A stretch of DNA of 64,000 bases, from the IMG/VR virus record IMGVR_UViG_3300031759_000002. The stretch is one strand, 5' to 3'. Shown one piece after another: positions 1-64,000 of the stretch. Positions within the stretch are counted from its first letter, which is position 1; each line of letters begins with the position of its first letter. The notes beneath the pieces were generated by a model. That model searched no databases. It had not been told where the DNA came from and saw nothing but the letters and a program-made list of their open reading frames with translations. This DNA is from a virus. Lineage: Duplodnaviria; Heunggongvirae; Uroviricota; Caudoviricetes. The translations under genes were made by a program, and so were the position numbers.

Positions 1-10
1 TACTCTTTAA

Positions 11-886
11 ATGTCTAATAAAAGAGTATCATATTCTCAATTTTCAACTTGGTTCAAATGCCCTAATAAATATTATAATGATTATATTCTAAATAAACGA
101 AAGTTTGAGGATACTCTTAATTTATCGTTTGGGACCGCAATTCACGAAACAATTCAACATTATTTAAAAACTTTGTATAATGAAGGAGAATCTCAAGCAG
201 CCTCTATAGATTTAAATACTATGTTTAAATCAGAGTTTCAACAGGAAATAGATAAGAAAAAAATCCCTCATACTAAAGCCGAATTGGATGAGTTTGTAGA
301 AGATGGACGTTTGATTTTGTCTGAGTTTATATTACCCGAAAATAGACGCCGATATTTCCCTCGTGATAAGTTTGAATTATTAGGAATTGAAACTGAAATC
401 AATGAAGCAATATTTAATAAGTTGAATGTTACTTCATTTTTAGATTTAGTTCTTAAGGAAAAACTATCGGGTAATATTAGAATCGTAGATTTTAAAACTT
501 CAGGCAGGGGATGGACTTCTGAAAAAGAAGATTTTACAAAATTGGCACAGCTTCGTTTATATAAAGCATTATATAGTAAGAAATATAATATTCCTTTAAG
601 TAAAATAAATGTTGAGTTTTTTATATTAAAACGAAAGACCTATGAAAATGCAAATTATCCTCAAACTAGGTTGAATGTATTTGTTCCGTCGTCTCATAAA
701 GCAGATATCGATGAAACCTTACAAGAGTTTTCTAAGTTTGTTAATGAATGTTTTAATAAGGATGGGGAATATTTGACTGATAAAACATATCCTAAAATTC
801 CCGGATTAAAAAAGAAAAATTGCAAATATTGCCAATATGCTAAAGATGGTACTTGCGACCAAAAAGCAAGTAAGATTATTTTGTAA
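11..886 (+). CDS. PD-(D/E)XK exonuclease, Cas4/RecB-like, with N-terminal Cys plus C-terminal CxxCx5C cluster (putative Fe-S)
   Basis: N-terminal SYSQFSTWFKCPNKYY. D...VDFKTS (D..ExK-like) core. C-terminal CKYCQYAKDGTC, three Cys plus one early Cys, as in the Cas4/AddB nuclease family. Confidence 0.55.
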   Translation: MSNKRVSYSQFSTWFKCPNKYYNDYILNKRKFEDTLNLSFGTAIHETIQHYLKTLYNEGESQAASIDLNTMFKSEFQQEIDKKKIPHTKAELDEFVEDGRLILSEFILPENRRRYFPRDKFELLGIETEINEAIFNKLNVTSFLDLVLKEKLSGNIRIVDFKTSGRGWTSEKEDFTKLAQLRLYKALYSKKYNIPLSKINVEFFILKRKTYENANYPQTRLNVFVPSSHKADIDETLQEFSKFVNECFNKDGEYLTDKTYPKIPGLKKKNCKYCQYAKDGTCDQKASKIIL

Positions 887-1273
887 TTGACATTTAACTT
901 TAATTTGATATCATACAGTATGTTATTGTCTGAATTAATCAATTCATTTTCCGAAGACGAGTTATGTCTTCTTTTAAGTATTATAAATACGGTAAACCCA
1001 ATTTCGTTTATTCATAGACAATTTGAGGTTTCCCATTTGAAATGGCTTAAAAAAGATATTTTAATTAAACATCTATTAGATTCATTTCAAAAAATAAATC
1101 CGGAAGGACATGAAACTTTTAAATCTTTAATGTTGAAATTGGATGTTAAGGTAGATATAAATAAAATTGAAACTCCTAAGCCACCCGCACCCACTTCCTC
1201 TATTGAGGCTCCTAAACAAGAGATAACTGGCTCAGTAGAACAATCAATAACATCTTCGATAGAACCTAAATAA
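887..1273 (+). CDS. hypothetical protein with a low-complexity P/S/T-rich C-terminus
   Basis: Non-overlapping ORF tightly packed between neighbours. No motif recognised. Confidence 0.3.
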   Translation: MTFNFNLISYSMLLSELINSFSEDELCLLLSIINTVNPISFIHRQFEVSHLKWLKKDILIKHLLDSFQKINPEGHETFKSLMLKLDVKVDINKIETPKPPAPTSSIEAPKQEITGSVEQSITSSIEPK

Positions 1274-1276
1274 TAT

Positions 1277-1840
1277 ATGGAAAAATCATCATTGAGAATT
1301 AGAGCAGATAAAGTTAAAGGCACACGATGCACTACTTTAATTGCAGTTTTGGAAAATCCAAAAACAATCGAAAACATAGGTTCGACTATCCGAAATGTAA
1401 ATGCATTAGGAGTTGAAAAGTTATATGTGGTAGATGGAAATAAAATATTACCAGATAAATGGGAAACCATGAGAGATAGGACTTCTTTAAATAAAATATC
1501 GGCATCTGCCATTAAATGGACGTATGTTAAAGTGTTTCCTACCACTGATAAATGTTTGGATTATTTGGATAAAAATAAGTATGTTTCTGTGGTTACGTCT
1601 CCGCACGTCAAAGGTAAGGAAAATGTATTATTAGATGAAGGTAAGTTTACCCATCCTAAGTTAGCAGTTTGGTTTGGAAATGAATCCAGAGGAATAAGCG
1701 ATACTGCCATAGAACGAAGTAAACTATGCATAAACATTCCAATGTATGGTATTATTGAAAGCTTGAATCTTGGAACTTGTACTGGTATAGTGTTATACGA
1801 AATAACTAAACAACGAAGAAAGTTTAAAACTCTTGTATAA
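1277..1840 (+). CDS. SpoU/TrmH-family RNA 2'-O-ribose methyltransferase (SPOUT class)
   Basis: NIGSTIRNVNALGV near the N-terminus. C-terminal FGNESRGISDT...IPMYGIIESLNLGTCTGIVLYE, matching SPOUT motifs II and III. Confidence 0.7.
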   Translation: MEKSSLRIRADKVKGTRCTTLIAVLENPKTIENIGSTIRNVNALGVEKLYVVDGNKILPDKWETMRDRTSLNKISASAIKWTYVKVFPTTDKCLDYLDKNKYVSVVTSPHVKGKENVLLDEGKFTHPKLAVWFGNESRGISDTAIERSKLCINIPMYGIIESLNLGTCTGIVLYEITKQRRKFKTLV

Positions 1841-4418
1841 AGCAATTTATAATAATAAAAATAATGGAATGGTATCGGTATTGGATGATGCTGATGATAG
1901 ATGGCAGCAATATCCTATTACCGATTTTAGATACGCATATAAAAAGTCAGATATAGGATGTTATGTTAGTTTATTTGGGGATAAACTTGAACGTATAACT
2001 TCTTATGATGATAATGACCCAACCTTATTTGAATCTGATTTAAACCCAGAAATGAAAATATTATTGGATTTATATCCAAATAATGATGATATTAGCAAAG
2101 GTCATAGAATATTGATATATGATATAGAAACTTCAACCGAAGGTGGGTTTCCCGATGTAATGCAAGGAGATAAGGCAATCACTGCTATAGCAACATATGA
2201 TTATACCGGTGATAAATATTATTCTCTTATATTAGACCCTGATAAAAAAGTAAAAAATAAAACTGTTGGAAACGAAATAACTAAATCATTTAGCACCGAG
2301 ACTGAATTGCTTACTTATTTTATAAATCTATGGACGAATATAAATCCTACTATTATATCGGGATGGAACATAAACTTCTTCGATAATCCATATCTATATA
2401 ATAGAGCTAAAAATGTATTGGGAAAATCAGCCGTTTATAAATTATCCCCATTGGGGCAAGTATATCAAAATCTATATACTAAAAAAATGGTTATAGGAGG
2501 AGTATCTTCTCTCGATTACATTGATTTATATAAAAAGTTTTGTGAAAAGATGAAGTCTTCATATTCATTAGCCAATGTAGCCAAAGATGAAGAACTTAAA
2601 CATCAAAAATTAACATATAAAGGAAATTTAGATACTTTGTATAAAACTGATATTGATAGATTTGTAGAATATAATTTAGTCGATGTTAAAGTAGTAGTCG
2701 AGTTAAACGAAAAGTATGATTATATAAACCTTGCTCTTGGAGTATGTCATAAAGGTCATATTCCATATGAATGGTTTCAAATGTCATCGAGGTTTATTGA
2801 TGGGGCTATTGTAGATTATTTACATGCTAATAAATTGATTGCTCCCAATAAACCGGCTGGCGGTAGAGAAGCATATGAAGAGATGGAAAACTCCGATGAT
2901 GAAGGATTTGAAGGAGCATATGTTAAAATACCTACTCCCGGTATTTATGAATGGGTTTGTTCTGCTGATATTACGTCTCTCTATCCGAGTGTAATCATGT
3001 CATTAAACATAAGTCCCGATACCAAAATAGGGGTTGTTAAGGATTGGGATTGGAACTCTTTTAATAATGGAAATATTAAAGAAATAAATCTTAACGGGAT
3101 GCTTTATACTATTGATGAGTTTAATATTATGATGTTAAATCATAGTATTTCCGTATCATCCAGCGGAGTTGTTTATAAAATGAATAAACTGGGGGTTATA
3201 CCTACCATATTGGATAAATGGTTTTCGGAGCGGGTAGAATATCGAAAATTAGCTAAAAAGTATGCCAAAGAAGGAAATAAAGAAATGGCGGCATTTTATA
3301 ATCGTCGTCAATTAAGACAGAAGATTTTCCTTAATTCTGTATATGGCGTGTTGGGACTTCCAATCTTTAGGTTTTATGATATTGATAATGCCGCATCTGT
3401 TACTTCTACAGGTCAGACTATTATTAAATATGCCGAACAGGTAGTTAATGATTTATATGTTAAAAAGTTTAATAAGTATAAAGTAACTCCTCCTAAAAAT
3501 GATTTTATTATCTATGTCGATACTGATTCTAATTATTTTTCAACTAAAGAATTAGGAAAACTTGAAAATATAAAGGAAGAGGAGATGACCGATTATACAA
3601 TTAAATTTGTAACGGAAGCAGCCGACAGAATAAATAAGTTTTATGAGTATATGGTGCCAAAGGTGTTTAATGTTTCACCTTCACGAAATCGTATTAAAAT
3701 AGTTCCCGATGTTATTGCTGAACGTTCTATTTGGATTGCTAAGAAACGATATGCCATGCTTAAAGTATATGACATGGAAACTATGTCAGTAGTTAAAGAT
3801 AAGCAAGGAAACATTGGTCAAGTAAAAGTAATGGGTATTGATACAGTAAGAAGTTCATATCCTAAATTTTTTAAGTCAGTTGTAGGTAAAGTTTTAGAGG
3901 ATATATTAAGAGGTAAAGATTTATTATTGATAGATGAAGAAATAATGGAAATGGAAGAAAAGATACCATCTATTGATGCTATAGATTTAGCAAAAACAAG
4001 CTCAATTAAGTTTATATCCCGCAAAGGAGATAAACATTATTCTCCAAAAGGAAGAGATAGATTTGATATTGTTAAAGGAGCACCTATAACGGCTAAATCT
4101 GGTAATAATTATAATGATTTACTTAATATTTGGAAATTAAATAAACAATATGATTTAATTCGTCATTCGGATAAGTGTAAATGGATATATTTGCTTCCAT
4201 ATAATCCATATGCCATTGATTGCGTGGCATTTAAAGGAGATGATACCGACCCCGATAAATTATTAGAATTTATCGCACAATATGTCGATAAAAATAAAAT
4301 GTATGAACGAGAATTAAAGAGTAAATTATTAGAAATATATAGTGCTATAAATAGGCAACTTCCGAATCGAGGTAGTCAAAAGGCACTTAAGACATTTGAT
4401 TTTAGTGAAAGTTGGTGA
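1833..4418 (+). CDS. family B DNA polymerase, T4/RB69 gp43-like
   Basis: Blocks match T4 gp43: YDIETS (exo I), GWNINFFDNPYLYNRAK, SSLDYIDLYKKF, DITSLYPSVIMSLNISPDT (motif A), YVDTDS (motif C), IAKKRYAMLKVYDME (KxY). The true start may be an internal Met just after the overlap with the upstream gene. Confidence 0.92.
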   Translation: MYKAIYNNKNNGMVSVLDDADDRWQQYPITDFRYAYKKSDIGCYVSLFGDKLERITSYDDNDPTLFESDLNPEMKILLDLYPNNDDISKGHRILIYDIETSTEGGFPDVMQGDKAITAIATYDYTGDKYYSLILDPDKKVKNKTVGNEITKSFSTETELLTYFINLWTNINPTIISGWNINFFDNPYLYNRAKNVLGKSAVYKLSPLGQVYQNLYTKKMVIGGVSSLDYIDLYKKFCEKMKSSYSLANVAKDEELKHQKLTYKGNLDTLYKTDIDRFVEYNLVDVKVVVELNEKYDYINLALGVCHKGHIPYEWFQMSSRFIDGAIVDYLHANKLIAPNKPAGGREAYEEMENSDDEGFEGAYVKIPTPGIYEWVCSADITSLYPSVIMSLNISPDTKIGVVKDWDWNSFNNGNIKEINLNGMLYTIDEFNIMMLNHSISVSSSGVVYKMNKLGVIPTILDKWFSERVEYRKLAKKYAKEGNKEMAAFYNRRQLRQKIFLNSVYGVLGLPIFRFYDIDNAASVTSTGQTIIKYAEQVVNDLYVKKFNKYKVTPPKNDFIIYVDTDSNYFSTKELGKLENIKEEEMTDYTIKFVTEAADRINKFYEYMVPKVFNVSPSRNRIKIVPDVIAERSIWIAKKRYAMLKVYDMETMSVVKDKQGNIGQVKVMGIDTVRSSYPKFFKSVVGKVLEDILRGKDLLLIDEEIMEMEEKIPSIDAIDLAKTSSIKFISRKGDKHYSPKGRDRFDIVKGAPITAKSGNNYNDLLNIWKLNKQYDLIRHSDKCKWIYLLPYNPYAIDCVAFKGDDTDPDKLLEFIAQYVDKNKMYERELKSKLLEIYSAINRQLPNRGSQKALKTFDFSESW

Positions 4419-4634
4419 ATGCTCCCCTACCCTAAAGGGATAGGGGGCGCACAACATTACGATGGAATTAGAGTTGGAAAACATAAATTTACTAAAGTTG
4501 AATTTAAACGATTACGAAAACATGATAAGATGAAAAATGAATATGCCAAAATAAATAAAATTGACTTGTTACGAATCCCATATTACAATATAAAGAAAAT
4601 ACCAGAGATACTTAAAAATATATTAAATTTATGA
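4419..4634 (+). CDS. hypothetical small basic protein; the ORF begins inside an IS-end-like hairpin
   Basis: The ORF starts within the GC-rich palindrome at 4424..4447. Coding status uncertain. Confidence 0.2.
   Translation: MLPYPKGIGGAQHYDGIRVGKHKFTKVEFKRLRKHDKMKNEYAKINKIDLLRIPYYNIKKIPEILKNILNL
4424..4447. repeat. GC-rich imperfect hairpin cccctaccctaaagggataggggg. It is the reverse complement of the hairpins at 48264..48286 and 50897..50919. Likely an IS200/IS605 subterminal hairpin relic, possibly doubling as the polB terminator.
   Basis: Six-bp stem, bulged A, three-bp stem, 4-nt loop. Three copies in the window, GC-rich islands in an AT-rich background. Confidence 0.5.
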
Positions 4635-5035
4635 ATAAAGAAATAAAATACGACGAAATTATACAACAACCATTATTAACTGATGAAGGATATTTAAATC
4701 CGGCATGTATGAATGAACTTACTTCTGCTATAAATAATATGCCGAAAACATTCGATAGATTAAAGGGAGATGATGAATGGAATAATAAAAAAGACCAATG
4801 GACTCTTAAAAAAGATATAGTTGGAGCATTCGCTATGTGGGCTACTAAACGTCCTATTCATAGACCTAATTGTTGGATTAGAAAATATGAAGGAATATGT
4901 AAGGATTTAGCATATAGAACAAATGAAGAACAATTACAAATGCTTAAAGAGTTAGGATGGAAGGAAGATACGATGTGGGGAAGTGCCATATTATGCGACT
5001 GTGGATTAAAAGAAGCACAGGATAAATGTATATGA
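4631..5035 (+). CDS. hypothetical protein
   Basis: ORF start overlaps the upstream stop (ATGA). No motif recognised. Confidence 0.35.
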   Translation: MNKEIKYDEIIQQPLLTDEGYLNPACMNELTSAINNMPKTFDRLKGDDEWNNKKDQWTLKKDIVGAFAMWATKRPIHRPNCWIRKYEGICKDLAYRTNEEQLQMLKELGWKEDTMWGSAILCDCGLKEAQDKCI

Positions 5036-5286
5036 AAATACATAGAATATTTGGTATGGAATGGTCTGGTGCATATTACATTGCGTATGATTGTAAAGGA
5101 AAAGATATGAGACCAGAATATGTGTTTGAATATTGTGGTGGAAAATCTAAAAGATTAAAGCGATATGAGCATAAGCCATTGAAAGAATTATCTTTGATTA
5201 CTGCTCCTTGGACAGATGATAAATTAGCAGAAGAAGCATATAGAATATGGGAGAAAAAATTACCTTATAAAGATTATACAATATGA
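5026..5286 (+). CDS. hypothetical protein, paralogous to 8420..8716
   Basis: Shares the TAPW(S/T)DD motif with ORF 8420..8716 (ITAPWTDDKLAEE versus VTAPWSDDLVKK). Confidence 0.35.
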   Translation: MYMKIHRIFGMEWSGAYYIAYDCKGKDMRPEYVFEYCGGKSKRLKRYEHKPLKELSLITAPWTDDKLAEEAYRIWEKKLPYKDYTI

Positions 5287-5456
5287 AGACAGACAAATCT
5301 AAAAAAATTAAACAATGGTGGTGGATTCAAAATATTAAATTAACACTTAAAGTTATAATATATGTATTAGTAATAATTTTAAGTATGATTATATTTGATA
5401 GATATTTTTTAACGCAATTATTAGAACAGTATCATCCTTTACCTTGATTATACAAT

Positions 5457-5798
5457 ATGAGAACATATAGATTAGTAGAGATGGATAACCACGGAAACTT
5501 GAAAACCTTATTTCACGGAATAAATGGTTCTCGAATACTTCCTATAAACAAATGGATTAAAGCAAATATTAAAATGGTTAGTGAAGGAGTTAATGGTAAG
5601 AAATATTTAAGCGGCTTCCATTCACTGGGAACTTTGGTTGAATGCTTACAGTATTCTCGAAAGTTTAAGAAAAAAGAAAATAGATATGTTATTCCTATTA
5701 AAATAAAGAATATACGAATGAAAGAACATAGTACTTCAAAAGTATATCTGTCTGAATATATGAAGATAGAGGAAACTGCTACATTAACGCCTATATGA
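5457..5798 (+). CDS. hypothetical protein
   Basis: ORF translationally coupled to the next gene (ATGA overlap). Confidence 0.35.
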   Translation: MRTYRLVEMDNHGNLKTLFHGINGSRILPINKWIKANIKMVSEGVNGKKYLSGFHSLGTLVECLQYSRKFKKKENRYVIPIKIKNIRMKEHSTSKVYLSEYMKIEETATLTPI

Positions 5799-6400
5799 TT
5801 ATTGAATGGAGAAAATTACTATCGGACCATGCTCCAATATCACTTCCAAGTTGGGAAGGTGATAAAGTATATATTTCAACTTCGGCAAGAGATAGTATAT
5901 ACGAGCAATTATTAGCCTTAAAAGGAAAACGTGTAATTGACCTTATTCCAGCAGATGAAGAAGATTGGAAAAAATATAAAGAATTAACTCTTCCAAATCA
6001 TTATACTACATGGAAACCCGAAGAATATGAAGCAGCAAGAAAAATAGGAGTTCTAACAGATATTTCAATGAATATTGGTAATTTAACATCTCCAACTAAT
6101 GAAATATTTGGTAAAGTTTCTATCGATGATTCTTTTAAAGAGTTTCAATGGAAAGCATATACGCTTTATATTGGACTTGATGATACATTCACCAAGTTTG
6201 ATTACGAGAAAGCAGATGATGGATGGAATCCTAAAAATTGGAATGCTGGATTTACTATTTCCGAATGTAAAGTGAAAGGTCTTTATTTTAAAAAAGACCG
6301 AAGTTCTAATGATTATGATTTTGATACTGGTATGCGTAATTATTATCATCTTCGCAATTTAGGAATGTATGTGTATCTTCCGGGAAGGGGTTATTACTAA
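5795..6400 (+). CDS. hypothetical protein
   Basis: 201-aa ORF. No motif recognised. Confidence 0.4.
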   Translation: MIIEWRKLLSDHAPISLPSWEGDKVYISTSARDSIYEQLLALKGKRVIDLIPADEEDWKKYKELTLPNHYTTWKPEEYEAARKIGVLTDISMNIGNLTSPTNEIFGKVSIDDSFKEFQWKAYTLYIGLDDTFTKFDYEKADDGWNPKNWNAGFTISECKVKGLYFKKDRSSNDYDFDTGMRNYYHLRNLGMYVYLPGRGYY

Positions 6401-6590
6401 TCAAATAATAAAAGAATGGTGGGAACTTAAACGTCCCATGTGGTCTAATGTCAGAGTTGTTATTGATGATAATATTGCGTTTTTATATGCTAAATTAACA
6501 TCTAAAGATAATGATAGAACGGTTGCTCGTATTTATATTAAAGGTATAACTTCTACGGATGATTTAAATCCATATGAGTATTGGGGTTAA
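6369..6590 (+). CDS. hypothetical protein
   Basis: Short ORF overlapping the 3' end of the previous gene. Confidence 0.25.
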   Translation: MCIFREGVITNQIIKEWWELKRPMWSNVRVVIDDNIAFLYAKLTSKDNDRTVARIYIKGITSTDDLNPYEYWG

Positions 6591-6632
6591 AATAACTTTA
6601 CAGTAAAAATAAACCTGATATAATATAGTGAA

Positions 6633-7379
6633 ATGAAAAAAGAAATATTGGACAGTTATATTAAAAAGTTTAGTCTTGGTAAGATAATATCAAAGGCTAA
6701 AATTAAATATATAGTTTGTAAAAATATATTACATACAAGAGCCACCGCAGATAATATGTCATTTTTAAGTGATGTCATTCTTAAAAATTTTAATGAATTA
6801 GGACCAAATGATGCTGTAATCTGTGCGGGGGATTGTGAAAAACTTAAAGCAATTATTTCTCCATTTACCGATGAAATCAAATTATCATTAAATCTTAATG
6901 GAGACAAGGTATTAGGACTTAATTTCGCATCGGATGATGTGGAGACGTATTACGGGGCGGCAGACCCGATTGCAATACCTAAAACTCCTATTGGACTTGG
7001 TGATATAGGAACTCCAAATGTAGTTATTCCTTTTTCCGATGATTTTACCAAGCAATTTTTAAAGGCAAAGGTTGCATTGGATGAAACTGCATTATTTTCT
7101 GTAGCAATGAATAAGAAAGAAAAAGTTGAGTTTGTATTTGGTTATTTAACTTCTAATTCTAATAAGATTAGAATATCTCCTCCGTCTGCAATTATAAATA
7201 CAAAATTAAGTAAGGGATTACAATTTCCAGTTACTCAATTAGCAGAAAGTTACCGTAATAATACTGATATGTCGGGTGGTATTATGGAAATATATGAAAA
7301 TGAGGGAGGTTTAATTAAATTATCATTTTCCAGTGATTTATTCGACTGTAATTACTATCAATTCAGTAATACAAAATAA
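6633..7379 (+). CDS. putative sliding clamp (T4 gp45-like), tentative
   Basis: T4 gp45-like length and acidic composition. AADP motif at a similar position to T4 gp45 (WPAADP). It sits between the polymerase and the clamp loader. Confidence 0.35.
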   Translation: MKKEILDSYIKKFSLGKIISKAKIKYIVCKNILHTRATADNMSFLSDVILKNFNELGPNDAVICAGDCEKLKAIISPFTDEIKLSLNLNGDKVLGLNFASDDVETYYGAADPIAIPKTPIGLGDIGTPNVVIPFSDDFTKQFLKAKVALDETALFSVAMNKKEKVEFVFGYLTSNSNKIRISPPSAIINTKLSKGLQFPVTQLAESYRNNTDMSGGIMEIYENEGGLIKLSFSSDLFDCNYYQFSNTK

Positions 7380-7385
7380 ATGTAA

Positions 7386-7601
7386 ATGTTTGGATTTTTA
7401 TGTTGTTTGTTATATATTTATAAGGATAACCTAATTATGGGAAGAAAAAAAATATATGAAACAAAAGAACAACTTAGAGACGCCCAACGAAAATGGAGAC
7501 GTGACTATTACACCAGAAATAGAGAAAAATGTTGTAAAAAAAGAATGCTCTACTATTTTGACAACAAAAGAAAAGAGAGCAAAGTATCATCAAAAAAATA
7601 A
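7386..7601 (+). CDS. small basic MGRKK-module ORF (likely start 7437). Overlaps the HNH gene in another frame. Paralog at 24144..24299.
   Basis: MGRKKIYETKEQLRDAQRKWRRDYYTRNREKCCKKRM is paralogous to MGRKKLNRTIEELREQKRIRDERYYNRHKTQICEKRM at 24144. Confidence 0.3.
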   Translation: MFGFLCCLLYIYKDNLIMGRKKIYETKEQLRDAQRKWRRDYYTRNREKCCKKRMLYYFDNKRKESKVSSKK

Positions 7602-8388
7602 AGAAAAAAATAATATTAGATGTCGAGAATATAGAAAAAATAATAAAGAATATTTTATTAAGTATAGATTGAAAAATAAAGAAGAAAATAAAGAAGAAAA
7701 TAAAGAAAAAAATAAAATATATAGAGAAAAAACAAAGTATAAACGAAAAGAATATTTTATTACTTATAAGAAGAATAACAAATATAAAATAAAGCAGAAC
7801 AGACATAATTATTATATTAAAAATAAAGAAAAAGTTAAAGAACAAAGCAAAATATATTGGTCCACTCGCAAAGAAAAGAGGTCTATTTATCACAAACAAT
7901 ATCATCTTAAAAATAAAGAGAAACGATCCAATTCCGGTAAGATATATTATGTGGAAAATAGAGAACATATAAAAAAACGATATAGAAATAATAGAGTTCA
8001 TATAAATGAAGTTCGGAAATTAAGAAGAAACAATAACATAAATGTTAAAATAGGATGTAATTTAAGAACCCGATTGTGGTGTGCTTTAATGGGTAATGCT
8101 AAATTGGGTTCGGCAGTTAGAGATTTAGGATGTTCTATTTCAGATTTTAGAAAATATATTGAAAGTAGGTTTAAACAGGGAATGACTTGGGAAAATTATG
8201 GAAAAAACGGATGGAACTTGGATCATATTATTCCTATTAGTTTTTTTGATTTAACAAATAAGGAAGAACTATTAAAGGCAGTTCACTATACTAATATACA
8301 ACCACTATGGGAAACTACTGCGATAGCAAGGAAAAATGGAGATATGATATCAATTGGAAATATTGAAAAACGAAATAAAATAAGTTGA
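7456..8388 (+). CDS. HNH homing endonuclease with a long K/E/N-rich repeat N-terminal region
   Basis: C-terminal GWNLDHIIPISFFDLTN...NIQPLW is an HNH motif. It is paralogous to the C-terminus of 55598..56233. The N-terminus has YxxKNKEK-type repeats. Confidence 0.6.
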   Translation: MKQKNNLETPNENGDVTITPEIEKNVVKKECSTILTTKEKRAKYHQKNKEKNNIRCREYRKNNKEYFIKYRLKNKEENKEENKEKNKIYREKTKYKRKEYFITYKKNNKYKIKQNRHNYYIKNKEKVKEQSKIYWSTRKEKRSIYHKQYHLKNKEKRSNSGKIYYVENREHIKKRYRNNRVHINEVRKLRRNNNINVKIGCNLRTRLWCALMGNAKLGSAVRDLGCSISDFRKYIESRFKQGMTWENYGKNGWNLDHIIPISFFDLTNKEELLKAVHYTNIQPLWETTAIARKNGDMISIGNIEKRNKIS

Positions 8389-8419
8389 TTTTTTACAAGT
8401 TTTATATTAAACTTGGATT

Positions 8420-8716
8420 ATGAGTGATATAAAATATGTAACGGCACCTTGGTCTGATGATTTGGTTAAAAAATTAAATGATTACCAAGAAAATGGAGGA
8501 GGACATCCTTATACATGTGGCCCATGTAGGGATAAATACCATACTCGATTTGTAGTTAAAAACAATAAATTAGTAAGGGAAACCGAAGAAGATTTTAACG
8601 ACCTCAATAAAAAATTTGTAAGTATGGACCGAAACTTAGTTGCGACTAAATGGGGTTGGGTATGTCATACTTGTGATGATATCCAAGATTGGTGTATTGA
8701 CCTTGAATTGATGTAA
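8420..8716 (+). CDS. hypothetical Cys-containing protein (CGPC...CHTC)
   Basis: Possible Zn-binding pairs. Paralog of 5026..5286. Confidence 0.35.
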   Translation: MSDIKYVTAPWSDDLVKKLNDYQENGGGHPYTCGPCRDKYHTRFVVKNNKLVRETEEDFNDLNKKFVSMDRNLVATKWGWVCHTCDDIQDWCIDLELM

Positions 8717-8891
8717 TAAATAATTTATGTGGAATATAAAATCTAATAAAAAAGGAACCAGATTAACTATAATTACAAATAAAAGTAGAGCATTCATATC
8801 TGCATATATAAAATATGAAGATAAAAAAACAGGAATTGTGGATGATGTAAAATTATACGTTCCATTTAATAGTTGGAGGAAAACATAATAT

Positions 8892-9848
8892 ATGATTAAA
8901 TTTGAATTTGAAGAAGAAATTGACGTAAGTAAAACTTCATCTTTATGGGTGGAGAAATATAGACCACTTAAAATTGAAGATTTCATAGGAAATGAAGATT
9001 TACTTAAATCTATACGAATGTGGCTTGATAAAAAAGAAATACCGCAGATATTACTATACGGAAGCCCCGGAACAGGTAAAACCAGCCTTGCTAAATTACT
9101 GATTAAAAATATTCCATGTGATTCATTGATGGTAAACGCATCGGATGAAACTGGTATTGACTCGATGCGTAATAAAGTGCAAGATTTTGCAATGACAACT
9201 GGATTTCAACCTCTTAAAATAATATTTTTAGATGAGTTTGAACGAGTTTCTCCTGAAGCACAATGTATGCTTAAAAATCTAATGGAGACATATTCGGCTT
9301 CCGTTAGATTTATTTTAACTTCTAATAACCAAGACAAAGTTATAGAAGCAATTCGTTCTCGTTGTCAGTCGTTTGAAGTTAAACCGATGGATAAAGTGGC
9401 AGTAATGAAACATTTAATTAAGATATTAACACTTGAAAAAATTACATTTAAGAATGAATCGGTTGCGTTTATAGTAAAATCTTATTTTCCCGATTTAAGA
9501 AAAATAATCAATTACGCTCAACAATGTATAGATGGAACTGAACTTAAGATTTCAAATGTATCATCCATTGATTATGACTATAAATTAAAATTGGTAGAGT
9601 TAATAAAACAATCTCCGTCAAATTGGAAAGCATTTACTGAGATACGACAACTGGTGGCAGACGCTTCGTTTTCTAATTATGGAGAAGTATATAAGTATTT
9701 ATTTGAAGTAGTCGATACTTATAGTGGAGATAAGTCGCCCGATGTTATTTTAATTTTAGCCGATGCAGTTTATCAAAGTACATTAGTATTTGAACGAGAA
9801 ATAACATTTGTAGCAACAATTCACAAAATATTAAAGACAATAAAATAA
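8892..9848 (+). CDS. clamp-loader AAA+ ATPase large subunit (T4 gp44 / RFC-like)
   Basis: EKYRP, Walker A GSPGTGKTSLAK, Walker B/DExD FLDEFER, SRC motif (IRSRCQSF). GGAGGA Shine-Dalgarno upstream. Confidence 0.8.
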   Translation: MIKFEFEEEIDVSKTSSLWVEKYRPLKIEDFIGNEDLLKSIRMWLDKKEIPQILLYGSPGTGKTSLAKLLIKNIPCDSLMVNASDETGIDSMRNKVQDFAMTTGFQPLKIIFLDEFERVSPEAQCMLKNLMETYSASVRFILTSNNQDKVIEAIRSRCQSFEVKPMDKVAVMKHLIKILTLEKITFKNESVAFIVKSYFPDLRKIINYAQQCIDGTELKISNVSSIDYDYKLKLVELIKQSPSNWKAFTEIRQLVADASFSNYGEVYKYLFEVVDTYSGDKSPDVILILADAVYQSTLVFEREITFVATIHKILKTIK

Positions 9849-9853
9849 AATAT

Positions 9854-10093
9854 ATGACAAAAGAACGAGTAAATCTAATATTGGAAAATACACTTAAAGT
9901 ATTTGGTTCTAGAGAATGGTTTAGAGATGTAGTAGTATATCCCAAACACGAAGATAGTGGACTCCCTACTATTGAACTTAAGGTAAATTATGTGCCTATG
10001 GTGGAACGCAAAAATGTTATCGAGTTCTCTCAGGCGGCTGGGTGTTCTTATTTTTTCACTTTAGTAGACCAAAATGGAAATAAAGCCAACTAA
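9854..10093 (+). CDS. hypothetical protein, at the position expected for a small clamp-loader subunit
   Basis: 79 aa, immediately downstream of the gp44-like gene. No motif recognised. Confidence 0.3.
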   Translation: MTKERVNLILENTLKVFGSREWFRDVVVYPKHEDSGLPTIELKVNYVPMVERKNVIEFSQAAGCSYFFTLVDQNGNKAN

Positions 10094-10175
10094 TTTAAAC
10101 GTTGGGTCATTACATATAATAAATTCATAAAAATAATTTATATTTTTTCCATATTGTACTATATTTATAGTATGT

Positions 10176-10961
10176 ATGGAACATAAAATATATAAATTAC
10201 AAAATAAAATAAATGGAAAATTATACATAGGAAGAACTAAAAATACATTAAATGTTCGTATGAAGACTCATAGGAGTCCATATTCTAATTCATATTTATC
10301 ACGAGCATTACGAAAATACGGAGAACATAATTTTAGTAAAGAAATTATATATACTACTAATAATTTTATAGATGTATGTGAAAAAGAAAAGACTTTTATA
10401 TTAAAATATAATTCATTGGCTCCTACTGGATATAACCTAAATTTAGGAACATATGGAAATGAAGTTATGAGTGAAATTACAAAAAATACATTAAGTAAGT
10501 TAAATCAAGGAAATCATTCTAAAAATAAAAATTCATCATCTAAGTATATAGGAGTTCATCAACGCCGGGACGTAAAAGGAGATACTCATTTTGAGGTTAA
10601 AATATATAAGAATAAAAAGAATTATCGTCATTATTTTCATTCTGAAATTGAAGCTGCTGAGGCATATGATAAAGTTGCTCTCTATTTATATGGGTTAAAC
10701 TGTAAACTTAATTTTTCAGATAAATTATCAGTTTATAGAAATATAAACTTAAAACAATTTTTTATAGAGTTTTGTAAAAAATTTAAGTCTTCTTCCCAAT
10801 ATACTGGAGTATGCAAATCTACTAAAAGAAGTAAACTTCCTTGGAGATCTTATGTTTATATAAATAGAAAATATATTGAATTAGGAACATTTTTAACAGA
10901 AGAAGAAGCATATAATGCTAGAAAAAAATATTTAGAAGAACATAAATTAAATAATGATTAA
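10176..10961 (+). CDS. GIY-YIG homing endonuclease with two AP2-type DNA-binding domains
   Basis: N-terminal KIYKLQNKINGKLYIGRTKN...RMKTHR is a GIY-YIG core. YIGVHQRRDVKGDTHFEVKIY...EIEAAEAYDKVALYLYGLNCKLNF and YTGVCK...WRSYVYI...LGTFLTEEEAYNARKKY are AP2-like. Confidence 0.7.
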   Translation: MEHKIYKLQNKINGKLYIGRTKNTLNVRMKTHRSPYSNSYLSRALRKYGEHNFSKEIIYTTNNFIDVCEKEKTFILKYNSLAPTGYNLNLGTYGNEVMSEITKNTLSKLNQGNHSKNKNSSSKYIGVHQRRDVKGDTHFEVKIYKNKKNYRHYFHSEIEAAEAYDKVALYLYGLNCKLNFSDKLSVYRNINLKQFFIEFCKKFKSSSQYTGVCKSTKRSKLPWRSYVYINRKYIELGTFLTEEEAYNARKKYLEEHKLNND

Positions 10962-12039
10962 TGCTACTTTATCCATAGTATCAAGTTCATTGATACGTGG
11001 AATATTATATTATGGGCAGTACGGAACTAGCGGTTATGCACAGGCTGCAAAAGGATATTTATTTAATTATTTCTCAAGAGGAATACCTATAACATGGGAA
11101 CCATTATATTTCGATGACTCAAAGTTAAATAGTGATGATGTTTACGATATAGTTATAAAATCTTTAATATATAAAGATATAAAAGAATATAATATGGCTA
11201 TATTACATAGTACTCCTGATTTATGGACCAAGTTTTGGATAGATAAAAAGAATAAATTAAAGGATAAATCAGTATACGGATATTGTACTTGGGAAACTAA
11301 TATACTTCCTACTCAATGGGTTAATAGTATAAACTCAACCGTAAATGAAGTATGGTGTCCTTCACAATATAATAAAGCGGCATTTAAAGATTCAGGAGTA
11401 ACTATTCCTATTAAAGTAGTTCCTCATATATTTCTTCCTAAAAAACTTCCCGATAAATCTACTATTAAATTAACTGATAGTATAACGAATAAAGAAATTA
11501 CGTCTCATGATAAATACACGTTTTATTCCATTGGTGAGTTGAATGCTCGTAAAGGCATATCTGATTTAATTCATACATATTGTAAAACATTTAATCGGCA
11601 AGATAATGTCCGATTGATATTAAAAACACATTATAAATCATATAGTAATGAAAATAAAGAGTATTGTAAATCCTTAATAATTGATATATTAAAACAATAT
11701 AATAATACGCCTGAAATAATATGTCTATTAGATAACCTAAGTAGTGATGAAATATTAGCATTACATTCATTGGGAGATTGTTATGTTAGTTTAACTAAAT
11801 CAGAAGGATTTGGACTTACTATATTTGACGCTTTTCATTATAATAATGAAATTATTTGTACTGGTTACGGAGGACAGATAGATTATCTTGGATTTAATTA
11901 TAATGGATTGGTTAAATATAAAATGGGGAAAGTAGAAGGAATGGAATCGTTTTCAAATATATATACCAGTGAAAGTGAATGGGGATTGCCAGACCTAGAA
12001 CATGCTAGTGAATTAATGAAAAAATTTTATAAAATATGA
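10954..12039 (+). CDS. glycosyltransferase, GT-B fold, family 1 (GT4-like)
   Basis: C-terminal SLTKSEGFGLTIFDAFHYNNEIICTGYGGQIDYL matches the GT1 E(x7)E/GGxxE-type motif region. Confidence 0.55.
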   Translation: MINATLSIVSSSLIRGILYYGQYGTSGYAQAAKGYLFNYFSRGIPITWEPLYFDDSKLNSDDVYDIVIKSLIYKDIKEYNMAILHSTPDLWTKFWIDKKNKLKDKSVYGYCTWETNILPTQWVNSINSTVNEVWCPSQYNKAAFKDSGVTIPIKVVPHIFLPKKLPDKSTIKLTDSITNKEITSHDKYTFYSIGELNARKGISDLIHTYCKTFNRQDNVRLILKTHYKSYSNENKEYCKSLIIDILKQYNNTPEIICLLDNLSSDEILALHSLGDCYVSLTKSEGFGLTIFDAFHYNNEIICTGYGGQIDYLGFNYNGLVKYKMGKVEGMESFSNIYTSESEWGLPDLEHASELMKKFYKI

Positions 12040-12884
12040 CTTTTATACATCCAACTGCAATTGTTGAAACAACCTTTTTAGGAGATAATACCAAAATTTG
12101 GGCTTACGCTCATATTTGTAAAGATGCAAAGATAGGTTCTAATTGTGTAATTGGGGAGGGAGTTTATATTGGTCCTTCTGTTACGGTGGGAGATAATTGT
12201 AAAATTCAAAATCATTCTCTCATATATGAAGGCGTAGAAATAGAAAATGATGTATTTATAGGACCAAATGTAATAACTACAAATGATTTTTTTCCAAGAG
12301 CAATAGGAGATTGGAAACATAGATTTATGAAAACGTACATAAAAAAGGGTGCTAGTATATGTGCCAATGTAACATTGGTGTGTGGAAATGAAATAGGGGA
12401 AAATTCTATGGTAGGAGCAGGTTCTGTAGTTACTCATAATGTTGAGCCTAATGATATAGTATATGGAAATCCGGCAATTTCAAAAAAAGAATTACAATGT
12501 CCTGTAATAAGTATTTTACGTGGAATGACTGATGGATATTATGTCAATATTGATAATGCATATGATATGGGTATTTTGAAATCTCAATTTAATTGGGACG
12601 GTATTGAATTAACAAGTAAAGATTATCCATTACATCAAACAATGCAATCTAAAAGATGTCCTACAATATTATATTTTGTGGCAATTCGTGATTTTATAGA
12701 TGTTTCTATAATTAAATCTTTTTTAGATGATGAGCAGAATTTTACTAAACGCAGAGTAATAATATTTAGATTATTTCATAGCGATGAAATGAAAAAATTT
12801 TTAACTGATAATTATTATACATTTATTTATAGAAATGGAATGTATGACTATTTTATTCACACTTTATGGGATAATTTATTATGA
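12036..12884 (+). CDS. left-handed beta-helix (hexapeptide) sugar N-acetyltransferase (PglD/WbbJ/NeuD-like) with an extra C-terminal domain
   Basis: Hexapeptide repeats: IGSNCVIGEGVYIGPSVTVGDNCKIQNHSLIYEGVEIENDVFIGPNV...GAGSVVTHNVEPNDIVYGNPA. Confidence 0.6.
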   Translation: MTFIHPTAIVETTFLGDNTKIWAYAHICKDAKIGSNCVIGEGVYIGPSVTVGDNCKIQNHSLIYEGVEIENDVFIGPNVITTNDFFPRAIGDWKHRFMKTYIKKGASICANVTLVCGNEIGENSMVGAGSVVTHNVEPNDIVYGNPAISKKELQCPVISILRGMTDGYYVNIDNAYDMGILKSQFNWDGIELTSKDYPLHQTMQSKRCPTILYFVAIRDFIDVSIIKSFLDDEQNFTKRRVIIFRLFHSDEMKKFLTDNYYTFIYRNGMYDYFIHTLWDNLL

Positions 12885-13831
12885 AAAAACATTTAAGAAT
12901 TTTATATGGATGTGATGATAGGTTAGAATTGACTGCGAATACAATAAAAGTATCTAAGCAGTATTTTGATACGTGTGGTATTCTTAATAGCGGACCATTG
13001 GAGTTTAAAGAAAAATTACAAAAAGAAGTTGGAAATGATGTACGAGTAGATCAGTTTCAACAATTTTTTGAATTAGAATCTGCTCGCCGTGCTCAAATAC
13101 GTGATATACCATTCGATGATTGGTGTATGTGGTTGGATGCTGACGAAACCCCAGCACCATCCCTTCTAAAAGATCTTAATAAAATAACAGAATTTTGCGA
13201 ATTGAATAATCATAGTTGTGTTCGATTATGCTATGCTCATCATCAAGAAGGTATTTATAATCCAAGTCCAGTTCCACAGAACACCGAAGAATTTATGAAC
13301 TGTCCGGGACTGTTTGTTGGTGCTAGATATATAAAAAAGAAAAAAAATATAGAATTGATGACAAATTTTGGAGCACATGAACTGTTTAGAAATGAAGATG
13401 ATAGATGGGTATATATGCCTTATTTTATTAACCATATGAAATCTCATTTACAGTATTTTCAGTCTGTAACATTATCTGGATTTATGAATCCATACGTTCA
13501 TGTAAATAACAATTTATCAATTGGTGATTTAATAAAAACTCCAGAATATCAAAATTTAAAAACATTTAAGAAAAAATGGAATATAATAACCTCTAATGAT
13601 TTGATTAAAAAATTAAAAATAGAGAACAATTCTAATTTTAGAGAGGAATTAAGAATATTGTTTATGTCATTTCCTGCATTATATAGTAAAGAATCTGAAC
13701 GATATAATAATAATGTATTGACTGCCTTTACATATATGCGAGAGTTTGCCGAGAAATATAATTTAAATGTAGAAAGTCCATATTATAAATGTAGAAAAGA
13801 ATGTTGTAAGTACGATAATATTCAGTTATAA
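12881..13831 (+). CDS. hypothetical protein, possible glycosyltransferase-like (WLDADE, DxD-like)
   Basis: Overlapping start/stop with neighbours in the same operon. LDADE motif only. Confidence 0.35.
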   Translation: MKKHLRILYGCDDRLELTANTIKVSKQYFDTCGILNSGPLEFKEKLQKEVGNDVRVDQFQQFFELESARRAQIRDIPFDDWCMWLDADETPAPSLLKDLNKITEFCELNNHSCVRLCYAHHQEGIYNPSPVPQNTEEFMNCPGLFVGARYIKKKKNIELMTNFGAHELFRNEDDRWVYMPYFINHMKSHLQYFQSVTLSGFMNPYVHVNNNLSIGDLIKTPEYQNLKTFKKKWNIITSNDLIKKLKIENNSNFREELRILFMSFPALYSKESERYNNNVLTAFTYMREFAEKYNLNVESPYYKCRKECCKYDNIQL

Positions 13832-14841
13832 TGAAAATCCATATATCTCATAATAAAGTGTGTTATGGAAGAATTATTCCTTTAATTACAACATTGTCAA
13901 AAAACAATGAAGTAACTGTAAGTGATACTCTTGATATTCCGTCATCTGATATATGGTTGGTAGATTGGTATGATGTAAATATGCAAAAACTGACTGATAG
14001 AATAAATTCAAATGAAGATAAATTTTTAAAATATAAAGGAAAGTTATTACCTATAAGTTTAGACGATGGAAGTTTTACAGTAACTATAGGAATTAAAAAT
14101 ACTATAGTACATAGAATTGATGGTTGGATTACCGGTATGATATGGGATTTTGATTATGGATTATATGATTCATCATTGATAAATAAGTTTATATTGGTTC
14201 CTAGATTTCATATAGACAATTTAAATGTTACTATTCCATCTACAAAAATAAACCAATTGGTATTTTGGGGAAGCACTACGGGAGGTCTTAAATTAAATAA
14301 TAAAAATCCAAGAGTAGAATGTTTAAAAATTATAGACGATGATCCATATCTAAAATCTAATTTTAAAGGAGGATTAGTATTCAATTATATAATAGATTCC
14401 GAAGAATCTGATGAATATAAATCTACTTATCAAAAGTTTGTAGTTCCTATAATATCCAATAAAGAATGGTGGAATATTCTATCTAATTCTACGTTATGTT
14501 TGAGCCTTGAAGGAAATACTGTATTTTCATATCGTCCATTAGAAGCAATGCGGTCAAAATCGACAATTATATCGGCACCATTTTTAAAAGATCCCGGTAT
14601 TTGGTTGTTTTCGGATAAATTACAAAAATGCGTCTGGTTTTATAAAAAGGATTTAAGTGATTTTAAACAAATCTGCGAAACCGCATTATTAAACGAAGAA
14701 AAAACAAAACAAATGTCGGATGAAGCATTTGATATTTATAAGACATGGTTTGAAGACGAACCTGATAAAACATATAATAAAAAAGTTATGTCTCAGTTTT
14801 GTGATAAGTTTGAAAGTTTAACAAATATAAGATTACTATGA
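13831..14841 (+). CDS. hypothetical protein
   Basis: 336-aa ORF in the operon. No motif recognised. Confidence 0.35.
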   Translation: MKIHISHNKVCYGRIIPLITTLSKNNEVTVSDTLDIPSSDIWLVDWYDVNMQKLTDRINSNEDKFLKYKGKLLPISLDDGSFTVTIGIKNTIVHRIDGWITGMIWDFDYGLYDSSLINKFILVPRFHIDNLNVTIPSTKINQLVFWGSTTGGLKLNNKNPRVECLKIIDDDPYLKSNFKGGLVFNYIIDSEESDEYKSTYQKFVVPIISNKEWWNILSNSTLCLSLEGNTVFSYRPLEAMRSKSTIISAPFLKDPGIWLFSDKLQKCVWFYKKDLSDFKQICETALLNEEKTKQMSDEAFDIYKTWFEDEPDKTYNKKVMSQFCDKFESLTNIRLL

Positions 14842-15440
14842 ATGATACATTTAATGGATGGAACCATATAGATTATAATAATTTGGAAATTGTAGCCGAT
14901 TATATATTAACAGGAAAGACTGTTAATGAGTTTAATCCTGATACGTCAATATATGAATTATTAGATAAGTCTCGACCATTATCTATTTTAGATTTTGGAT
15001 GTGGTATAGGTAGAAATACATATGGAATGGGAAACTATTCTGATAATTGGAATGTGGTTGGATATGATAATTTAAAAATGCTTAATTTAACATCCGTATA
15101 TTGTAAATTAAAATATGATAGACAATTTTTAAATGTGAAGTTTATAAATGATTGGGAACTAATTAAAAGTATAAAGTTTGATGTTATTTATTGTAGTTTG
15201 GTGCTTCAACATATATATGAAAAGGATTTAAATACATATTTAACTGATTTTAAAAAAATTACATCTAAACTAATAGTCCATGGTCGCCGGTTTAATGATG
15301 ATAGAATTGATAATCAATATAAAAATACATGGAATATATTAGAAAATAATGGATTTTCACCATCTAACAGATATGAAACTGATTATTCCATAGAAGGAAA
15401 TCCAGAAGAACATACTTTATGTATTTACGATATTAAATGA
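14838..15440 (+). CDS. class I SAM-dependent methyltransferase
   Basis: Motif I ILDFGCGIGRNTYGM. The post-I acidic residue follows. Confidence 0.55.
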   Translation: MNDTFNGWNHIDYNNLEIVADYILTGKTVNEFNPDTSIYELLDKSRPLSILDFGCGIGRNTYGMGNYSDNWNVVGYDNLKMLNLTSVYCKLKYDRQFLNVKFINDWELIKSIKFDVIYCSLVLQHIYEKDLNTYLTDFKKITSKLIVHGRRFNDDRIDNQYKNTWNILENNGFSPSNRYETDYSIEGNPEEHTLCIYDIK

Positions 15441-15452
15441 TATTTATAGTGT

Positions 15453-16052
15453 ATGAGTAAATATAAAGATATTATTACCGAAAATGCATTTGATGGCGGA
15501 ATGGGAGGGAACAATGGTTCTATTAGTTATGCTCCTAGTTTAAGTACATTTGCTTCTCCCAATGTAAGTCAAAATCCCAATTCATTTACATCTAATAATG
15601 GAAATAAAGCACTTGGAACCAATAGTAATACTCGACAAGATGTAACCAATCAGCAAGATTTAAACAAAGATGTTGATGATATTTTTTCTAAAAAAGAAAA
15701 ACCTACCGTAGATGATATAGAAATGGGACTGGATTATGAGTTAGGTAAAATGATTAAGAAAGATAAAGCCAAAGCCAAAGAGATTGTTCTTTCCAATTTG
15801 AAAAAAGACCCTAAATATTATAGAAATTTAAATATGTTAAACTCATCCGAAGACGCACTTACAATGAATATGAAAGAATCCATAAACCTAAAAGACGGAG
15901 TAAATATTGAAGAAACTAAAAAAATATTTGCTGACATGTTTAAAGCCAGAGAAAAGAAATATGATGTAGACCAGCGAATTGTTGATGCTTTTAGAGATAC
16001 ATTAAAGAATAAAGAAAATAGAATGTTAGACGGGAAAAAGAGAATATTTTAA
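15453..16052 (+). CDS. hypothetical protein with an N/S-rich N-terminus
   Basis: ORF only. Confidence 0.3.
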   Translation: MSKYKDIITENAFDGGMGGNNGSISYAPSLSTFASPNVSQNPNSFTSNNGNKALGTNSNTRQDVTNQQDLNKDVDDIFSKKEKPTVDDIEMGLDYELGKMIKKDKAKAKEIVLSNLKKDPKYYRNLNMLNSSEDALTMNMKESINLKDGVNIEETKKIFADMFKAREKKYDVDQRIVDAFRDTLKNKENRMLDGKKRIF

Positions 16053-16076
16053 ATCTTAACTAAGAGTTACATAAAA

Positions 16077-17030
16077 ATGAATAACAAATTATTGTTTGGT
16101 TCTGGATGGTATAATATTGAAAAGGATGAATTGGGCAACTCGTTTATTTGGTCTGGAAGAGAATCTGAATTAATTTTAATTGATAACTCTATTAGATGTA
16201 TAGACCTAATATTTAACTCAGATGAATATACTTCGAAAACATTAATAGTTTCACATGGCAAATTAGAAGAAGAATATATTTTAAATATAGGAGTAAATTC
16301 ATTTAAGTTTTACCCTGATTTATCATTAAAATCAAAATCAAAGATAATAATAAAAACTCCATCTCCATTTTGTCCTAAAGATGAAATTAAAAACTCTAAC
16401 GATGTTAGAGAATTGGGACAAAAATTAATATCTATAAATATAGATGGCGGGGGAATAGAAATTTCGTCTATATTATCCAGTGCTAGAATGTTTGAAATAA
16501 ATCCCAATATTAAACTTAATAGTGTTGATTCCTTGGGAATATCTACTTTTTGTATTACTACCCCAACTTCTTCAGTTAATAGTGTTATAGTTAAAGAAAC
16601 AAATCCAATATTGTTTAATAAATCCACACTAAAAACGAATGAAAATTTTAATGATTTTATAACTTATTATACATTATTAAATAATATTTTATCATATACT
16701 GATAATCATATATTAATAATTAATGATGGAGTTAAGTTTATTCCGGATTTTAATGAATATTTTCCTAATTTTTTTAAGCAAGTTCCATCTTCATGGGATA
16801 TAGTTTATATAGGATATGATAATATAGAAGAAACTAAAGTAATAGTTAATTCTAAGATTATAAGCGGAGTTCCTACTAATTTTAAATCTATTATAATAAA
16901 TAAAAATATCATTCCAATTTTAATTAATTCATTGGAACTATCCGAACTGTCTTTTAATAATCAATTAAAAAATATTATCTTAAATAAAGGACTTCTATCA
17001 TATCTGTTTACTCCTTCATTTTCTGTTTAA
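16077..17030 (+). CDS. hypothetical protein
   Basis: 317-aa ORF. No motif recognised. Confidence 0.35.
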   Translation: MNNKLLFGSGWYNIEKDELGNSFIWSGRESELILIDNSIRCIDLIFNSDEYTSKTLIVSHGKLEEEYILNIGVNSFKFYPDLSLKSKSKIIIKTPSPFCPKDEIKNSNDVRELGQKLISINIDGGGIEISSILSSARMFEINPNIKLNSVDSLGISTFCITTPTSSVNSVIVKETNPILFNKSTLKTNENFNDFITYYTLLNNILSYTDNHILIINDGVKFIPDFNEYFPNFFKQVPSSWDIVYIGYDNIEETKVIVNSKIISGVPTNFKSIIINKNIIPILINSLELSELSFNNQLKNIILNKGLLSYLFTPSFSV

Positions 17031-17042
17031 ATACTTCTTACT

Positions 17043-17070
17043 TTGACTATTTTTATTATATTTATATATT
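17043..17070 (+). promoter_or_regulatory. consensus phage promoter TTGACT-N16-TATATT abutting ATG 17071
   Basis: -35 at 17043..17048, 16-nt spacer, -10 at 17065..17070. Confidence 0.45.
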
Positions 17071-18300
17071 ATGAGTAATAAATATTTTATCAAGACCGGT
17101 TTAAACGAATTTTCTGTTAATCCTAATTTTAACGATGACAATGTTGAAAAGGATGATGTTAGTGTTCCGTCGCAAGACGAGCAACCGACAGCACCGGATA
17201 ATTCATCAGATATGAAAAATCCATTTACTAATGATACTCAAGAAGTAGATGCCGATGTTACTCCAAAAACTCCTACTAAATCTGCATTGGGAGGATATGA
17301 CAAAGTAGAAAATGCTAAAGAAAACAGCACAATCTATGATAAAACACCTGAAAACTCTGATTTAAACGATCCTTCACAATTAAAGAACGACCAGCCAGAA
17401 ACCGAAGAAGAGGAACATCCATATCAGTTACAGGCTGGAGAAGTTGACGATGCCCATGAATTAGAAGTAGATATTGAAAATCCATCAGAATTAGGAATTG
17501 ACAAACCCGATATTCGTCCTGCCGGAACACCCGAACAAGAAACTCCAGAACCTAATAGTAATCAAGATGCATTGGCTATTAAAGTTGATGAGAGTGTATT
17601 TAAAACTCCTGATAGAAATGCTAATAGACGCTTAGATAGAATATGGAAGAATACACATCCCGATACTAAACCACTTCCCCGTAGAGGAAGTGAAAGAATG
17701 GGTGGAGCCGATACTTCTGCTATTAAACCTCATAAGATGTATGAACCAAATCAAAAAGATCCATATACTGGAACGGATATGGAAACTGGTATTCAAGGAA
17801 TGGACGAAGATAAATCGGGTGGAAAGTTTATGGATGAAAAAGGAACGTATCCAGCATTTGCTTGGCCGGGAATGTATCCTTTATATTATATAACTAAAGA
17901 TGGTGGAGCTTTATGTCCTTTATGTGCAGACCAGAATAAAGAACTAACACTTGATCCAAATGATGCTCAATGGTTCATAGTTGCATCAGAACCTAATTAT
18001 GAAAATGCCGATTTAACTTGCGACCATTGTAACCAGCCGATTGAAAGTGCATATGCCGATAAAACAGAACCTGAAAGAAATCCATTAGATGCTCCAAAAG
18101 GAGAACGTGATGTTTTAACTGCCGACGAAAAAGAAGAACAAGGTGGCATGGATGAAGATAGCGGACAAGCATTGCCATTAAGTGAAAAAATATCAAAATT
18201 GAAAGCTCTTAAAGAGTCATATGCCAGAAAGCCTTTTTTGACTATGAAACAAGTATTATTGGTAAAACAAATTAATGAAGTTTTAAAGAAAGTAAAATAA
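17071..18300 (+). CDS. highly acidic, probably disordered protein with a C-terminal Cys cluster; GC noticeably above local background
   Basis: D/E/P-rich for about 270 aa. CPLCADQ...CDHCNQ. Confidence 0.45.
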   Translation: MSNKYFIKTGLNEFSVNPNFNDDNVEKDDVSVPSQDEQPTAPDNSSDMKNPFTNDTQEVDADVTPKTPTKSALGGYDKVENAKENSTIYDKTPENSDLNDPSQLKNDQPETEEEEHPYQLQAGEVDDAHELEVDIENPSELGIDKPDIRPAGTPEQETPEPNSNQDALAIKVDESVFKTPDRNANRRLDRIWKNTHPDTKPLPRRGSERMGGADTSAIKPHKMYEPNQKDPYTGTDMETGIQGMDEDKSGGKFMDEKGTYPAFAWPGMYPLYYITKDGGALCPLCADQNKELTLDPNDAQWFIVASEPNYENADLTCDHCNQPIESAYADKTEPERNPLDAPKGERDVLTADEKEEQGGMDEDSGQALPLSEKISKLKALKESYARKPFLTMKQVLLVKQINEVLKKVK

Positions 18301-18306
18301 TTTTAT

Positions 18307-18708
18307 ATGGATAATTCTAAAAAAGAATTATTAAAAAAATATATAGCAATTTTATATAAAAAAATTGCCGATGGTGAGGGACTGAAAACAATTCCTCGTA
18401 TTGTTTTAGTAACCGACGAAGAAAATGCTTCTAAAGATCCTATTGGTTATACTGCTTATTATAATCCAGAAGATAATTCAATAAAATTATATATAGTAGG
18501 AAGGCTTATTGTTGATATACTTAGAAGTTTTGCTCATGAATGTGTCCACCAAAAACAACGAGAACGTGGAGACCTTACTGGAAATGAAGATGCTGGATCG
18601 GGGTATGCCCAAAACAATCCAAAACTTAGAAAATTAGAAGAAGAAGCATTTCTTAAAGGATCTCTTTATTTACGTGATTTACAAGACGAATTACGGAATA
18701 AAAAATAA
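18307..18708 (+). CDS. hypothetical protein
   Basis: ORF only. Confidence 0.35.
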   Translation: MDNSKKELLKKYIAILYKKIADGEGLKTIPRIVLVTDEENASKDPIGYTAYYNPEDNSIKLYIVGRLIVDILRSFAHECVHQKQRERGDLTGNEDAGSGYAQNNPKLRKLEEEAFLKGSLYLRDLQDELRNKK

Positions 18709-18916
18709 TTTCACTTTTTTACGATTTCGGGATTTTATGATTATATGTATAGTCATATGAAAGAATTAACCGAAAATCTAAAAAACATAAGTATTGAGGA
18801 AATAAACCATACATTTCTTAAAACTTATTGTTCCTCCAATAAACTTAAATTAAATAAATATATAAACGATGTATTAGAAGAACATATTAAAATATTAAAA
18901 AATAAATCTAAGTGAT

Positions 18917-19876
18917 ATGTCTCGGAAAAATACATTGATAGATTTTATAAATAAATCTAATGTAAAACATAATAACTATTTTATATATGAAAAAGTATCA
19001 TATGTAAACAATAAAATACCGGTTATAATTATATGTCCTAAACATGGAGAGTTTATCATTCGTCCAGATAGTCATTTACATGGGCAAGGATGTAAGAAAT
19101 GCGGTATAGATAAAAGGTCAATATTGTCTGTGATTTCGATTGATGTTACCCTTAAACGGTTGTATAATATTCATAAACATAGTTTTATATATTGTGTGGA
19201 TGGTAATAATATTAAACGAGAAGATAGTATAACAGCAAAATGTAGTATTTGTAATTTTATATTTAGTAGAAAATTGGATACATTTTTAATTAAATCGGTG
19301 GGATGTCCCTCATGTAATGGATGCATAGATCATAATACCGACACATTTAAGATAAAGGCAATATCAATTCATAAAATGTTATATGATTATAAATTAGTTA
19401 ATTATATTGATACCTATATTCCTGTTAAAATTATATGTAATATGTGTAACCATATATTCGATCAACGTCCAAACGACCATTTTGACGGACATGGATGTCC
19501 GTATTGTATTCGAAGGATATCTAAACCGGAATTATTATTTTTGGAATATTGTAAAATACCAAATGATGTTAATCATAGACAGGTAAACATTTTACGAAAA
19601 AAAGTAGATGGATATGATCCAACGACTAATACAATTTATGAATTTTTGGGAGATTATTGGCATGGTAATCCATCTAAATATCCCAATAATAATATACATC
19701 CGGTTGTAAAAATAACATATAGGGAATTATATAATAGAACAGTCAACCGTATGAGTTATTTATATAAAAACGGATATAATATAAAATATGTATGGGAAAC
19801 CGAATGGAATATGTTTACTTTAAATAAGTTAAATAAAATCCCAATTAAAGAATATATCCCTAATATTTATATATAG
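18917..19876 (+). CDS. putative homing/repair endonuclease: three Zn-ribbon-like repeats plus a Vsr/DUF559-like PD-(D/E)XK domain
   Basis: Repeats: CPKHGEF...GCKKCG, CSICNF...GCPSCNG, CNMCNH...GCPYCI. C-terminal YEFLGDYWHGNP resembles Vsr FVDGCFWHGH. Ends with a TAG stop at 19874..19876. Confidence 0.5.
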   Translation: MSRKNTLIDFINKSNVKHNNYFIYEKVSYVNNKIPVIIICPKHGEFIIRPDSHLHGQGCKKCGIDKRSILSVISIDVTLKRLYNIHKHSFIYCVDGNNIKREDSITAKCSICNFIFSRKLDTFLIKSVGCPSCNGCIDHNTDTFKIKAISIHKMLYDYKLVNYIDTYIPVKIICNMCNHIFDQRPNDHFDGHGCPYCIRRISKPELLFLEYCKIPNDVNHRQVNILRKKVDGYDPTTNTIYEFLGDYWHGNPSKYPNNNIHPVVKITYRELYNRTVNRMSYLYKNGYNIKYVWETEWNMFTLNKLNKIPIKEYIPNIYI

Positions 19877-19878
19877 TT

Positions 19879-20085
19879 ATGAATAACGAACAATTATTGA
19901 GTTGGTCAGCGGCAGATTATAAAGCACTTGAATCATTTTGTAAAAAAAATGGTATATCTGGGTTTCAAGTTGGTAATGTCAATCCTAAAATAGCATTGGC
20001 TATGTTAAAAAGACAAGTTCAAGAGTCTAATGAAGACAATACTACTGAATCTTTTAATTCTAAAAAAACATTACTATTAGGATAA
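19879..20085 (+). CDS. hypothetical protein
   Basis: ORF only. Confidence 0.3.
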   Translation: MNNEQLLSWSAADYKALESFCKKNGISGFQVGNVNPKIALAMLKRQVQESNEDNTTESFNSKKTLLLG

Positions 20086-20087
20086 TT

Positions 20088-20306
20088 ATGTCAGATGAAA
20101 TCAAAGATACGACAGTTCCTTCGACAAAGCCAGACGGCTCTATGTTATTTGGAATAAGTTCAAGAGCAGTTATTGCAATATTATTAGTTTTAACTGTATG
20201 TATTATGTCTGCGCTAGGAATCCCTATCGTTGAACCAATTTATACATTGGTATTAACCGTTGTAGCTTTTTACTTCGGTCATATCCAAGGGTCTAATAAA
20301 AAATAA
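20088..20306 (+). CDS. small membrane protein (one or two TM helices)
   Basis: Hydrophobic stretch AVIAILLVLTVCIMSALGIPIV...VLTVVAFYFG. Confidence 0.35.
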   Translation: MSDEIKDTTVPSTKPDGSMLFGISSRAVIAILLVLTVCIMSALGIPIVEPIYTLVLTVVAFYFGHIQGSNKK

Positions 20307-20310
20307 AATT

Positions 20311-30122: not shown

Positions 30123-30608
30123 TTACGATTTCTTTAATAATTTTGGATTTTCAAATATATTACCTATAATTGTAGCGTTTTTCATTTGAATTGCCCGTTC
30201 TAAATCAACAGTATATGTTCCATATTCATCCCCATCATCCGATGCCGATATTAAATCAAAAGAAGCATTGTAATATCTTACCCTATAATTATGCTTATAT
30301 GACTTGTCTTGGTCAGATACCAAGATATCACCTTCATAGATTTCTCTCTTTTTGAAATCTTTCAAGCCGGTAAATTGTTGCAATATATAACGTGGTTTTT
30401 TCACCGCTTTTAGATTTTTAATATATAAATTAGGATTTTTATTTTGAGAATAAGTTGGCTCAATACCTAATGTTCCTATATAATCAATTATTTCTCCGGT
30501 AAAAGTATCAATCGACCAATTAGAAAAACAATGTAAAGATGAACTGTTTTCTACAAATATTTGATTTTGATTATCCCAGATTCTAAATTTTATGATTCTT
30601 TGTTTCAT
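30123..30608 (-). CDS. YopX-family phage protein
   Basis: KFRIWDNQNQ..., IYEGDIL, C-terminal IGNIFENPKLL. Confidence 0.55.
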   Translation of the reverse strand: MKQRIIKFRIWDNQNQIFVENSSSLHCFSNWSIDTFTGEIIDYIGTLGIEPTYSQNKNPNLYIKNLKAVKKPRYILQQFTGLKDFKKREIYEGDILVSDQDKSYKHNYRVRYYNASFDLISASDDGDEYGTYTVDLERAIQMKNATIIGNIFENPKLLKKS

Positions 30609-31014
30609 TATTTTTTAAAATGTCATGGGTTGGGTTTCTATATATTCTATTAAATCCAAACAATCAATGCATAAATCTTGTATATATCTTGCACCATCTG
30701 CTCCATCATAATTATCACGGTCTCCCGATAATATTCTTTCGGCTTCTTGTAATCTATGATTTACTTGTTCTTTTAAATCTGTTAAATATTGTTGTGTCAT
30801 ATATTCCATTTTATATCTTCTTTTTTAAAATAAGCGTTTAATACTGATTTTCCCTCTACTAAGAAAGTTAATAAATCAGTCTCTGCATTTATTTTTTCAG
30901 CCCTTAATTCTCCATTTTCATTCATACAATATGATTTAATATCGAATGCTACTACAAACTTTTTACCGGTAGTTTTTCCTATATTAAGTTTAGGATTTTT
31001 ATTTTGAAAATACA

Positions 31015-31476
31015 TCATAATTTTGATATAAATAAAACTTCATTAAACTCGATAGTATCTGGTCGTTGGTATTTACCTATCATATTTTCTATAACGTGGG
31101 AAGGAACATTCCTACCACCCGAAGCAGCACGTTTAGCATTTCTCTCAATTGCAGTTTCTTTAGTAACTTCAAACACAACCGCAACCGTTTTAGAATTATT
31201 ATCCTTGGCTATATCAAGGAAATCTTTGCGTGTTTTACGATACATATTAGTTGCATCGATTATCACCGAATGACCTTCATTAAGGTATTCTTGTAATCGT
31301 TTACGAGCAATAGAAAATGCTTTTCCTGATACTGATTGGTCGGTTGCATCTCCCGATAATTCTTCTCTAATATCATCGGTGGATATTACACATTCAGCAT
31401 TATGATTCTCACATTTTGATGCCCAAGTTGATTTTCCACTGGATGGGCAGCCTACAAGGATATACACAGTTGTCAT
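31015..31476 (-). CDS. polynucleotide 5'-kinase (T4 Pnk kinase-domain homologue, AAA_33) without a phosphatase domain
   Basis: VGCPSSGKSTWAS versus T4 Pnk GCPGSGKSTWA. VIIDATNMYRKTR versus ISDTNLNPERR. AIERNAKRAASGGRNVPSHVIENM versus [21 protein letters not shown]. GC is higher than in neighbouring genes. Confidence 0.65.
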   Translation of the reverse strand: MTTVYILVGCPSSGKSTWASKCENHNAECVISTDDIREELSGDATDQSVSGKAFSIARKRLQEYLNEGHSVIIDATNMYRKTRKDFLDIAKDNNSKTVAVVFEVTKETAIERNAKRAASGGRNVPSHVIENMIGKYQRPDTIEFNEVLFISKL

Positions 31477-31521
31477 GTTATTTTATTGGATTTCTTGGTT
31501 GTGGATTGATATTTATATTAC

Positions 31522-32388
31522 ATGAATACAATACCACAGAATAAATTAAATGTCAATGAAAAGTTTATGCGAAAATGTCCGTTATGTAATATTGACATAT
31601 TTCATTCTAATAAATATAATTGTAATATTGCAGATAAAAAACAACAAATATGTAGAATGTGTAATATGAAAAAAAGGTCTGTTCAATATATTGGAATGGG
31701 AAATCCGTTTTATGGAAAAAAACATTCTAAAAAAACAATAGAAAAAATATTAAAAAATAGAGATATTTCTATATGGAAAACTGACGGATTTCGTAAAAAA
31801 ATGAGCGACGTAACATCGGGGAAAAATAATCCTATGTACGGAAAATCTGTTTATGATATTTGGTTTAAAAAATATGGAAAAGAAATTGCCGACCAGAAAC
31901 AATTGGAAGCAAGTAAGAAAAAATCTAAAAATAGTTCCGGTAAAAATAATCCTATGTACGGCAAACCATCTCCTAAAGGTTCTGGACAAGGTTGGAAAGG
32001 TTATTATAAAAAACATTTTTTTAGAAGCCTTAGAGAGTTGTCATATATGATATATTTGGATGAAAATAATATAAAATGGAAAAGTGCCGAATTAAAAATA
32101 TATTCTACTGAATATATTGATTATAAAGGAACTTCACGGACAACTAGACCGGATTTTATCTTAAATACTAATGAACTTATAGAAATTAAACCATTAAGAT
32201 TACATACAAGCCCATCAGTAATTACTAAGAAAATAGCAATGGAACAATTTTGTAAATTAAATAATTATTCATATAAACTAATGGATTTTGAAATAAATAT
32301 TTCTAAAATTAAAAATGAACTTGAAAATGGAAATGTAGAGTTTATTAAAAATTATAGAGAAAAGTTTTTAAATTATATCAATAAATAA
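31522..32388 (+). CDS. homing-endonuclease-like protein: N-terminal Cys4 finger, NUMOD3 repeats, C-terminal PD-(D/E)XK-like domain
   Basis: CPLCN...CRMCN. Three G(K/M)xNPxYGK NUMOD3 repeats. C-terminal RPDFIL...ELIEIKP is a PD...ExK pattern. Confidence 0.5.
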   Translation: MNTIPQNKLNVNEKFMRKCPLCNIDIFHSNKYNCNIADKKQQICRMCNMKKRSVQYIGMGNPFYGKKHSKKTIEKILKNRDISIWKTDGFRKKMSDVTSGKNNPMYGKSVYDIWFKKYGKEIADQKQLEASKKKSKNSSGKNNPMYGKPSPKGSGQGWKGYYKKHFFRSLRELSYMIYLDENNIKWKSAELKIYSTEYIDYKGTSRTTRPDFILNTNELIEIKPLRLHTSPSVITKKIAMEQFCKLNNYSYKLMDFEINISKIKNELENGNVEFIKNYREKFLNYINK

Positions 32389-32391
32389 TAA

Positions 32392-32422
32392 AAAAGCCAC
32401 CCGATTAAGAGTGGCTTGTCCG
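32392..32422. terminator. bidirectional hairpin terminator: aagccac-ccgattaaga-gtggctt
   Basis: 7-bp perfect stem between convergent genes. A-run upstream and T-rich downstream. Confidence 0.5.
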
Positions 32423-32436
32423 TTTAGTGTAACCTT

Positions 32437-32682
32437 TTATTGAAAACGGTAATTGGCATACTTTCGGTTATATTCCATACCAAATGACTTCAAATGGAGA
32501 ATAGAGTTCTTGTGAAACTTCAATGGCATTCCATTGCTTACAGGTTTAACTGTAACGTATTGGTCCGATACATTCAGCACATTAACTGTGCCAGAATAGT
32601 TCTTAGTAGTCAAGGAAACAAATGCTCCTTGAGTATTATTGATGATGTTATTTATTCTTCGATAATTCATAGTATTATTCAT
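32437..32682 (-). CDS. hypothetical protein
   Basis: ORF only. Confidence 0.3.
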   Translation of the reverse strand: MNNTMNYRRINNIINNTQGAFVSLTTKNYSGTVNVLNVSDQYVTVKPVSNGMPLKFHKNSILHLKSFGMEYNRKYANYRFQ

Positions 32683-32726
32683 AATTTAGTTTATATTATA
32701 TCAGATTTTTAAGAATTGTCAAGTAC

Positions 32727-33743
32727 TTATTTTGCCGATGTTCCAAGGTTAAGCAACATTGGAGAACTTTCGGGTAGAATGTTTTCTGGTAACTTGCCAT
32801 TCCAATTAGTAGCCATTGCCATTTTGGCTTGGGCTTCGATTAGGGCAATCTGTAACTGATTTCTAAATAATGCGGCTTCCTTAGCAGCGGCAAGTTTAGT
32901 TGCAGCATCAACTTGAGCCTGAGCCGTTGATACTATGATTGCATTTTCATTGGAATTGACTAATACCTTGGTAGCATTACGAGTAATGGTAGCCAATTGT
33001 TCCATTTGAGCGGTTTTATTATCTTGTTGTTTAACAAAACTTTCGTTGATACTATCTTGGATTTTACTATCTTTAAAATGCCAACCTTCTGCATTTCCTA
33101 AATATTGAATAGTAATACCTTTATTTTTAAATGTAGCCGCCGCATCTTGGAATAAATTGGAATATATTTCAGATTGCTTAGATTGAAACTCAGTTAGAGT
33201 TAATGACGAAACCTGACGATTTAATTCAGCAACTGCAAAACTACGAATGTTTTGGTCGGTGACATCGGCTAATGTTCGTTCACCGTGATAATATAAATAA
33301 GTGCTGGCGTCATCTTCTTCGATGTTTGCAGTAATGGTAAGTCCAATAATCAATCCGATATTATCTTTGGTATTAACCGGAATACCTTCGCTTTTACCAG
33401 TTGTTCCAGTTTCTTTATTATCGGTCCATTCCCGAGTAACCAATGAACGGTCAACGGTAATAACACGGACAGCATCAATCCATTCATAATCAAACCACAT
33501 ACGACCAGTTGACCGTACAACCTTATCAATCATAATTCGTTTTGATGCAACTTTTCGTTGATTCAAAAAATCAACCGAATTAAACTTTGCTTGTCCTGAT
33601 TGACTCAATGTATCAAGTGGAATTACCCAGCAAGTTTCATTTGGTTTAATTTCTTTAGGAGTTTGAACTTTAGCAGGTCCACATCCAGTTAGTGTCGCTG
33701 CAATGCCAATAGCAAGCAGCCCGATGAGTAGTTGTTTTTTCAT
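32727..33743 (-). CDS. SPFH (band-7/stomatin/prohibitin-like) domain lipoprotein
   Basis: Lipobox LAIGIAATLTGCG. Long coiled A/Q/E-rich C-terminus typical of SPFH proteins. GC above local background. Confidence 0.5.
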   Translation of the reverse strand: MKKQLLIGLLAIGIAATLTGCGPAKVQTPKEIKPNETCWVIPLDTLSQSGQAKFNSVDFLNQRKVASKRIMIDKVVRSTGRMWFDYEWIDAVRVITVDRSLVTREWTDNKETGTTGKSEGIPVNTKDNIGLIIGLTITANIEEDDASTYLYYHGERTLADVTDQNIRSFAVAELNRQVSSLTLTEFQSKQSEIYSNLFQDAAATFKNKGITIQYLGNAEGWHFKDSKIQDSINESFVKQQDNKTAQMEQLATITRNATKVLVNSNENAIIVSTAQAQVDAATKLAAAKEAALFRNQLQIALIEAQAKMAMATNWNGKLPENILPESSPMLLNLGTSAK

Positions 33744-33749
33744 AAATTG

Positions 33750-34004
33750 TTAATTATTTTGTTTATTATATTTAATCATAAATTGTATCCAAATAATAGA
33801 TAAAATCACAGCACAAGACCACCAGATTAAATCGTTAATTTCACCATCACGGACAAACTTAGCCCATCCATAATTACCTACGCTATCATTTAAACTATTA
33901 GCAGTGGCAAGTCCAGTAATAGGAGAATAGAAGAAGTTAATTGTTTTATCAAGTGTTAAAGATAAAAACACAGTTATTGCACTAAGCATAATTCGTAATT
34001 TCAT
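33750..34004 (-). CDS. small membrane protein
   Basis: Two hydrophobic segments. Confidence 0.35.
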   Translation of the reverse strand: MKLRIMLSAITVFLSLTLDKTINFFYSPITGLATANSLNDSVGNYGWAKFVRDGEINDLIWWSCAVILSIIWIQFMIKYNKQNN

Positions 34005-34024
34005 AATGAACGGAGTATATCAGG

Positions 34025-34423
34025 TTATAGATTATTGTCAATGACTTTTTGAGCCGAAGTTAAAACGGATAGAATATTTTGTTTTCCCATATAATTCATA
34101 CTATGAATATAATATTCTGGTAATTTTAATTTGTTTTCAATACAATATTCTGCCATAAATATAGCGGCATGATATCCGGTTTTTTCTTTAATGTTATTAT
34201 AATTTATATTTTTATCAGTATCATTGGCTCTATGATATTCTTGATAATGTTCCATACAAAGGTCATGATCAAAACTAACGATATTAATATTGTTATTTAA
34301 AACAGCATTTACAAACTCATTATAAGTTCTAACAATGGTCCATTCCACCAATGGTAATTCTATCCAATATACATGTCTTGGAAGACGTTCATCATCTAAA
34401 AATAAATTAATTTTTTTCTTCAT
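34025..34423 (-). CDS. hypothetical protein
   Basis: ORF only. Confidence 0.3.
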   Translation of the reverse strand: MKKKINLFLDDERLPRHVYWIELPLVEWTIVRTYNEFVNAVLNNNINIVSFDHDLCMEHYQEYHRANDTDKNINYNNIKEKTGYHAAIFMAEYCIENKLKLPEYYIHSMNYMGKQNILSVLTSAQKVIDNNL

Positions 34424-34459
34424 ATAGTTTTATAAATATAGGATCAAATCTAAAATAAT

Positions 34460-34720
34460 TCATATTTTATATTTGTTTATTAACATCCTACGTTCATCGC
34501 ACCATTGGCATTGGTCGTATTCATTATCATTAAATACTGAACCTTCCATATCGGGACATCCGCAATCTAGTGCCATCTCTCGTGTTACATATTGTCGAGA
34601 TTGAGTTTGGATAATTCCATTACCATCGCAATTAGGACATATTGCCATTTGTAATAATTCAATTACCGAGTTTGTATCTTTTTCTGTCATATTATTCTTT
34701 ATAATAATTAAACCATTCAT
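34460..34720 (-). CDS. hypothetical Cys-rich protein (CPNCDGNG, DnaJ-like CxxCxGxG finger)
   Basis: Cys pattern. Confidence 0.3.
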   Translation of the reverse strand: MNGLIIIKNNMTEKDTNSVIELLQMAICPNCDGNGIIQTQSRQYVTREMALDCGCPDMEGSVFNDNEYDQCQWCDERRMLINKYKI

Positions 34721-35063
34721 CCAAGGTCATGATTTTTGGCTCATTGTATTCTCGTGGTTTATTGGACAAAGATTGATATATTGTAAAATCATTAACGTCC
34801 AATTCTTTAATTGTTCCCAATTTAATATTTAAATTAACGTTGGGTTTCATTTTATCCCACGCTTTCCATTTTTCTTGTTTAGAAGATGTGCTGGGACACT
34901 TTTCTTCCCATTTGGAATACATGACTAATTCTCTTCCAATTCGTTGCCACTCTTCATATAAATCATATTCCGCCTTTTCTTTTGATTCATATTCAAATGG
35001 AATATGATTTGGATATGAATAAGTACAGTGGTCCGATATATCGTATGTTAATACTAATTTCAT
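34692..35063 (-). CDS. hypothetical protein
   Basis: ORF only. Confidence 0.3.
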   Translation of the reverse strand: MKLVLTYDISDHCTYSYPNHIPFEYESKEKAEYDLYEEWQRIGRELVMYSKWEEKCPSTSSKQEKWKAWDKMKPNVNLNIKLGTIKELDVNDFTIYQSLSNKPREYNEPKIMTLDEWFNYYKE

Positions 35064-35242
35064 AAATCGGTTCTGGAGTTTAAATATTTTTTTAAAATTC
35101 TAAGTTCTTCAATTGAAATTGGAAACTCACAACTTTGGTCTTCGTAATCTTCTGGTATTTCGTATATTATTTTGGTCCAGTGTCCATGACATATTTCAAT
35201 TGAAACGTCATCGCTTATTTTTATGGTTTCAATATTCATAAA

Positions 35243-35725
35243 TTACCAACTATCATAATCGGTTATATCCCATTTAACATCACAAGTTCCACAAATAATT
35301 TGAACTCCGGTTCCTATTCCATTTGGTGAGAATAATATTTTAAATGAATATGCGTTACAAACTGCTCTATGTCTATCTACTAAATTGAAATATCTTTTAG
35401 ATTCATTAGGATTCATTTCAAATGATACGATTTTAGTCAATCTATCTATCATTTTATTTATATATACTGGTTTTACATCTAGGATTTTTTCTTTTTTTGA
35501 ACCACGTTCATTATTATGTGGAGTGAACTCATTTTCATTACTTTCCTCGAAATATAATTGAGCGGCGTTATGACATTCTTGGTGCCAGCGATTACTTTGA
35601 AAATCTCCTTGATATTCACCGACTTCTTTTACGTGTTGTTCTCCTTTTAGGATTTTTTCAGAACACCAAATACAATCATATTCTTTTTTTGCATTTGGTT
35701 TAGTAGTGCTAATTAGGTTATACAT
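35243..35725 (-). CDS. hypothetical Cys/His-rich protein
   Basis: ORF only. Confidence 0.3.
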   Translation of the reverse strand: MYNLISTTKPNAKKEYDCIWCSEKILKGEQHVKEVGEYQGDFQSNRWHQECHNAAQLYFEESNENEFTPHNNERGSKKEKILDVKPVYINKMIDRLTKIVSFEMNPNESKRYFNLVDRHRAVCNAYSFKILFSPNGIGTGVQIICGTCDVKWDITDYDSW

Positions 35726-35728
35726 AAA

Positions 35729-35947
35729 TTATATTTCCGCCGATATTTGTTTAATTTCAGGTGGAAGTTTTGGCAATTCCATCCAATAAATTATTTTAAT
35801 GTCTGAAAATGATTCAGAATCAAACAACCAATGAATACACTCATTTCCCAATATATAACGGCAAATGGCAATGGTTGCTCCATCTGATATAATAATTCTT
35901 GTATTTTCAGGCGGCATATCGGTTATTATTCTTTTCCACATAGCCAC
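35729..35947 (-). CDS. hypothetical protein; likely start at ATG 35941 (leaderless)
   Basis: Consensus promoter immediately upstream. Confidence 0.35.
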   Translation of the reverse strand: MAMWKRIITDMPPENTRIIISDGATIAICRYILGNECIHWLFDSESFSDIKIIYWMELPKLPPEIKQISAEI

Positions 35948-35949
35948 AT

Positions 35950-35977
35950 ATTATACAGTTTTAAGATTGTAAGTCAA
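35950..35977 (-). promoter_or_regulatory. consensus promoter TTGACT-N16-TATAAT
   Basis: Minus strand: tccTTGACTtacaatcttaaaactgTATAAT. The TSS is predicted at about ATG 35941. Confidence 0.55.
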
Positions 35978-36192
35978 GGATTACTTTTCTGGTCTGATTT
36001 TGAAACTTTTTTATTTTTAACAACTCGTTCTACCCTAGACACATATACATTTCCAATTGATGCTTCATTTATACTCCATGTAACAATGGAATAATATCTA
36101 TTATCTGGCAATTTCAATGCTTCTCTCACTTCTTCGTCCATTCCATTTGGATTCTCCAAATATTTTTCTAAAAGTTTGCCGGTTAATTTCAT
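35974..36192 (-). CDS. hypothetical protein
   Basis: ORF with a consensus promoter 6 nt upstream. Confidence 0.35.
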   Translation of the reverse strand: MKLTGKLLEKYLENPNGMDEEVREALKLPDNRYYSIVTWSINEASIGNVYVSRVERVVKNKKVSKSDQKSNP

Positions 36193-36198
36193 ATTCTC

Positions 36199-36260
36199 AA
36201 TATAGCAGGTTTAATCTACATGTCAAATTAAATTGACATTTGAGTCAAATATGTTAAACT
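36199..36260. promoter_or_regulatory. divergent promoter pair sharing a palindromic -35 region TGTCAAattaaaTTGACA (36221..36238)
   Basis: Minus: TTGACA-N16-TATATT, then gagaat, then ATG 36192. Plus: TTGACA (36233..36238)-N16-TAAACT, then taaaaa, then ATG 36267. Confidence 0.5.
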
Positions 36261-36266
36261 TAAAAA

Positions 36267-36722
36267 ATGGGTGATATAGCCGATATGGACGCAGATAGTA
36301 TGTGGGTTGATGATTATTATTCATATCCCCACTATATTGAAAATCCTAAATGTAAAGGATGTGGAACTACTCATGTCCGATGGGGAAAATATAAAACTAA
36401 ATGGATTTTAGTAAATGATAATGATGCTCCTCACCGATGTAAAAAATACGAACTTCCAATTGAAGTGATGAAGGATTTGGCATTAGAAAACTTAAAAAGA
36501 CAGAAAAAGATTAAAAGTGATAGAATATTCCAAAAATCCATGGGTTATAATGGTATAAAGCGGGTAGTCAACGAATTGGTAACTAACGAACAATTATTAG
36601 ATTTATATACAAGATGGGTAGATTATTCTGCGAAAGATGCCTGTAATAATTCAGGTGGATTTAGAATATATGATAATAAAGTATTAGAATTAAAACAAGA
36701 ATTACTGAAACGATTAAAATGA
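36267..36722 (+). CDS. hypothetical protein
   Basis: ORF only. Confidence 0.35.
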   Translation: MGDIADMDADSMWVDDYYSYPHYIENPKCKGCGTTHVRWGKYKTKWILVNDNDAPHRCKKYELPIEVMKDLALENLKRQKKIKSDRIFQKSMGYNGIKRVVNELVTNEQLLDLYTRWVDYSAKDACNNSGGFRIYDNKVLELKQELLKRLK

Positions 36723-37213
36723 AACTCTGGAATAAATTACAAGATAAATATACTATTTTATGTCCTTATTTCTATCGAGATATATCATATGGAATTAGGT
36801 GTTGGCTTAACCCTAGAAATAAGTGGGTTAAGAAGTCAATAAGTAATAGATGGTTAGATCTTGACACAATTTATGAGAATGTTTTATTTGCCGGTATAAT
36901 TGATTATATTGAAGGCGAAGATGCTTTAAATGTAATAGGATGGGATAATCTTAAATCTGAAAAAGAAGCAATTATTAAAATATATAATTGGGCTAAAACC
37001 GGCAGAGCCGAAATGCAGAAAAAATTAGATGACTCATATCCTCCATTTGATATATCCAAAGGATTTCCTCTTCAATATAATAATCCTGATGACGCCAAGA
37101 AAAAATATGAAGAATTATATGGAGAAACCAATCGGCTGGAAAAATTGATATATGATACTGATACTGAATACATGATTTGGTTAGTAACTCATAGGAATAT
37201 ACTCTGGACTTGA
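36719..37213 (+). CDS. hypothetical protein
   Basis: ORF only. Confidence 0.35.
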   Translation: MKLWNKLQDKYTILCPYFYRDISYGIRCWLNPRNKWVKKSISNRWLDLDTIYENVLFAGIIDYIEGEDALNVIGWDNLKSEKEAIIKIYNWAKTGRAEMQKKLDDSYPPFDISKGFPLQYNNPDDAKKKYEELYGETNRLEKLIYDTDTEYMIWLVTHRNILWT

Positions 37214-37220
37214 CAATATT

Positions 37221-37673
37221 ATGAAAATAAATGAATTAAAAATAAACGATAGTATAGAATACAATAGTATTTTGGGTATAAAACGCAAAGGAATTATAGG
37301 CGATACTAATACCGGAAATGATAATAAACATTTTTTGGTAAATGTTATTTCTAATGTTAATACTATAGAATATGTTCCATATGATAAAGTTATATCTAAA
37401 TTAGAACCAATGTATAAAGAAATACCAATAGAACATCCTATTGTGTTTAAACCAGTATCATTTGACATTATGCTAACTTCAGTTTCTCATAATATACCTT
37501 CTACTGAAGAACCTTTTTTTTATACGGGGTTATATTATTTTGATATTGTACATAGTCCTAATACTTTAATTTCTGGGTATGGAGAAAAAGGATTTGTGGA
37601 AATGAAATATTATGGATTACTACCTTTTAATACGACTAAAAAATATAAAATTACTATTGAAGAAATTATATGA
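37221..37673 (+). CDS. hypothetical protein
   Basis: ORF only. Confidence 0.35.
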   Translation: MKINELKINDSIEYNSILGIKRKGIIGDTNTGNDNKHFLVNVISNVNTIEYVPYDKVISKLEPMYKEIPIEHPIVFKPVSFDIMLTSVSHNIPSTEEPFFYTGLYYFDIVHSPNTLISGYGEKGFVEMKYYGLLPFNTTKKYKITIEEII

Positions 37674-38095
37674 ATGGAAGACCCCGATTATCTTGGGAAG
37701 AAACTTGTCTGCGTCTGGCATATGATATTGCCAAATATAGAAGTGAAGACCCTTACGTTCAAGTAGGTGCATGTGCTTTAAAAAAGAATGGAAATGATTT
37801 TGCATTGGGATATAATGGAGCATTACCTAAACATGATATAGATTGGTCAGATAGAGATGAACGAAGAAAACGAGTAGTTCACGGAGAAGCCAATGTATTA
37901 AATAGAATATTACCATATGAAGTTGAGTTTTTAGCAGTTACTCATTTACCTTGTCCCGAATGTATTAAAATTATTGGTTATAAACAAATATCGAAAGTAT
38001 ATTATTGTGAAGAGATGGAAAAATACCCCAATGAACTTACCAAGCAACTTGCTAAAGAATGGAACATTGAACTAATACAGATGAATATTAAATAG
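37670..38095 (+). CDS. dCMP deaminase (CDA-fold zinc deaminase)
   Basis: VHGEANVLNRI (HxE) and LAVTHLPCPECIKII (PCxxC). Confidence 0.7.
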   Translation: MNGRPRLSWEETCLRLAYDIAKYRSEDPYVQVGACALKKNGNDFALGYNGALPKHDIDWSDRDERRKRVVHGEANVLNRILPYEVEFLAVTHLPCPECIKIIGYKQISKVYYCEEMEKYPNELTKQLAKEWNIELIQMNIK

Positions 38096-39038
38096 GATAT
38101 ATTAATGCCCAACCTTTGGAAGTAAATATTTTATTATTTATTAGTTTATATAAACTATCAATACAAAGATTTGCTTTTAATTTTAATTCGTGTCTAGTTC
38201 CTACAAATATTTCGCCAGTTTTGTTATGGATAAAATTATAAATAGTATTATCAAATGCGTGATTTTCCTTCCCTCTATATTTTCCAGTTCTTGATTTACT
38301 AAGTTTTTGTTTTGTTTCCTTGGACATGTGAGTTCCTTTCATTGGAGATCCATATTTTTTGATCCGTTCTCTTGTCGCAATTCCAACTGCTAATCTATGT
38401 TCCAAAGAAATAATTTTACCTCTATTGGCATCGCTCATTTTTTGTTTGGCTTCATCTGTATGTCTATACCCAGTATGAACTTTGCTTAATTTTTTACGAG
38501 ATTCCTTTGTCCATACTCTGTTTTTATTTGATGCTCTAACACATTCTCGCATATAATCAGTTACTTCTAATCTATCGGCTATAAACTGTATGTTATATAC
38601 ATTATCTATTTCTGATTTTGCTATATCTAAATATCTTTGTTCTACAATTTTTAATAATTCTATAGGAACATATTCTATAATCATTATATAAAAATTATCT
38701 TCTCCAAATTTGTTCCATGCTCTTTGAAGATGTCTGTTTCTGTGTTTTTTAGATTTTAGTGCCCATAAATGACCATATTTAATTCTAATTCTAATATTTT
38801 TAGCACTTCCTATATAGTATTTGTTATTTGTTTTATTTATTATTTTGTATATTCCACTTTTTTTTGTTATAGTATCGTCGCATATTTTTAATATTGATTT
38901 TTCTTTTGTGTTTATTATAGTATCTATTTCCTCTGGCACGTTGCTGTTCGAGTAATTCTTCTCTGGTTCTATATAACTTTTTTCTTCCCATATTTTTTCT
39001 TTCTCTTGACTTTGGTTTAATTTTGATGTATCATTCAT
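38088..39038 (-). CDS. GIY-YIG homing endonuclease (I-TevI/Seg-like) with NUMOD3 repeats
   Basis: SGIYKIINKTNNKYYIGSAKNIRIRIKYGH...NRHLQRAWNKFGEDNF. C-terminal IYNFIHNKTGEIFVGTRHEL. The catalytic domain starts about 60 aa into the ORF. Confidence 0.65.
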   Translation of the reverse strand: MNDTSKLNQSQEKEKIWEEKSYIEPEKNYSNSNVPEEIDTIINTKEKSILKICDDTITKKSGIYKIINKTNNKYYIGSAKNIRIRIKYGHLWALKSKKHRNRHLQRAWNKFGEDNFYIMIIEYVPIELLKIVEQRYLDIAKSEIDNVYNIQFIADRLEVTDYMRECVRASNKNRVWTKESRKKLSKVHTGYRHTDEAKQKMSDANRGKIISLEHRLAVGIATRERIKKYGSPMKGTHMSKETKQKLSKSRTGKYRGKENHAFDNTIYNFIHNKTGEIFVGTRHELKLKANLCIDSLYKLINNKIFTSKGWALIYPI

Positions 39039-39095
39039 ACGAGTATAAATATAATGTCATATTAAAAAACGTCATATAAAATGAAAATATTTTTA

Positions 39096-39123
39096 TTGAC
39101 ATTTTTAATATTTCTGTTATACT
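39096..39123 (+). promoter_or_regulatory. consensus promoter TTGACA-N16-TATACT, 30 nt upstream of ATG 39153
   Basis: ttTTGACAtttttaatatttctgtTATACT. Confidence 0.55.
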
Positions 39124-39152
39124 TTAACATAATTAAAAATTAATAAAAATAT

Positions 39153-39587
39153 ATGGCAAAATTCGACATAGAACAAATTAAATTAACATTAACTGAACGC
39201 AATGTAGATGAACCTACTATATTAGCAATTATTAAAGACCTTGAAGCGGTAGCTGTTGAGGAAGCAGAGGAAAAAGAAGCTAATAAATTGCCTAAGTTAC
39301 TCTATAATCATCTTGTATTTATTAACGATCCAGAAGGTAAGATTAAAGATGAATTTGATGCCTTTGTTGTAACCTATAAAGAGGGAACTCCGGCAGAAAC
39401 GGTTCTTCAGAGACTTAGAGATGCGGCTAAAACTCAGAATGAATTAACTAAGAAAAAGAAAAATAAAATTACTAATCTTGGAGAATTGTTTCAATTAATT
39501 AAGCCCAAATCACTAAAGGAACACGGAATAAAAATTCGCACTAAGGAGTCAGTTCAAACCATTCCAATCAATGGTAAACAGTTTTAA
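39153..39587 (+). CDS. hypothetical protein
   Basis: ORF only. Confidence 0.35.
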   Translation: MAKFDIEQIKLTLTERNVDEPTILAIIKDLEAVAVEEAEEKEANKLPKLLYNHLVFINDPEGKIKDEFDAFVVTYKEGTPAETVLQRLRDAAKTQNELTKKKKNKITNLGELFQLIKPKSLKEHGIKIRTKESVQTIPINGKQF

Positions 39588-39592
39588 TTATT

Positions 39593-39808
39593 ATGGATAC
39601 TTGCCATTTAATGGGAAGACAGGGAGATAATTCTTACCATCATCCTTGGGTGAGTAGAGATTATGAAGAGATTGACTGTAGGGCAACCGGATGCTTCTTC
39701 AATAAAGAATTGAAGTGTTCGGTCCCTTCTCTTTGTAAAATTGATGATACTGGAAAATGTGTAGGATTTAAAGCAAAACAACAAACTACTATAGTTGATG
39801 GAGATTAA
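39593..39808 (+). CDS. hypothetical Cys-containing protein
   Basis: ORF only. Confidence 0.3.
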   Translation: MDTCHLMGRQGDNSYHHPWVSRDYEEIDCRATGCFFNKELKCSVPSLCKIDDTGKCVGFKAKQQTTIVDGD

Positions 39809-39810
39809 AT

Positions 39811-40266
39811 ATGAATACATTTTATTTTATACATAATTATAATTACGATCCAAAAATTCACAATGAAGCCGCATCTGATAAAACATTACATAGCATTTCT
39901 GATATAGTAATAGATGGAAATGTTATTGTAAAAAATAGAAGAGTATGTGATAAGCAGAATATTTTTATATCAAGTGATGATATACTATTGAGTATTGCTA
40001 AATATACGGAAGGCACTATTGTAGCCAGAACCTCTCCATCATTAAGAGATGAATGGAAGTTAAAACTTCAATATCAGGTTAATGAATATAATAAAATTAG
40101 AGATACTGTTCTTAAATCTACATTAGATGATATAGAAAAAAGATTATCGGTGTTATATCCCGTATTACCAGATGAGGTTTTAGAATATTGGGCATTTGAA
40201 GCAATTAATCGTGGATGTGATTCTACAATTAATAGAATTGAACGTGAATATGGAATTGTAAAATAG
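39811..40266 (+). CDS. hypothetical protein
   Basis: ORF only. Confidence 0.35.
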   Translation: MNTFYFIHNYNYDPKIHNEAASDKTLHSISDIVIDGNVIVKNRRVCDKQNIFISSDDILLSIAKYTEGTIVARTSPSLRDEWKLKLQYQVNEYNKIRDTVLKSTLDDIEKRLSVLYPVLPDEVLEYWAFEAINRGCDSTINRIEREYGIVK

Positions 40267-40269
40267 ATT

Positions 40270-40491
40270 ATGAATACAATTTGGAAAAATAAAATAGATA
40301 ATAAATATGATATTATGGTTATCTCGGAAGGAGATGGATATAGCGGAAGGCTTATTATTCAGAAAGATAATGTAGAATTATACAATGAACCTACGAGTAT
40401 ATCATATGGAGCACGGTTTGGGCCAGATTTTTCCGATGTAGAAGAATGGAAAAATAAATGTTTAACCTTTGTTGATAAGTTTGTTGAATAA
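40270..40491 (+). CDS. hypothetical protein
   Basis: ORF only. Confidence 0.3.
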   Translation: MNTIWKNKIDNKYDIMVISEGDGYSGRLIIQKDNVELYNEPTSISYGARFGPDFSDVEEWKNKCLTFVDKFVE

Positions 40492-40535
40492 ATTATTAAC
40501 ATAAATATTCTCAAGCCATAGTATTTACATTTTTG

Positions 40536-41810
40536 GAGTCAGAAAGCCCCTTCGGCTTTAGCCAAGGGGATGAATGACGACCATATTAAGGAAACAGAAA
40601 TAAAATAACATTTTCCTTAAAGTGGATGATATGTATGTTATAGAATGAAAGTAAAACGCAATTACAAGTTCAAATTGTCTCCCAAAGGAGGCAGTGCTAT
40701 CCGTCTCCAAGAGACGCTGAATACTTGTCGCTACGTTTATAACCAACTCCTTGAGAAGCGAAACGACCACTACAAGAAGACCAAGAAAACTTTAACTCAC
40801 TTTGATTGTTGTAAAATAATTAAGGATATGGAACTGAAAACTCCAGTCCATTCGCAAGTCCTCCAAAACGTATCTGCCCGACTTGACCTTGCCTATCTTG
40901 GGTTCTTCCGCAGATTGAAGGATAAGAGTGGAAAAGCAGGTTTCCCACGCTTTAAGTCCTATGACCGGTATGACTCCTTCACCTTTCCACAGACAGGATT
41001 TAAGATAGGAAAGAAGAAAATGTGGATGTCCAAGATTGGAGACGTTCGTATTAACTTCCACCGACCAATGGAAGGCAAGGTAAAGACCTTGACCATTAAG
41101 CGTGAAGGCACACATTGGTATGCTATTTTCTCGTGTGAAGTTGAAGTGAAGATTGAAAAACGAAAATGGAAACGAGCAGTTGGGATTGATGTTGGATGTA
41201 TTGACTTTGTGACCTGTTCGGATGGAACCACTATTCCTAATCCTCATTTTCTTAAACAATCACAGGAGAAACTTTCCAAAGTCCAAGGTAAGTATTCCAA
41301 ACTGAAACTTAAACCGAAGGATGACAAGACGAAGATAAAGACCAAGAGAGAATTGGTTAAACTCCATTGTAGAGTGAAGAACCAACGAAAAGATTTCCTA
41401 CACAAGTTGAGCAAGAAACTAGTGAACGAGTATTCTCATATTTGTGTGGAAGATATTCGACCAAGCCAAATGTTGAATGACAATTGGCGAGCGTTGAATA
41501 GAAGCATATTGGACTCGGGTTGGGCAGCATTTAGACAAATGCTCCATAGTAAAGCGGTAGAAGCTGGCTGTGAAGTAGTAAATGTTGACCCACGATACAC
41601 GACCCAAATATGCTCGGGATGCGGAACCATTGTTAAGAAAGAGTTGTCAGAAAGACAACACAAATGTCCTATTTGTAATCTTAACATTGGTAGGGATTTG
41701 AATGCTGCAAGAAATATTTTAAGAGTCGGAATGGACTCTTTTTCTAACGCAAGTTAGGATAGAAGCCCAACCTCTTTAGAGGTTGGGAGCATTCACAGCC
41801 TCTTTTCTTT
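40536..41810 (+). mobile_element. IS200/IS605-family element carrying only tnpB (IS1341-like). GC-rich relative to the phage. Hairpin-rich LE (40543..40570) and RE hairpin cccaacctc-ttta-gaggttggg (41766..41787).
   Basis: Abrupt GC jump. Subterminal hairpins at both ends. Inserted intergenically between 40270..40491 and 41813..41975. Confidence 0.6.
40645..41757 (+). CDS. tnpB: TnpB (OrfB_IS605) RuvC-like RNA-guided nuclease
   Basis: RuvC-I GIDVGCIDF, RuvC-II ICVEDI, Zn finger CSGCG...CPICN, RuvC-III GRDLNAARNI. Confidence 0.9.
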   Translation: MKVKRNYKFKLSPKGGSAIRLQETLNTCRYVYNQLLEKRNDHYKKTKKTLTHFDCCKIIKDMELKTPVHSQVLQNVSARLDLAYLGFFRRLKDKSGKAGFPRFKSYDRYDSFTFPQTGFKIGKKKMWMSKIGDVRINFHRPMEGKVKTLTIKREGTHWYAIFSCEVEVKIEKRKWKRAVGIDVGCIDFVTCSDGTTIPNPHFLKQSQEKLSKVQGKYSKLKLKPKDDKTKIKTKRELVKLHCRVKNQRKDFLHKLSKKLVNEYSHICVEDIRPSQMLNDNWRALNRSILDSGWAAFRQMLHSKAVEAGCEVVNVDPRYTTQICSGCGTIVKKELSERQHKCPICNLNIGRDLNAARNILRVGMDSFSNAS

Positions 41811-41812
41811 TG

Positions 41813-41975
41813 TTATTTAATGAAACATCGTTCAACTTCCCACCATTCTTTTAATGACTTCCTAACATCTCCTGTAAGTTTGGCTCGTTCAAGCCCACTT
41901 TCAATTACTTTATAGAAATCATCAATAAACTCTGCTGGGACGATGATGGCTATGTCTTTTAATGTGGAGTTTTCC
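41813..41975 (-). CDS. small hypothetical protein (likely start at internal Met MENSTLKD; the ORF-track N-terminus is probably artefactual)
   Basis: TAAtATG coupling to the upstream gene stop. Confidence 0.3.
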
Positions 41976-41978
41976 ATA

Positions 41979-42593
41979 TTAAGCAACAACCAATTCCTTA
42001 GAAGGATAATAATTCGTTCCGAGTTGGGTATTATTAGGATATTGAGTTTTAACAATATCCAAGATTTCGGCACAAGTCCAGCCATTACATTTGATGGCGG
42101 CACGGATTTGTTCGATAGAAACTTGTTTCCCTGTATGACTATCCAAATAATTAGACACCTTAGATTCTACTTCTTGTTTGGATTTCTTATTTACCGTAAC
42201 CGATTGAGATGTAGGTGTAAAAGGAGGATTTGTAATTGTAACATTTGCCACAGGCGAACTTACGATGGAGACTGGAGGTTGGGTAGGAGTAGTCACAGTA
42301 GCGGTGTATTCATTATATACTCCGTTGTATTGGCTACTAACATCAAGTCCAATTTCGGCGAAAATGCCATCGGACAACAATTCCAAAAATGCAGTTTTCA
42401 CCGACTTATGAGGAATGTTATATTTATATTGTCCAATTTGATTTTCAAACTCTGGCAGATTAAGATTGCCAGCATTTGCCTTATTTCGCAATGCCACAGT
42501 AGTATCGTGGATTGAGAACGTGGTTGAGTTATTGGCAAACTCTTGAACTTGAGTCAAGATTGCCTTGTTTAGATTTGAGTTTTTATCACACAT
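41979..42593 (-). CDS. hypothetical protein (T/P/S-rich middle, moderately elevated GC)
   Basis: ORF with a consensus promoter 33 nt upstream. Confidence 0.4.
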   Translation of the reverse strand: MCDKNSNLNKAILTQVQEFANNSTTFSIHDTTVALRNKANAGNLNLPEFENQIGQYKYNIPHKSVKTAFLELLSDGIFAEIGLDVSSQYNGVYNEYTATVTTPTQPPVSIVSSPVANVTITNPPFTPTSQSVTVNKKSKQEVESKVSNYLDSHTGKQVSIEQIRAAIKCNGWTCAEILDIVKTQYPNNTQLGTNYYPSKELVVA

Positions 42594-42625
42594 AATTTTA
42601 TTATTTGTTAATTGTTACGTTAAGA

Positions 42626-42653
42626 AGTATATAGATGATAGATTGGAAGTCAA
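42626..42653 (-). promoter_or_regulatory. consensus promoter TTGACT-N16-TATACT
   Basis: Minus strand: aaCTTGACTtccaatctatcatctaTATACT. Confidence 0.55.
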
Positions 42654-43126
42654 GTTAAATATCCAAGTACGCCATATTGAGTTTTGACATTTGGTATTCC
42701 AAACTTCTTTTTTAATATGATGATTTCATCTTCCATTGACATATTAAAATTACATAATACATTATGAATATCACCATCAATCATTTCAAACTCATAAGTT
42801 TCGTCTGTAGGATGGTATCCATATCCTTTGATATTTGGAATATAAATATCATAATCTTTTAAATGTTTAGGAGAATATTCTGTATATGGATTATATAGTT
42901 TTTCATTTAATTCGGTATATACATTAAGTTTAATCTTTTTTGTTATAGATGGAACTTCCACTTCAATGATAGGATTTCCACACATAGAACAATAATTGCT
43001 ATGTGACAATATTTTATATTTTTCACATTTATTCCAAGCACATCCTTTAATAACAATCGTGGTGTATAACTCAGGATTATATATTTTGATATAAGGTCCA
43101 ACATAAGTATTATAACTTGTACTCAT
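42650..43126 (-). CDS. hypothetical protein
   Basis: ORF only. Confidence 0.35.
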   Translation of the reverse strand: MSTSYNTYVGPYIKIYNPELYTTIVIKGCAWNKCEKYKILSHSNYCSMCGNPIIEVEVPSITKKIKLNVYTELNEKLYNPYTEYSPKHLKDYDIYIPNIKGYGYHPTDETYEFEMIDGDIHNVLCNFNMSMEDEIIILKKKFGIPNVKTQYGVLGYLT

Positions 43127-43365
43127 AATTTGTTTTTTAACTCATTTATTTCTAATTGTAATGCGTCACGAATAGCATATGGAAACTCCAATCCACTTAA
43201 AGCAACCGTTGATGCTGCCATTGATATTCCTTGTGATATAAACTCAGCACGAAGTTTATTATATATTTCTTCATTTATAATAGCCTCGTCGAAATAAATA
43301 TCGATTTTACCCTTAAAATATTCATTGAATGATTTCATATCCATTTTACTCTTTTTTCTCCACAT
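43123..43365 (-). CDS. hypothetical protein
   Basis: ORF only. Confidence 0.3.
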   Translation of the reverse strand: MWRKKSKMDMKSFNEYFKGKIDIYFDEAIINEEIYNKLRAEFISQGISMAASTVALSGLEFPYAIRDALQLEINELKNKL

Positions 43366-43429
43366 TTAATACAATATTGGAAGTCGCCGTCTATTTTTCC
43401 TAATTTATGTCCAAATAAACATTTCATAA

Positions 43430-43660
43430 TTATGAAAACATACTGTGATAATTTTGGTTATTTGCTTCCATTGCGGCACATTTTACACTATTTTCACTCC
43501 AAAAAGGACCAAATACACAGCCCTCATTAAAAGTAGCATCATACCAATTACCATATGTATAATTGGTACTATATCCCTTTCCCTTTTCTAAAACATACCA
43601 ATTGCGGAACCATCTTTTAAAGATAGGTCCACGATATAGTTTATCATAAATAGATTTCAT
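43430..43660 (-). CDS. hypothetical protein
   Basis: ORF only. Confidence 0.3.
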   Translation of the reverse strand: MKSIYDKLYRGPIFKRWFRNWYVLEKGKGYSTNYTYGNWYDATFNEGCVFGPFWSENSVKCAAMEANNQNYHSMFS

Positions 43661-43664
43661 AATT

Positions 43665-43919
43665 TTAACTTGCTATCATTAGTGTAGATTGAAGTATTCG
43701 ATACGGACATCTATTTGATATTTTATTTTTATAATCTTTCTCCCATTGCCTTCTAAGGTCCGGAATAACATTATCATATCCACCCGTTCCAAACTTAGGA
43801 TGGGCGCACATTTGCAGTGTCATTTGTCCGTCATTATCTTTCCAAAAATAGGGACATTCGTGACAATCCTCTACTATTTTAGTAATCGGCTCAAATGTTC
43901 GAGTAACTTGTATTTTCAT
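43665..43919 (-). CDS. hypothetical Cys-containing protein
   Basis: Consensus promoter with leaderless ATG. Confidence 0.35.
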   Translation of the reverse strand: MKIQVTRTFEPITKIVEDCHECPYFWKDNDGQMTLQMCAHPKFGTGGYDNVIPDLRRQWEKDYKNKISNRCPYRILQSTLMIAS

Positions 43920-43925
43920 CTTATG

Positions 43926-43953
43926 AGTATATCGAAGATTTATAAAAAGTCAA
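43926..43953 (-). promoter_or_regulatory. consensus promoter TTGACT-N16-TATACT, 6 nt upstream of ATG 43919
   Basis: Minus strand: tacTTGACTttttataaatcttcgaTATACTcataagATG. Confidence 0.55.
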
Positions 43954-43956
43954 GTA

Positions 43957-44817
43957 TTAAACAATTTTCCATTTATATTCTAACTCTTTTACGGGACATT
44001 TCCCTATAAGTTTAAAAAATTCTTCTACTTGAGTATCACTTAGTTTTAATAAATATGACTGAGTTCCATCTTTTCGAATTCCTTTCTTTGATAGTGTAAA
44101 TTTAAGATTAAATTCGTTCTTTAATTTTACACATAACCATTCTAAATCTTTTTTTGTAAAATTATTTGTGCAAAAAAATACTCGTGTATATTTATACTCG
44201 GTTGTTTTGTACCGCTGTTTGTAAAAATATGAATATCCATCATCCAAAAACCAATGTAATAAACTTTCCTTTGTTAAAACAATATCTTTCGGTATAATCT
44301 TGATTCCATTCGGATACCATTTATTTCGCAATTCGGCTATTTCTGGTAATTTAAATGTATTTAGAAAATATACTGGCTTTCCATTTGGAGTTAGGTTTGT
44401 AGAAGATTCATATGGACCAAAAATTCTTGATTCTGGGATTTTTGTCAATATTTTAGAGGCAAAATATAATAGATGATTATAATGGATATTTCGTTTGGAT
44501 ATTCCACAACTTCCATTTTTTATACGTTGTTTAGTAATAAACGCATCTCCTAGAAGAGATCCATTGATTACTGGCATATTTAGTTTTAAATAATTAACAT
44601 TAGCATTGCGTTTACGTTCACTATAACTTCGCATCGGAATATTAAATTTTTTAAGATTTCTACTAATCGTTGCTCCGTTCGCACAGCCTACTAACTTGGC
44701 AATTTTTTCTGTATTTAATTTTTCAACTAAATATTTCTGATATAGCCATTCTTTATTATTTAATAATGGAAATGGTGATGTATCTTTAGTAAATTGTTTT
44801 TTATTCATATCCTTCAA
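43957..44817 (-). CDS. LAGLIDADG homing endonuclease (double-motif) with an N-terminal HTH
   Basis: LLGDAFITKQ and WFLDDGYSYF LAGLIDADG-type motifs. N-terminal EKIAKLVGCANGATISRNLKKFNIP is HTH-like. Confidence 0.55.
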   Translation of the reverse strand: MKDMNKKQFTKDTSPFPLLNNKEWLYQKYLVEKLNTEKIAKLVGCANGATISRNLKKFNIPMRSYSERKRNANVNYLKLNMPVINGSLLGDAFITKQRIKNGSCGISKRNIHYNHLLYFASKILTKIPESRIFGPYESSTNLTPNGKPVYFLNTFKLPEIAELRNKWYPNGIKIIPKDIVLTKESLLHWFLDDGYSYFYKQRYKTTEYKYTRVFFCTNNFTKKDLEWLCVKLKNEFNLKFTLSKKGIRKDGTQSYLLKLSDTQVEEFFKLIGKCPVKELEYKWKIV

Positions 44818-44866
44818 TGGTTAATATTCTAACTATAAATATCTAACACTTGACGAATAATTCTAA

Positions 44867-46141
44867 TTATTTACACTCTAATAAATAATTGATTTTTACT
44901 CTATTTTCAGAATAAACAATTAATTCATCGTTTTTCAATCTATTTGAAGAAGCCTTGGCCCAAATACTATCATAATTAGTCGGACGTTTACATCCATATG
45001 CCGTAGTGGTATATGTTTTACCCATTGCGAATGAGCATATAAATAAAAATGCTGCATCACCTACTCCACCTTGAGACCATTTGTTTAAACAATATCCTAA
45101 ACTTTTTGTACTATTAACCGACCCATAAATTCCATTATCGAATAATTTTCCGGCTATGGCTGCTGTAGATGGAGGATTAATTTTTAATCCACTTTTCAAT
45201 ATTGAAAGAACGTTTGCCATTGAACTTCCGTGGAAGGTTTCCACTATGTTTGGATCAGTGTGTAAAAAGTTTGAAGTCATTGTGTTAATATCAACTTTAT
45301 ACATTTCCTTTACTCTAATATTATCATATCCATGCATTGACTTCTTTGATTTTTCAAAAAAATTATTAAGCCTAGATCTTTCATTATTATCATTTAATAT
45401 ATCTAAATTAACTTTAAATACTTCCTCTGTTGTCTGATTTTGCGGTAAAGATTGAGAAGTTGGTTGAAGTGCTTGATATGACGCACTTAAAGAATCTAAG
45501 ATGTCTAATTGTTCTTGTAAAGCCTCATTATTAGGAATTATAGTTATTGGCTGGATTTTTTTCATACCTAAACTTTGAGGTATTATAGTAAGATATTTAA
45601 ATACTAGTTTATTAAATTCATTATTAAACCTGTTTTGATTTACTAAAGTTGATATGTCGGCTAATATTAAACGGGCCTCATCTATTCCATATTTATCGAT
45701 TAATCCGAGTGGTGTACTAAATAATCCAGTAGTTGAATTATATGTAATTTGAGTGCTACTGGTAATCTTATGAATATTAGAATCTACCAAGCGTTTAATT
45801 AAACGCTCAAGAATTGGATTGGAAGTTTTAATAATTTGTTTCTTGGCAATTTCTAATAAATCGGAGTTTTTCACCGTAACTGATGGAGTGGATGAAGCAG
45901 TTGCCGACCCAATGGTTTTTTGTTCTACATAGCCTTTTTTTAATTTTTCAGACACTTTCTTGTTAAAATATTTCTCGCCACCATCCCATTCTCCGCTTTG
46001 AGGGTGCTCCGCACCGACCCTCGCATATTGAATTTTTACTTTTCCATCATCATATAGTTGAGCATTCCACCATTTATACGAATTAGTTTCGTCGTTTTGC
46101 TCCAAAAAGATCAATCTCGCTTCTTTAATTAAGTTACTCAT
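44867..46141 (-). CDS. WGR-domain poly/mono-ADP-ribose polymerase (PARP catalytic H-Y-E)
   Basis: N-terminal WGR: KWWNAQLYDDGKVKIQYARVGAE...KKGYVE. C-terminal FHGSSMANVLSILKSGL (H-G-S), GIYGSVNSTKSLGYC (Tyr), NDELIVYSE (Glu). Confidence 0.6.
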   Translation of the reverse strand: MSNLIKEARLIFLEQNDETNSYKWWNAQLYDDGKVKIQYARVGAEHPQSGEWDGGEKYFNKKVSEKLKKGYVEQKTIGSATASSTPSVTVKNSDLLEIAKKQIIKTSNPILERLIKRLVDSNIHKITSSTQITYNSTTGLFSTPLGLIDKYGIDEARLILADISTLVNQNRFNNEFNKLVFKYLTIIPQSLGMKKIQPITIIPNNEALQEQLDILDSLSASYQALQPTSQSLPQNQTTEEVFKVNLDILNDNNERSRLNNFFEKSKKSMHGYDNIRVKEMYKVDINTMTSNFLHTDPNIVETFHGSSMANVLSILKSGLKINPPSTAAIAGKLFDNGIYGSVNSTKSLGYCLNKWSQGGVGDAAFLFICSFAMGKTYTTTAYGCKRPTNYDSIWAKASSNRLKNDELIVYSENRVKINYLLECK

Positions 46142-46145
46142 AGTA

Positions 46146-46283
46146 TTATATATTTTTTGTTAATTCTAAGTTAACTTCAATTGAAGTTTTACCAGTAAAA
46201 AGGATTTGTAATGAATTGCGTAAAAACTCAAATGCTTGTGAAAATCTATTTCCTTTAAACTTTAATTTTATTTTTTTTGTCAT
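46146..46283 (-). CDS. small 45-aa ORF cotranscribed with and coupled to the PARP gene (TAAtactATG)
   Basis: Manual translation: MTKKIKLKFKGNRFSQAFEFLRNSLQILFTGKTSIEVNLELTKNI. Leaderless start 6 nt after the -10. Confidence 0.3.
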   Translation of the reverse strand: MTKKIKLKFKGNRFSQAFEFLRNSLQILFTGKTSIEVNLELTKNI

Positions 46284-46289
46284 AACCAC

Positions 46290-46317
46290 ATTATAGTGAT
46301 TATAGAATTGAAGTCAA
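46290..46317 (-). promoter_or_regulatory. consensus promoter TTGACT-N16-TATAAT driving the small ORF plus PARP
   Basis: Minus strand: tccTTGACTtcaattctataatcacTATAATgtggttATG. Confidence 0.55.
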
Positions 46318-46325
46318 GGAGAAGT

Positions 46326-46538
46326 TTAATTGAAGAAAAACGCAAAGGTATGTTTGATTATGGATATGTTGAGTTGTTGACAAATCATCCATTTAGCAAT
46401 AGTAATAGGAGTGAAAATATAATCCATAATCGACCAGAATAATGGCCAGTTACTATTTGCCGCAACGTTAATGTTATAACCTACCATTGCCACGGCTATA
46501 CAGAATATAGAGTAAATAATCGCACTTAGTTTTTTCAT
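46326..46538 (-). CDS. small membrane protein
   Basis: Two hydrophobic segments. Confidence 0.3.
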   Translation of the reverse strand: MKKLSAIIYSIFCIAVAMVGYNINVAANSNWPLFWSIMDYIFTPITIAKWMICQQLNISIIKHTFAFFFN

Positions 46539-46571
46539 AGTAATAGAAGTATATAGGAGTTTTATAAAATG

Positions 46572-46841
46572 TCAAGGATTAACTATTGCCGCAGTAATTG
46601 GTTTGTCATTTGGTATTAGTTGTTTCATAATTTCCGAATGCGGCACCATAATAGTTATGATTTTAACTGCTTCAAACTCATTAGTATCTTGGTATTCTTT
46701 TAATTTTTCATTTAACCAACAAAATGGATTTTCATTATACCCATATTCATCCATCGCTTCCAATACTTCAGGAGCATATTCTCCGTCATATTTTTCTTTT
46801 CGTTGTCCTATAAGGAGATGTATATTCATAATGTTTAACAT
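46572..46841 (-). CDS. hypothetical acidic protein (likely start at second Met, 46829)
   Basis: The -10 box overlaps the first ATG. The second ATG is 10 nt downstream of the -10. Confidence 0.35.
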   Translation of the reverse strand: MLNIMNIHLLIGQRKEKYDGEYAPEVLEAMDEYGYNENPFCWLNEKLKEYQDTNEFEAVKIITIMVPHSEIMKQLIPNDKPITAAIVNP

Positions 46842-46867
46842 TATATCCTAATCTGATTGATTGTCAA
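46840..46867 (-). promoter_or_regulatory. consensus promoter TTGACA-N16-TATAAT, 22 nt from the first CRISPR repeat
   Basis: Minus strand: gataTTGACAatcaatcagattaggaTATAATgttaaacattATG. Confidence 0.55.
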
Positions 46868-46889
46868 TATCAAAATCACACTTCTCTTT

Positions 46890-47141
46890 GTGTCATTAAA
46901 TAATAATTTGTTTATCATCTAACACTCGGTGTTGCTGTCGCCTGACGGTTCCGTTTACGTTGTGTCATTAAATAATAATTTGTTTATCATCTAACACATT
47001 TGATAATTATGGACTTACATATAAACCATATTTGTGTCATTAAATAATAATTTGTTTATCATCTAACACTTCACCCTTCATCGTATATATTACTCCATCA
47101 CTGGTGTGTCATTAAAGAAGCAAATGTGGATTTAATCACAT
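46890..47141 (+). CRISPR. orphan CRISPR mini-array: three identical 36-bp repeats (GTGTCATTAAATAATAATTTGTTTATCATCTAACAC) plus one degenerate terminal repeat, with three unique 36-bp spacers
   Basis: R1 46890..46925, S1 46926..46961, R2 46962..46997, S2 46998..47033, R3 47034..47069, S3 47070..47105, degenerate R4 47106..47141 (first 11 nt identical, about 22/36 overall). Exact 72-bp periodicity. Repeat termini GTGT...ACAC. No cas gene in the window. Confidence 0.75.
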
Positions 47142-47146
47142 TCATT

Positions 47147-47632
47147 TTAATTATTTAAATAAAATCTAACAAGTTTATAATAATCTAATTTCTTTTGAAC
47201 TTTCAAATCGGACATATTATGTTGTAAATCCGCCAGTTTAACTATTCTGGAAAATAGGTTAGATTTAATATTATCCAAATAAATAAATAAATCAAAATCT
47301 TTATTTGATTTTGTTAAATACATTACATTATTAACTATAAATTGATAATGTGAAGTAAGCGGCTGAATATCACGAATCAATTCTAATTCTGTAAGATTCG
47401 TGTCTTCAATTGTATCGTGAAGATATGCAATACTGCGAATAATTTCAATATTTTCATTTATTTCAGATTCCAGCATAATTGAACTTTTAAGTTCGTTTTT
47501 TAAGATTTCCTCTGAAATATTTGCAACTGCAATCGGATGAGTTATATATGGTAAACGACATCCATATTTTCTATATTGACCGTCGTGCGCTTTCGTCGCT
47601 ATTTCTAATATTTTATCGCTATAATTATTCAT
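47147..47632 (-). CDS. RelA/SpoT-type HD-domain hydrolase (small alarmone hydrolase / Mesh1-like)
   Basis: AHDGQYRKYG...PYITHPIAVA...LHDTIEDT matches the SpoT hydrolase signature (HD...ED). Confidence 0.65.
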   Translation of the reverse strand: MNNYSDKILEIATKAHDGQYRKYGCRLPYITHPIAVANISEEILKNELKSSIMLESEINENIEIIRSIAYLHDTIEDTNLTELELIRDIQPLTSHYQFIVNNVMYLTKSNKDFDLFIYLDNIKSNLFSRIVKLADLQHNMSDLKVQKKLDYYKLVRFYLNN

Positions 47633-47858
47633 ATTTATATCCGTCTCTCAAAGACCATCCAGCCCAAAATCCATCAACATACGAAACATCAACTCTATGT
47701 TTAATATATTCATCTATTTCTTTTTTCTGAAAAGAAAGAAGACCATCTATTAAGCAGTTAGGGTAATTACAAATTACATTAGAACGTTCATGTATGGCAT
47801 CAATTTTAGCAATTTCTTTATCAATATATTCGTCGCTAAATATTCGTCGCTTATTCAT
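47625..47858 (-). CDS. hypothetical protein
   Basis: ORF only. Confidence 0.3.
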   Translation of the reverse strand: MNKRRIFSDEYIDKEIAKIDAIHERSNVICNYPNCLIDGLLSFQKKEIDEYIKHRVDVSYVDGFWAGWSLRDGYKYE

Positions 47859-48183
47859 AAGTAGGAAAAAATCCTTTCTCTTTAATCATATTAGGATGTG
47901 CCGCTTTTGAATATGCAAACCCTAATTGTTTTTTCATATCATTTATAACCTTTGTTCTGGCTTGAAATGATATATATAATTGGTCGCTTGCTCGTTTATC
48001 TTTATGAGGGTCATAAGTTCGAGTTACTGGAAATCCATATAAATCTTCTTTAACTTCAAGTTCTCCAATCATATCATGTGCTTTTAAATATAACTTGTGT
48101 GCGTCTTCCAATTCTTTTTCTAACAACATAAGTAAAAAGTTATACGTAAAATACTTCATGTAAATTGGTTCTTTATCTTTCAT
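47851..48183 (-). CDS. hypothetical protein
   Basis: ORF only. Confidence 0.3.
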   Translation of the reverse strand: MKDKEPIYMKYFTYNFLLMLLEKELEDAHKLYLKAHDMIGELEVKEDLYGFPVTRTYDPHKDKRASDQLYISFQARTKVINDMKKQLGFAYSKAAHPNMIKEKGFFPTYE

Positions 48184-48249
48184 ATTGCCACAGTTTATAG
48201 ATTATTTTCTATTTGTCAACCCTAAAACTTTAGTACATTTCATATTATC

Positions 48250-48299
48250 TATCGTTGCGGAAACCCCTATCCCTTTAGGGTAGGGGAGGAGCAACGATA
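48250..48299. repeat. IS200/IS605-type end structure: 9-bp inverted repeat tatcgttgc/gcaacgata enclosing the imperfect hairpin cccctatccctttagggtagggg (48264..48286)
   Basis: Immediately downstream of the tnpA stop. Same hairpin at 50897..50919 in the same orientation and at 4424..4447 inverted. Confidence 0.5.
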
Positions 48300-48301
48300 A
48301 C

Positions 48302-48685
48302 TTATCCCTGAGTTTGTATGTATTTTTTGATTGTTTCTGGAGATGCTTCCCCAATGGAACAAACGAAGTATCCATCAGAGAATAGAGTATTTTCCTTCCA
48401 ATAATGCCCTTTGAGAAATGCTCTATGTTTTTTGTATATTCTAAATGTTGAAATGGACTTGAAGTTATTCATCATTTCTAATACCGACTTTGTAGGAGGA
48501 TAGTCAACCATTAGGTGTATGTGGTCATCGTCCGTCTCCATTGCTTTGATGATAATATCCTTCTCATTAGCAATATCATACATAATCTGCTTCAAGTCAT
48601 CACTCAATGCTCCCGACAATATCTTTTTACGATATTTAGTTGAAAAAACTAAATGGAATTGGAGCAGATACTTGCTATGGCTCAT
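48302..48685 (-). CDS. tnpA: IS200-like Y1 (HuH) transposase TnpA
   Basis: HuH motif HIHLMV. Catalytic Tyr region DGYFVCSIGEAS. Typical length of about 130 aa. Confidence 0.85.
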   Translation of the reverse strand: MSHSKYLLQFHLVFSTKYRKKILSGALSDDLKQIMYDIANEKDIIIKAMETDDDHIHLMVDYPPTKSVLEMMNNFKSISTFRIYKKHRAFLKGHYWKENTLFSDGYFVCSIGEASPETIKKYIQTQG

Positions 48686-49092
48686 AAATACTTCAAAAAC
48701 TTTACTTCAAACCCGTCAATGTTCATTTCTTTGGCAATTTTGACTGTCTCTTCTTCAAAGTTGATTTGGTTGTAAGCAATCTCTTTGAAGTTATCTTCCT
48801 GAAATCTATTCAATCTTCGTGAGAATGCTTTATTCTGTTTCCACCACGATTTGATTTCGTCAATCTTGTTTTTACCACCTTGAAACTTATACCAACCCGC
48901 TTTCAAAGCATTCTGTTTGGTTTTGTATCCATAACCACCAGCATCATCCAAAAGTTTGTCGTTGGCATCAACAATAATCCATCTTGTTTCTGGTGGAATA
49001 CCACTTTCAGGTTCTCTGCTCGGAAACGCTTTTTCTATTACTTTGAAATCACTCATAATGGAGAAGTATAACACGAAAAATAAAAATGTCAA
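48682..49092 (-). CDS. hypothetical protein (passenger ORF inside the IS-like segment)
   Basis: ORF only. Confidence 0.3.
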   Translation of the reverse strand: MTFLFFVLYFSIMSDFKVIEKAFPSREPESGIPPETRWIIVDANDKLLDDAGGYGYKTKQNALKAGWYKFQGGKNKIDEIKSWWKQNKAFSRRLNRFQEDNFKEIAYNQINFEEETVKIAKEMNIDGFEVKFLKYL

Positions 49093-49268
49093 AGATAATC
49101 GAGTTTATTTATTTTATACTCGGCATATAGTTCTTTTTGATATCGTTTCAGTTTTTCAATTATTTCGGGTGGTTGAATAACCGAGAATCTTTTCCAACCA
49201 TCTTTCAATTTTCGTTCTATCCACATTTTTTGAGATTTCTTAATATAATTTGGTGTTTTTGTTTTCAT
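49089..49268 (-). CDS. small ribbon-helix-helix (CopG/Arc-like) protein. The ORF-track N-terminus (to 49445) is probably spurious.
   Basis: KRFSVIQPPEIIEKLKRYQKELYA matches the RHH pattern. Confidence 0.3.
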   Translation of the reverse strand: MKTKTPNYIKKSQKMWIERKLKDGWKRFSVIQPPEIIEKLKRYQKELYAEYKINKLDYL

Positions 49269-49292
49269 CTTGTATATATATAGAAGACTAAT

Positions 49293-49778
49293 ATGAAACA
49301 CAAGAGAAATTTTTGTAAATGTGGAAAAGAAAAAGACGTGCGGTCTAATTGGTGTCGTGATTGTTTTTGTATTCTTTATAAAAACGGAGAAATTGAAATA
49401 TTGACCGAAAAAACAAGAGAAACAATGAGAAATAAACAACGGCATTTGCCTCCCTTTCGTTCCTTATATAATTTTCTTCTAAATTCTCAAAAACATAGAA
49501 CGAAAAATATTATTGTAGATTTAACTTTTGATGAATTTCTTGAATTAACAAAAATTTCCAATTGTCATTATTGTGGGGAATTAGTTAAATGGGAACCATA
49601 TCGAAAGGTAGGTGCCACCTGTGCTTATAATTTAGATAGGAAAAATAATAAAATTGGTTATACAAAAGAAAACTGTGTAGTTTGCTGTAAGGGATGTAAT
49701 ATGTTAAAATCATATTTTGATGATAACGAATTCCTTTCACGAATACAAAAAATATCCAAAAATCTAAAACTATGTTGA
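49293..49778 (+). CDS. HNH-like zinc-finger nuclease (variant: DR in place of DH)
   Basis: CHYCGELV...NLDRKNNKIGYTKENCVVCCKGCNMLK. Confidence 0.4.
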   Translation: MKHKRNFCKCGKEKDVRSNWCRDCFCILYKNGEIEILTEKTRETMRNKQRHLPPFRSLYNFLLNSQKHRTKNIIVDLTFDEFLELTKISNCHYCGELVKWEPYRKVGATCAYNLDRKNNKIGYTKENCVVCCKGCNMLKSYFDDNEFLSRIQKISKNLKLC

Positions 49779-50911
49779 GTTACAATACCACACTTTTAGG
49801 AGATTGTCAAGAACTGAAAAAGTTGCTTGAATACGAAAGGTTTGTATTCAACCTTGCTTCCAAGGAACAACTACCAGAAACAAAGAACTCTCTTGTAGTT
49901 CTTCACTCCAAAGTGTATAAAAATGTTCGTAAGTCAAATCCAGAAATCCCATCCCAAGTAATAATCAAAGCAGAACAAGAAGTTCTTGCTTCCTATCGGT
50001 CTGCGAAATCCAATAAGCATAAGAAAACTCTCATTGTAAAAAAGAACCTCTCAATGAGATTGGATAAACGACTTTACTCAATCCCAGATAAGTTTTCTAT
50101 TCGCATCACGACCACAGGAAAACGACAGACCTTCAAGTTTGTTGTCTATCCACGACTGAAAGAGTTGATGGAAAAATACGCATACCAAGACCCTCTAATA
50201 TATGTGGATAATGATAAAGTATGTATCGCTTTCTCTTTTGAAAACAAAGTTGAAAAACTCAAACAACGATTGGCATTAGGAGTGGACATCGGCATCCGTA
50301 GGAGTGCTGCTTGTTCGGATGGGCGACTTATTATTGATAAGAAGTTCAACGGTGAAAAACGAAGATTGAGATACTTGAAAGACAAACTCAAATCCAAGGG
50401 AACGAAGAGTGCCCGTAGGAAACTTCGTTATTCGTTACGAAGAAAAGAACGAAACAAGAACAAGAACCAAACCCATCTAATTTCCAATGCCGTTCTCCGA
50501 ACGGAAGCCGATACAATTTGTCTTGAAAACCTCAAGAGCATAAAAAGAAAGAAACACAAATACCAAAATAAAAGAAGTATATCACAAGTTCCAATGTTTG
50601 AACTCCGTAGAGTAATAACCTATAAGGCACAGAACCAAGGTAAAACTGTTCTGTTTGTTTGCCCTTCCTATACATCACAACGAGACTCGGTAACGGGTAA
50701 AGTCGAAGGTGAAAGAAGAGGTTGTAGATTTTACTCTAAAGTAAATGGAATGATATATGACTCGGACATCAATGCTGCTATCAACATTGGAAAAATGTCC
50801 AAACATCCCGTATCACAGACCACAAATCTGACTTATGGGCAGGCGTCAGTCAATACGCCATACGAATATAAGTCCCGCTCCTCGGGGCCGTTCAAGCACC
50901 TATCCCTTTAG
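49772..50911 (+). CDS. tnpB: TnpB-like RuvC nuclease (IS605/IS1341 family)
   Basis: RuvC-I LGVDIGIRRSAACSDG, RuvC-II ICLENL, RuvC-III DSDINAAINI. Degenerate Zn finger. The TAG stop lies inside the terminal hairpin. Confidence 0.8.
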   Translation: MLSYNTTLLGDCQELKKLLEYERFVFNLASKEQLPETKNSLVVLHSKVYKNVRKSNPEIPSQVIIKAEQEVLASYRSAKSNKHKKTLIVKKNLSMRLDKRLYSIPDKFSIRITTTGKRQTFKFVVYPRLKELMEKYAYQDPLIYVDNDKVCIAFSFENKVEKLKQRLALGVDIGIRRSAACSDGRLIIDKKFNGEKRRLRYLKDKLKSKGTKSARRKLRYSLRRKERNKNKNQTHLISNAVLRTEADTICLENLKSIKRKKHKYQNKRSISQVPMFELRRVITYKAQNQGKTVLFVCPSYTSQRDSVTGKVEGERRGCRFYSKVNGMIYDSDINAAINIGKMSKHPVSQTTNLTYGQASVNTPYEYKSRSSGPFKHLSL

Positions 50912-50919
50912 GGTAGGTG
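50897..50919. repeat. imperfect hairpin cacctatccctttagggtaggtg (third copy of the IS-end motif) at the tnpB 3' end
   Basis: See 48250..48299. Confidence 0.5.
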
Positions 50920-50949
50920 TTGTTGACTTAGAGACAATTAAAGAATACC

Positions 50950-50977
50950 TTGACAATCAACTATAATATTCTTTATA
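50950..50977 (+). promoter_or_regulatory. duplicated promoter-like element (aaagaataccTTGACAatca; 20 nt identical to 54211..54230) with a weak -10, antisense to the 3' end of the repeat-protein gene
   Basis: TTGACA-N16-TTTATA/TTATAT, followed by a 12-codon ORF (MESFVYISGWKR). Confidence 0.3.
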
Positions 50978-53578
50978 TATATGGAGTCGTTCGTCTATAT
51001 ATCCGGTTGGAAGAGGTAAATCATTAAATTTAAAATACTTTATAAGCTCGTTAGTTTCTGAGCAAGTCGAATATGCAAATAAGTCGTCTATTTGGTCTTT
51101 TGATATTTTTATATTTTTGTCTAATAACATGTCTAACGTTTTTACTTTATTTGGGGCATGGTTTACTATATAACTTACAACTTTAGGGTCTTCAAGTGGA
51201 ATATCTCGATTAAGTAAAATATAGACTGTTTTTGGTTTTTGACTATGAGAGGAATACCTGATTAAGTTACTAACATTGTTAGAAGTTAGAGGTACATTAT
51301 TGTTTAATAAAAATTCAACCAAATCATCCCTATTATATGAATTATTTAATAATTCTTCTACGTTTTCATCGCTAAATATAGTATTTATTGACATTCCCGA
51401 TTTTAATAATGCGTCTAGGTTTTCTTGTTTATTTACAGCCGTTATAAATATATTTGTGTCTATTGGGGTTGATAATTTATTTATATCAATTCCTTTATTT
51501 CGTAATGTCTCTATCGTTTTAAGTTTATTCGGAGTATATTTAATTATTGAACTTATAATTTCACCATTCAATGTAACATTATTTATTATATAATCTGAAA
51601 TTTGCATAGAATTGGGAAAATTATGTAATAGATAGTATATATTATCAGGTTTTAGTGGAACATTTCTACTCAATAGATTTTCTAATGTTTTTATTTTATC
51701 GTTTGATGCTTGATAAATAATATTTATAGAAGTTGGAGATAATTGAATATTCTTACTAAGTAAAGCATCAAGCGTATCCAATTGGTTGGGAGATTCTACT
51801 AATAAATAATCTATTACCGTCTTTGTCATTTCATAATTGTTTAATATATACTCAATCGATGCTTGTTTATTAACCGAATATCTTAAAATATTAATAATAT
51901 TACTTTCATCCAATCCAATATTATGACTTAACAACCAATCAATTGAATGTTTTTTATTATTTGCTGTGATTATAATATGGTTTATCACATCGTTTGTAAA
52001 TATTTTATCTTGCGGCATTCCACATTTCAGAAACATATTGATTACTGATTCTTTATCATCCGAATCATATATTGAGGATTGTATGCAATACTGTGATAAT
52101 ATAATATCTTTATTTGTTATATAATCTCCTATCTGTTGTTTATTTGGAGCATTTATAATTAATTTTATTATACTTTCCATATCTAATTCTATATTTTTAC
52201 TTAATAAATAATCTACAACTTGTTGTTTATCCATTACCGTTTTTAACATATATTCTATATTGTCAGAAGTAAATATAGCATTTGGTAAAACTCCTTTTAC
52301 GTTTAATAAAAACTCTGCTACATCTTTTTTATCGGGGGAGTGTGATAATAAATTATGAATGGTAATATCATCCAGAGGAATATCTTTATTTAATAACATA
52401 TGAACTATATATTTCTTATCTGGAACTATAGTAAGCATCGACCCCACTATATTACTAGTTAATTGAATATTTTTATCAAATAAAATATTAACCATTTTTA
52501 TTTTATCAGTTGCAGCCCGCAATAGACGTTCTACAATATCATCATCAAATTGAATATTTTTATTTAATAATATTTCCAGCGTTTTTTCTAGGTCTGGAGA
52601 ATTGGATAATAATACAGTTATATTATAATCTGTAAGCGGAATATCTCGATTAAGTAAAATATCAATAAGTCCCTGTTTATCTTGAGTTCTATTAAAAAGA
52701 CTATCTATATTAGATTCTGTTAATGGGATATTTGCGGCTAAATAATGTACAACTTGAGGAGAGTTTTGAACACAGTGTAGTATATTTGTAATATCATTAT
52801 AACTTAATTCGTCTTTTTTATATTCTATATATTGTTTAAGATTTTTAATATTTTTAGTTAATGCTTGGTAATTAATATGTTTACGTCTTACTGATTTTTC
52901 TTCGGAATATGGATTATCCAACACTCTATAAACGCTGAATGCTCTTTTATTTGTAAAGAATGCTTGACATTTTTCATTTCCATGTATAACTCCTCTTCCT
53001 TCATCTATAACCAAATCATATCCAAGATTCTTATATAATAATATGTTCCATATAATGGTCGGTTTTGTATTTTTAATTTGAGCAATCATTTCCGACAGTT
53101 TTTTACAAAAATACCAAAACTCTCCAATCTGCTCTCTGGAAAATTTCGTATTTCGACTACATGAAGCTTTAAGGATTTGTAATGCATCCGGCTCAAAAAA
53201 ATGTGAATATACACTTATTAATTTATCTATGTCTTGATTTCCTTGTTCTTTGGTATATGTAGTTATATTAAGTTCTCGAATGCCTTCATTTTTTTTAAGA
53301 ACATATAGATATGGATGTTCCGATGCAAATGGAAAATCAATTCCTAATTTATTATTTTTAGTATAATAGTTCGATGCGGTTTTAAGTGGATAACAATACA
53401 GTCCAAGAGGAGTATCATAGTTACTTTTTGGATTTATTCCGATTTTGGCAATTGCAGTAAATGATACAAACAAATCGTCTTGTTTTGAAAACTCTAATAT
53501 TTGAGACGCCACTGAGGTTTTCGGATTTAACTTGGGATGACTTCTTCTTTCAACTATAAGGTCAATTAGCTTAATCAT
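50957..53578 (-). CDS. large tandem-repeat protein (about 20 copies of an approximately 35-aa L/N/I-rich helical repeat); unknown family
   Basis: Repeating LLN(R/K)(D/N)IPL...(D/N)I...LL units. A 25-nt identical DNA repeat occurs at 51198..51222 and 52638..52662. Confidence 0.5.
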   Translation of the reverse strand: MIKLIDLIVERRSHPKLNPKTSVASQILEFSKQDDLFVSFTAIAKIGINPKSNYDTPLGLYCYPLKTASNYYTKNNKLGIDFPFASEHPYLYVLKKNEGIRELNITTYTKEQGNQDIDKLISVYSHFFEPDALQILKASCSRNTKFSREQIGEFWYFCKKLSEMIAQIKNTKPTIIWNILLYKNLGYDLVIDEGRGVIHGNEKCQAFFTNKRAFSVYRVLDNPYSEEKSVRRKHINYQALTKNIKNLKQYIEYKKDELSYNDITNILHCVQNSPQVVHYLAANIPLTESNIDSLFNRTQDKQGLIDILLNRDIPLTDYNITVLLSNSPDLEKTLEILLNKNIQFDDDIVERLLRAATDKIKMVNILFDKNIQLTSNIVGSMLTIVPDKKYIVHMLLNKDIPLDDITIHNLLSHSPDKKDVAEFLLNVKGVLPNAIFTSDNIEYMLKTVMDKQQVVDYLLSKNIELDMESIIKLIINAPNKQQIGDYITNKDIILSQYCIQSSIYDSDDKESVINMFLKCGMPQDKIFTNDVINHIIITANNKKHSIDWLLSHNIGLDESNIINILRYSVNKQASIEYILNNYEMTKTVIDYLLVESPNQLDTLDALLSKNIQLSPTSINIIYQASNDKIKTLENLLSRNVPLKPDNIYYLLHNFPNSMQISDYIINNVTLNGEIISSIIKYTPNKLKTIETLRNKGIDINKLSTPIDTNIFITAVNKQENLDALLKSGMSINTIFSDENVEELLNNSYNRDDLVEFLLNNNVPLTSNNVSNLIRYSSHSQKPKTVYILLNRDIPLEDPKVVSYIVNHAPNKVKTLDMLLDKNIKISKDQIDDLFAYSTCSETNELIKYFKFNDLPLPTGYIDERLHIYKEYYS

Positions 53579-53581
53579 AGA

Positions 53582-54184
53582 TTATTGAATTATATTATTG
53601 ATTGCGGCAATTAATTTGTTTTTAATCATATCTGGGATTTTGCCGTTGTTTTGAATACTGTTAATGAGGAATTGAAAATATCCTTTATTTCCAATCAATA
53701 CTTTATCAACTGACCCCACATCACCATATGTTAAATTAAGACTTCCATCTTTATCAATACCATTGATAGTTGCCCCGCCCAGTACGGATGATGGAATTGT
53801 ATTTTTTATAAAAAATATCATCATTTTATCAGACAGCCCTCCTTTTAATCTAAATACATAAAATCCAAGTTTTTCCAATTGACTGCTAATATCTCTTGAT
53901 ACGAGTCCCCATACCATTTTACTACTATATAAATGTTTAATATCTTGCATACCTTTATATACAGATTTTAAACTTCCAGCGGCACCAACTAATTTAACCA
54001 AATCACTTTTTTGTTTTCGGAGTGCTACAAATCCATTATCATCACCATAAAACTCCCAGTCTATAGCTCTATCGATAAACTTATCTTTATCCCAACTTTT
54101 TCCGGTTGATTTGGTATAACTTTTCTGAAAAATATCGAAAGCTTTATCCATATCCATATTAACTATGTGATGTTCTTTTATCAT
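53582..54184 (-). CDS. hypothetical protein
   Basis: ORF only. Confidence 0.35.
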   Translation of the reverse strand: MIKEHHIVNMDMDKAFDIFQKSYTKSTGKSWDKDKFIDRAIDWEFYGDDNGFVALRKQKSDLVKLVGAAGSLKSVYKGMQDIKHLYSSKMVWGLVSRDISSQLEKLGFYVFRLKGGLSDKMMIFFIKNTIPSSVLGGATINGIDKDGSLNLTYGDVGSVDKVLIGNKGYFQFLINSIQNNGKIPDMIKNKLIAAINNIIQ

Positions 54185-54220
54185 ATTTATAAATATAACT
54201 TACCAATTCGAAAGAATACC

Positions 54221-54248
54221 TTGACAATCAGATATAACCTGATATACT
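54221..54248 (+). promoter_or_regulatory. consensus promoter TTGACA-N16-TATACT, 8 nt upstream of ATG 54257
   Basis: cCTTGACAatcagatataacctgaTATACTtttgaaatATG. Confidence 0.55.
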
Positions 54249-54256
54249 TTTGAAAT

Positions 54257-54625
54257 ATGAGACCAAAACCAGTCATAGGACAGCAATTATTCCGATTGAA
54301 TACCGGAAATGCCGCCCGAAATTCTCCACAAGTTCTTACTCCCGTAGTAGTTACCAAAGTGGGTAATAAATATTTCACGGCTGAAACACGGGGACAGTAT
54401 GTGTTTGAAACTCAATACATATTAGAAAATTGGAGTCAAAAGACTGATTATTGTGTGGATTATGTGTTATACGCATCCGAACAAGAATGGTTGGATGAAG
54501 TAGAATCAGCTAAATTATGTAGTGTTATTTGGAAATCATTTGAATATGGCAGGAACAGTAAAAATGTAAGTTTGGAAAATCTTAGAAAAATCGCAGAGTT
54601 AATTCCATCAACCACAATGTCTTAA
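54257..54625 (+). CDS. hypothetical protein
   Basis: ORF with a consensus promoter. Confidence 0.4.
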   Translation: MRPKPVIGQQLFRLNTGNAARNSPQVLTPVVVTKVGNKYFTAETRGQYVFETQYILENWSQKTDYCVDYVLYASEQEWLDEVESAKLCSVIWKSFEYGRNSKNVSLENLRKIAELIPSTTMS

Positions 54626-54634
54626 ATTAAAATT

Positions 54635-54844
54635 ATGTTATTCTATATTAAAGCAAAAGTTAGCGTTAAAGTTCGAGGTATATCAGGATACTCCCAAGAG
54701 GGAGTTTCATGTCTGATTCATGGAAAACATGAAAAAGATGCATTGGTGAACTTTGGTAAATATTGTAATCGAAGGTTTGCTCGTATGGAACCCGACCATA
54801 TTAACTATGAATATTTAGAAATTGCACCGGAGGTAAATATATGA
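54635..54844 (+). CDS. hypothetical protein
   Basis: ORF only. Confidence 0.3.
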   Translation: MLFYIKAKVSVKVRGISGYSQEGVSCLIHGKHEKDALVNFGKYCNRRFARMEPDHINYEYLEIAPEVNI

Positions 54845-55452
54845 CTCTGAGAGATTTATTTAAAATAGTCCATTTAAATGGAAAAAATGGAGTATATGAA
54901 TATCTTTATAAAAAAGAAAAAAGTTATGCTTATAAATGTGACCGACATACACTAAAACAGATTACTTCCGCATATAGTAAAGTAGTTAATGAATTACTTA
55001 CGCTTAAACATAATAAACCCGATGAAATGTCAATATGCGTTAAATCGGCTAAATCATTTGGAACTTATGAAAATTATATTGAAGTATGTCTATTAAATCA
55101 TAATTATGAGAAACCAAATAAAGGATTGAAACCGTGGGGTGGAGAGCCACTTCCTCAAGGACATTATAATTGTAATTTAGATAAATATAATAAGTTTTTT
55201 TCAATTGGACCGGCAGATTGGAATAAATATATTGATACTCCCATTATAAATAAAGTAAAAAATCTGTCACTGGAAGGTCAAGTGGCAGAAATATTATACG
55301 AATTAACATTCTGGGGATTTACTAATAAGCAAGTTAAAACGGATGGTAAAAAGTTGGAGAAAACTTTAACTGAATCTGTGAAATGGATTGACAAACAAGA
55401 CAAACATCTATATACTGTCGAAGATTTAAAAAAGAAATTAAATGAACGATGA
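54841..55452 (+). CDS. hypothetical protein
   Basis: ORF only. Confidence 0.35.
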   Translation: MTLRDLFKIVHLNGKNGVYEYLYKKEKSYAYKCDRHTLKQITSAYSKVVNELLTLKHNKPDEMSICVKSAKSFGTYENYIEVCLLNHNYEKPNKGLKPWGGEPLPQGHYNCNLDKYNKFFSIGPADWNKYIDTPIINKVKNLSLEGQVAEILYELTFWGFTNKQVKTDGKKLEKTLTESVKWIDKQDKHLYTVEDLKKKLNER

Positions 55453-55597
55453 TTCTATATTTGAGGATGGATATAACTCATATTGTTGTGGACTTACTTC
55501 TACAGAAAATCCATATACATACGAAACTGAAGAATATGAATGTTGGATATGATACTTGGAGTTGTGGATGGATTTATGCTTGTAATGATGCTGCCCA

Positions 55598-56233
55598 TTA
55601 TGAACATGGATATTGGTTATGATTAAACATTTGTGGTGTATATTTTGTATGTTTTTTTAAATTATCTTTAGCCCATAGTGGTTGTAAATTTTTATAATTA
55701 AAACATTTTAATTGTTCTTCTTTTTTAGATAAATTAAACAAAGCACATGGTTTTATATGATCTATATGCCATTTACCATAATTATCCCAATTCATACCGT
55801 CTAAAAATTTAGATTCTAAATGATGTTTGAATTCATCATACGTACAACCAAGTAACTGGATAGTTGACTTTGATTTTGTTATTCCTTTAAGAGCACTATA
55901 TATTCTACTTCTTAATAATTCGCTTAATCTATAATTTATATTTTCTTTTTTATATTGTTTTATATATTTATTCCACCGAGGTCTATTATTTTTTCTCCAT
56001 ATACAACTTTTTTCTGATAATATTTTTCTATTTTTATTTATATATTTTTGTTGTTGTTTTTTATATCTAATTGGATTGTTTGTTTTAAATTTTTTAAAAT
56101 ATTTTCTTGTTAAATCTCTATGAGAATTGGCCCATATTTTCTGGGTTTTAATACAACAAGATTTACATTTTAAATGTCCTTTGTAAAAATTGGATTTGAG
56201 TTGGTTTACTTGACATAATTTACATATTTTCAT
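55598..56233 (-). CDS. HNH homing endonuclease (paralog of 7456..8388) with an N-terminal Cys4 and basic repeat region
   Basis: GMNWDNYGKWHIDHIKPCALFNL...NLQPLWAKDNLKKH. N-terminal CKLCQ...CKSCC. Confidence 0.6.
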   Translation of the reverse strand: MKICKLCQVNQLKSNFYKGHLKCKSCCIKTQKIWANSHRDLTRKYFKKFKTNNPIRYKKQQQKYINKNRKILSEKSCIWRKNNRPRWNKYIKQYKKENINYRLSELLRSRIYSALKGITKSKSTIQLLGCTYDEFKHHLESKFLDGMNWDNYGKWHIDHIKPCALFNLSKKEEQLKCFNYKNLQPLWAKDNLKKHTKYTPQMFNHNQYPCS

Positions 56234-56279
56234 ATATTATATAAATATAAAACAAAATAGGAAGTATTGATAATTTTAC

Positions 56280-64000: not shown

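Follow-up and report, generated by a model that had tools for sequence, protein, structure and literature searches.

Enzymes of the PARP1-3 type are central in eukaryotic DNA repair, and assays of prokaryotic PARPs amount to two bacterial enzymes only, HaPARP from Herpetosiphon aurantiacus (A9B244) and CdPARP from Clostridioides difficile CD160 (T3DQ72). Both make PAR in vitro, and HaPARP activity needs DNA (PMC4245714, PMC5966428, PMC8120803). Phage PARPs have already been listed in several reports (Perina 2014, PMC4245714; Iyer 2021, PMC7824862; Iyer 2022, PMC9503650; a survey of gut jumbo phages from 2024, PMC11662467); the literature searched yielded no biochemical assay of any phage PARP. 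Annotated examples come from phages of Xanthomonas (XacN1, BBA65562.1, and Xoo-sp13), Klebsiella (FBKp34, 05F01 and KP13-16), Stenotrophomonas (CM1 and RAS14), Cellulophaga (phi4:1 and phi17:2) and Aeromonas (Aeh1), several of them already named poly(ADP-ribose) polymerase (PHROG 23333). T4 also encodes NAD+-using modifiers of early infection, Alt, ModA and ModB; these are R-S-E (cholera-toxin-like) enzymes, have no WGR or helical domain and transfer mono-ADP-ribose only (or RNAylate).

The PARP gene studied here (44867..46141, minus strand) is carried by a 353,817-bp T4-like metagenomic jumbo-phage contig from an uncultivated phage. The window, which is the whole stretch of 64,000 nucleotides that was analysed, encodes a T4-type PolB, a clamp loader, an SNF2 helicase and homing endonucleases, which places the gene in a phage context. 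The ORF of 424 aa plus a stop codon with an ATG start, as given by the original prediction, stands. Its product, which belongs to the DNA-dependent PARP clade (PARP1/2/3 type), is compact and has three domains: a WGR domain (about aa 1-78; 45908..46141), a helical regulatory (PARP_reg/HD) domain (about aa 93-225; 45467..45865) and an ART catalytic domain (about aa 240-424; 44870..45424), all on the minus strand. That prediction had named the WGR and PARP domains, both of which were recovered, and had missed the helical regulatory domain. The catalytic domain matches Pfam PF00644 with 75 bits against a cutoff of 26.7 (E 7.6e-21, aa 254-399), as do all 66 relatives tested, and aligns with PARP1. 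The HD matches PF02877 with 37.7 bits against a cutoff of 26.8 (aa 131-220), the structure model places six helices within aa 93-225, and this part of the sequence aligns with the HDs of PARP1 and PARP2. The expected profile match to a WGR domain emerged at the level of family, profile and structure: on the query alone the Pfam WGR model gives 15.8 bits, under its cutoff of 22 (E 0.015, aa 12-75), and 53 of the 66 family members match it at E<=0.01 (best 1.8e-8). The family profile aligns with the PARP2 chain from WGR to catalytic domain (E 8e-30) with the NNNKY and WGRVG motifs covered, and the model of this domain has four strands and a helix (block pLDDT 81-94). N20 and K23 are the counterparts of the NNNKY motif and Y39-A40-R41 that of the WGR motif, so that the literal motif reads Y-A-R in the window protein; the family consensus is W-G-R, and Tyr is the commonest residue at the first WGR position of bacterial PARPs. 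N20 and R41 are invariant among the 66 relatives, and K23 is invariant or nearly so.

The best Foldseek matches of the model are chains of PARP1 (8g0h_D and 4dqy_C, E ~1e-22) and PARP2 (7aeo_A and 6x0l_P), all of them WGR-to-catalytic chains on DNA breaks, with ~485 aligned columns; identity within the structural alignments to human PARPs is merely ~16-23%. Profile scores rank PARP2 (end to end, with the E value given above) ahead of PARP1 (E 3e-27), PARP3 (6e-19) and PARP4 (6e-16). The window PARP thus has the WGR-HD-ART core and identical NAD+ site residues in common with human PARP2, PARP1 and PARP3, and differs from them in lacking zinc fingers, a BRCT domain and an N-terminal tail and in a stretch matching PARP1 931-983, on the acceptor side, that is ~29 residues shorter than in PARP1/2. 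We know of no HPF1-like partner.

H304, G305, Y339, K346, S347, Y350 and E406 align with PARP1 H862, G863, Y896, K903, S904, Y907 and E988, in the motif pairs FHGSS/WHGSR, GIYG/GIYF, TKSLGYC/SKSANYC and NDELIVY/YNEYIVY (window protein/PARP1), and S306 is also among the site residues of the catalytic domain. All seven aligned residues are invariant across the 66 close relatives. In a distant alignment of 139 sequences (the query and 138 distant representatives), all 139 have Y339, K346 and Y350, 138 have H304 and 138 have E406, and the S347 position holds Ser in 95 and Ala in 44. Judged by sequence, the NAD+ site and the H-Y-E triad are complete, which bears out the intact triad claimed earlier; a pseudo-enzyme was considered and dropped in view of the active site's invariance in the family. 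The triad is necessary but insufficient for polymer formation, PARP3 and PARP4 being mono-transferases despite an intact triad. For the window PARP, enzymatic activity, PAR synthesis, DNA dependence and targets are what we infer from here on. The distance from the catalytic His to the Glu is 102 residues in the window protein, 126 in PARP1 and 106 in CdPARP (H322/E428; PMC5966428), and this CdPARP-like spacing is a suggestive hint that PAR may be formed.

Set against the described systems, HaPARP and CdPARP are the nearest in design: compared by descriptions, all three have a compact WGR, PARP_reg and PARP_cat architecture of ~420-450 aa, an H-Y-E triad and, for CdPARP, a near-equal spacing. 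The window enzyme differs in being phage-encoded behind an early phage promoter, and also in its surroundings, as both bacteria have PARG (DUF2263). Among the Pfam-annotated genes of the window, which also holds many small ORFs without annotation, no eraser (PARG, Macro, ARH or NADAR) was seen, and the window thus gives no sign of a PAR cycle that can be reversed. The annotated phage PARPs, from large or jumbo phages, are full-length homologues (97-100% query coverage) with just 24-32% identity to the window protein. The Alt/Mod families in PHROG and Pfam gave no match to the window PARP, and by its sequence it lies outside the T4 Alt/Mod family. It is a solid addition to the known phage PARPs and no new type of system.

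A sigma-70-type early promoter, TTGACT-16 nt-TATAAT, lies upstream of the unit (46290..46317, minus strand), as originally predicted; it scores 11/12 against the sigma-70-type consensus. The end of its -10 box is 6 nt from the ATG (46283) of orf45, the first gene of the unit, which encodes a 45-aa basic protein (46146..46283, minus strand; JGI gene call). The promoter is kept in the nearest relative, locus L025, where it reads CCTTGACTT...CTATACT-GTGGTT-ATG, and a TTGACT-N16-TAtaaT element stands ~9 nt ahead of the PARP ATG in 7 of 14 related loci. Identical promoter geometry is repeated across the window. As the geometry recurs both here and before PARP in relatives, early, leaderless or near-leaderless expression is credible; both the transcription start and the leaderless state are deduced from spacing. 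Shine-Dalgarno motifs are not enriched: they precede 11 of 104 genes, and the random expectation is 9%.

Orf45 has a homologue of equal length in L025 (71% amino-acid identity). The nucleotide differences between the two fall 12/1/21 by codon position; 13 changes are synonymous and another 13 are mostly conservative. This pattern is a coding signature, by which orf45 is a real gene. It has no family match in Pfam, PHROG or NCBIfam. The junction with PARP, TAA(46148..46146)-tact-ATG(46141..46139), has the 4-nt gap on which translational coupling had been predicted, and the sequence of the junction is exact; the gap is 13 nt in L025. In loci more distant than L025 orf45 is not detectably conserved and PARP comes directly behind the promoter. 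Strict 4-nt coupling is consequently no feature of the family, since orf45 is conserved only in the nearest relative, and orf45 was for the same reason set aside as a conserved PARP partner. As for the two-gene operon, its promoter, orf45 and tight junction are real and have comparative support, and the unit need not consist of only two genes. The minus strand has no terminator-like site after PARP, and a further TTGACT-16-TATAAT promoter is first met at 43953..43926, so that the unit may also include the gene directly downstream of PARP, a LAGLIDADG homing endonuclease (43957..44817, minus strand; Pfam PF03161, E 1.4e-25), which is probably co-transcribed with PARP. This gene is missing at that position in L025, L004 and L006; it is an insertion, outside the ancestral module.

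The most persistent downstream neighbour of PARP is orf204 (41979..42593, minus strand), a homologue of which follows PARP on the same strand at 13 of 17 loci, or ~11 of 15 without duplicates. Its AF2 model (pLDDT 73) has an N-terminal domain at aa 7-100 with the order helix-helix-helix-strand-strand, followed at aa 139-203 by another small domain of helix and strand, with a disordered Pro/Ser/Thr-rich linker in between. Against Pfam nothing scored above threshold, with a single sub-threshold match to BrxL_N (E 5e-4), and PHROG, NCBIfam and PDB sequences gave no match. Foldseek returned weak winged-helix matches only (PadR, Stn1 and ESCRT-II among them; E of at least 0.016). Since no fold match reaches E<=0.001, we hold the assignment of orf204 as a tandem winged-helix-like protein as tentative; its synteny makes it a candidate for a link to PARP. 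In closer relatives orf158 (42650..43126, minus strand; placed by tblastn and position) lies between PARP and orf204. It has tblastn matches in L006 and L007 at E 1e-17, and L025 has a 158-aa gene at this position.

We propose that the locus as a whole is best explained by an early-expressed, break-activated PARP that ADP-ribosylates itself and nearby proteins, to which we assign a probability of about 0.6. A host sigma-70-type RNA polymerase would transcribe the unit early into a leaderless or near-leaderless mRNA, and PARP would be translated by re-initiation just past the orf45 stop codon. A DNA nick or end would be recognised by the WGR domain, as in PARP1/2/3, HaPARP and CdPARP; as a result the helical domain would lose stability and the NAD+ pocket would open, and the enzyme would attach ADP-ribose, probably in chains, to itself and to proteins nearby. 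The activating breaks might be those that arise as host DNA is degraded, or nicks and ends in intermediates of phage replication and recombination. The ADP-ribose marks might flag break sites and regulate end processing or ligation, with orf204 as a candidate DNA-binding cofactor or target. DNA-end enzymes are encoded near PARP (a PD-(D/E)XK nuclease and a Pnkp-like kinase), and an NAD+-dependent LigA is encoded just outside the window.

The position of the gene in an early-type region, where small genes each have their own host-type promoter, could also be expected of a host-takeover transferase like T4 Alt, ModA or ModB, one that modifies host proteins such as RNA polymerase or translation factors early and for which breaks are inessential; a cited paper moreover finds ARTs commonest in jumbo phages without their own RNA polymerase. 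The protein itself makes this unlikely. The retention of the WGR domain and of an autoinhibitory HD, together with the conservation of N20, K23 and R41, would be hard to explain were DNA sensing irrelevant, and the enzyme has an H-Y-E triad, which sets it apart from Alt and Mod with their R-S-E motif.

DNA ends are substrates of PARP1-3, and a DNA-end modifier or mono-transferase like PARP3/PARP2 could place ADP-ribose on the terminal phosphates of DNA, or single units on proteins, at nicks or the ends of the phage genome, and so shield these from exonucleases of the host or from defence nucleases, or block unwanted ligation. The minimal PARP2/3-type architecture, PARP2 as the best profile match and the shortened acceptor-side segment are consistent with it, as is a NADAR-domain gene, possibly encoding an eraser of nucleic-acid ADP-ribosylation, near PARP in the distant locus L024; ADP-ribosylation of nucleic acids is established and reversible (PMC8385414). 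Against this, the tested bacterial enzymes of equally compact spacing make PAR on protein, there is no direct evidence of DNA modification by any prokaryotic PARP, and the annotated window genes include no eraser. We regard this reading as distinctly improbable.

In eukaryotes, PARP hyperactivation leads to NAD+ depletion, and a break-triggered hyperactivation that drains host NAD+ might stop host metabolism or keep out other phages, be they superinfecting or competing. There are signs that the phage invests in functions related to NAD+: besides the NAD+-dependent ligase, an NMNAT-like domain, with a score under the curated cutoffs, occurs in the protein encoded at 58393..59505 and was the one candidate in a search of the window for NAD+ salvage genes, and NAMPT and PRPP synthetase genes occur in distant PARP loci. 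These same functions speak against NAD+ consumption, given that the phage's own LigA requires NAD+ and that the role proposed for phages carrying NAD+ salvage genes is to maintain NAD+ and not to destroy it (PMC11662467); a break-gated, autoinhibited enzyme would in addition be a poor constitutive NADase. Consumption of NAD+ as the function is accordingly very improbable.

Some further features of the window were checked. No convincing case of in-frame TAG recoding via an amber-suppressor tRNA was found within it. A CRISPR-like array, missed by Tandem Repeats Finder, has a repeat with zero exact matches in IMG/VR and the JGI metagenome collection, and its spacer 1 has no match among GTDB genomes.

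Relatives of the PARP at 44% identity or more were found on viral or metagenomic contigs only. More than 120 have 53-68% identity, 14 IMG/VR contigs carry relatives, and a search at E<=1e-30 yields 303 clusters at 50% identity. Apart from the annotated phage PARPs, the window protein and its relatives at 44-68% identity form a clade known from metagenomes only, in which a promoter and an orf204 neighbour of its own are conserved. GenBank phages hold nothing that megablast could match to 44000..47000, and thus there is no close cultured relative. A scan of 185,579 GTDB species-representative genomes by two peptide patterns found no close PARP relative, which is weak evidence because only these two patterns were scanned. 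A functionless passenger, recently captured from a bacterium or eukaryote in keeping with the assumption of older literature that viral PARPs are probably host-derived (PMC4245714), is hardly credible, given this number of relatives with an invariant active site, the promoter and neighbours conserved over loci of 44-68% identity, the outcome of the two-pattern genome scan, and a GC content near the gene (~29%) that is the same as in the remaining window. A phage PARP had been predicted to be unusual; this holds among isolates, 16 of 50,697 GenBank phage records having a match, and does not extend to novelty, in view of the reports from 2014 to 2024 and the hundreds of metagenomic clusters.

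A small enzyme (~420 aa) whose early promoter is conserved, which has a conserved candidate partner in orf204 and of which hundreds of natural variants exist makes a tractable model for break-sensing ADP-ribosylation during phage infection. It is doubtful, at present, whether one may go further and regard PARP, orf204 and orf45 as a phage-specific early module that senses breaks, writes PAR on a DNA-binding partner or on DNA ends and so controls the fate of host or phage DNA, and whether not bacteria but large uncultivated phages form the principal reservoir and vector of WGR-HD-ART PARPs among prokaryotes. Were phages the main reservoir, this would bear on how the enzymes spread between bacteria and eukaryotes. 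Judging from the survey, prokaryotic PARPs seem far more abundant on phage-like contigs than the published figures of 28 (2014) and 72 (2018) convey.

The phage PARP gene (44867..46141, minus strand, ATG start) encodes a 424-aa protein in which Pfam places a PARP catalytic domain at residues 254-399 (75 bits, cutoff 26.7), in agreement with the original prediction, and a PARP regulatory helical domain, absent from that account, at residues 131-220 (37.7 bits, cutoff 26.8). The N-terminal WGR domain, which had also been claimed, is sub-threshold in the phage protein alone (residues 12-75; 15.8 bits, cutoff 22), but it is matched individually in 53 of 66 close relatives (top E 1.8e-8), and the family profile matches the WGR-to-catalytic chain of human PARP2 (E 8e-30) over profile positions 7-419, including the NNNKY and WGRVG motifs. 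An AlphaFold2 model (mean pLDDT 79) is closest in the PDB to the WGR-HD-ART chains of PARP1 (8g0h_D and 4dqy_C; E ~1e-22) and PARP2 (7aeo_A and 6x0l_P), all from structures solved on DNA breaks, with ~485 columns aligned. The predicted WGR domain is thus secured jointly by relatives, family profile and structure model. The motif itself reads Y39-A40-R41 in the phage protein; the family consensus is W-G-R with an invariant R, and in bacterial PARPs Tyr is the most frequent residue at the first position (PMC5966428).

The H-Y-E catalytic triad is intact, as predicted. In a phmmer alignment the phage motifs FHGSS, GIYG, TKSLGYC and NDELIVY pair with WHGSR, GIYF, SKSANYC and YNEYIVY of PARP1, giving the equivalences H304=H862, G305=G863, Y339=Y896, K346=K903, S347=S904, Y350=Y907 and E406=E988. 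None of these seven phage residues varies among the 66 relatives. In a broader alignment of 139 sequences (138 full-length representatives of 50% clusters and the phage query itself), all 139 retain Y339, K346 and Y350, and H304 and E406 are each found in 138; at the S347 position, 95 sequences have Ser and 44 have Ala. Unlike PARP1 and PARP2, the phage protein lacks ~29 residues in the segment matching PARP1 931-983, and this shortening leaves an H-to-E spacing of 102 residues, similar to the 106 of Clostridioides difficile PARP, an enzyme that does make PAR (PMC5966428).

Relatives are numerous. A large protein database gave 644 matches at E<=1e-5, the best 120 of which are 53-68% identical, 395-444 aa long and located on contigs that reach 364 kb. 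When representatives clustered at 50% identity were searched exhaustively, 2,226 clusters had E<=1e-3, of which 303 passed E<=1e-30; among the 150 top-scoring representatives, most are full-length (~400-460 aa). Fourteen IMG/VR viral contigs carry relatives at 44-57% identity, and no close relative turned up when 185,579 species-representative genomes were scanned with two peptide patterns. Among GenBank phages, 16 records contain homologues 24-32% identical, including Xanthomonas phages XacN1 and Xoo-sp13 and Stenotrophomonas, Klebsiella and Cellulophaga phages; of these homologues, several already carry the name poly(ADP-ribose) polymerase, and the matching PHROG is phrog_23333. PARPs have been listed for Aeromonas phage Aeh1 and Cellulophaga phage phi4:1 (Perina et al. 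2014, PMC4245714) and reported in a few jumbo phages, with the XacN1 protein cited (Iyer et al. 2021, PMC7824862); PART/PARP was ranked among the most frequent viral ART families (Iyer et al. 2022, PMC9503650), and a 2024 gut jumbo-phage survey listed 'PARP1' with NAD-dependent phage enzymes (PMC11662467). In view of these reports, the original prediction correctly identified a member, and a clade, that is new and well conserved but of a known kind. No assay of any phage PARP was found in the literature searched. What is added here is the size of the clade, a conserved early promoter, a real 45-aa leader gene and a persistent downstream neighbour.

The promoter that had been postulated is present as TTGACT-16 nt-TATAAT at 46317..46290 (minus strand, 11/12 score). 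It precedes orf45, a 45-aa ORF (46146..46283, minus strand) whose TAA stop is separated from the PARP ATG by the four bases 'tact', exactly as first described. The orf45 ATG begins 6 nt past the end of the -10 box. With E. coli-type RNA polymerase, transcription usually begins ~7 nt past the -10 box; under this spacing rule, the +1 of the transcript would fall on the A of the ATG. This arrangement recurs across the window, which contains 27 strong near-consensus promoters (TTGACA-16/17-TATAAT), 13 of them ending 5-12 nt ahead of an ATG that opens an ORF of >=30 aa; examples start at 46867, 46575, 46317, 43953, 36226, 35977, 34041 and 28451 on the minus strand and at 6597 and 54221 on the plus strand. 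Window genes show no Shine-Dalgarno enrichment (11/104 vs 9% at random positions) and favour T at -1 and A at -3. The promoter spacing and the lack of Shine-Dalgarno enrichment together make the early genes of this phage appear systematically leaderless or near-leaderless, a clue to its host. In 7 of 14 related loci, TTGACT-N16-TAtaaT precedes the PARP ATG itself, ending ~9 nt ahead.

Locus L025, the nearest relative (PARP 68% identical), keeps the promoter, the GTGGTT spacer and the 45-aa ORF. Its orf45 counterpart is 71% identical, with nucleotide differences of 12/1/21 by codon position; this pattern is a coding signature, and conservation with such a signature identifies orf45 as a real gene on comparative grounds. 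It occurs only in the closest relatives, where the gap to PARP is 13 nt vs 4 in the window, so that the tight junction holds here and is looser in L025. A paralogue in L025 (472..582), ~50% identical across 37 aa and located ~600 nt upstream of orf45, and a weak homologue within a 76-aa gene of the related locus L004 (5321..5413) suggest that orf45 may be one of a small family of micro-proteins encoded by phages. The two-gene leaderless operon originally described stands as to orf45 and its -10 spacing, while its downstream limit is less firm: on the minus strand nothing terminator-like is found after PARP, so a free-standing LAGLIDADG homing endonuclease gene (43957..44817, minus strand) may be co-transcribed. 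This gene lies between PARP and the conserved downstream genes, is missing from the matching position in L025, L004 and the related locus L006, and is followed by the promoter of the next gene cluster (43953..43926, minus strand).

When ORFs from 17 PARP loci (three of them near-duplicates) were clustered, by far the commonest neighbour was a ~200-aa family, including orf204 (41979..42593, minus strand), found downstream of PARP on the same strand in 13 loci. Next is a PNK3P-type polynucleotide kinase/3'-phosphatase, within a few kb of PARP in seven (L004, L012, L014-L017 and L020). The orf204 protein matches no family or PDB sequence except for a sub-threshold Pfam BrxL_N hit (E 5e-4); its model (pLDDT 73) consists of two small helix/strand domains with a disordered linker rich in Pro, Ser and Thr between them, and its fold matches are all weak and winged-helix-like (E >= 0.016). 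Synteny makes it a candidate DNA-binding cofactor or target of the PARP.

The best-supported proposal makes the phage PARP an ADP-ribosyltransferase that is expressed early and gated by DNA breaks: the WGR domain would sense a nick or end, the helical domain would then release autoinhibition, and the H-Y-E site would transfer ADP-ribose, probably as chains. The domain architecture, the integrity of the active site, the phage setting and the conservation of promoter and synteny are shown by the data; we infer this activity and its dependence on DNA, as well as chain formation, the targets and the biological role, by analogy with PARP1/2/3 and the two bacterial PARPs that have been assayed, those of Herpetosiphon aurantiacus and C. 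difficile. Three other readings still compete with break-gated transfer: an Alt/Mod-like modifier of host proteins, a mono-transferase or DNA-end modifier resembling PARP3 and serving to protect ends, and an NAD+ drain. A functionless passenger gene is effectively ruled out by the conservation data.

No PARG, macrodomain, ARH or NADAR gene is among the annotated window genes. At L024, a more distant phage-like locus, NAMPT (NadV), PRPP synthetase and NADAR-domain genes lie within a few kb of PARP (1307..5751), and at the locus of P0200 an HD-domain gene and a weak match to ADP-ribosylglycohydrolase (ARH) are found close to PARP. The window encodes a 370-aa protein (58393..59505, plus strand) whose C-terminal domain resembles nicotinate/nicotinamide-mononucleotide adenylyltransferase (E 1.4e-11, short of the curated cutoffs), and a 648-aa NAD+-dependent LigA-type DNA ligase lies ~6-8 kb past the window end (stretch L009, 6379..8325). 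Alongside PARP, the two genes suggest that the phage runs an NAD+ economy.

The exact PARP protein is encoded on the 353,817-bp JGI metagenome contig Ga0316229_1000015, of which the window is positions ~284,284 to 348,283; the source is an uncultivated jumbo phage. A megablast search of GenBank phages with 44000..47000 gave no cultured relative. The window has a T4-type family B DNA polymerase (best match Microcystis phage Mel-JY01, 38%), a clamp-loader-like AAA+ protein, SNF2 helicase, glycosyltransferases and dCMP deaminase. GC stays within 28-34% across the window, and the PARP gene does not stand out. Mobile genes include further homing endonucleases (GIY-YIG/NUMOD3, 38088..39038; NUMOD3, 31522..32388; HNH, 26209..26835; GIY-YIG, 10176..10961) and IS200/IS605-type genes flanking the PARP region: canonical TnpB (40645..41757, plus), Y1 TnpA (48302..48685, minus) and a second, more divergent TnpB-like gene (49772..50911, plus).

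A CRISPR-like mini-array (46889..47141) lies ~750 nt upstream of the PARP unit. It consists of three perfect 37-nt repeats (TGTGTCATTAAATAATAATTTGTTTATCATCTAACAC; starts 46889, 46961 and 47033), a degenerate fourth at 47105 and three unique 35-nt spacers, the first with 54% GC vs 29% for the genome. The minus-strand repeat forms a hairpin (-8.9 kcal/mol, z = -3.6). No adjoining cas gene was recognised; the divergent TnpB-like gene (379 aa, Cas12f1-like_TNB domain only) is 2.6 kb away. IMG/VR and JGI metagenomes hold no exact repeat copy, and spacer 1 has no match among GTDB genomes.

An amber-suppressor tRNA (anticodon CUA; 28041..28115, minus strand; Rfam tRNA 63.6 bits; CCA end encoded) has its own promoter, TTGACA-16-TATATT at 28154. 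Of the three stop codons TAG is used least (6/104 window genes), and no convincing in-frame TAG recoding was found within the window, the late genes lying outside it. The cluster at 27429..34423 (minus strand) looks like an RNA-repair or cyclic-phosphate module, with a PTH2 peptidyl-tRNA hydrolase, two calcineurin-like phosphoesterases (28572..29216 and 29408..30088), a Pnkp-like P-loop kinase (31015..31476), an SPFH/Band-7 protein (32727..33743) and a cREC_REC domain protein (34025..34423), all on the minus strand. Elsewhere are an EF-Ts homologue (57474..58142, plus), an R2K-type ATP-grasp protein (56280..57158, plus) and a small protein with a SpoT/RelA-like HD hydrolase domain (47147..47632, minus), encoded ~1 kb upstream of PARP.

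Follow-up and report, generated by a model that had tools for sequence, protein, structure and literature searches.

A CRISPR-like repeat-spacer array in the putative early-gene region of a T4-like freshwater jumbo phage: architecture, genomic context and candidate roles

A 252-nt locus in a phage genome raises two questions that have to be kept apart: whether its regularly spaced repeats form a CRISPR-type array, and, if they do, what such an array might do in a region in which no cas gene is recognised. The locus lies within a stretch of 64,000 nt of phage DNA, the whole of which is referred to here as the window, and it was described in the original prediction, from the letters of the window, as an orphan CRISPR mini-array that would be served by Cas proteins of the host, or by ones encoded elsewhere in the phage, and plausibly used against competing mobile elements or phages. 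The architectural part of that description is borne out by the analysis presented here; the strand on which the array is likely to be read, the genomic scope of the word “orphan” and the proposed function each call for revision.

The repeat, which reads GTGTCATTAAATAATAATTTGTTTATCATCTAACAC on the plus strand, occurs in three exact copies with a period of 72 nt (Table 1), and no further copy was found elsewhere in the window at up to three mismatches; when the search was extended to about 90 kb of the phage, including the surroundings of the tnpA gene at 48302-48685, neither partial copies nor copies at up to 12 mismatches were found. None of 100 dinucleotide-preserving shuffles contained a match to the repeat. 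The three intervening spacers are 36 nt long, have pairwise identities (10-11 of 36 positions) at the level of shuffled controls, and resemble the flanks no more closely than shuffled sequence does, so that the exact counts and the shuffles together confirm the predicted arrangement of three identical repeats, unique 36-bp spacers and a decayed fourth repeat. Two T's immediately 5' of the repeat are common to all three perfect copies, and the unit can therefore be drawn as 36-38 nt and the spacers as 34-36 nt. No open reading frame of 26 aa or more was found across the array, and a simple k-mer CRISPR detector identified it as the sole structure of its kind in the window and in all of the phage loci that were fetched. 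Tandem Repeats Finder made no call in the region, as is expected where the spacers are unique. The locus is thus non-coding and contains at least three near-identical direct repeats, of a length within the 23-47 nt that characterises CRISPR arrays, which are regularly spaced and separated by unique spacers of similar length; its architecture, with a degenerate repeat at one end, is that of a CRISPR-type repeat-spacer array. Arrays with only three spacers are assigned the lowest evidence level by standard CRISPR callers (the CRISPRCasFinder scheme).

Because unrelated spacers of equal length stand between repeats that are 100% identical, the array is not a diverged tandem duplication of a 72-nt unit. 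The pattern reflects either the insertion of spacers or strong selection acting on exactly half of each unit, and insertion is favoured by the complete identity of the repeats, the chance-level likeness of the spacers and their exactly equal length. The composition of the spacers, whose G+C content ranges from 19% to 56%, suggests that they derive from different, partly foreign sources: spacer 1, singled out in the original prediction as far richer in G+C than the phage, is indeed a compositional outlier, its 20 of 36 G+C positions being reached by just 0.5% of the 36-mers in a window that is 30% G+C. The separation of the locus from iterons and tandem repeats also holds, given the unique spacers of equal length, the absence of a tandem array in the output of Tandem Repeats Finder, a repeat of 36-38 nt and a neighbourhood in which no initiator or Par gene, as would mark an iteron or partition site, was found; the protein-binding repeats of such sites are short (about 11-22 bp) or fully tandem.

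Table 1. Positions, in the window, of the array elements and of the gene and predicted promoters next to them
Feature	Position	Strand	Remarks
Predicted sigma-70-type promoter, perfect TTGACA-16-TATAAT	46840..46867	-	12/12 consensus positions; 22 nt beyond last minus-strand repeat
Repeat 1, perfect	46890..46925	-	Exact copy; last repeat if array is read on minus strand
Spacer 1, 56% G+C	46926..46961	-	Unique; top 0.5% in G+C; no protospacer found
Repeat 2, perfect	46962..46997	-	Exact copy
Spacer 2, 19% G+C	46998..47033	-	Unique, unrelated to other spacers; no protospacer found
Repeat 3, perfect	47034..47069	-	Exact copy
Spacer 3, 39% G+C	47070..47105	-	Unique; also in independent Logan contig; no protospacer found
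Degenerate fourth repeat, 23/36 positions identical	47106..47141	-	First repeat on minus strand; keeps first 11 nt of the repeat (TTTAATGACAC), abutting spacer 3
SpoT-like HD (p)ppGpp-hydrolase-type gene	47147..47632	-	Pfam HD; TIGR00691 N-terminal region; phrog_990
Promoter-like site TTGACA-16-TAAACT	48192..48219	-	Ahead of 110-aa, 77-aa and HD genes; consensus match only

The window corresponds to approximately positions 284,284-348,283 of JGI contig Ga0316229_1000015 (353,817 bp, sample 3300032676), which was located by exact-protein look-up, and a second assembly, Ga0316223_1000010, is 353,739 bp long with a different start point; the same genes, among them the one that adjoins the array, are found on about 16 contigs of 0.2-1 Mb. 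From the two assemblies with different starts and from these contigs it follows that the genome is about 354 kb long and is present in many samples, and it is probably complete. The window makes up 18% of this 353.8-kb genome, and the window together with its flanks (about 90 kb) makes up about 24%. The phage was recovered from lake metagenomes. The array is not an artefact of a single assembled contig, since both of its edges occur in Logan contigs from SRR11285593, which were assembled independently and break inside the repeat, as is usual with k-mer assemblers; one part of this material reproduces the left flank with repeat 1 and another a partial repeat with spacer 3 and the start of repeat 3, and spacers 1 and 2 were seen in the JGI assembly only. 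There was no sign of spacer turnover, the array edges being identical in all samples seen. As to the nature of the replicon, the T4-like family-B polymerase (PolB), the clamp loader and the many homing endonucleases encoded on the 353.8-kb contig confirm that it is a phage, and one that is T4-like; it also has genes for an SNF2 helicase, dUTPases, thymidylate synthase, DHFR and ligase.

The genes around the array are those that were originally described, namely a PARP gene, the SpoT-like HD hydrolase gene, an IS200 tnpA gene and two tnpB genes. On the minus strand, 5 nt separate the stop codon of the HD gene from the array downstream of it, so that the array is effectively the 3' end of the HD operon. 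All genes between about 42 and 49 kb are on the minus strand, and almost every small gene among them is preceded by a near-consensus promoter-like site on that strand, in a series of the form TTGACA-16-TATA(A/C)T at 49092, 48219, 46867 (12 of 12 positions), 46575, 46317, 43953 and 42653; this layout of genes and promoters is that of a T4-type early region. On the basis of its match to the consensus, the site at 48219 is a candidate source of a transcript reading into the array, and no terminator-like site was found between the two. The predicted promoter immediately beyond the array is assigned to the next small gene (85-89 aa, 46572-46841).

The two strands of the array also differ in their predicted RNA structure. 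The original description of the repeat as largely unstructured is true for the plus strand only, on which the repeat RNA folds with -2.8 kcal/mol (z = -0.8). The minus-strand repeat RNA, GUGUUAGAUGAUAAACAAAUUAUUAUUUAAUGACAC, is predicted, from this one sequence only, to form a hairpin of 12-14 bp with -7.9 kcal/mol (z = -3.0, a stability reached by 3 of 200 shuffles), in which three G·U pairs become C·A mismatches on the other strand. For the full array the corresponding values are z = -3.6 on the minus strand, with none of 200 shuffles as good, against z = -1.5 on the plus strand, and each repeat keeps its own predicted hairpin when the full-length minus-strand transcript is folded. Exactly 8 nt separate the upper 9 bp of the stem from the 3' terminus of the repeat, and this 3' end, AAUGACAC, is identical at 6 of 8 positions to AUUGAAAC, a likeness seen by direct comparison of the two. 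AUUGAAAC is the canonical Cas6 handle, known from type I and III repeats. The degenerate repeat, however, stands at the transcription-proximal end when the array is read on the minus strand; repeat decay is usual at the leader-distal end, and the minus-strand orientation is weakened by a decayed repeat that would then come first. The minus strand is favoured as the transcribed strand, short of being settled, and the plus orientation that was implied in the original prediction is doubtful, since the neighbouring genes and the near-consensus promoters are all on the minus strand.

The next question is whether proteins that could use such an array are encoded nearby. The statement that no cas gene lies in the 64-kb window is upheld by Pfam, NCBIfam, PADLOC and PHROGs, all of which were negative, and when the JGI Pfam calls are added, no Cas family was recognised in the window and the 10 kb adjoining it on each side. 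The description of the array as “orphan” is therefore accurate for the roughly 24% of the genome that is made up of the window and its 10-kb flanks, and is too broad as a statement about the whole genome; likewise, the search of the remaining genome for cas genes that was proposed with it has been carried, with a negative result, as far as 10 kb beyond either edge, or about 24% of the genome. Two genes of the window were considered as possible Cas components and rejected. The HD protein is not a Cas3''/Cas10-type HD nuclease, as it matches the N-terminal region of SpoT/RelA hydrolases and the phage “metal-dependent phosphohydrolase” family phrog_990, and the 873-aa reading frame at 50957-53578, which has the size of a Cas13bt or CasPhi effector, encodes a protein of repeats of about 38 aa that shows no HEPN or RuvC features and has no library matches.

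Relatives of the repeat were sought in several collections. In IMG/VR, exact patterns for the full repeat, for the repeat-spacer-repeat junction and for the central 24-mer gave no matches. A pattern fixing the ends of the repeat gave a single chance match, in Flavobacterium and with no array, among the 185,579 species genomes of GTDB, and an ends-only pattern gave none in the JGI metagenome collection, which does not contain the source contig; both patterns fixed 20-22 exact bases, and a host repeat of about 80% identity, as for phage N-1, would escape them. The Rfam CRISPR-DR models did not match the repeats at E<=10, blastn of the repeat against INPHARED phages and PLSDB plasmids returned nothing significant, and a literature search for the repeat sequence found nothing relevant. 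The 11-mer occurring twice at CRISPR spacing was found at 92 metagenome and 7 viral loci, which were rejected because all of them are satellites or coding tandem repeats. The suggestion that the repeat matches no known family thus agrees with Rfam, INPHARED, PLSDB and the exact-pattern searches of GTDB, JGI and IMG/VR, and the proposed search for a cognate host through its repeats, which on the large collections was run with exact patterns, found no related repeat.

The spacers were treated in the same way. Exact central 26-mers of all three gave no matches in IMG/VR, nothing was found in INPHARED or PLSDB, and there was no match at up to 10 mismatches in the window, its flanks and 215 kb of DNA from the phage itself and its relatives. 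The proposal that IMG/VR, phages and plasmids be searched for the origins of the spacers consequently led to no protospacer, and the claim that the array works through host Cas proteins against competitors is without direct support, neither a host repeat, nor a protospacer, nor conservation in relatives having been found.

The relatives in question can be defined through the genes next to the array. The WGR-PARP gene has 644 homologues at E<=1e-5, the best 120 of which are 53-68% identical and some of which lie on contigs of up to 364 kb, while the PARP proteins of deposited phages are at most 32% identical, and this set of homologues defines a large uncultured clade. On the contigs that were traced, no array was found at or near the syntenic sites of the PARP homologues (53-68% identity) or of the HD homologues (48-56%), and the array is confined to this phage population. 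It stands in a plastic, hypervariable early-gene region containing IS200/IS605 elements and homing endonucleases, which, taken together with its absence from relatives at the loci syntenic for PARP and HD, suggests that it was acquired recently.

Several known systems resemble the array without coinciding with it. Cyanophage N-1 carries a cas-free array of four spacers that is transcribed during infection and cleaved by the Cas6 of the host; its repeat and the most similar repeat of the host differ at 6 positions, and no targets are identifiable for its spacers (bioRxiv 10.1101/2020.04.14.041012). The present array is similar in that it belongs to a lytic phage of myovirus type, is short (three spacers as against four), is accompanied by no cas gene in the approximately 24% of the genome that was examined, has no identified spacer targets and has a repeat that is not identical to any host repeat found. 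It differs in that the host, the transcription and the cleavage by host Cas6 are established for N-1, whereas the present array is known from sequence alone, and in that the N-1 repeat belongs to a recognised cyanobacterial family and is 73-84% identical to host repeats, whereas the present repeat has no known relative. The virus-borne mini-CRISPR arrays (Faure et al. 2019; Medvedeva et al. 2019, PMC6858448; PMC11656645), which have been proposed to use host Cas proteins against competitors (PMC6858448; PMC11656645), are likewise viral, very short and cas-less, as the present array is in the region examined, but they hold one or two spacers rather than three, and they have repeats identical, or nearly so, to those of the host and spacers that match related viruses. 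Neither was found for the present array, whose spacers matched nothing in the 215 kb from the phage and its relatives, IMG/VR, INPHARED and PLSDB.

The compact arrays of huge phages, which may use host Cas proteins (Al-Shayeb et al. 2020, PMC7162821), provide a further parallel: the present phage, too, is a metagenomic jumbo phage of more than 200 kb, and its array is compact and may depend on Cas proteins of the host; most of those arrays, however, adjoin phage cas genes or share the repeat of the predicted host, and neither was found here in the approximately 24% examined. The Racr (PMC10651486) and Cracr (bioRxiv 10.1101/2024.10.29.618823) elements are similar as cas-less repeats in intergenic phage DNA, near promoters and small accessory genes, and Cracr arrays hold two or three spacers, compared with three in the present array. 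Racrs and Cracrs, in contrast to the present repeat, which has no known relative, are at least 90% similar to known repeats or to the CreA/CreR RNAs of the host, and their spacers correspond to promoters of host cas genes; the spacers of the present array are of full length. A Racr is, moreover, a single repeat with no other within 100 bp and at least 90% identity to a known repeat, and here four repeats are clustered.

The explanation that we tentatively prefer, as the most probable single account of these observations, is that the locus is a cas-less CRISPR-type mini-array which is transcribed from the minus strand and yields crRNA-like guides that are loaded into Cas proteins supplied in trans, as cyanophage N-1 and some huge phages give precedent for. 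Its transcription would take place at an early stage of infection, as the 3'-terminal part of the operon of the 110-aa, 77-aa and HD genes or possibly from a weak promoter that overlaps with the last part of the HD gene. Each repeat in the resulting RNA would fold into an A/U-rich hairpin, and a Cas6-type (class 1) endoribonuclease, coming from the host or from the phage genome outside the region examined, would cut near the 3' base of the hairpin and leave a handle of about 8 nt, AAUGACAC in place of the canonical AUUGAAAC. The crRNA-like products would then load an effector, also supplied in trans, and direct it to foreign or host sequences that match the three spacers. We infer the class 1 character of the system, and the part given to Cas6, from the repeat and spacer lengths, the predicted hairpin and the handle-like 3' end. 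A further reading, which we regard as rather improbable, is that the repeat represents an uncatalogued class, belonging either to an undescribed Cas or TnpB-derived system encoded in the remainder of the genome or to the CRISPR system of a freshwater host that is uncultured and absent from GTDB, with the array serving as an early offensive guide set.

Other readings retain the CRISPR-type architecture and assign the array a different partner or purpose. It might be an anti-CRISPR RNA array of the Racr/Cracr type, acting as a decoy for Cas6/Cas7-type proteins or, by way of partially matching spacers, reprogramming host Cas to silence cas or defence genes of the host, with no attack on competitors. 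Arrays of two or three spacers are documented among the Cracrs of phages, often beside small anti-defence genes (PMC10651486; bioRxiv 10.1101/2024.10.29.618823), and the present array lies among small early genes with strong promoters, together with a PARP gene and a gene of alarmone-hydrolase type; the target of spacer 1, given its high G+C content, could be a gene of the host instead of an AT-rich phage, and the absence of phage protospacers in the IMG/VR 26-mer search would be expected. What makes this reading about as improbable as the uncatalogued repeat class is that Racrs are solitary repeats at least 90% identical to known host repeats, whereas the present repeat matches none known, that the spacers are of full length (34-36 nt) and uniform, and that the flanking reading frames matched no recognised Acr or Aca family. 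More improbable still is that the array is served by an effector encoded in the phage itself, either a CRISPR-Cas or TnpB-derived, V-U/V-F-like protein outside the examined region or one of the nearby TnpB proteins. Huge phages often carry compact CRISPR-Cas systems, including V-U, V-F and CasPhi, with arrays of about six repeats (PMC7162821). With about 24% of the present genome examined, about 76% lies outside, and at least three TnpB genes occur within the approximately 90 kb covered; the complementary termini GTGT...ACAC of the repeat, which we take to recall those of Cas12f and Cas13b repeats, would also fit. Arrays normally abut their own cas genes, however, and nothing Cas-like was found within about 47 kb on one side and about 27 kb on the other. 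Both TnpB genes in the window are ordinary: the second (49772-50911) passes the curated TnpB threshold, with 110 bits where NF040570 requires 100, and falls far below that of the Cas12f2 model (47 against 450), and the closest relatives of the first (57-92% identity) are found on other jumbo-phage-like contigs, not in bacteria, and without arrays. The nearest TnpB gene, moreover, is 2.6 kb from the array, an opposed operon and the IS200 tnpA gene stand between the second TnpB gene and the array, and neither an anti-repeat, nor a tracrRNA-like complement, nor a partial repeat copy was found in the window beyond chance, so that the adjoining Cas12-like effector and the anti-repeat of a type V-U or V-F locus are both missing.

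The reading to which we give the most weight after the preferred one, although we hold it to be unlikely, is that the repeats have nothing to do with CRISPR and are hairpins in the 3'-terminal RNA of the HD operon (stabilisers, RNase sites or a small-RNA cluster) or protein-binding DNA sites that are evenly spaced by chance. With a stop codon 5 nt away on one side and the next promoter 22 nt away on the other, the array is placed as the stabilising hairpins of 3' untranslated regions typically are; the repeat, which is imperfectly palindromic, has the size of REP elements, an IS200-family Y1 transposase gene (tnpA) lies 1.2 kb away, and neither a Cas partner, nor a host repeat, nor a target was found in the collections searched. 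Arrays with three spacers or fewer are, in addition, often false positives. REP and BIME elements, iterons and centromere-like sites are, however, short, tandem or alternating in orientation, and do not have equal unique spacers between identical repeats, whereas the present spacers are unique and exactly 36 nt long between 100% identical repeats of 36-38 nt. Nor do the repeats behave as REP-like or regulatory hairpins or as IS200/IS605 ends do in other respects: such hairpins recur, and the array is a single locus in about 90 kb; it has no likeness to the sequences flanking tnpA and tnpB; the hairpin is not followed by a U-run and is therefore not an intrinsic terminator; and the dependence of the strand asymmetry on G·U pairs speaks against a palindrome that acts purely at the level of DNA. 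The array might, finally, be an inert and passively carried relic, part of a CRISPR array of cellular origin that arrived by illegitimate recombination or with an IS element. Its lineage specificity in a region rich in IS elements and homing endonucleases, the decay that one repeat has already undergone and the lack of visible spacer turnover, with edges identical in all samples seen, are what such a relic would show. We nevertheless hold this to be as improbable as an effector encoded by the phage, since three repeats are still 100% identical over 36-38 nt in a genome of 30% G+C, the array is kept in every assembly of the phage population (16 contigs with the adjoining gene), and phages are under strong pressure to shed useless DNA, even though 252 nt is a small burden.

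Phage arrays without cas genes have been documented since 2016-2020 and the category is not new, so that the high interest originally claimed for the locus was too high, such arrays being already established (bioRxiv 10.1101/2020.04.14.041012; PMC7162821; PMC11656645). The present one stands out for its repeat, of which no relative is catalogued, and for the T4-like jumbo phage that carries it, which is deeply divergent. If the array works, a T4-like freshwater jumbo phage joins the few lytic phages in which guide RNAs are encoded and Cas proteins are not; if it does not, it is a caution that three-spacer “arrays” in phages can look perfect and yet lack all functional support. The cognate Cas system, once identified, would name the host of a large uncultured clade with hundreds of PARP-encoding relatives, and might reveal an uncharacterised CRISPR variant. 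The pointers to the host that are provided by the replication genes disagree, the best match of PolB being in Microcystis phage Mel-JY01 (38%) and that of the clamp loader in Pseudomonas PA5oct-like phages (39%). The recoding of TAG throughout the genome, at which a tRNA-CUA gene hints and which would cast doubt on the predicted reading frames, was rejected for the window, which has a coding density of 80% under the standard code and in which TAG ends 6 of 73 open reading frames.

The two independent JGI assemblies of the phage (353,817 and 353,739 bp) have different genome start positions, and each spans the ends of the other, as seen when L006, the beginning (1-11650) of the second assembly (contig Ga0316223_1000010), is compared with the right end of the window. 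Because the assemblies start differently and overlap across each other's ends, they are consistent with a complete genome of ~354 kb that would be circularly permuted or circular. At E<=1e-5 the WGR-PARP protein matches 644 homologues. The top 120 share 53-68% identity with it, lie on metagenomic contigs of up to 364 kb and mark a large uncultured jumbo-phage clade. Identity does not exceed 32% in the phages on deposit (XacN1, Xoo-sp13, and phages of Klebsiella and Cellulophaga).

Coordinates of features in the window, except where another locus is named
Feature	Position	Strand	Basis
Repeat protein, 873 aa	50957-53578	-	
Homing-endonuclease-type genes	43957-44817, 49293-49778, 24839-25549, 38088-39038, 10176-10961	-, +, +, -, +	
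EF-Ts homologue	57474-58142	+	
PTH2 peptidyl-tRNA hydrolase	27429-27749	-	
R2K-type ATP-grasp protein	56280-57158	+	
SIR2-family protein, just beyond window edge	L004 (another locus) 8250-8996		
Sigma-70-like promoter sites	49092, 48219, 46867, 46575, 46317, 43953, 42653	-	consensus match
TnpB-1	40645-41757	+	
TnpB-2	49772-50911	+	
IS200-type Y1 TnpA	48302-48685	-	
Third TnpB	L006 5386-6333		
tRNA, anticodon CUA (amber suppressor)	28041-28115	-	ARAGORN; Rfam
ORF, 151 aa, TAG stop at 40266	39811-40266	+	
ORF, 73 aa	40270-40491	+	
WGR/PARP_reg/PARP-domain protein	44867-46141	-	

Within ~90 kb of the phage genome there are three or more TnpB genes, together with one Y1 TnpA of the IS200 type. The TnpB-1 island is richer in G+C (37% vs 30%). 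Since the proteins closest to TnpB-1 are 57-92% identical to it and come from other contigs that resemble jumbo phages, among them GCA_902729835.1 (326 kb), large phages seem to pass this TnpB lineage around. Homing-endonuclease-type genes (LAGLIDADG, HNH/EndoVII-like and GIY-YIG/NUMOD3) are also dense in the window, and the gene at 49293-49778 shares 7 nt with the beginning of TnpB-2.

Near-consensus sigma-70 promoters (TTGACA, 16-nt spacer, TATA[A/C]T) recur regularly on the minus strand between 42600 and 49100, where they precede almost every small gene of that strand, the same layout as in T4 early regions. The promoter at 46867-46840 (-) matches the consensus perfectly (12/12). Because its -10 box runs into the first ATG of the ORF that follows, the 85-aa product would be near-leaderless.

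The CUA tRNA is called tRNA-Pyl by ARAGORN and scores 63.6 bits against the Rfam tRNA model. Wholesale recoding is absent from the window, because TAG is the stop in only 6 of its 73 ORFs and the standard code gives a coding density of 80%. The 73-aa ORF shares its reading frame with the preceding 151-aa ORF, so that suppression of the intervening TAG would join both into one product. Genes related to translation and NAD are present as well, coding for a homologue of EF-Ts, PTH2, and R2K-type ATP-grasp and SIR2-family proteins.

Apart from a faint ankyrin match, the 873-aa protein matched nothing in Pfam, PHROGs, NCBIfam or PADLOC; it consists of ~20 units of a leucine/isoleucine-rich repeat of ~38 aa (...LLNKNIPL...).
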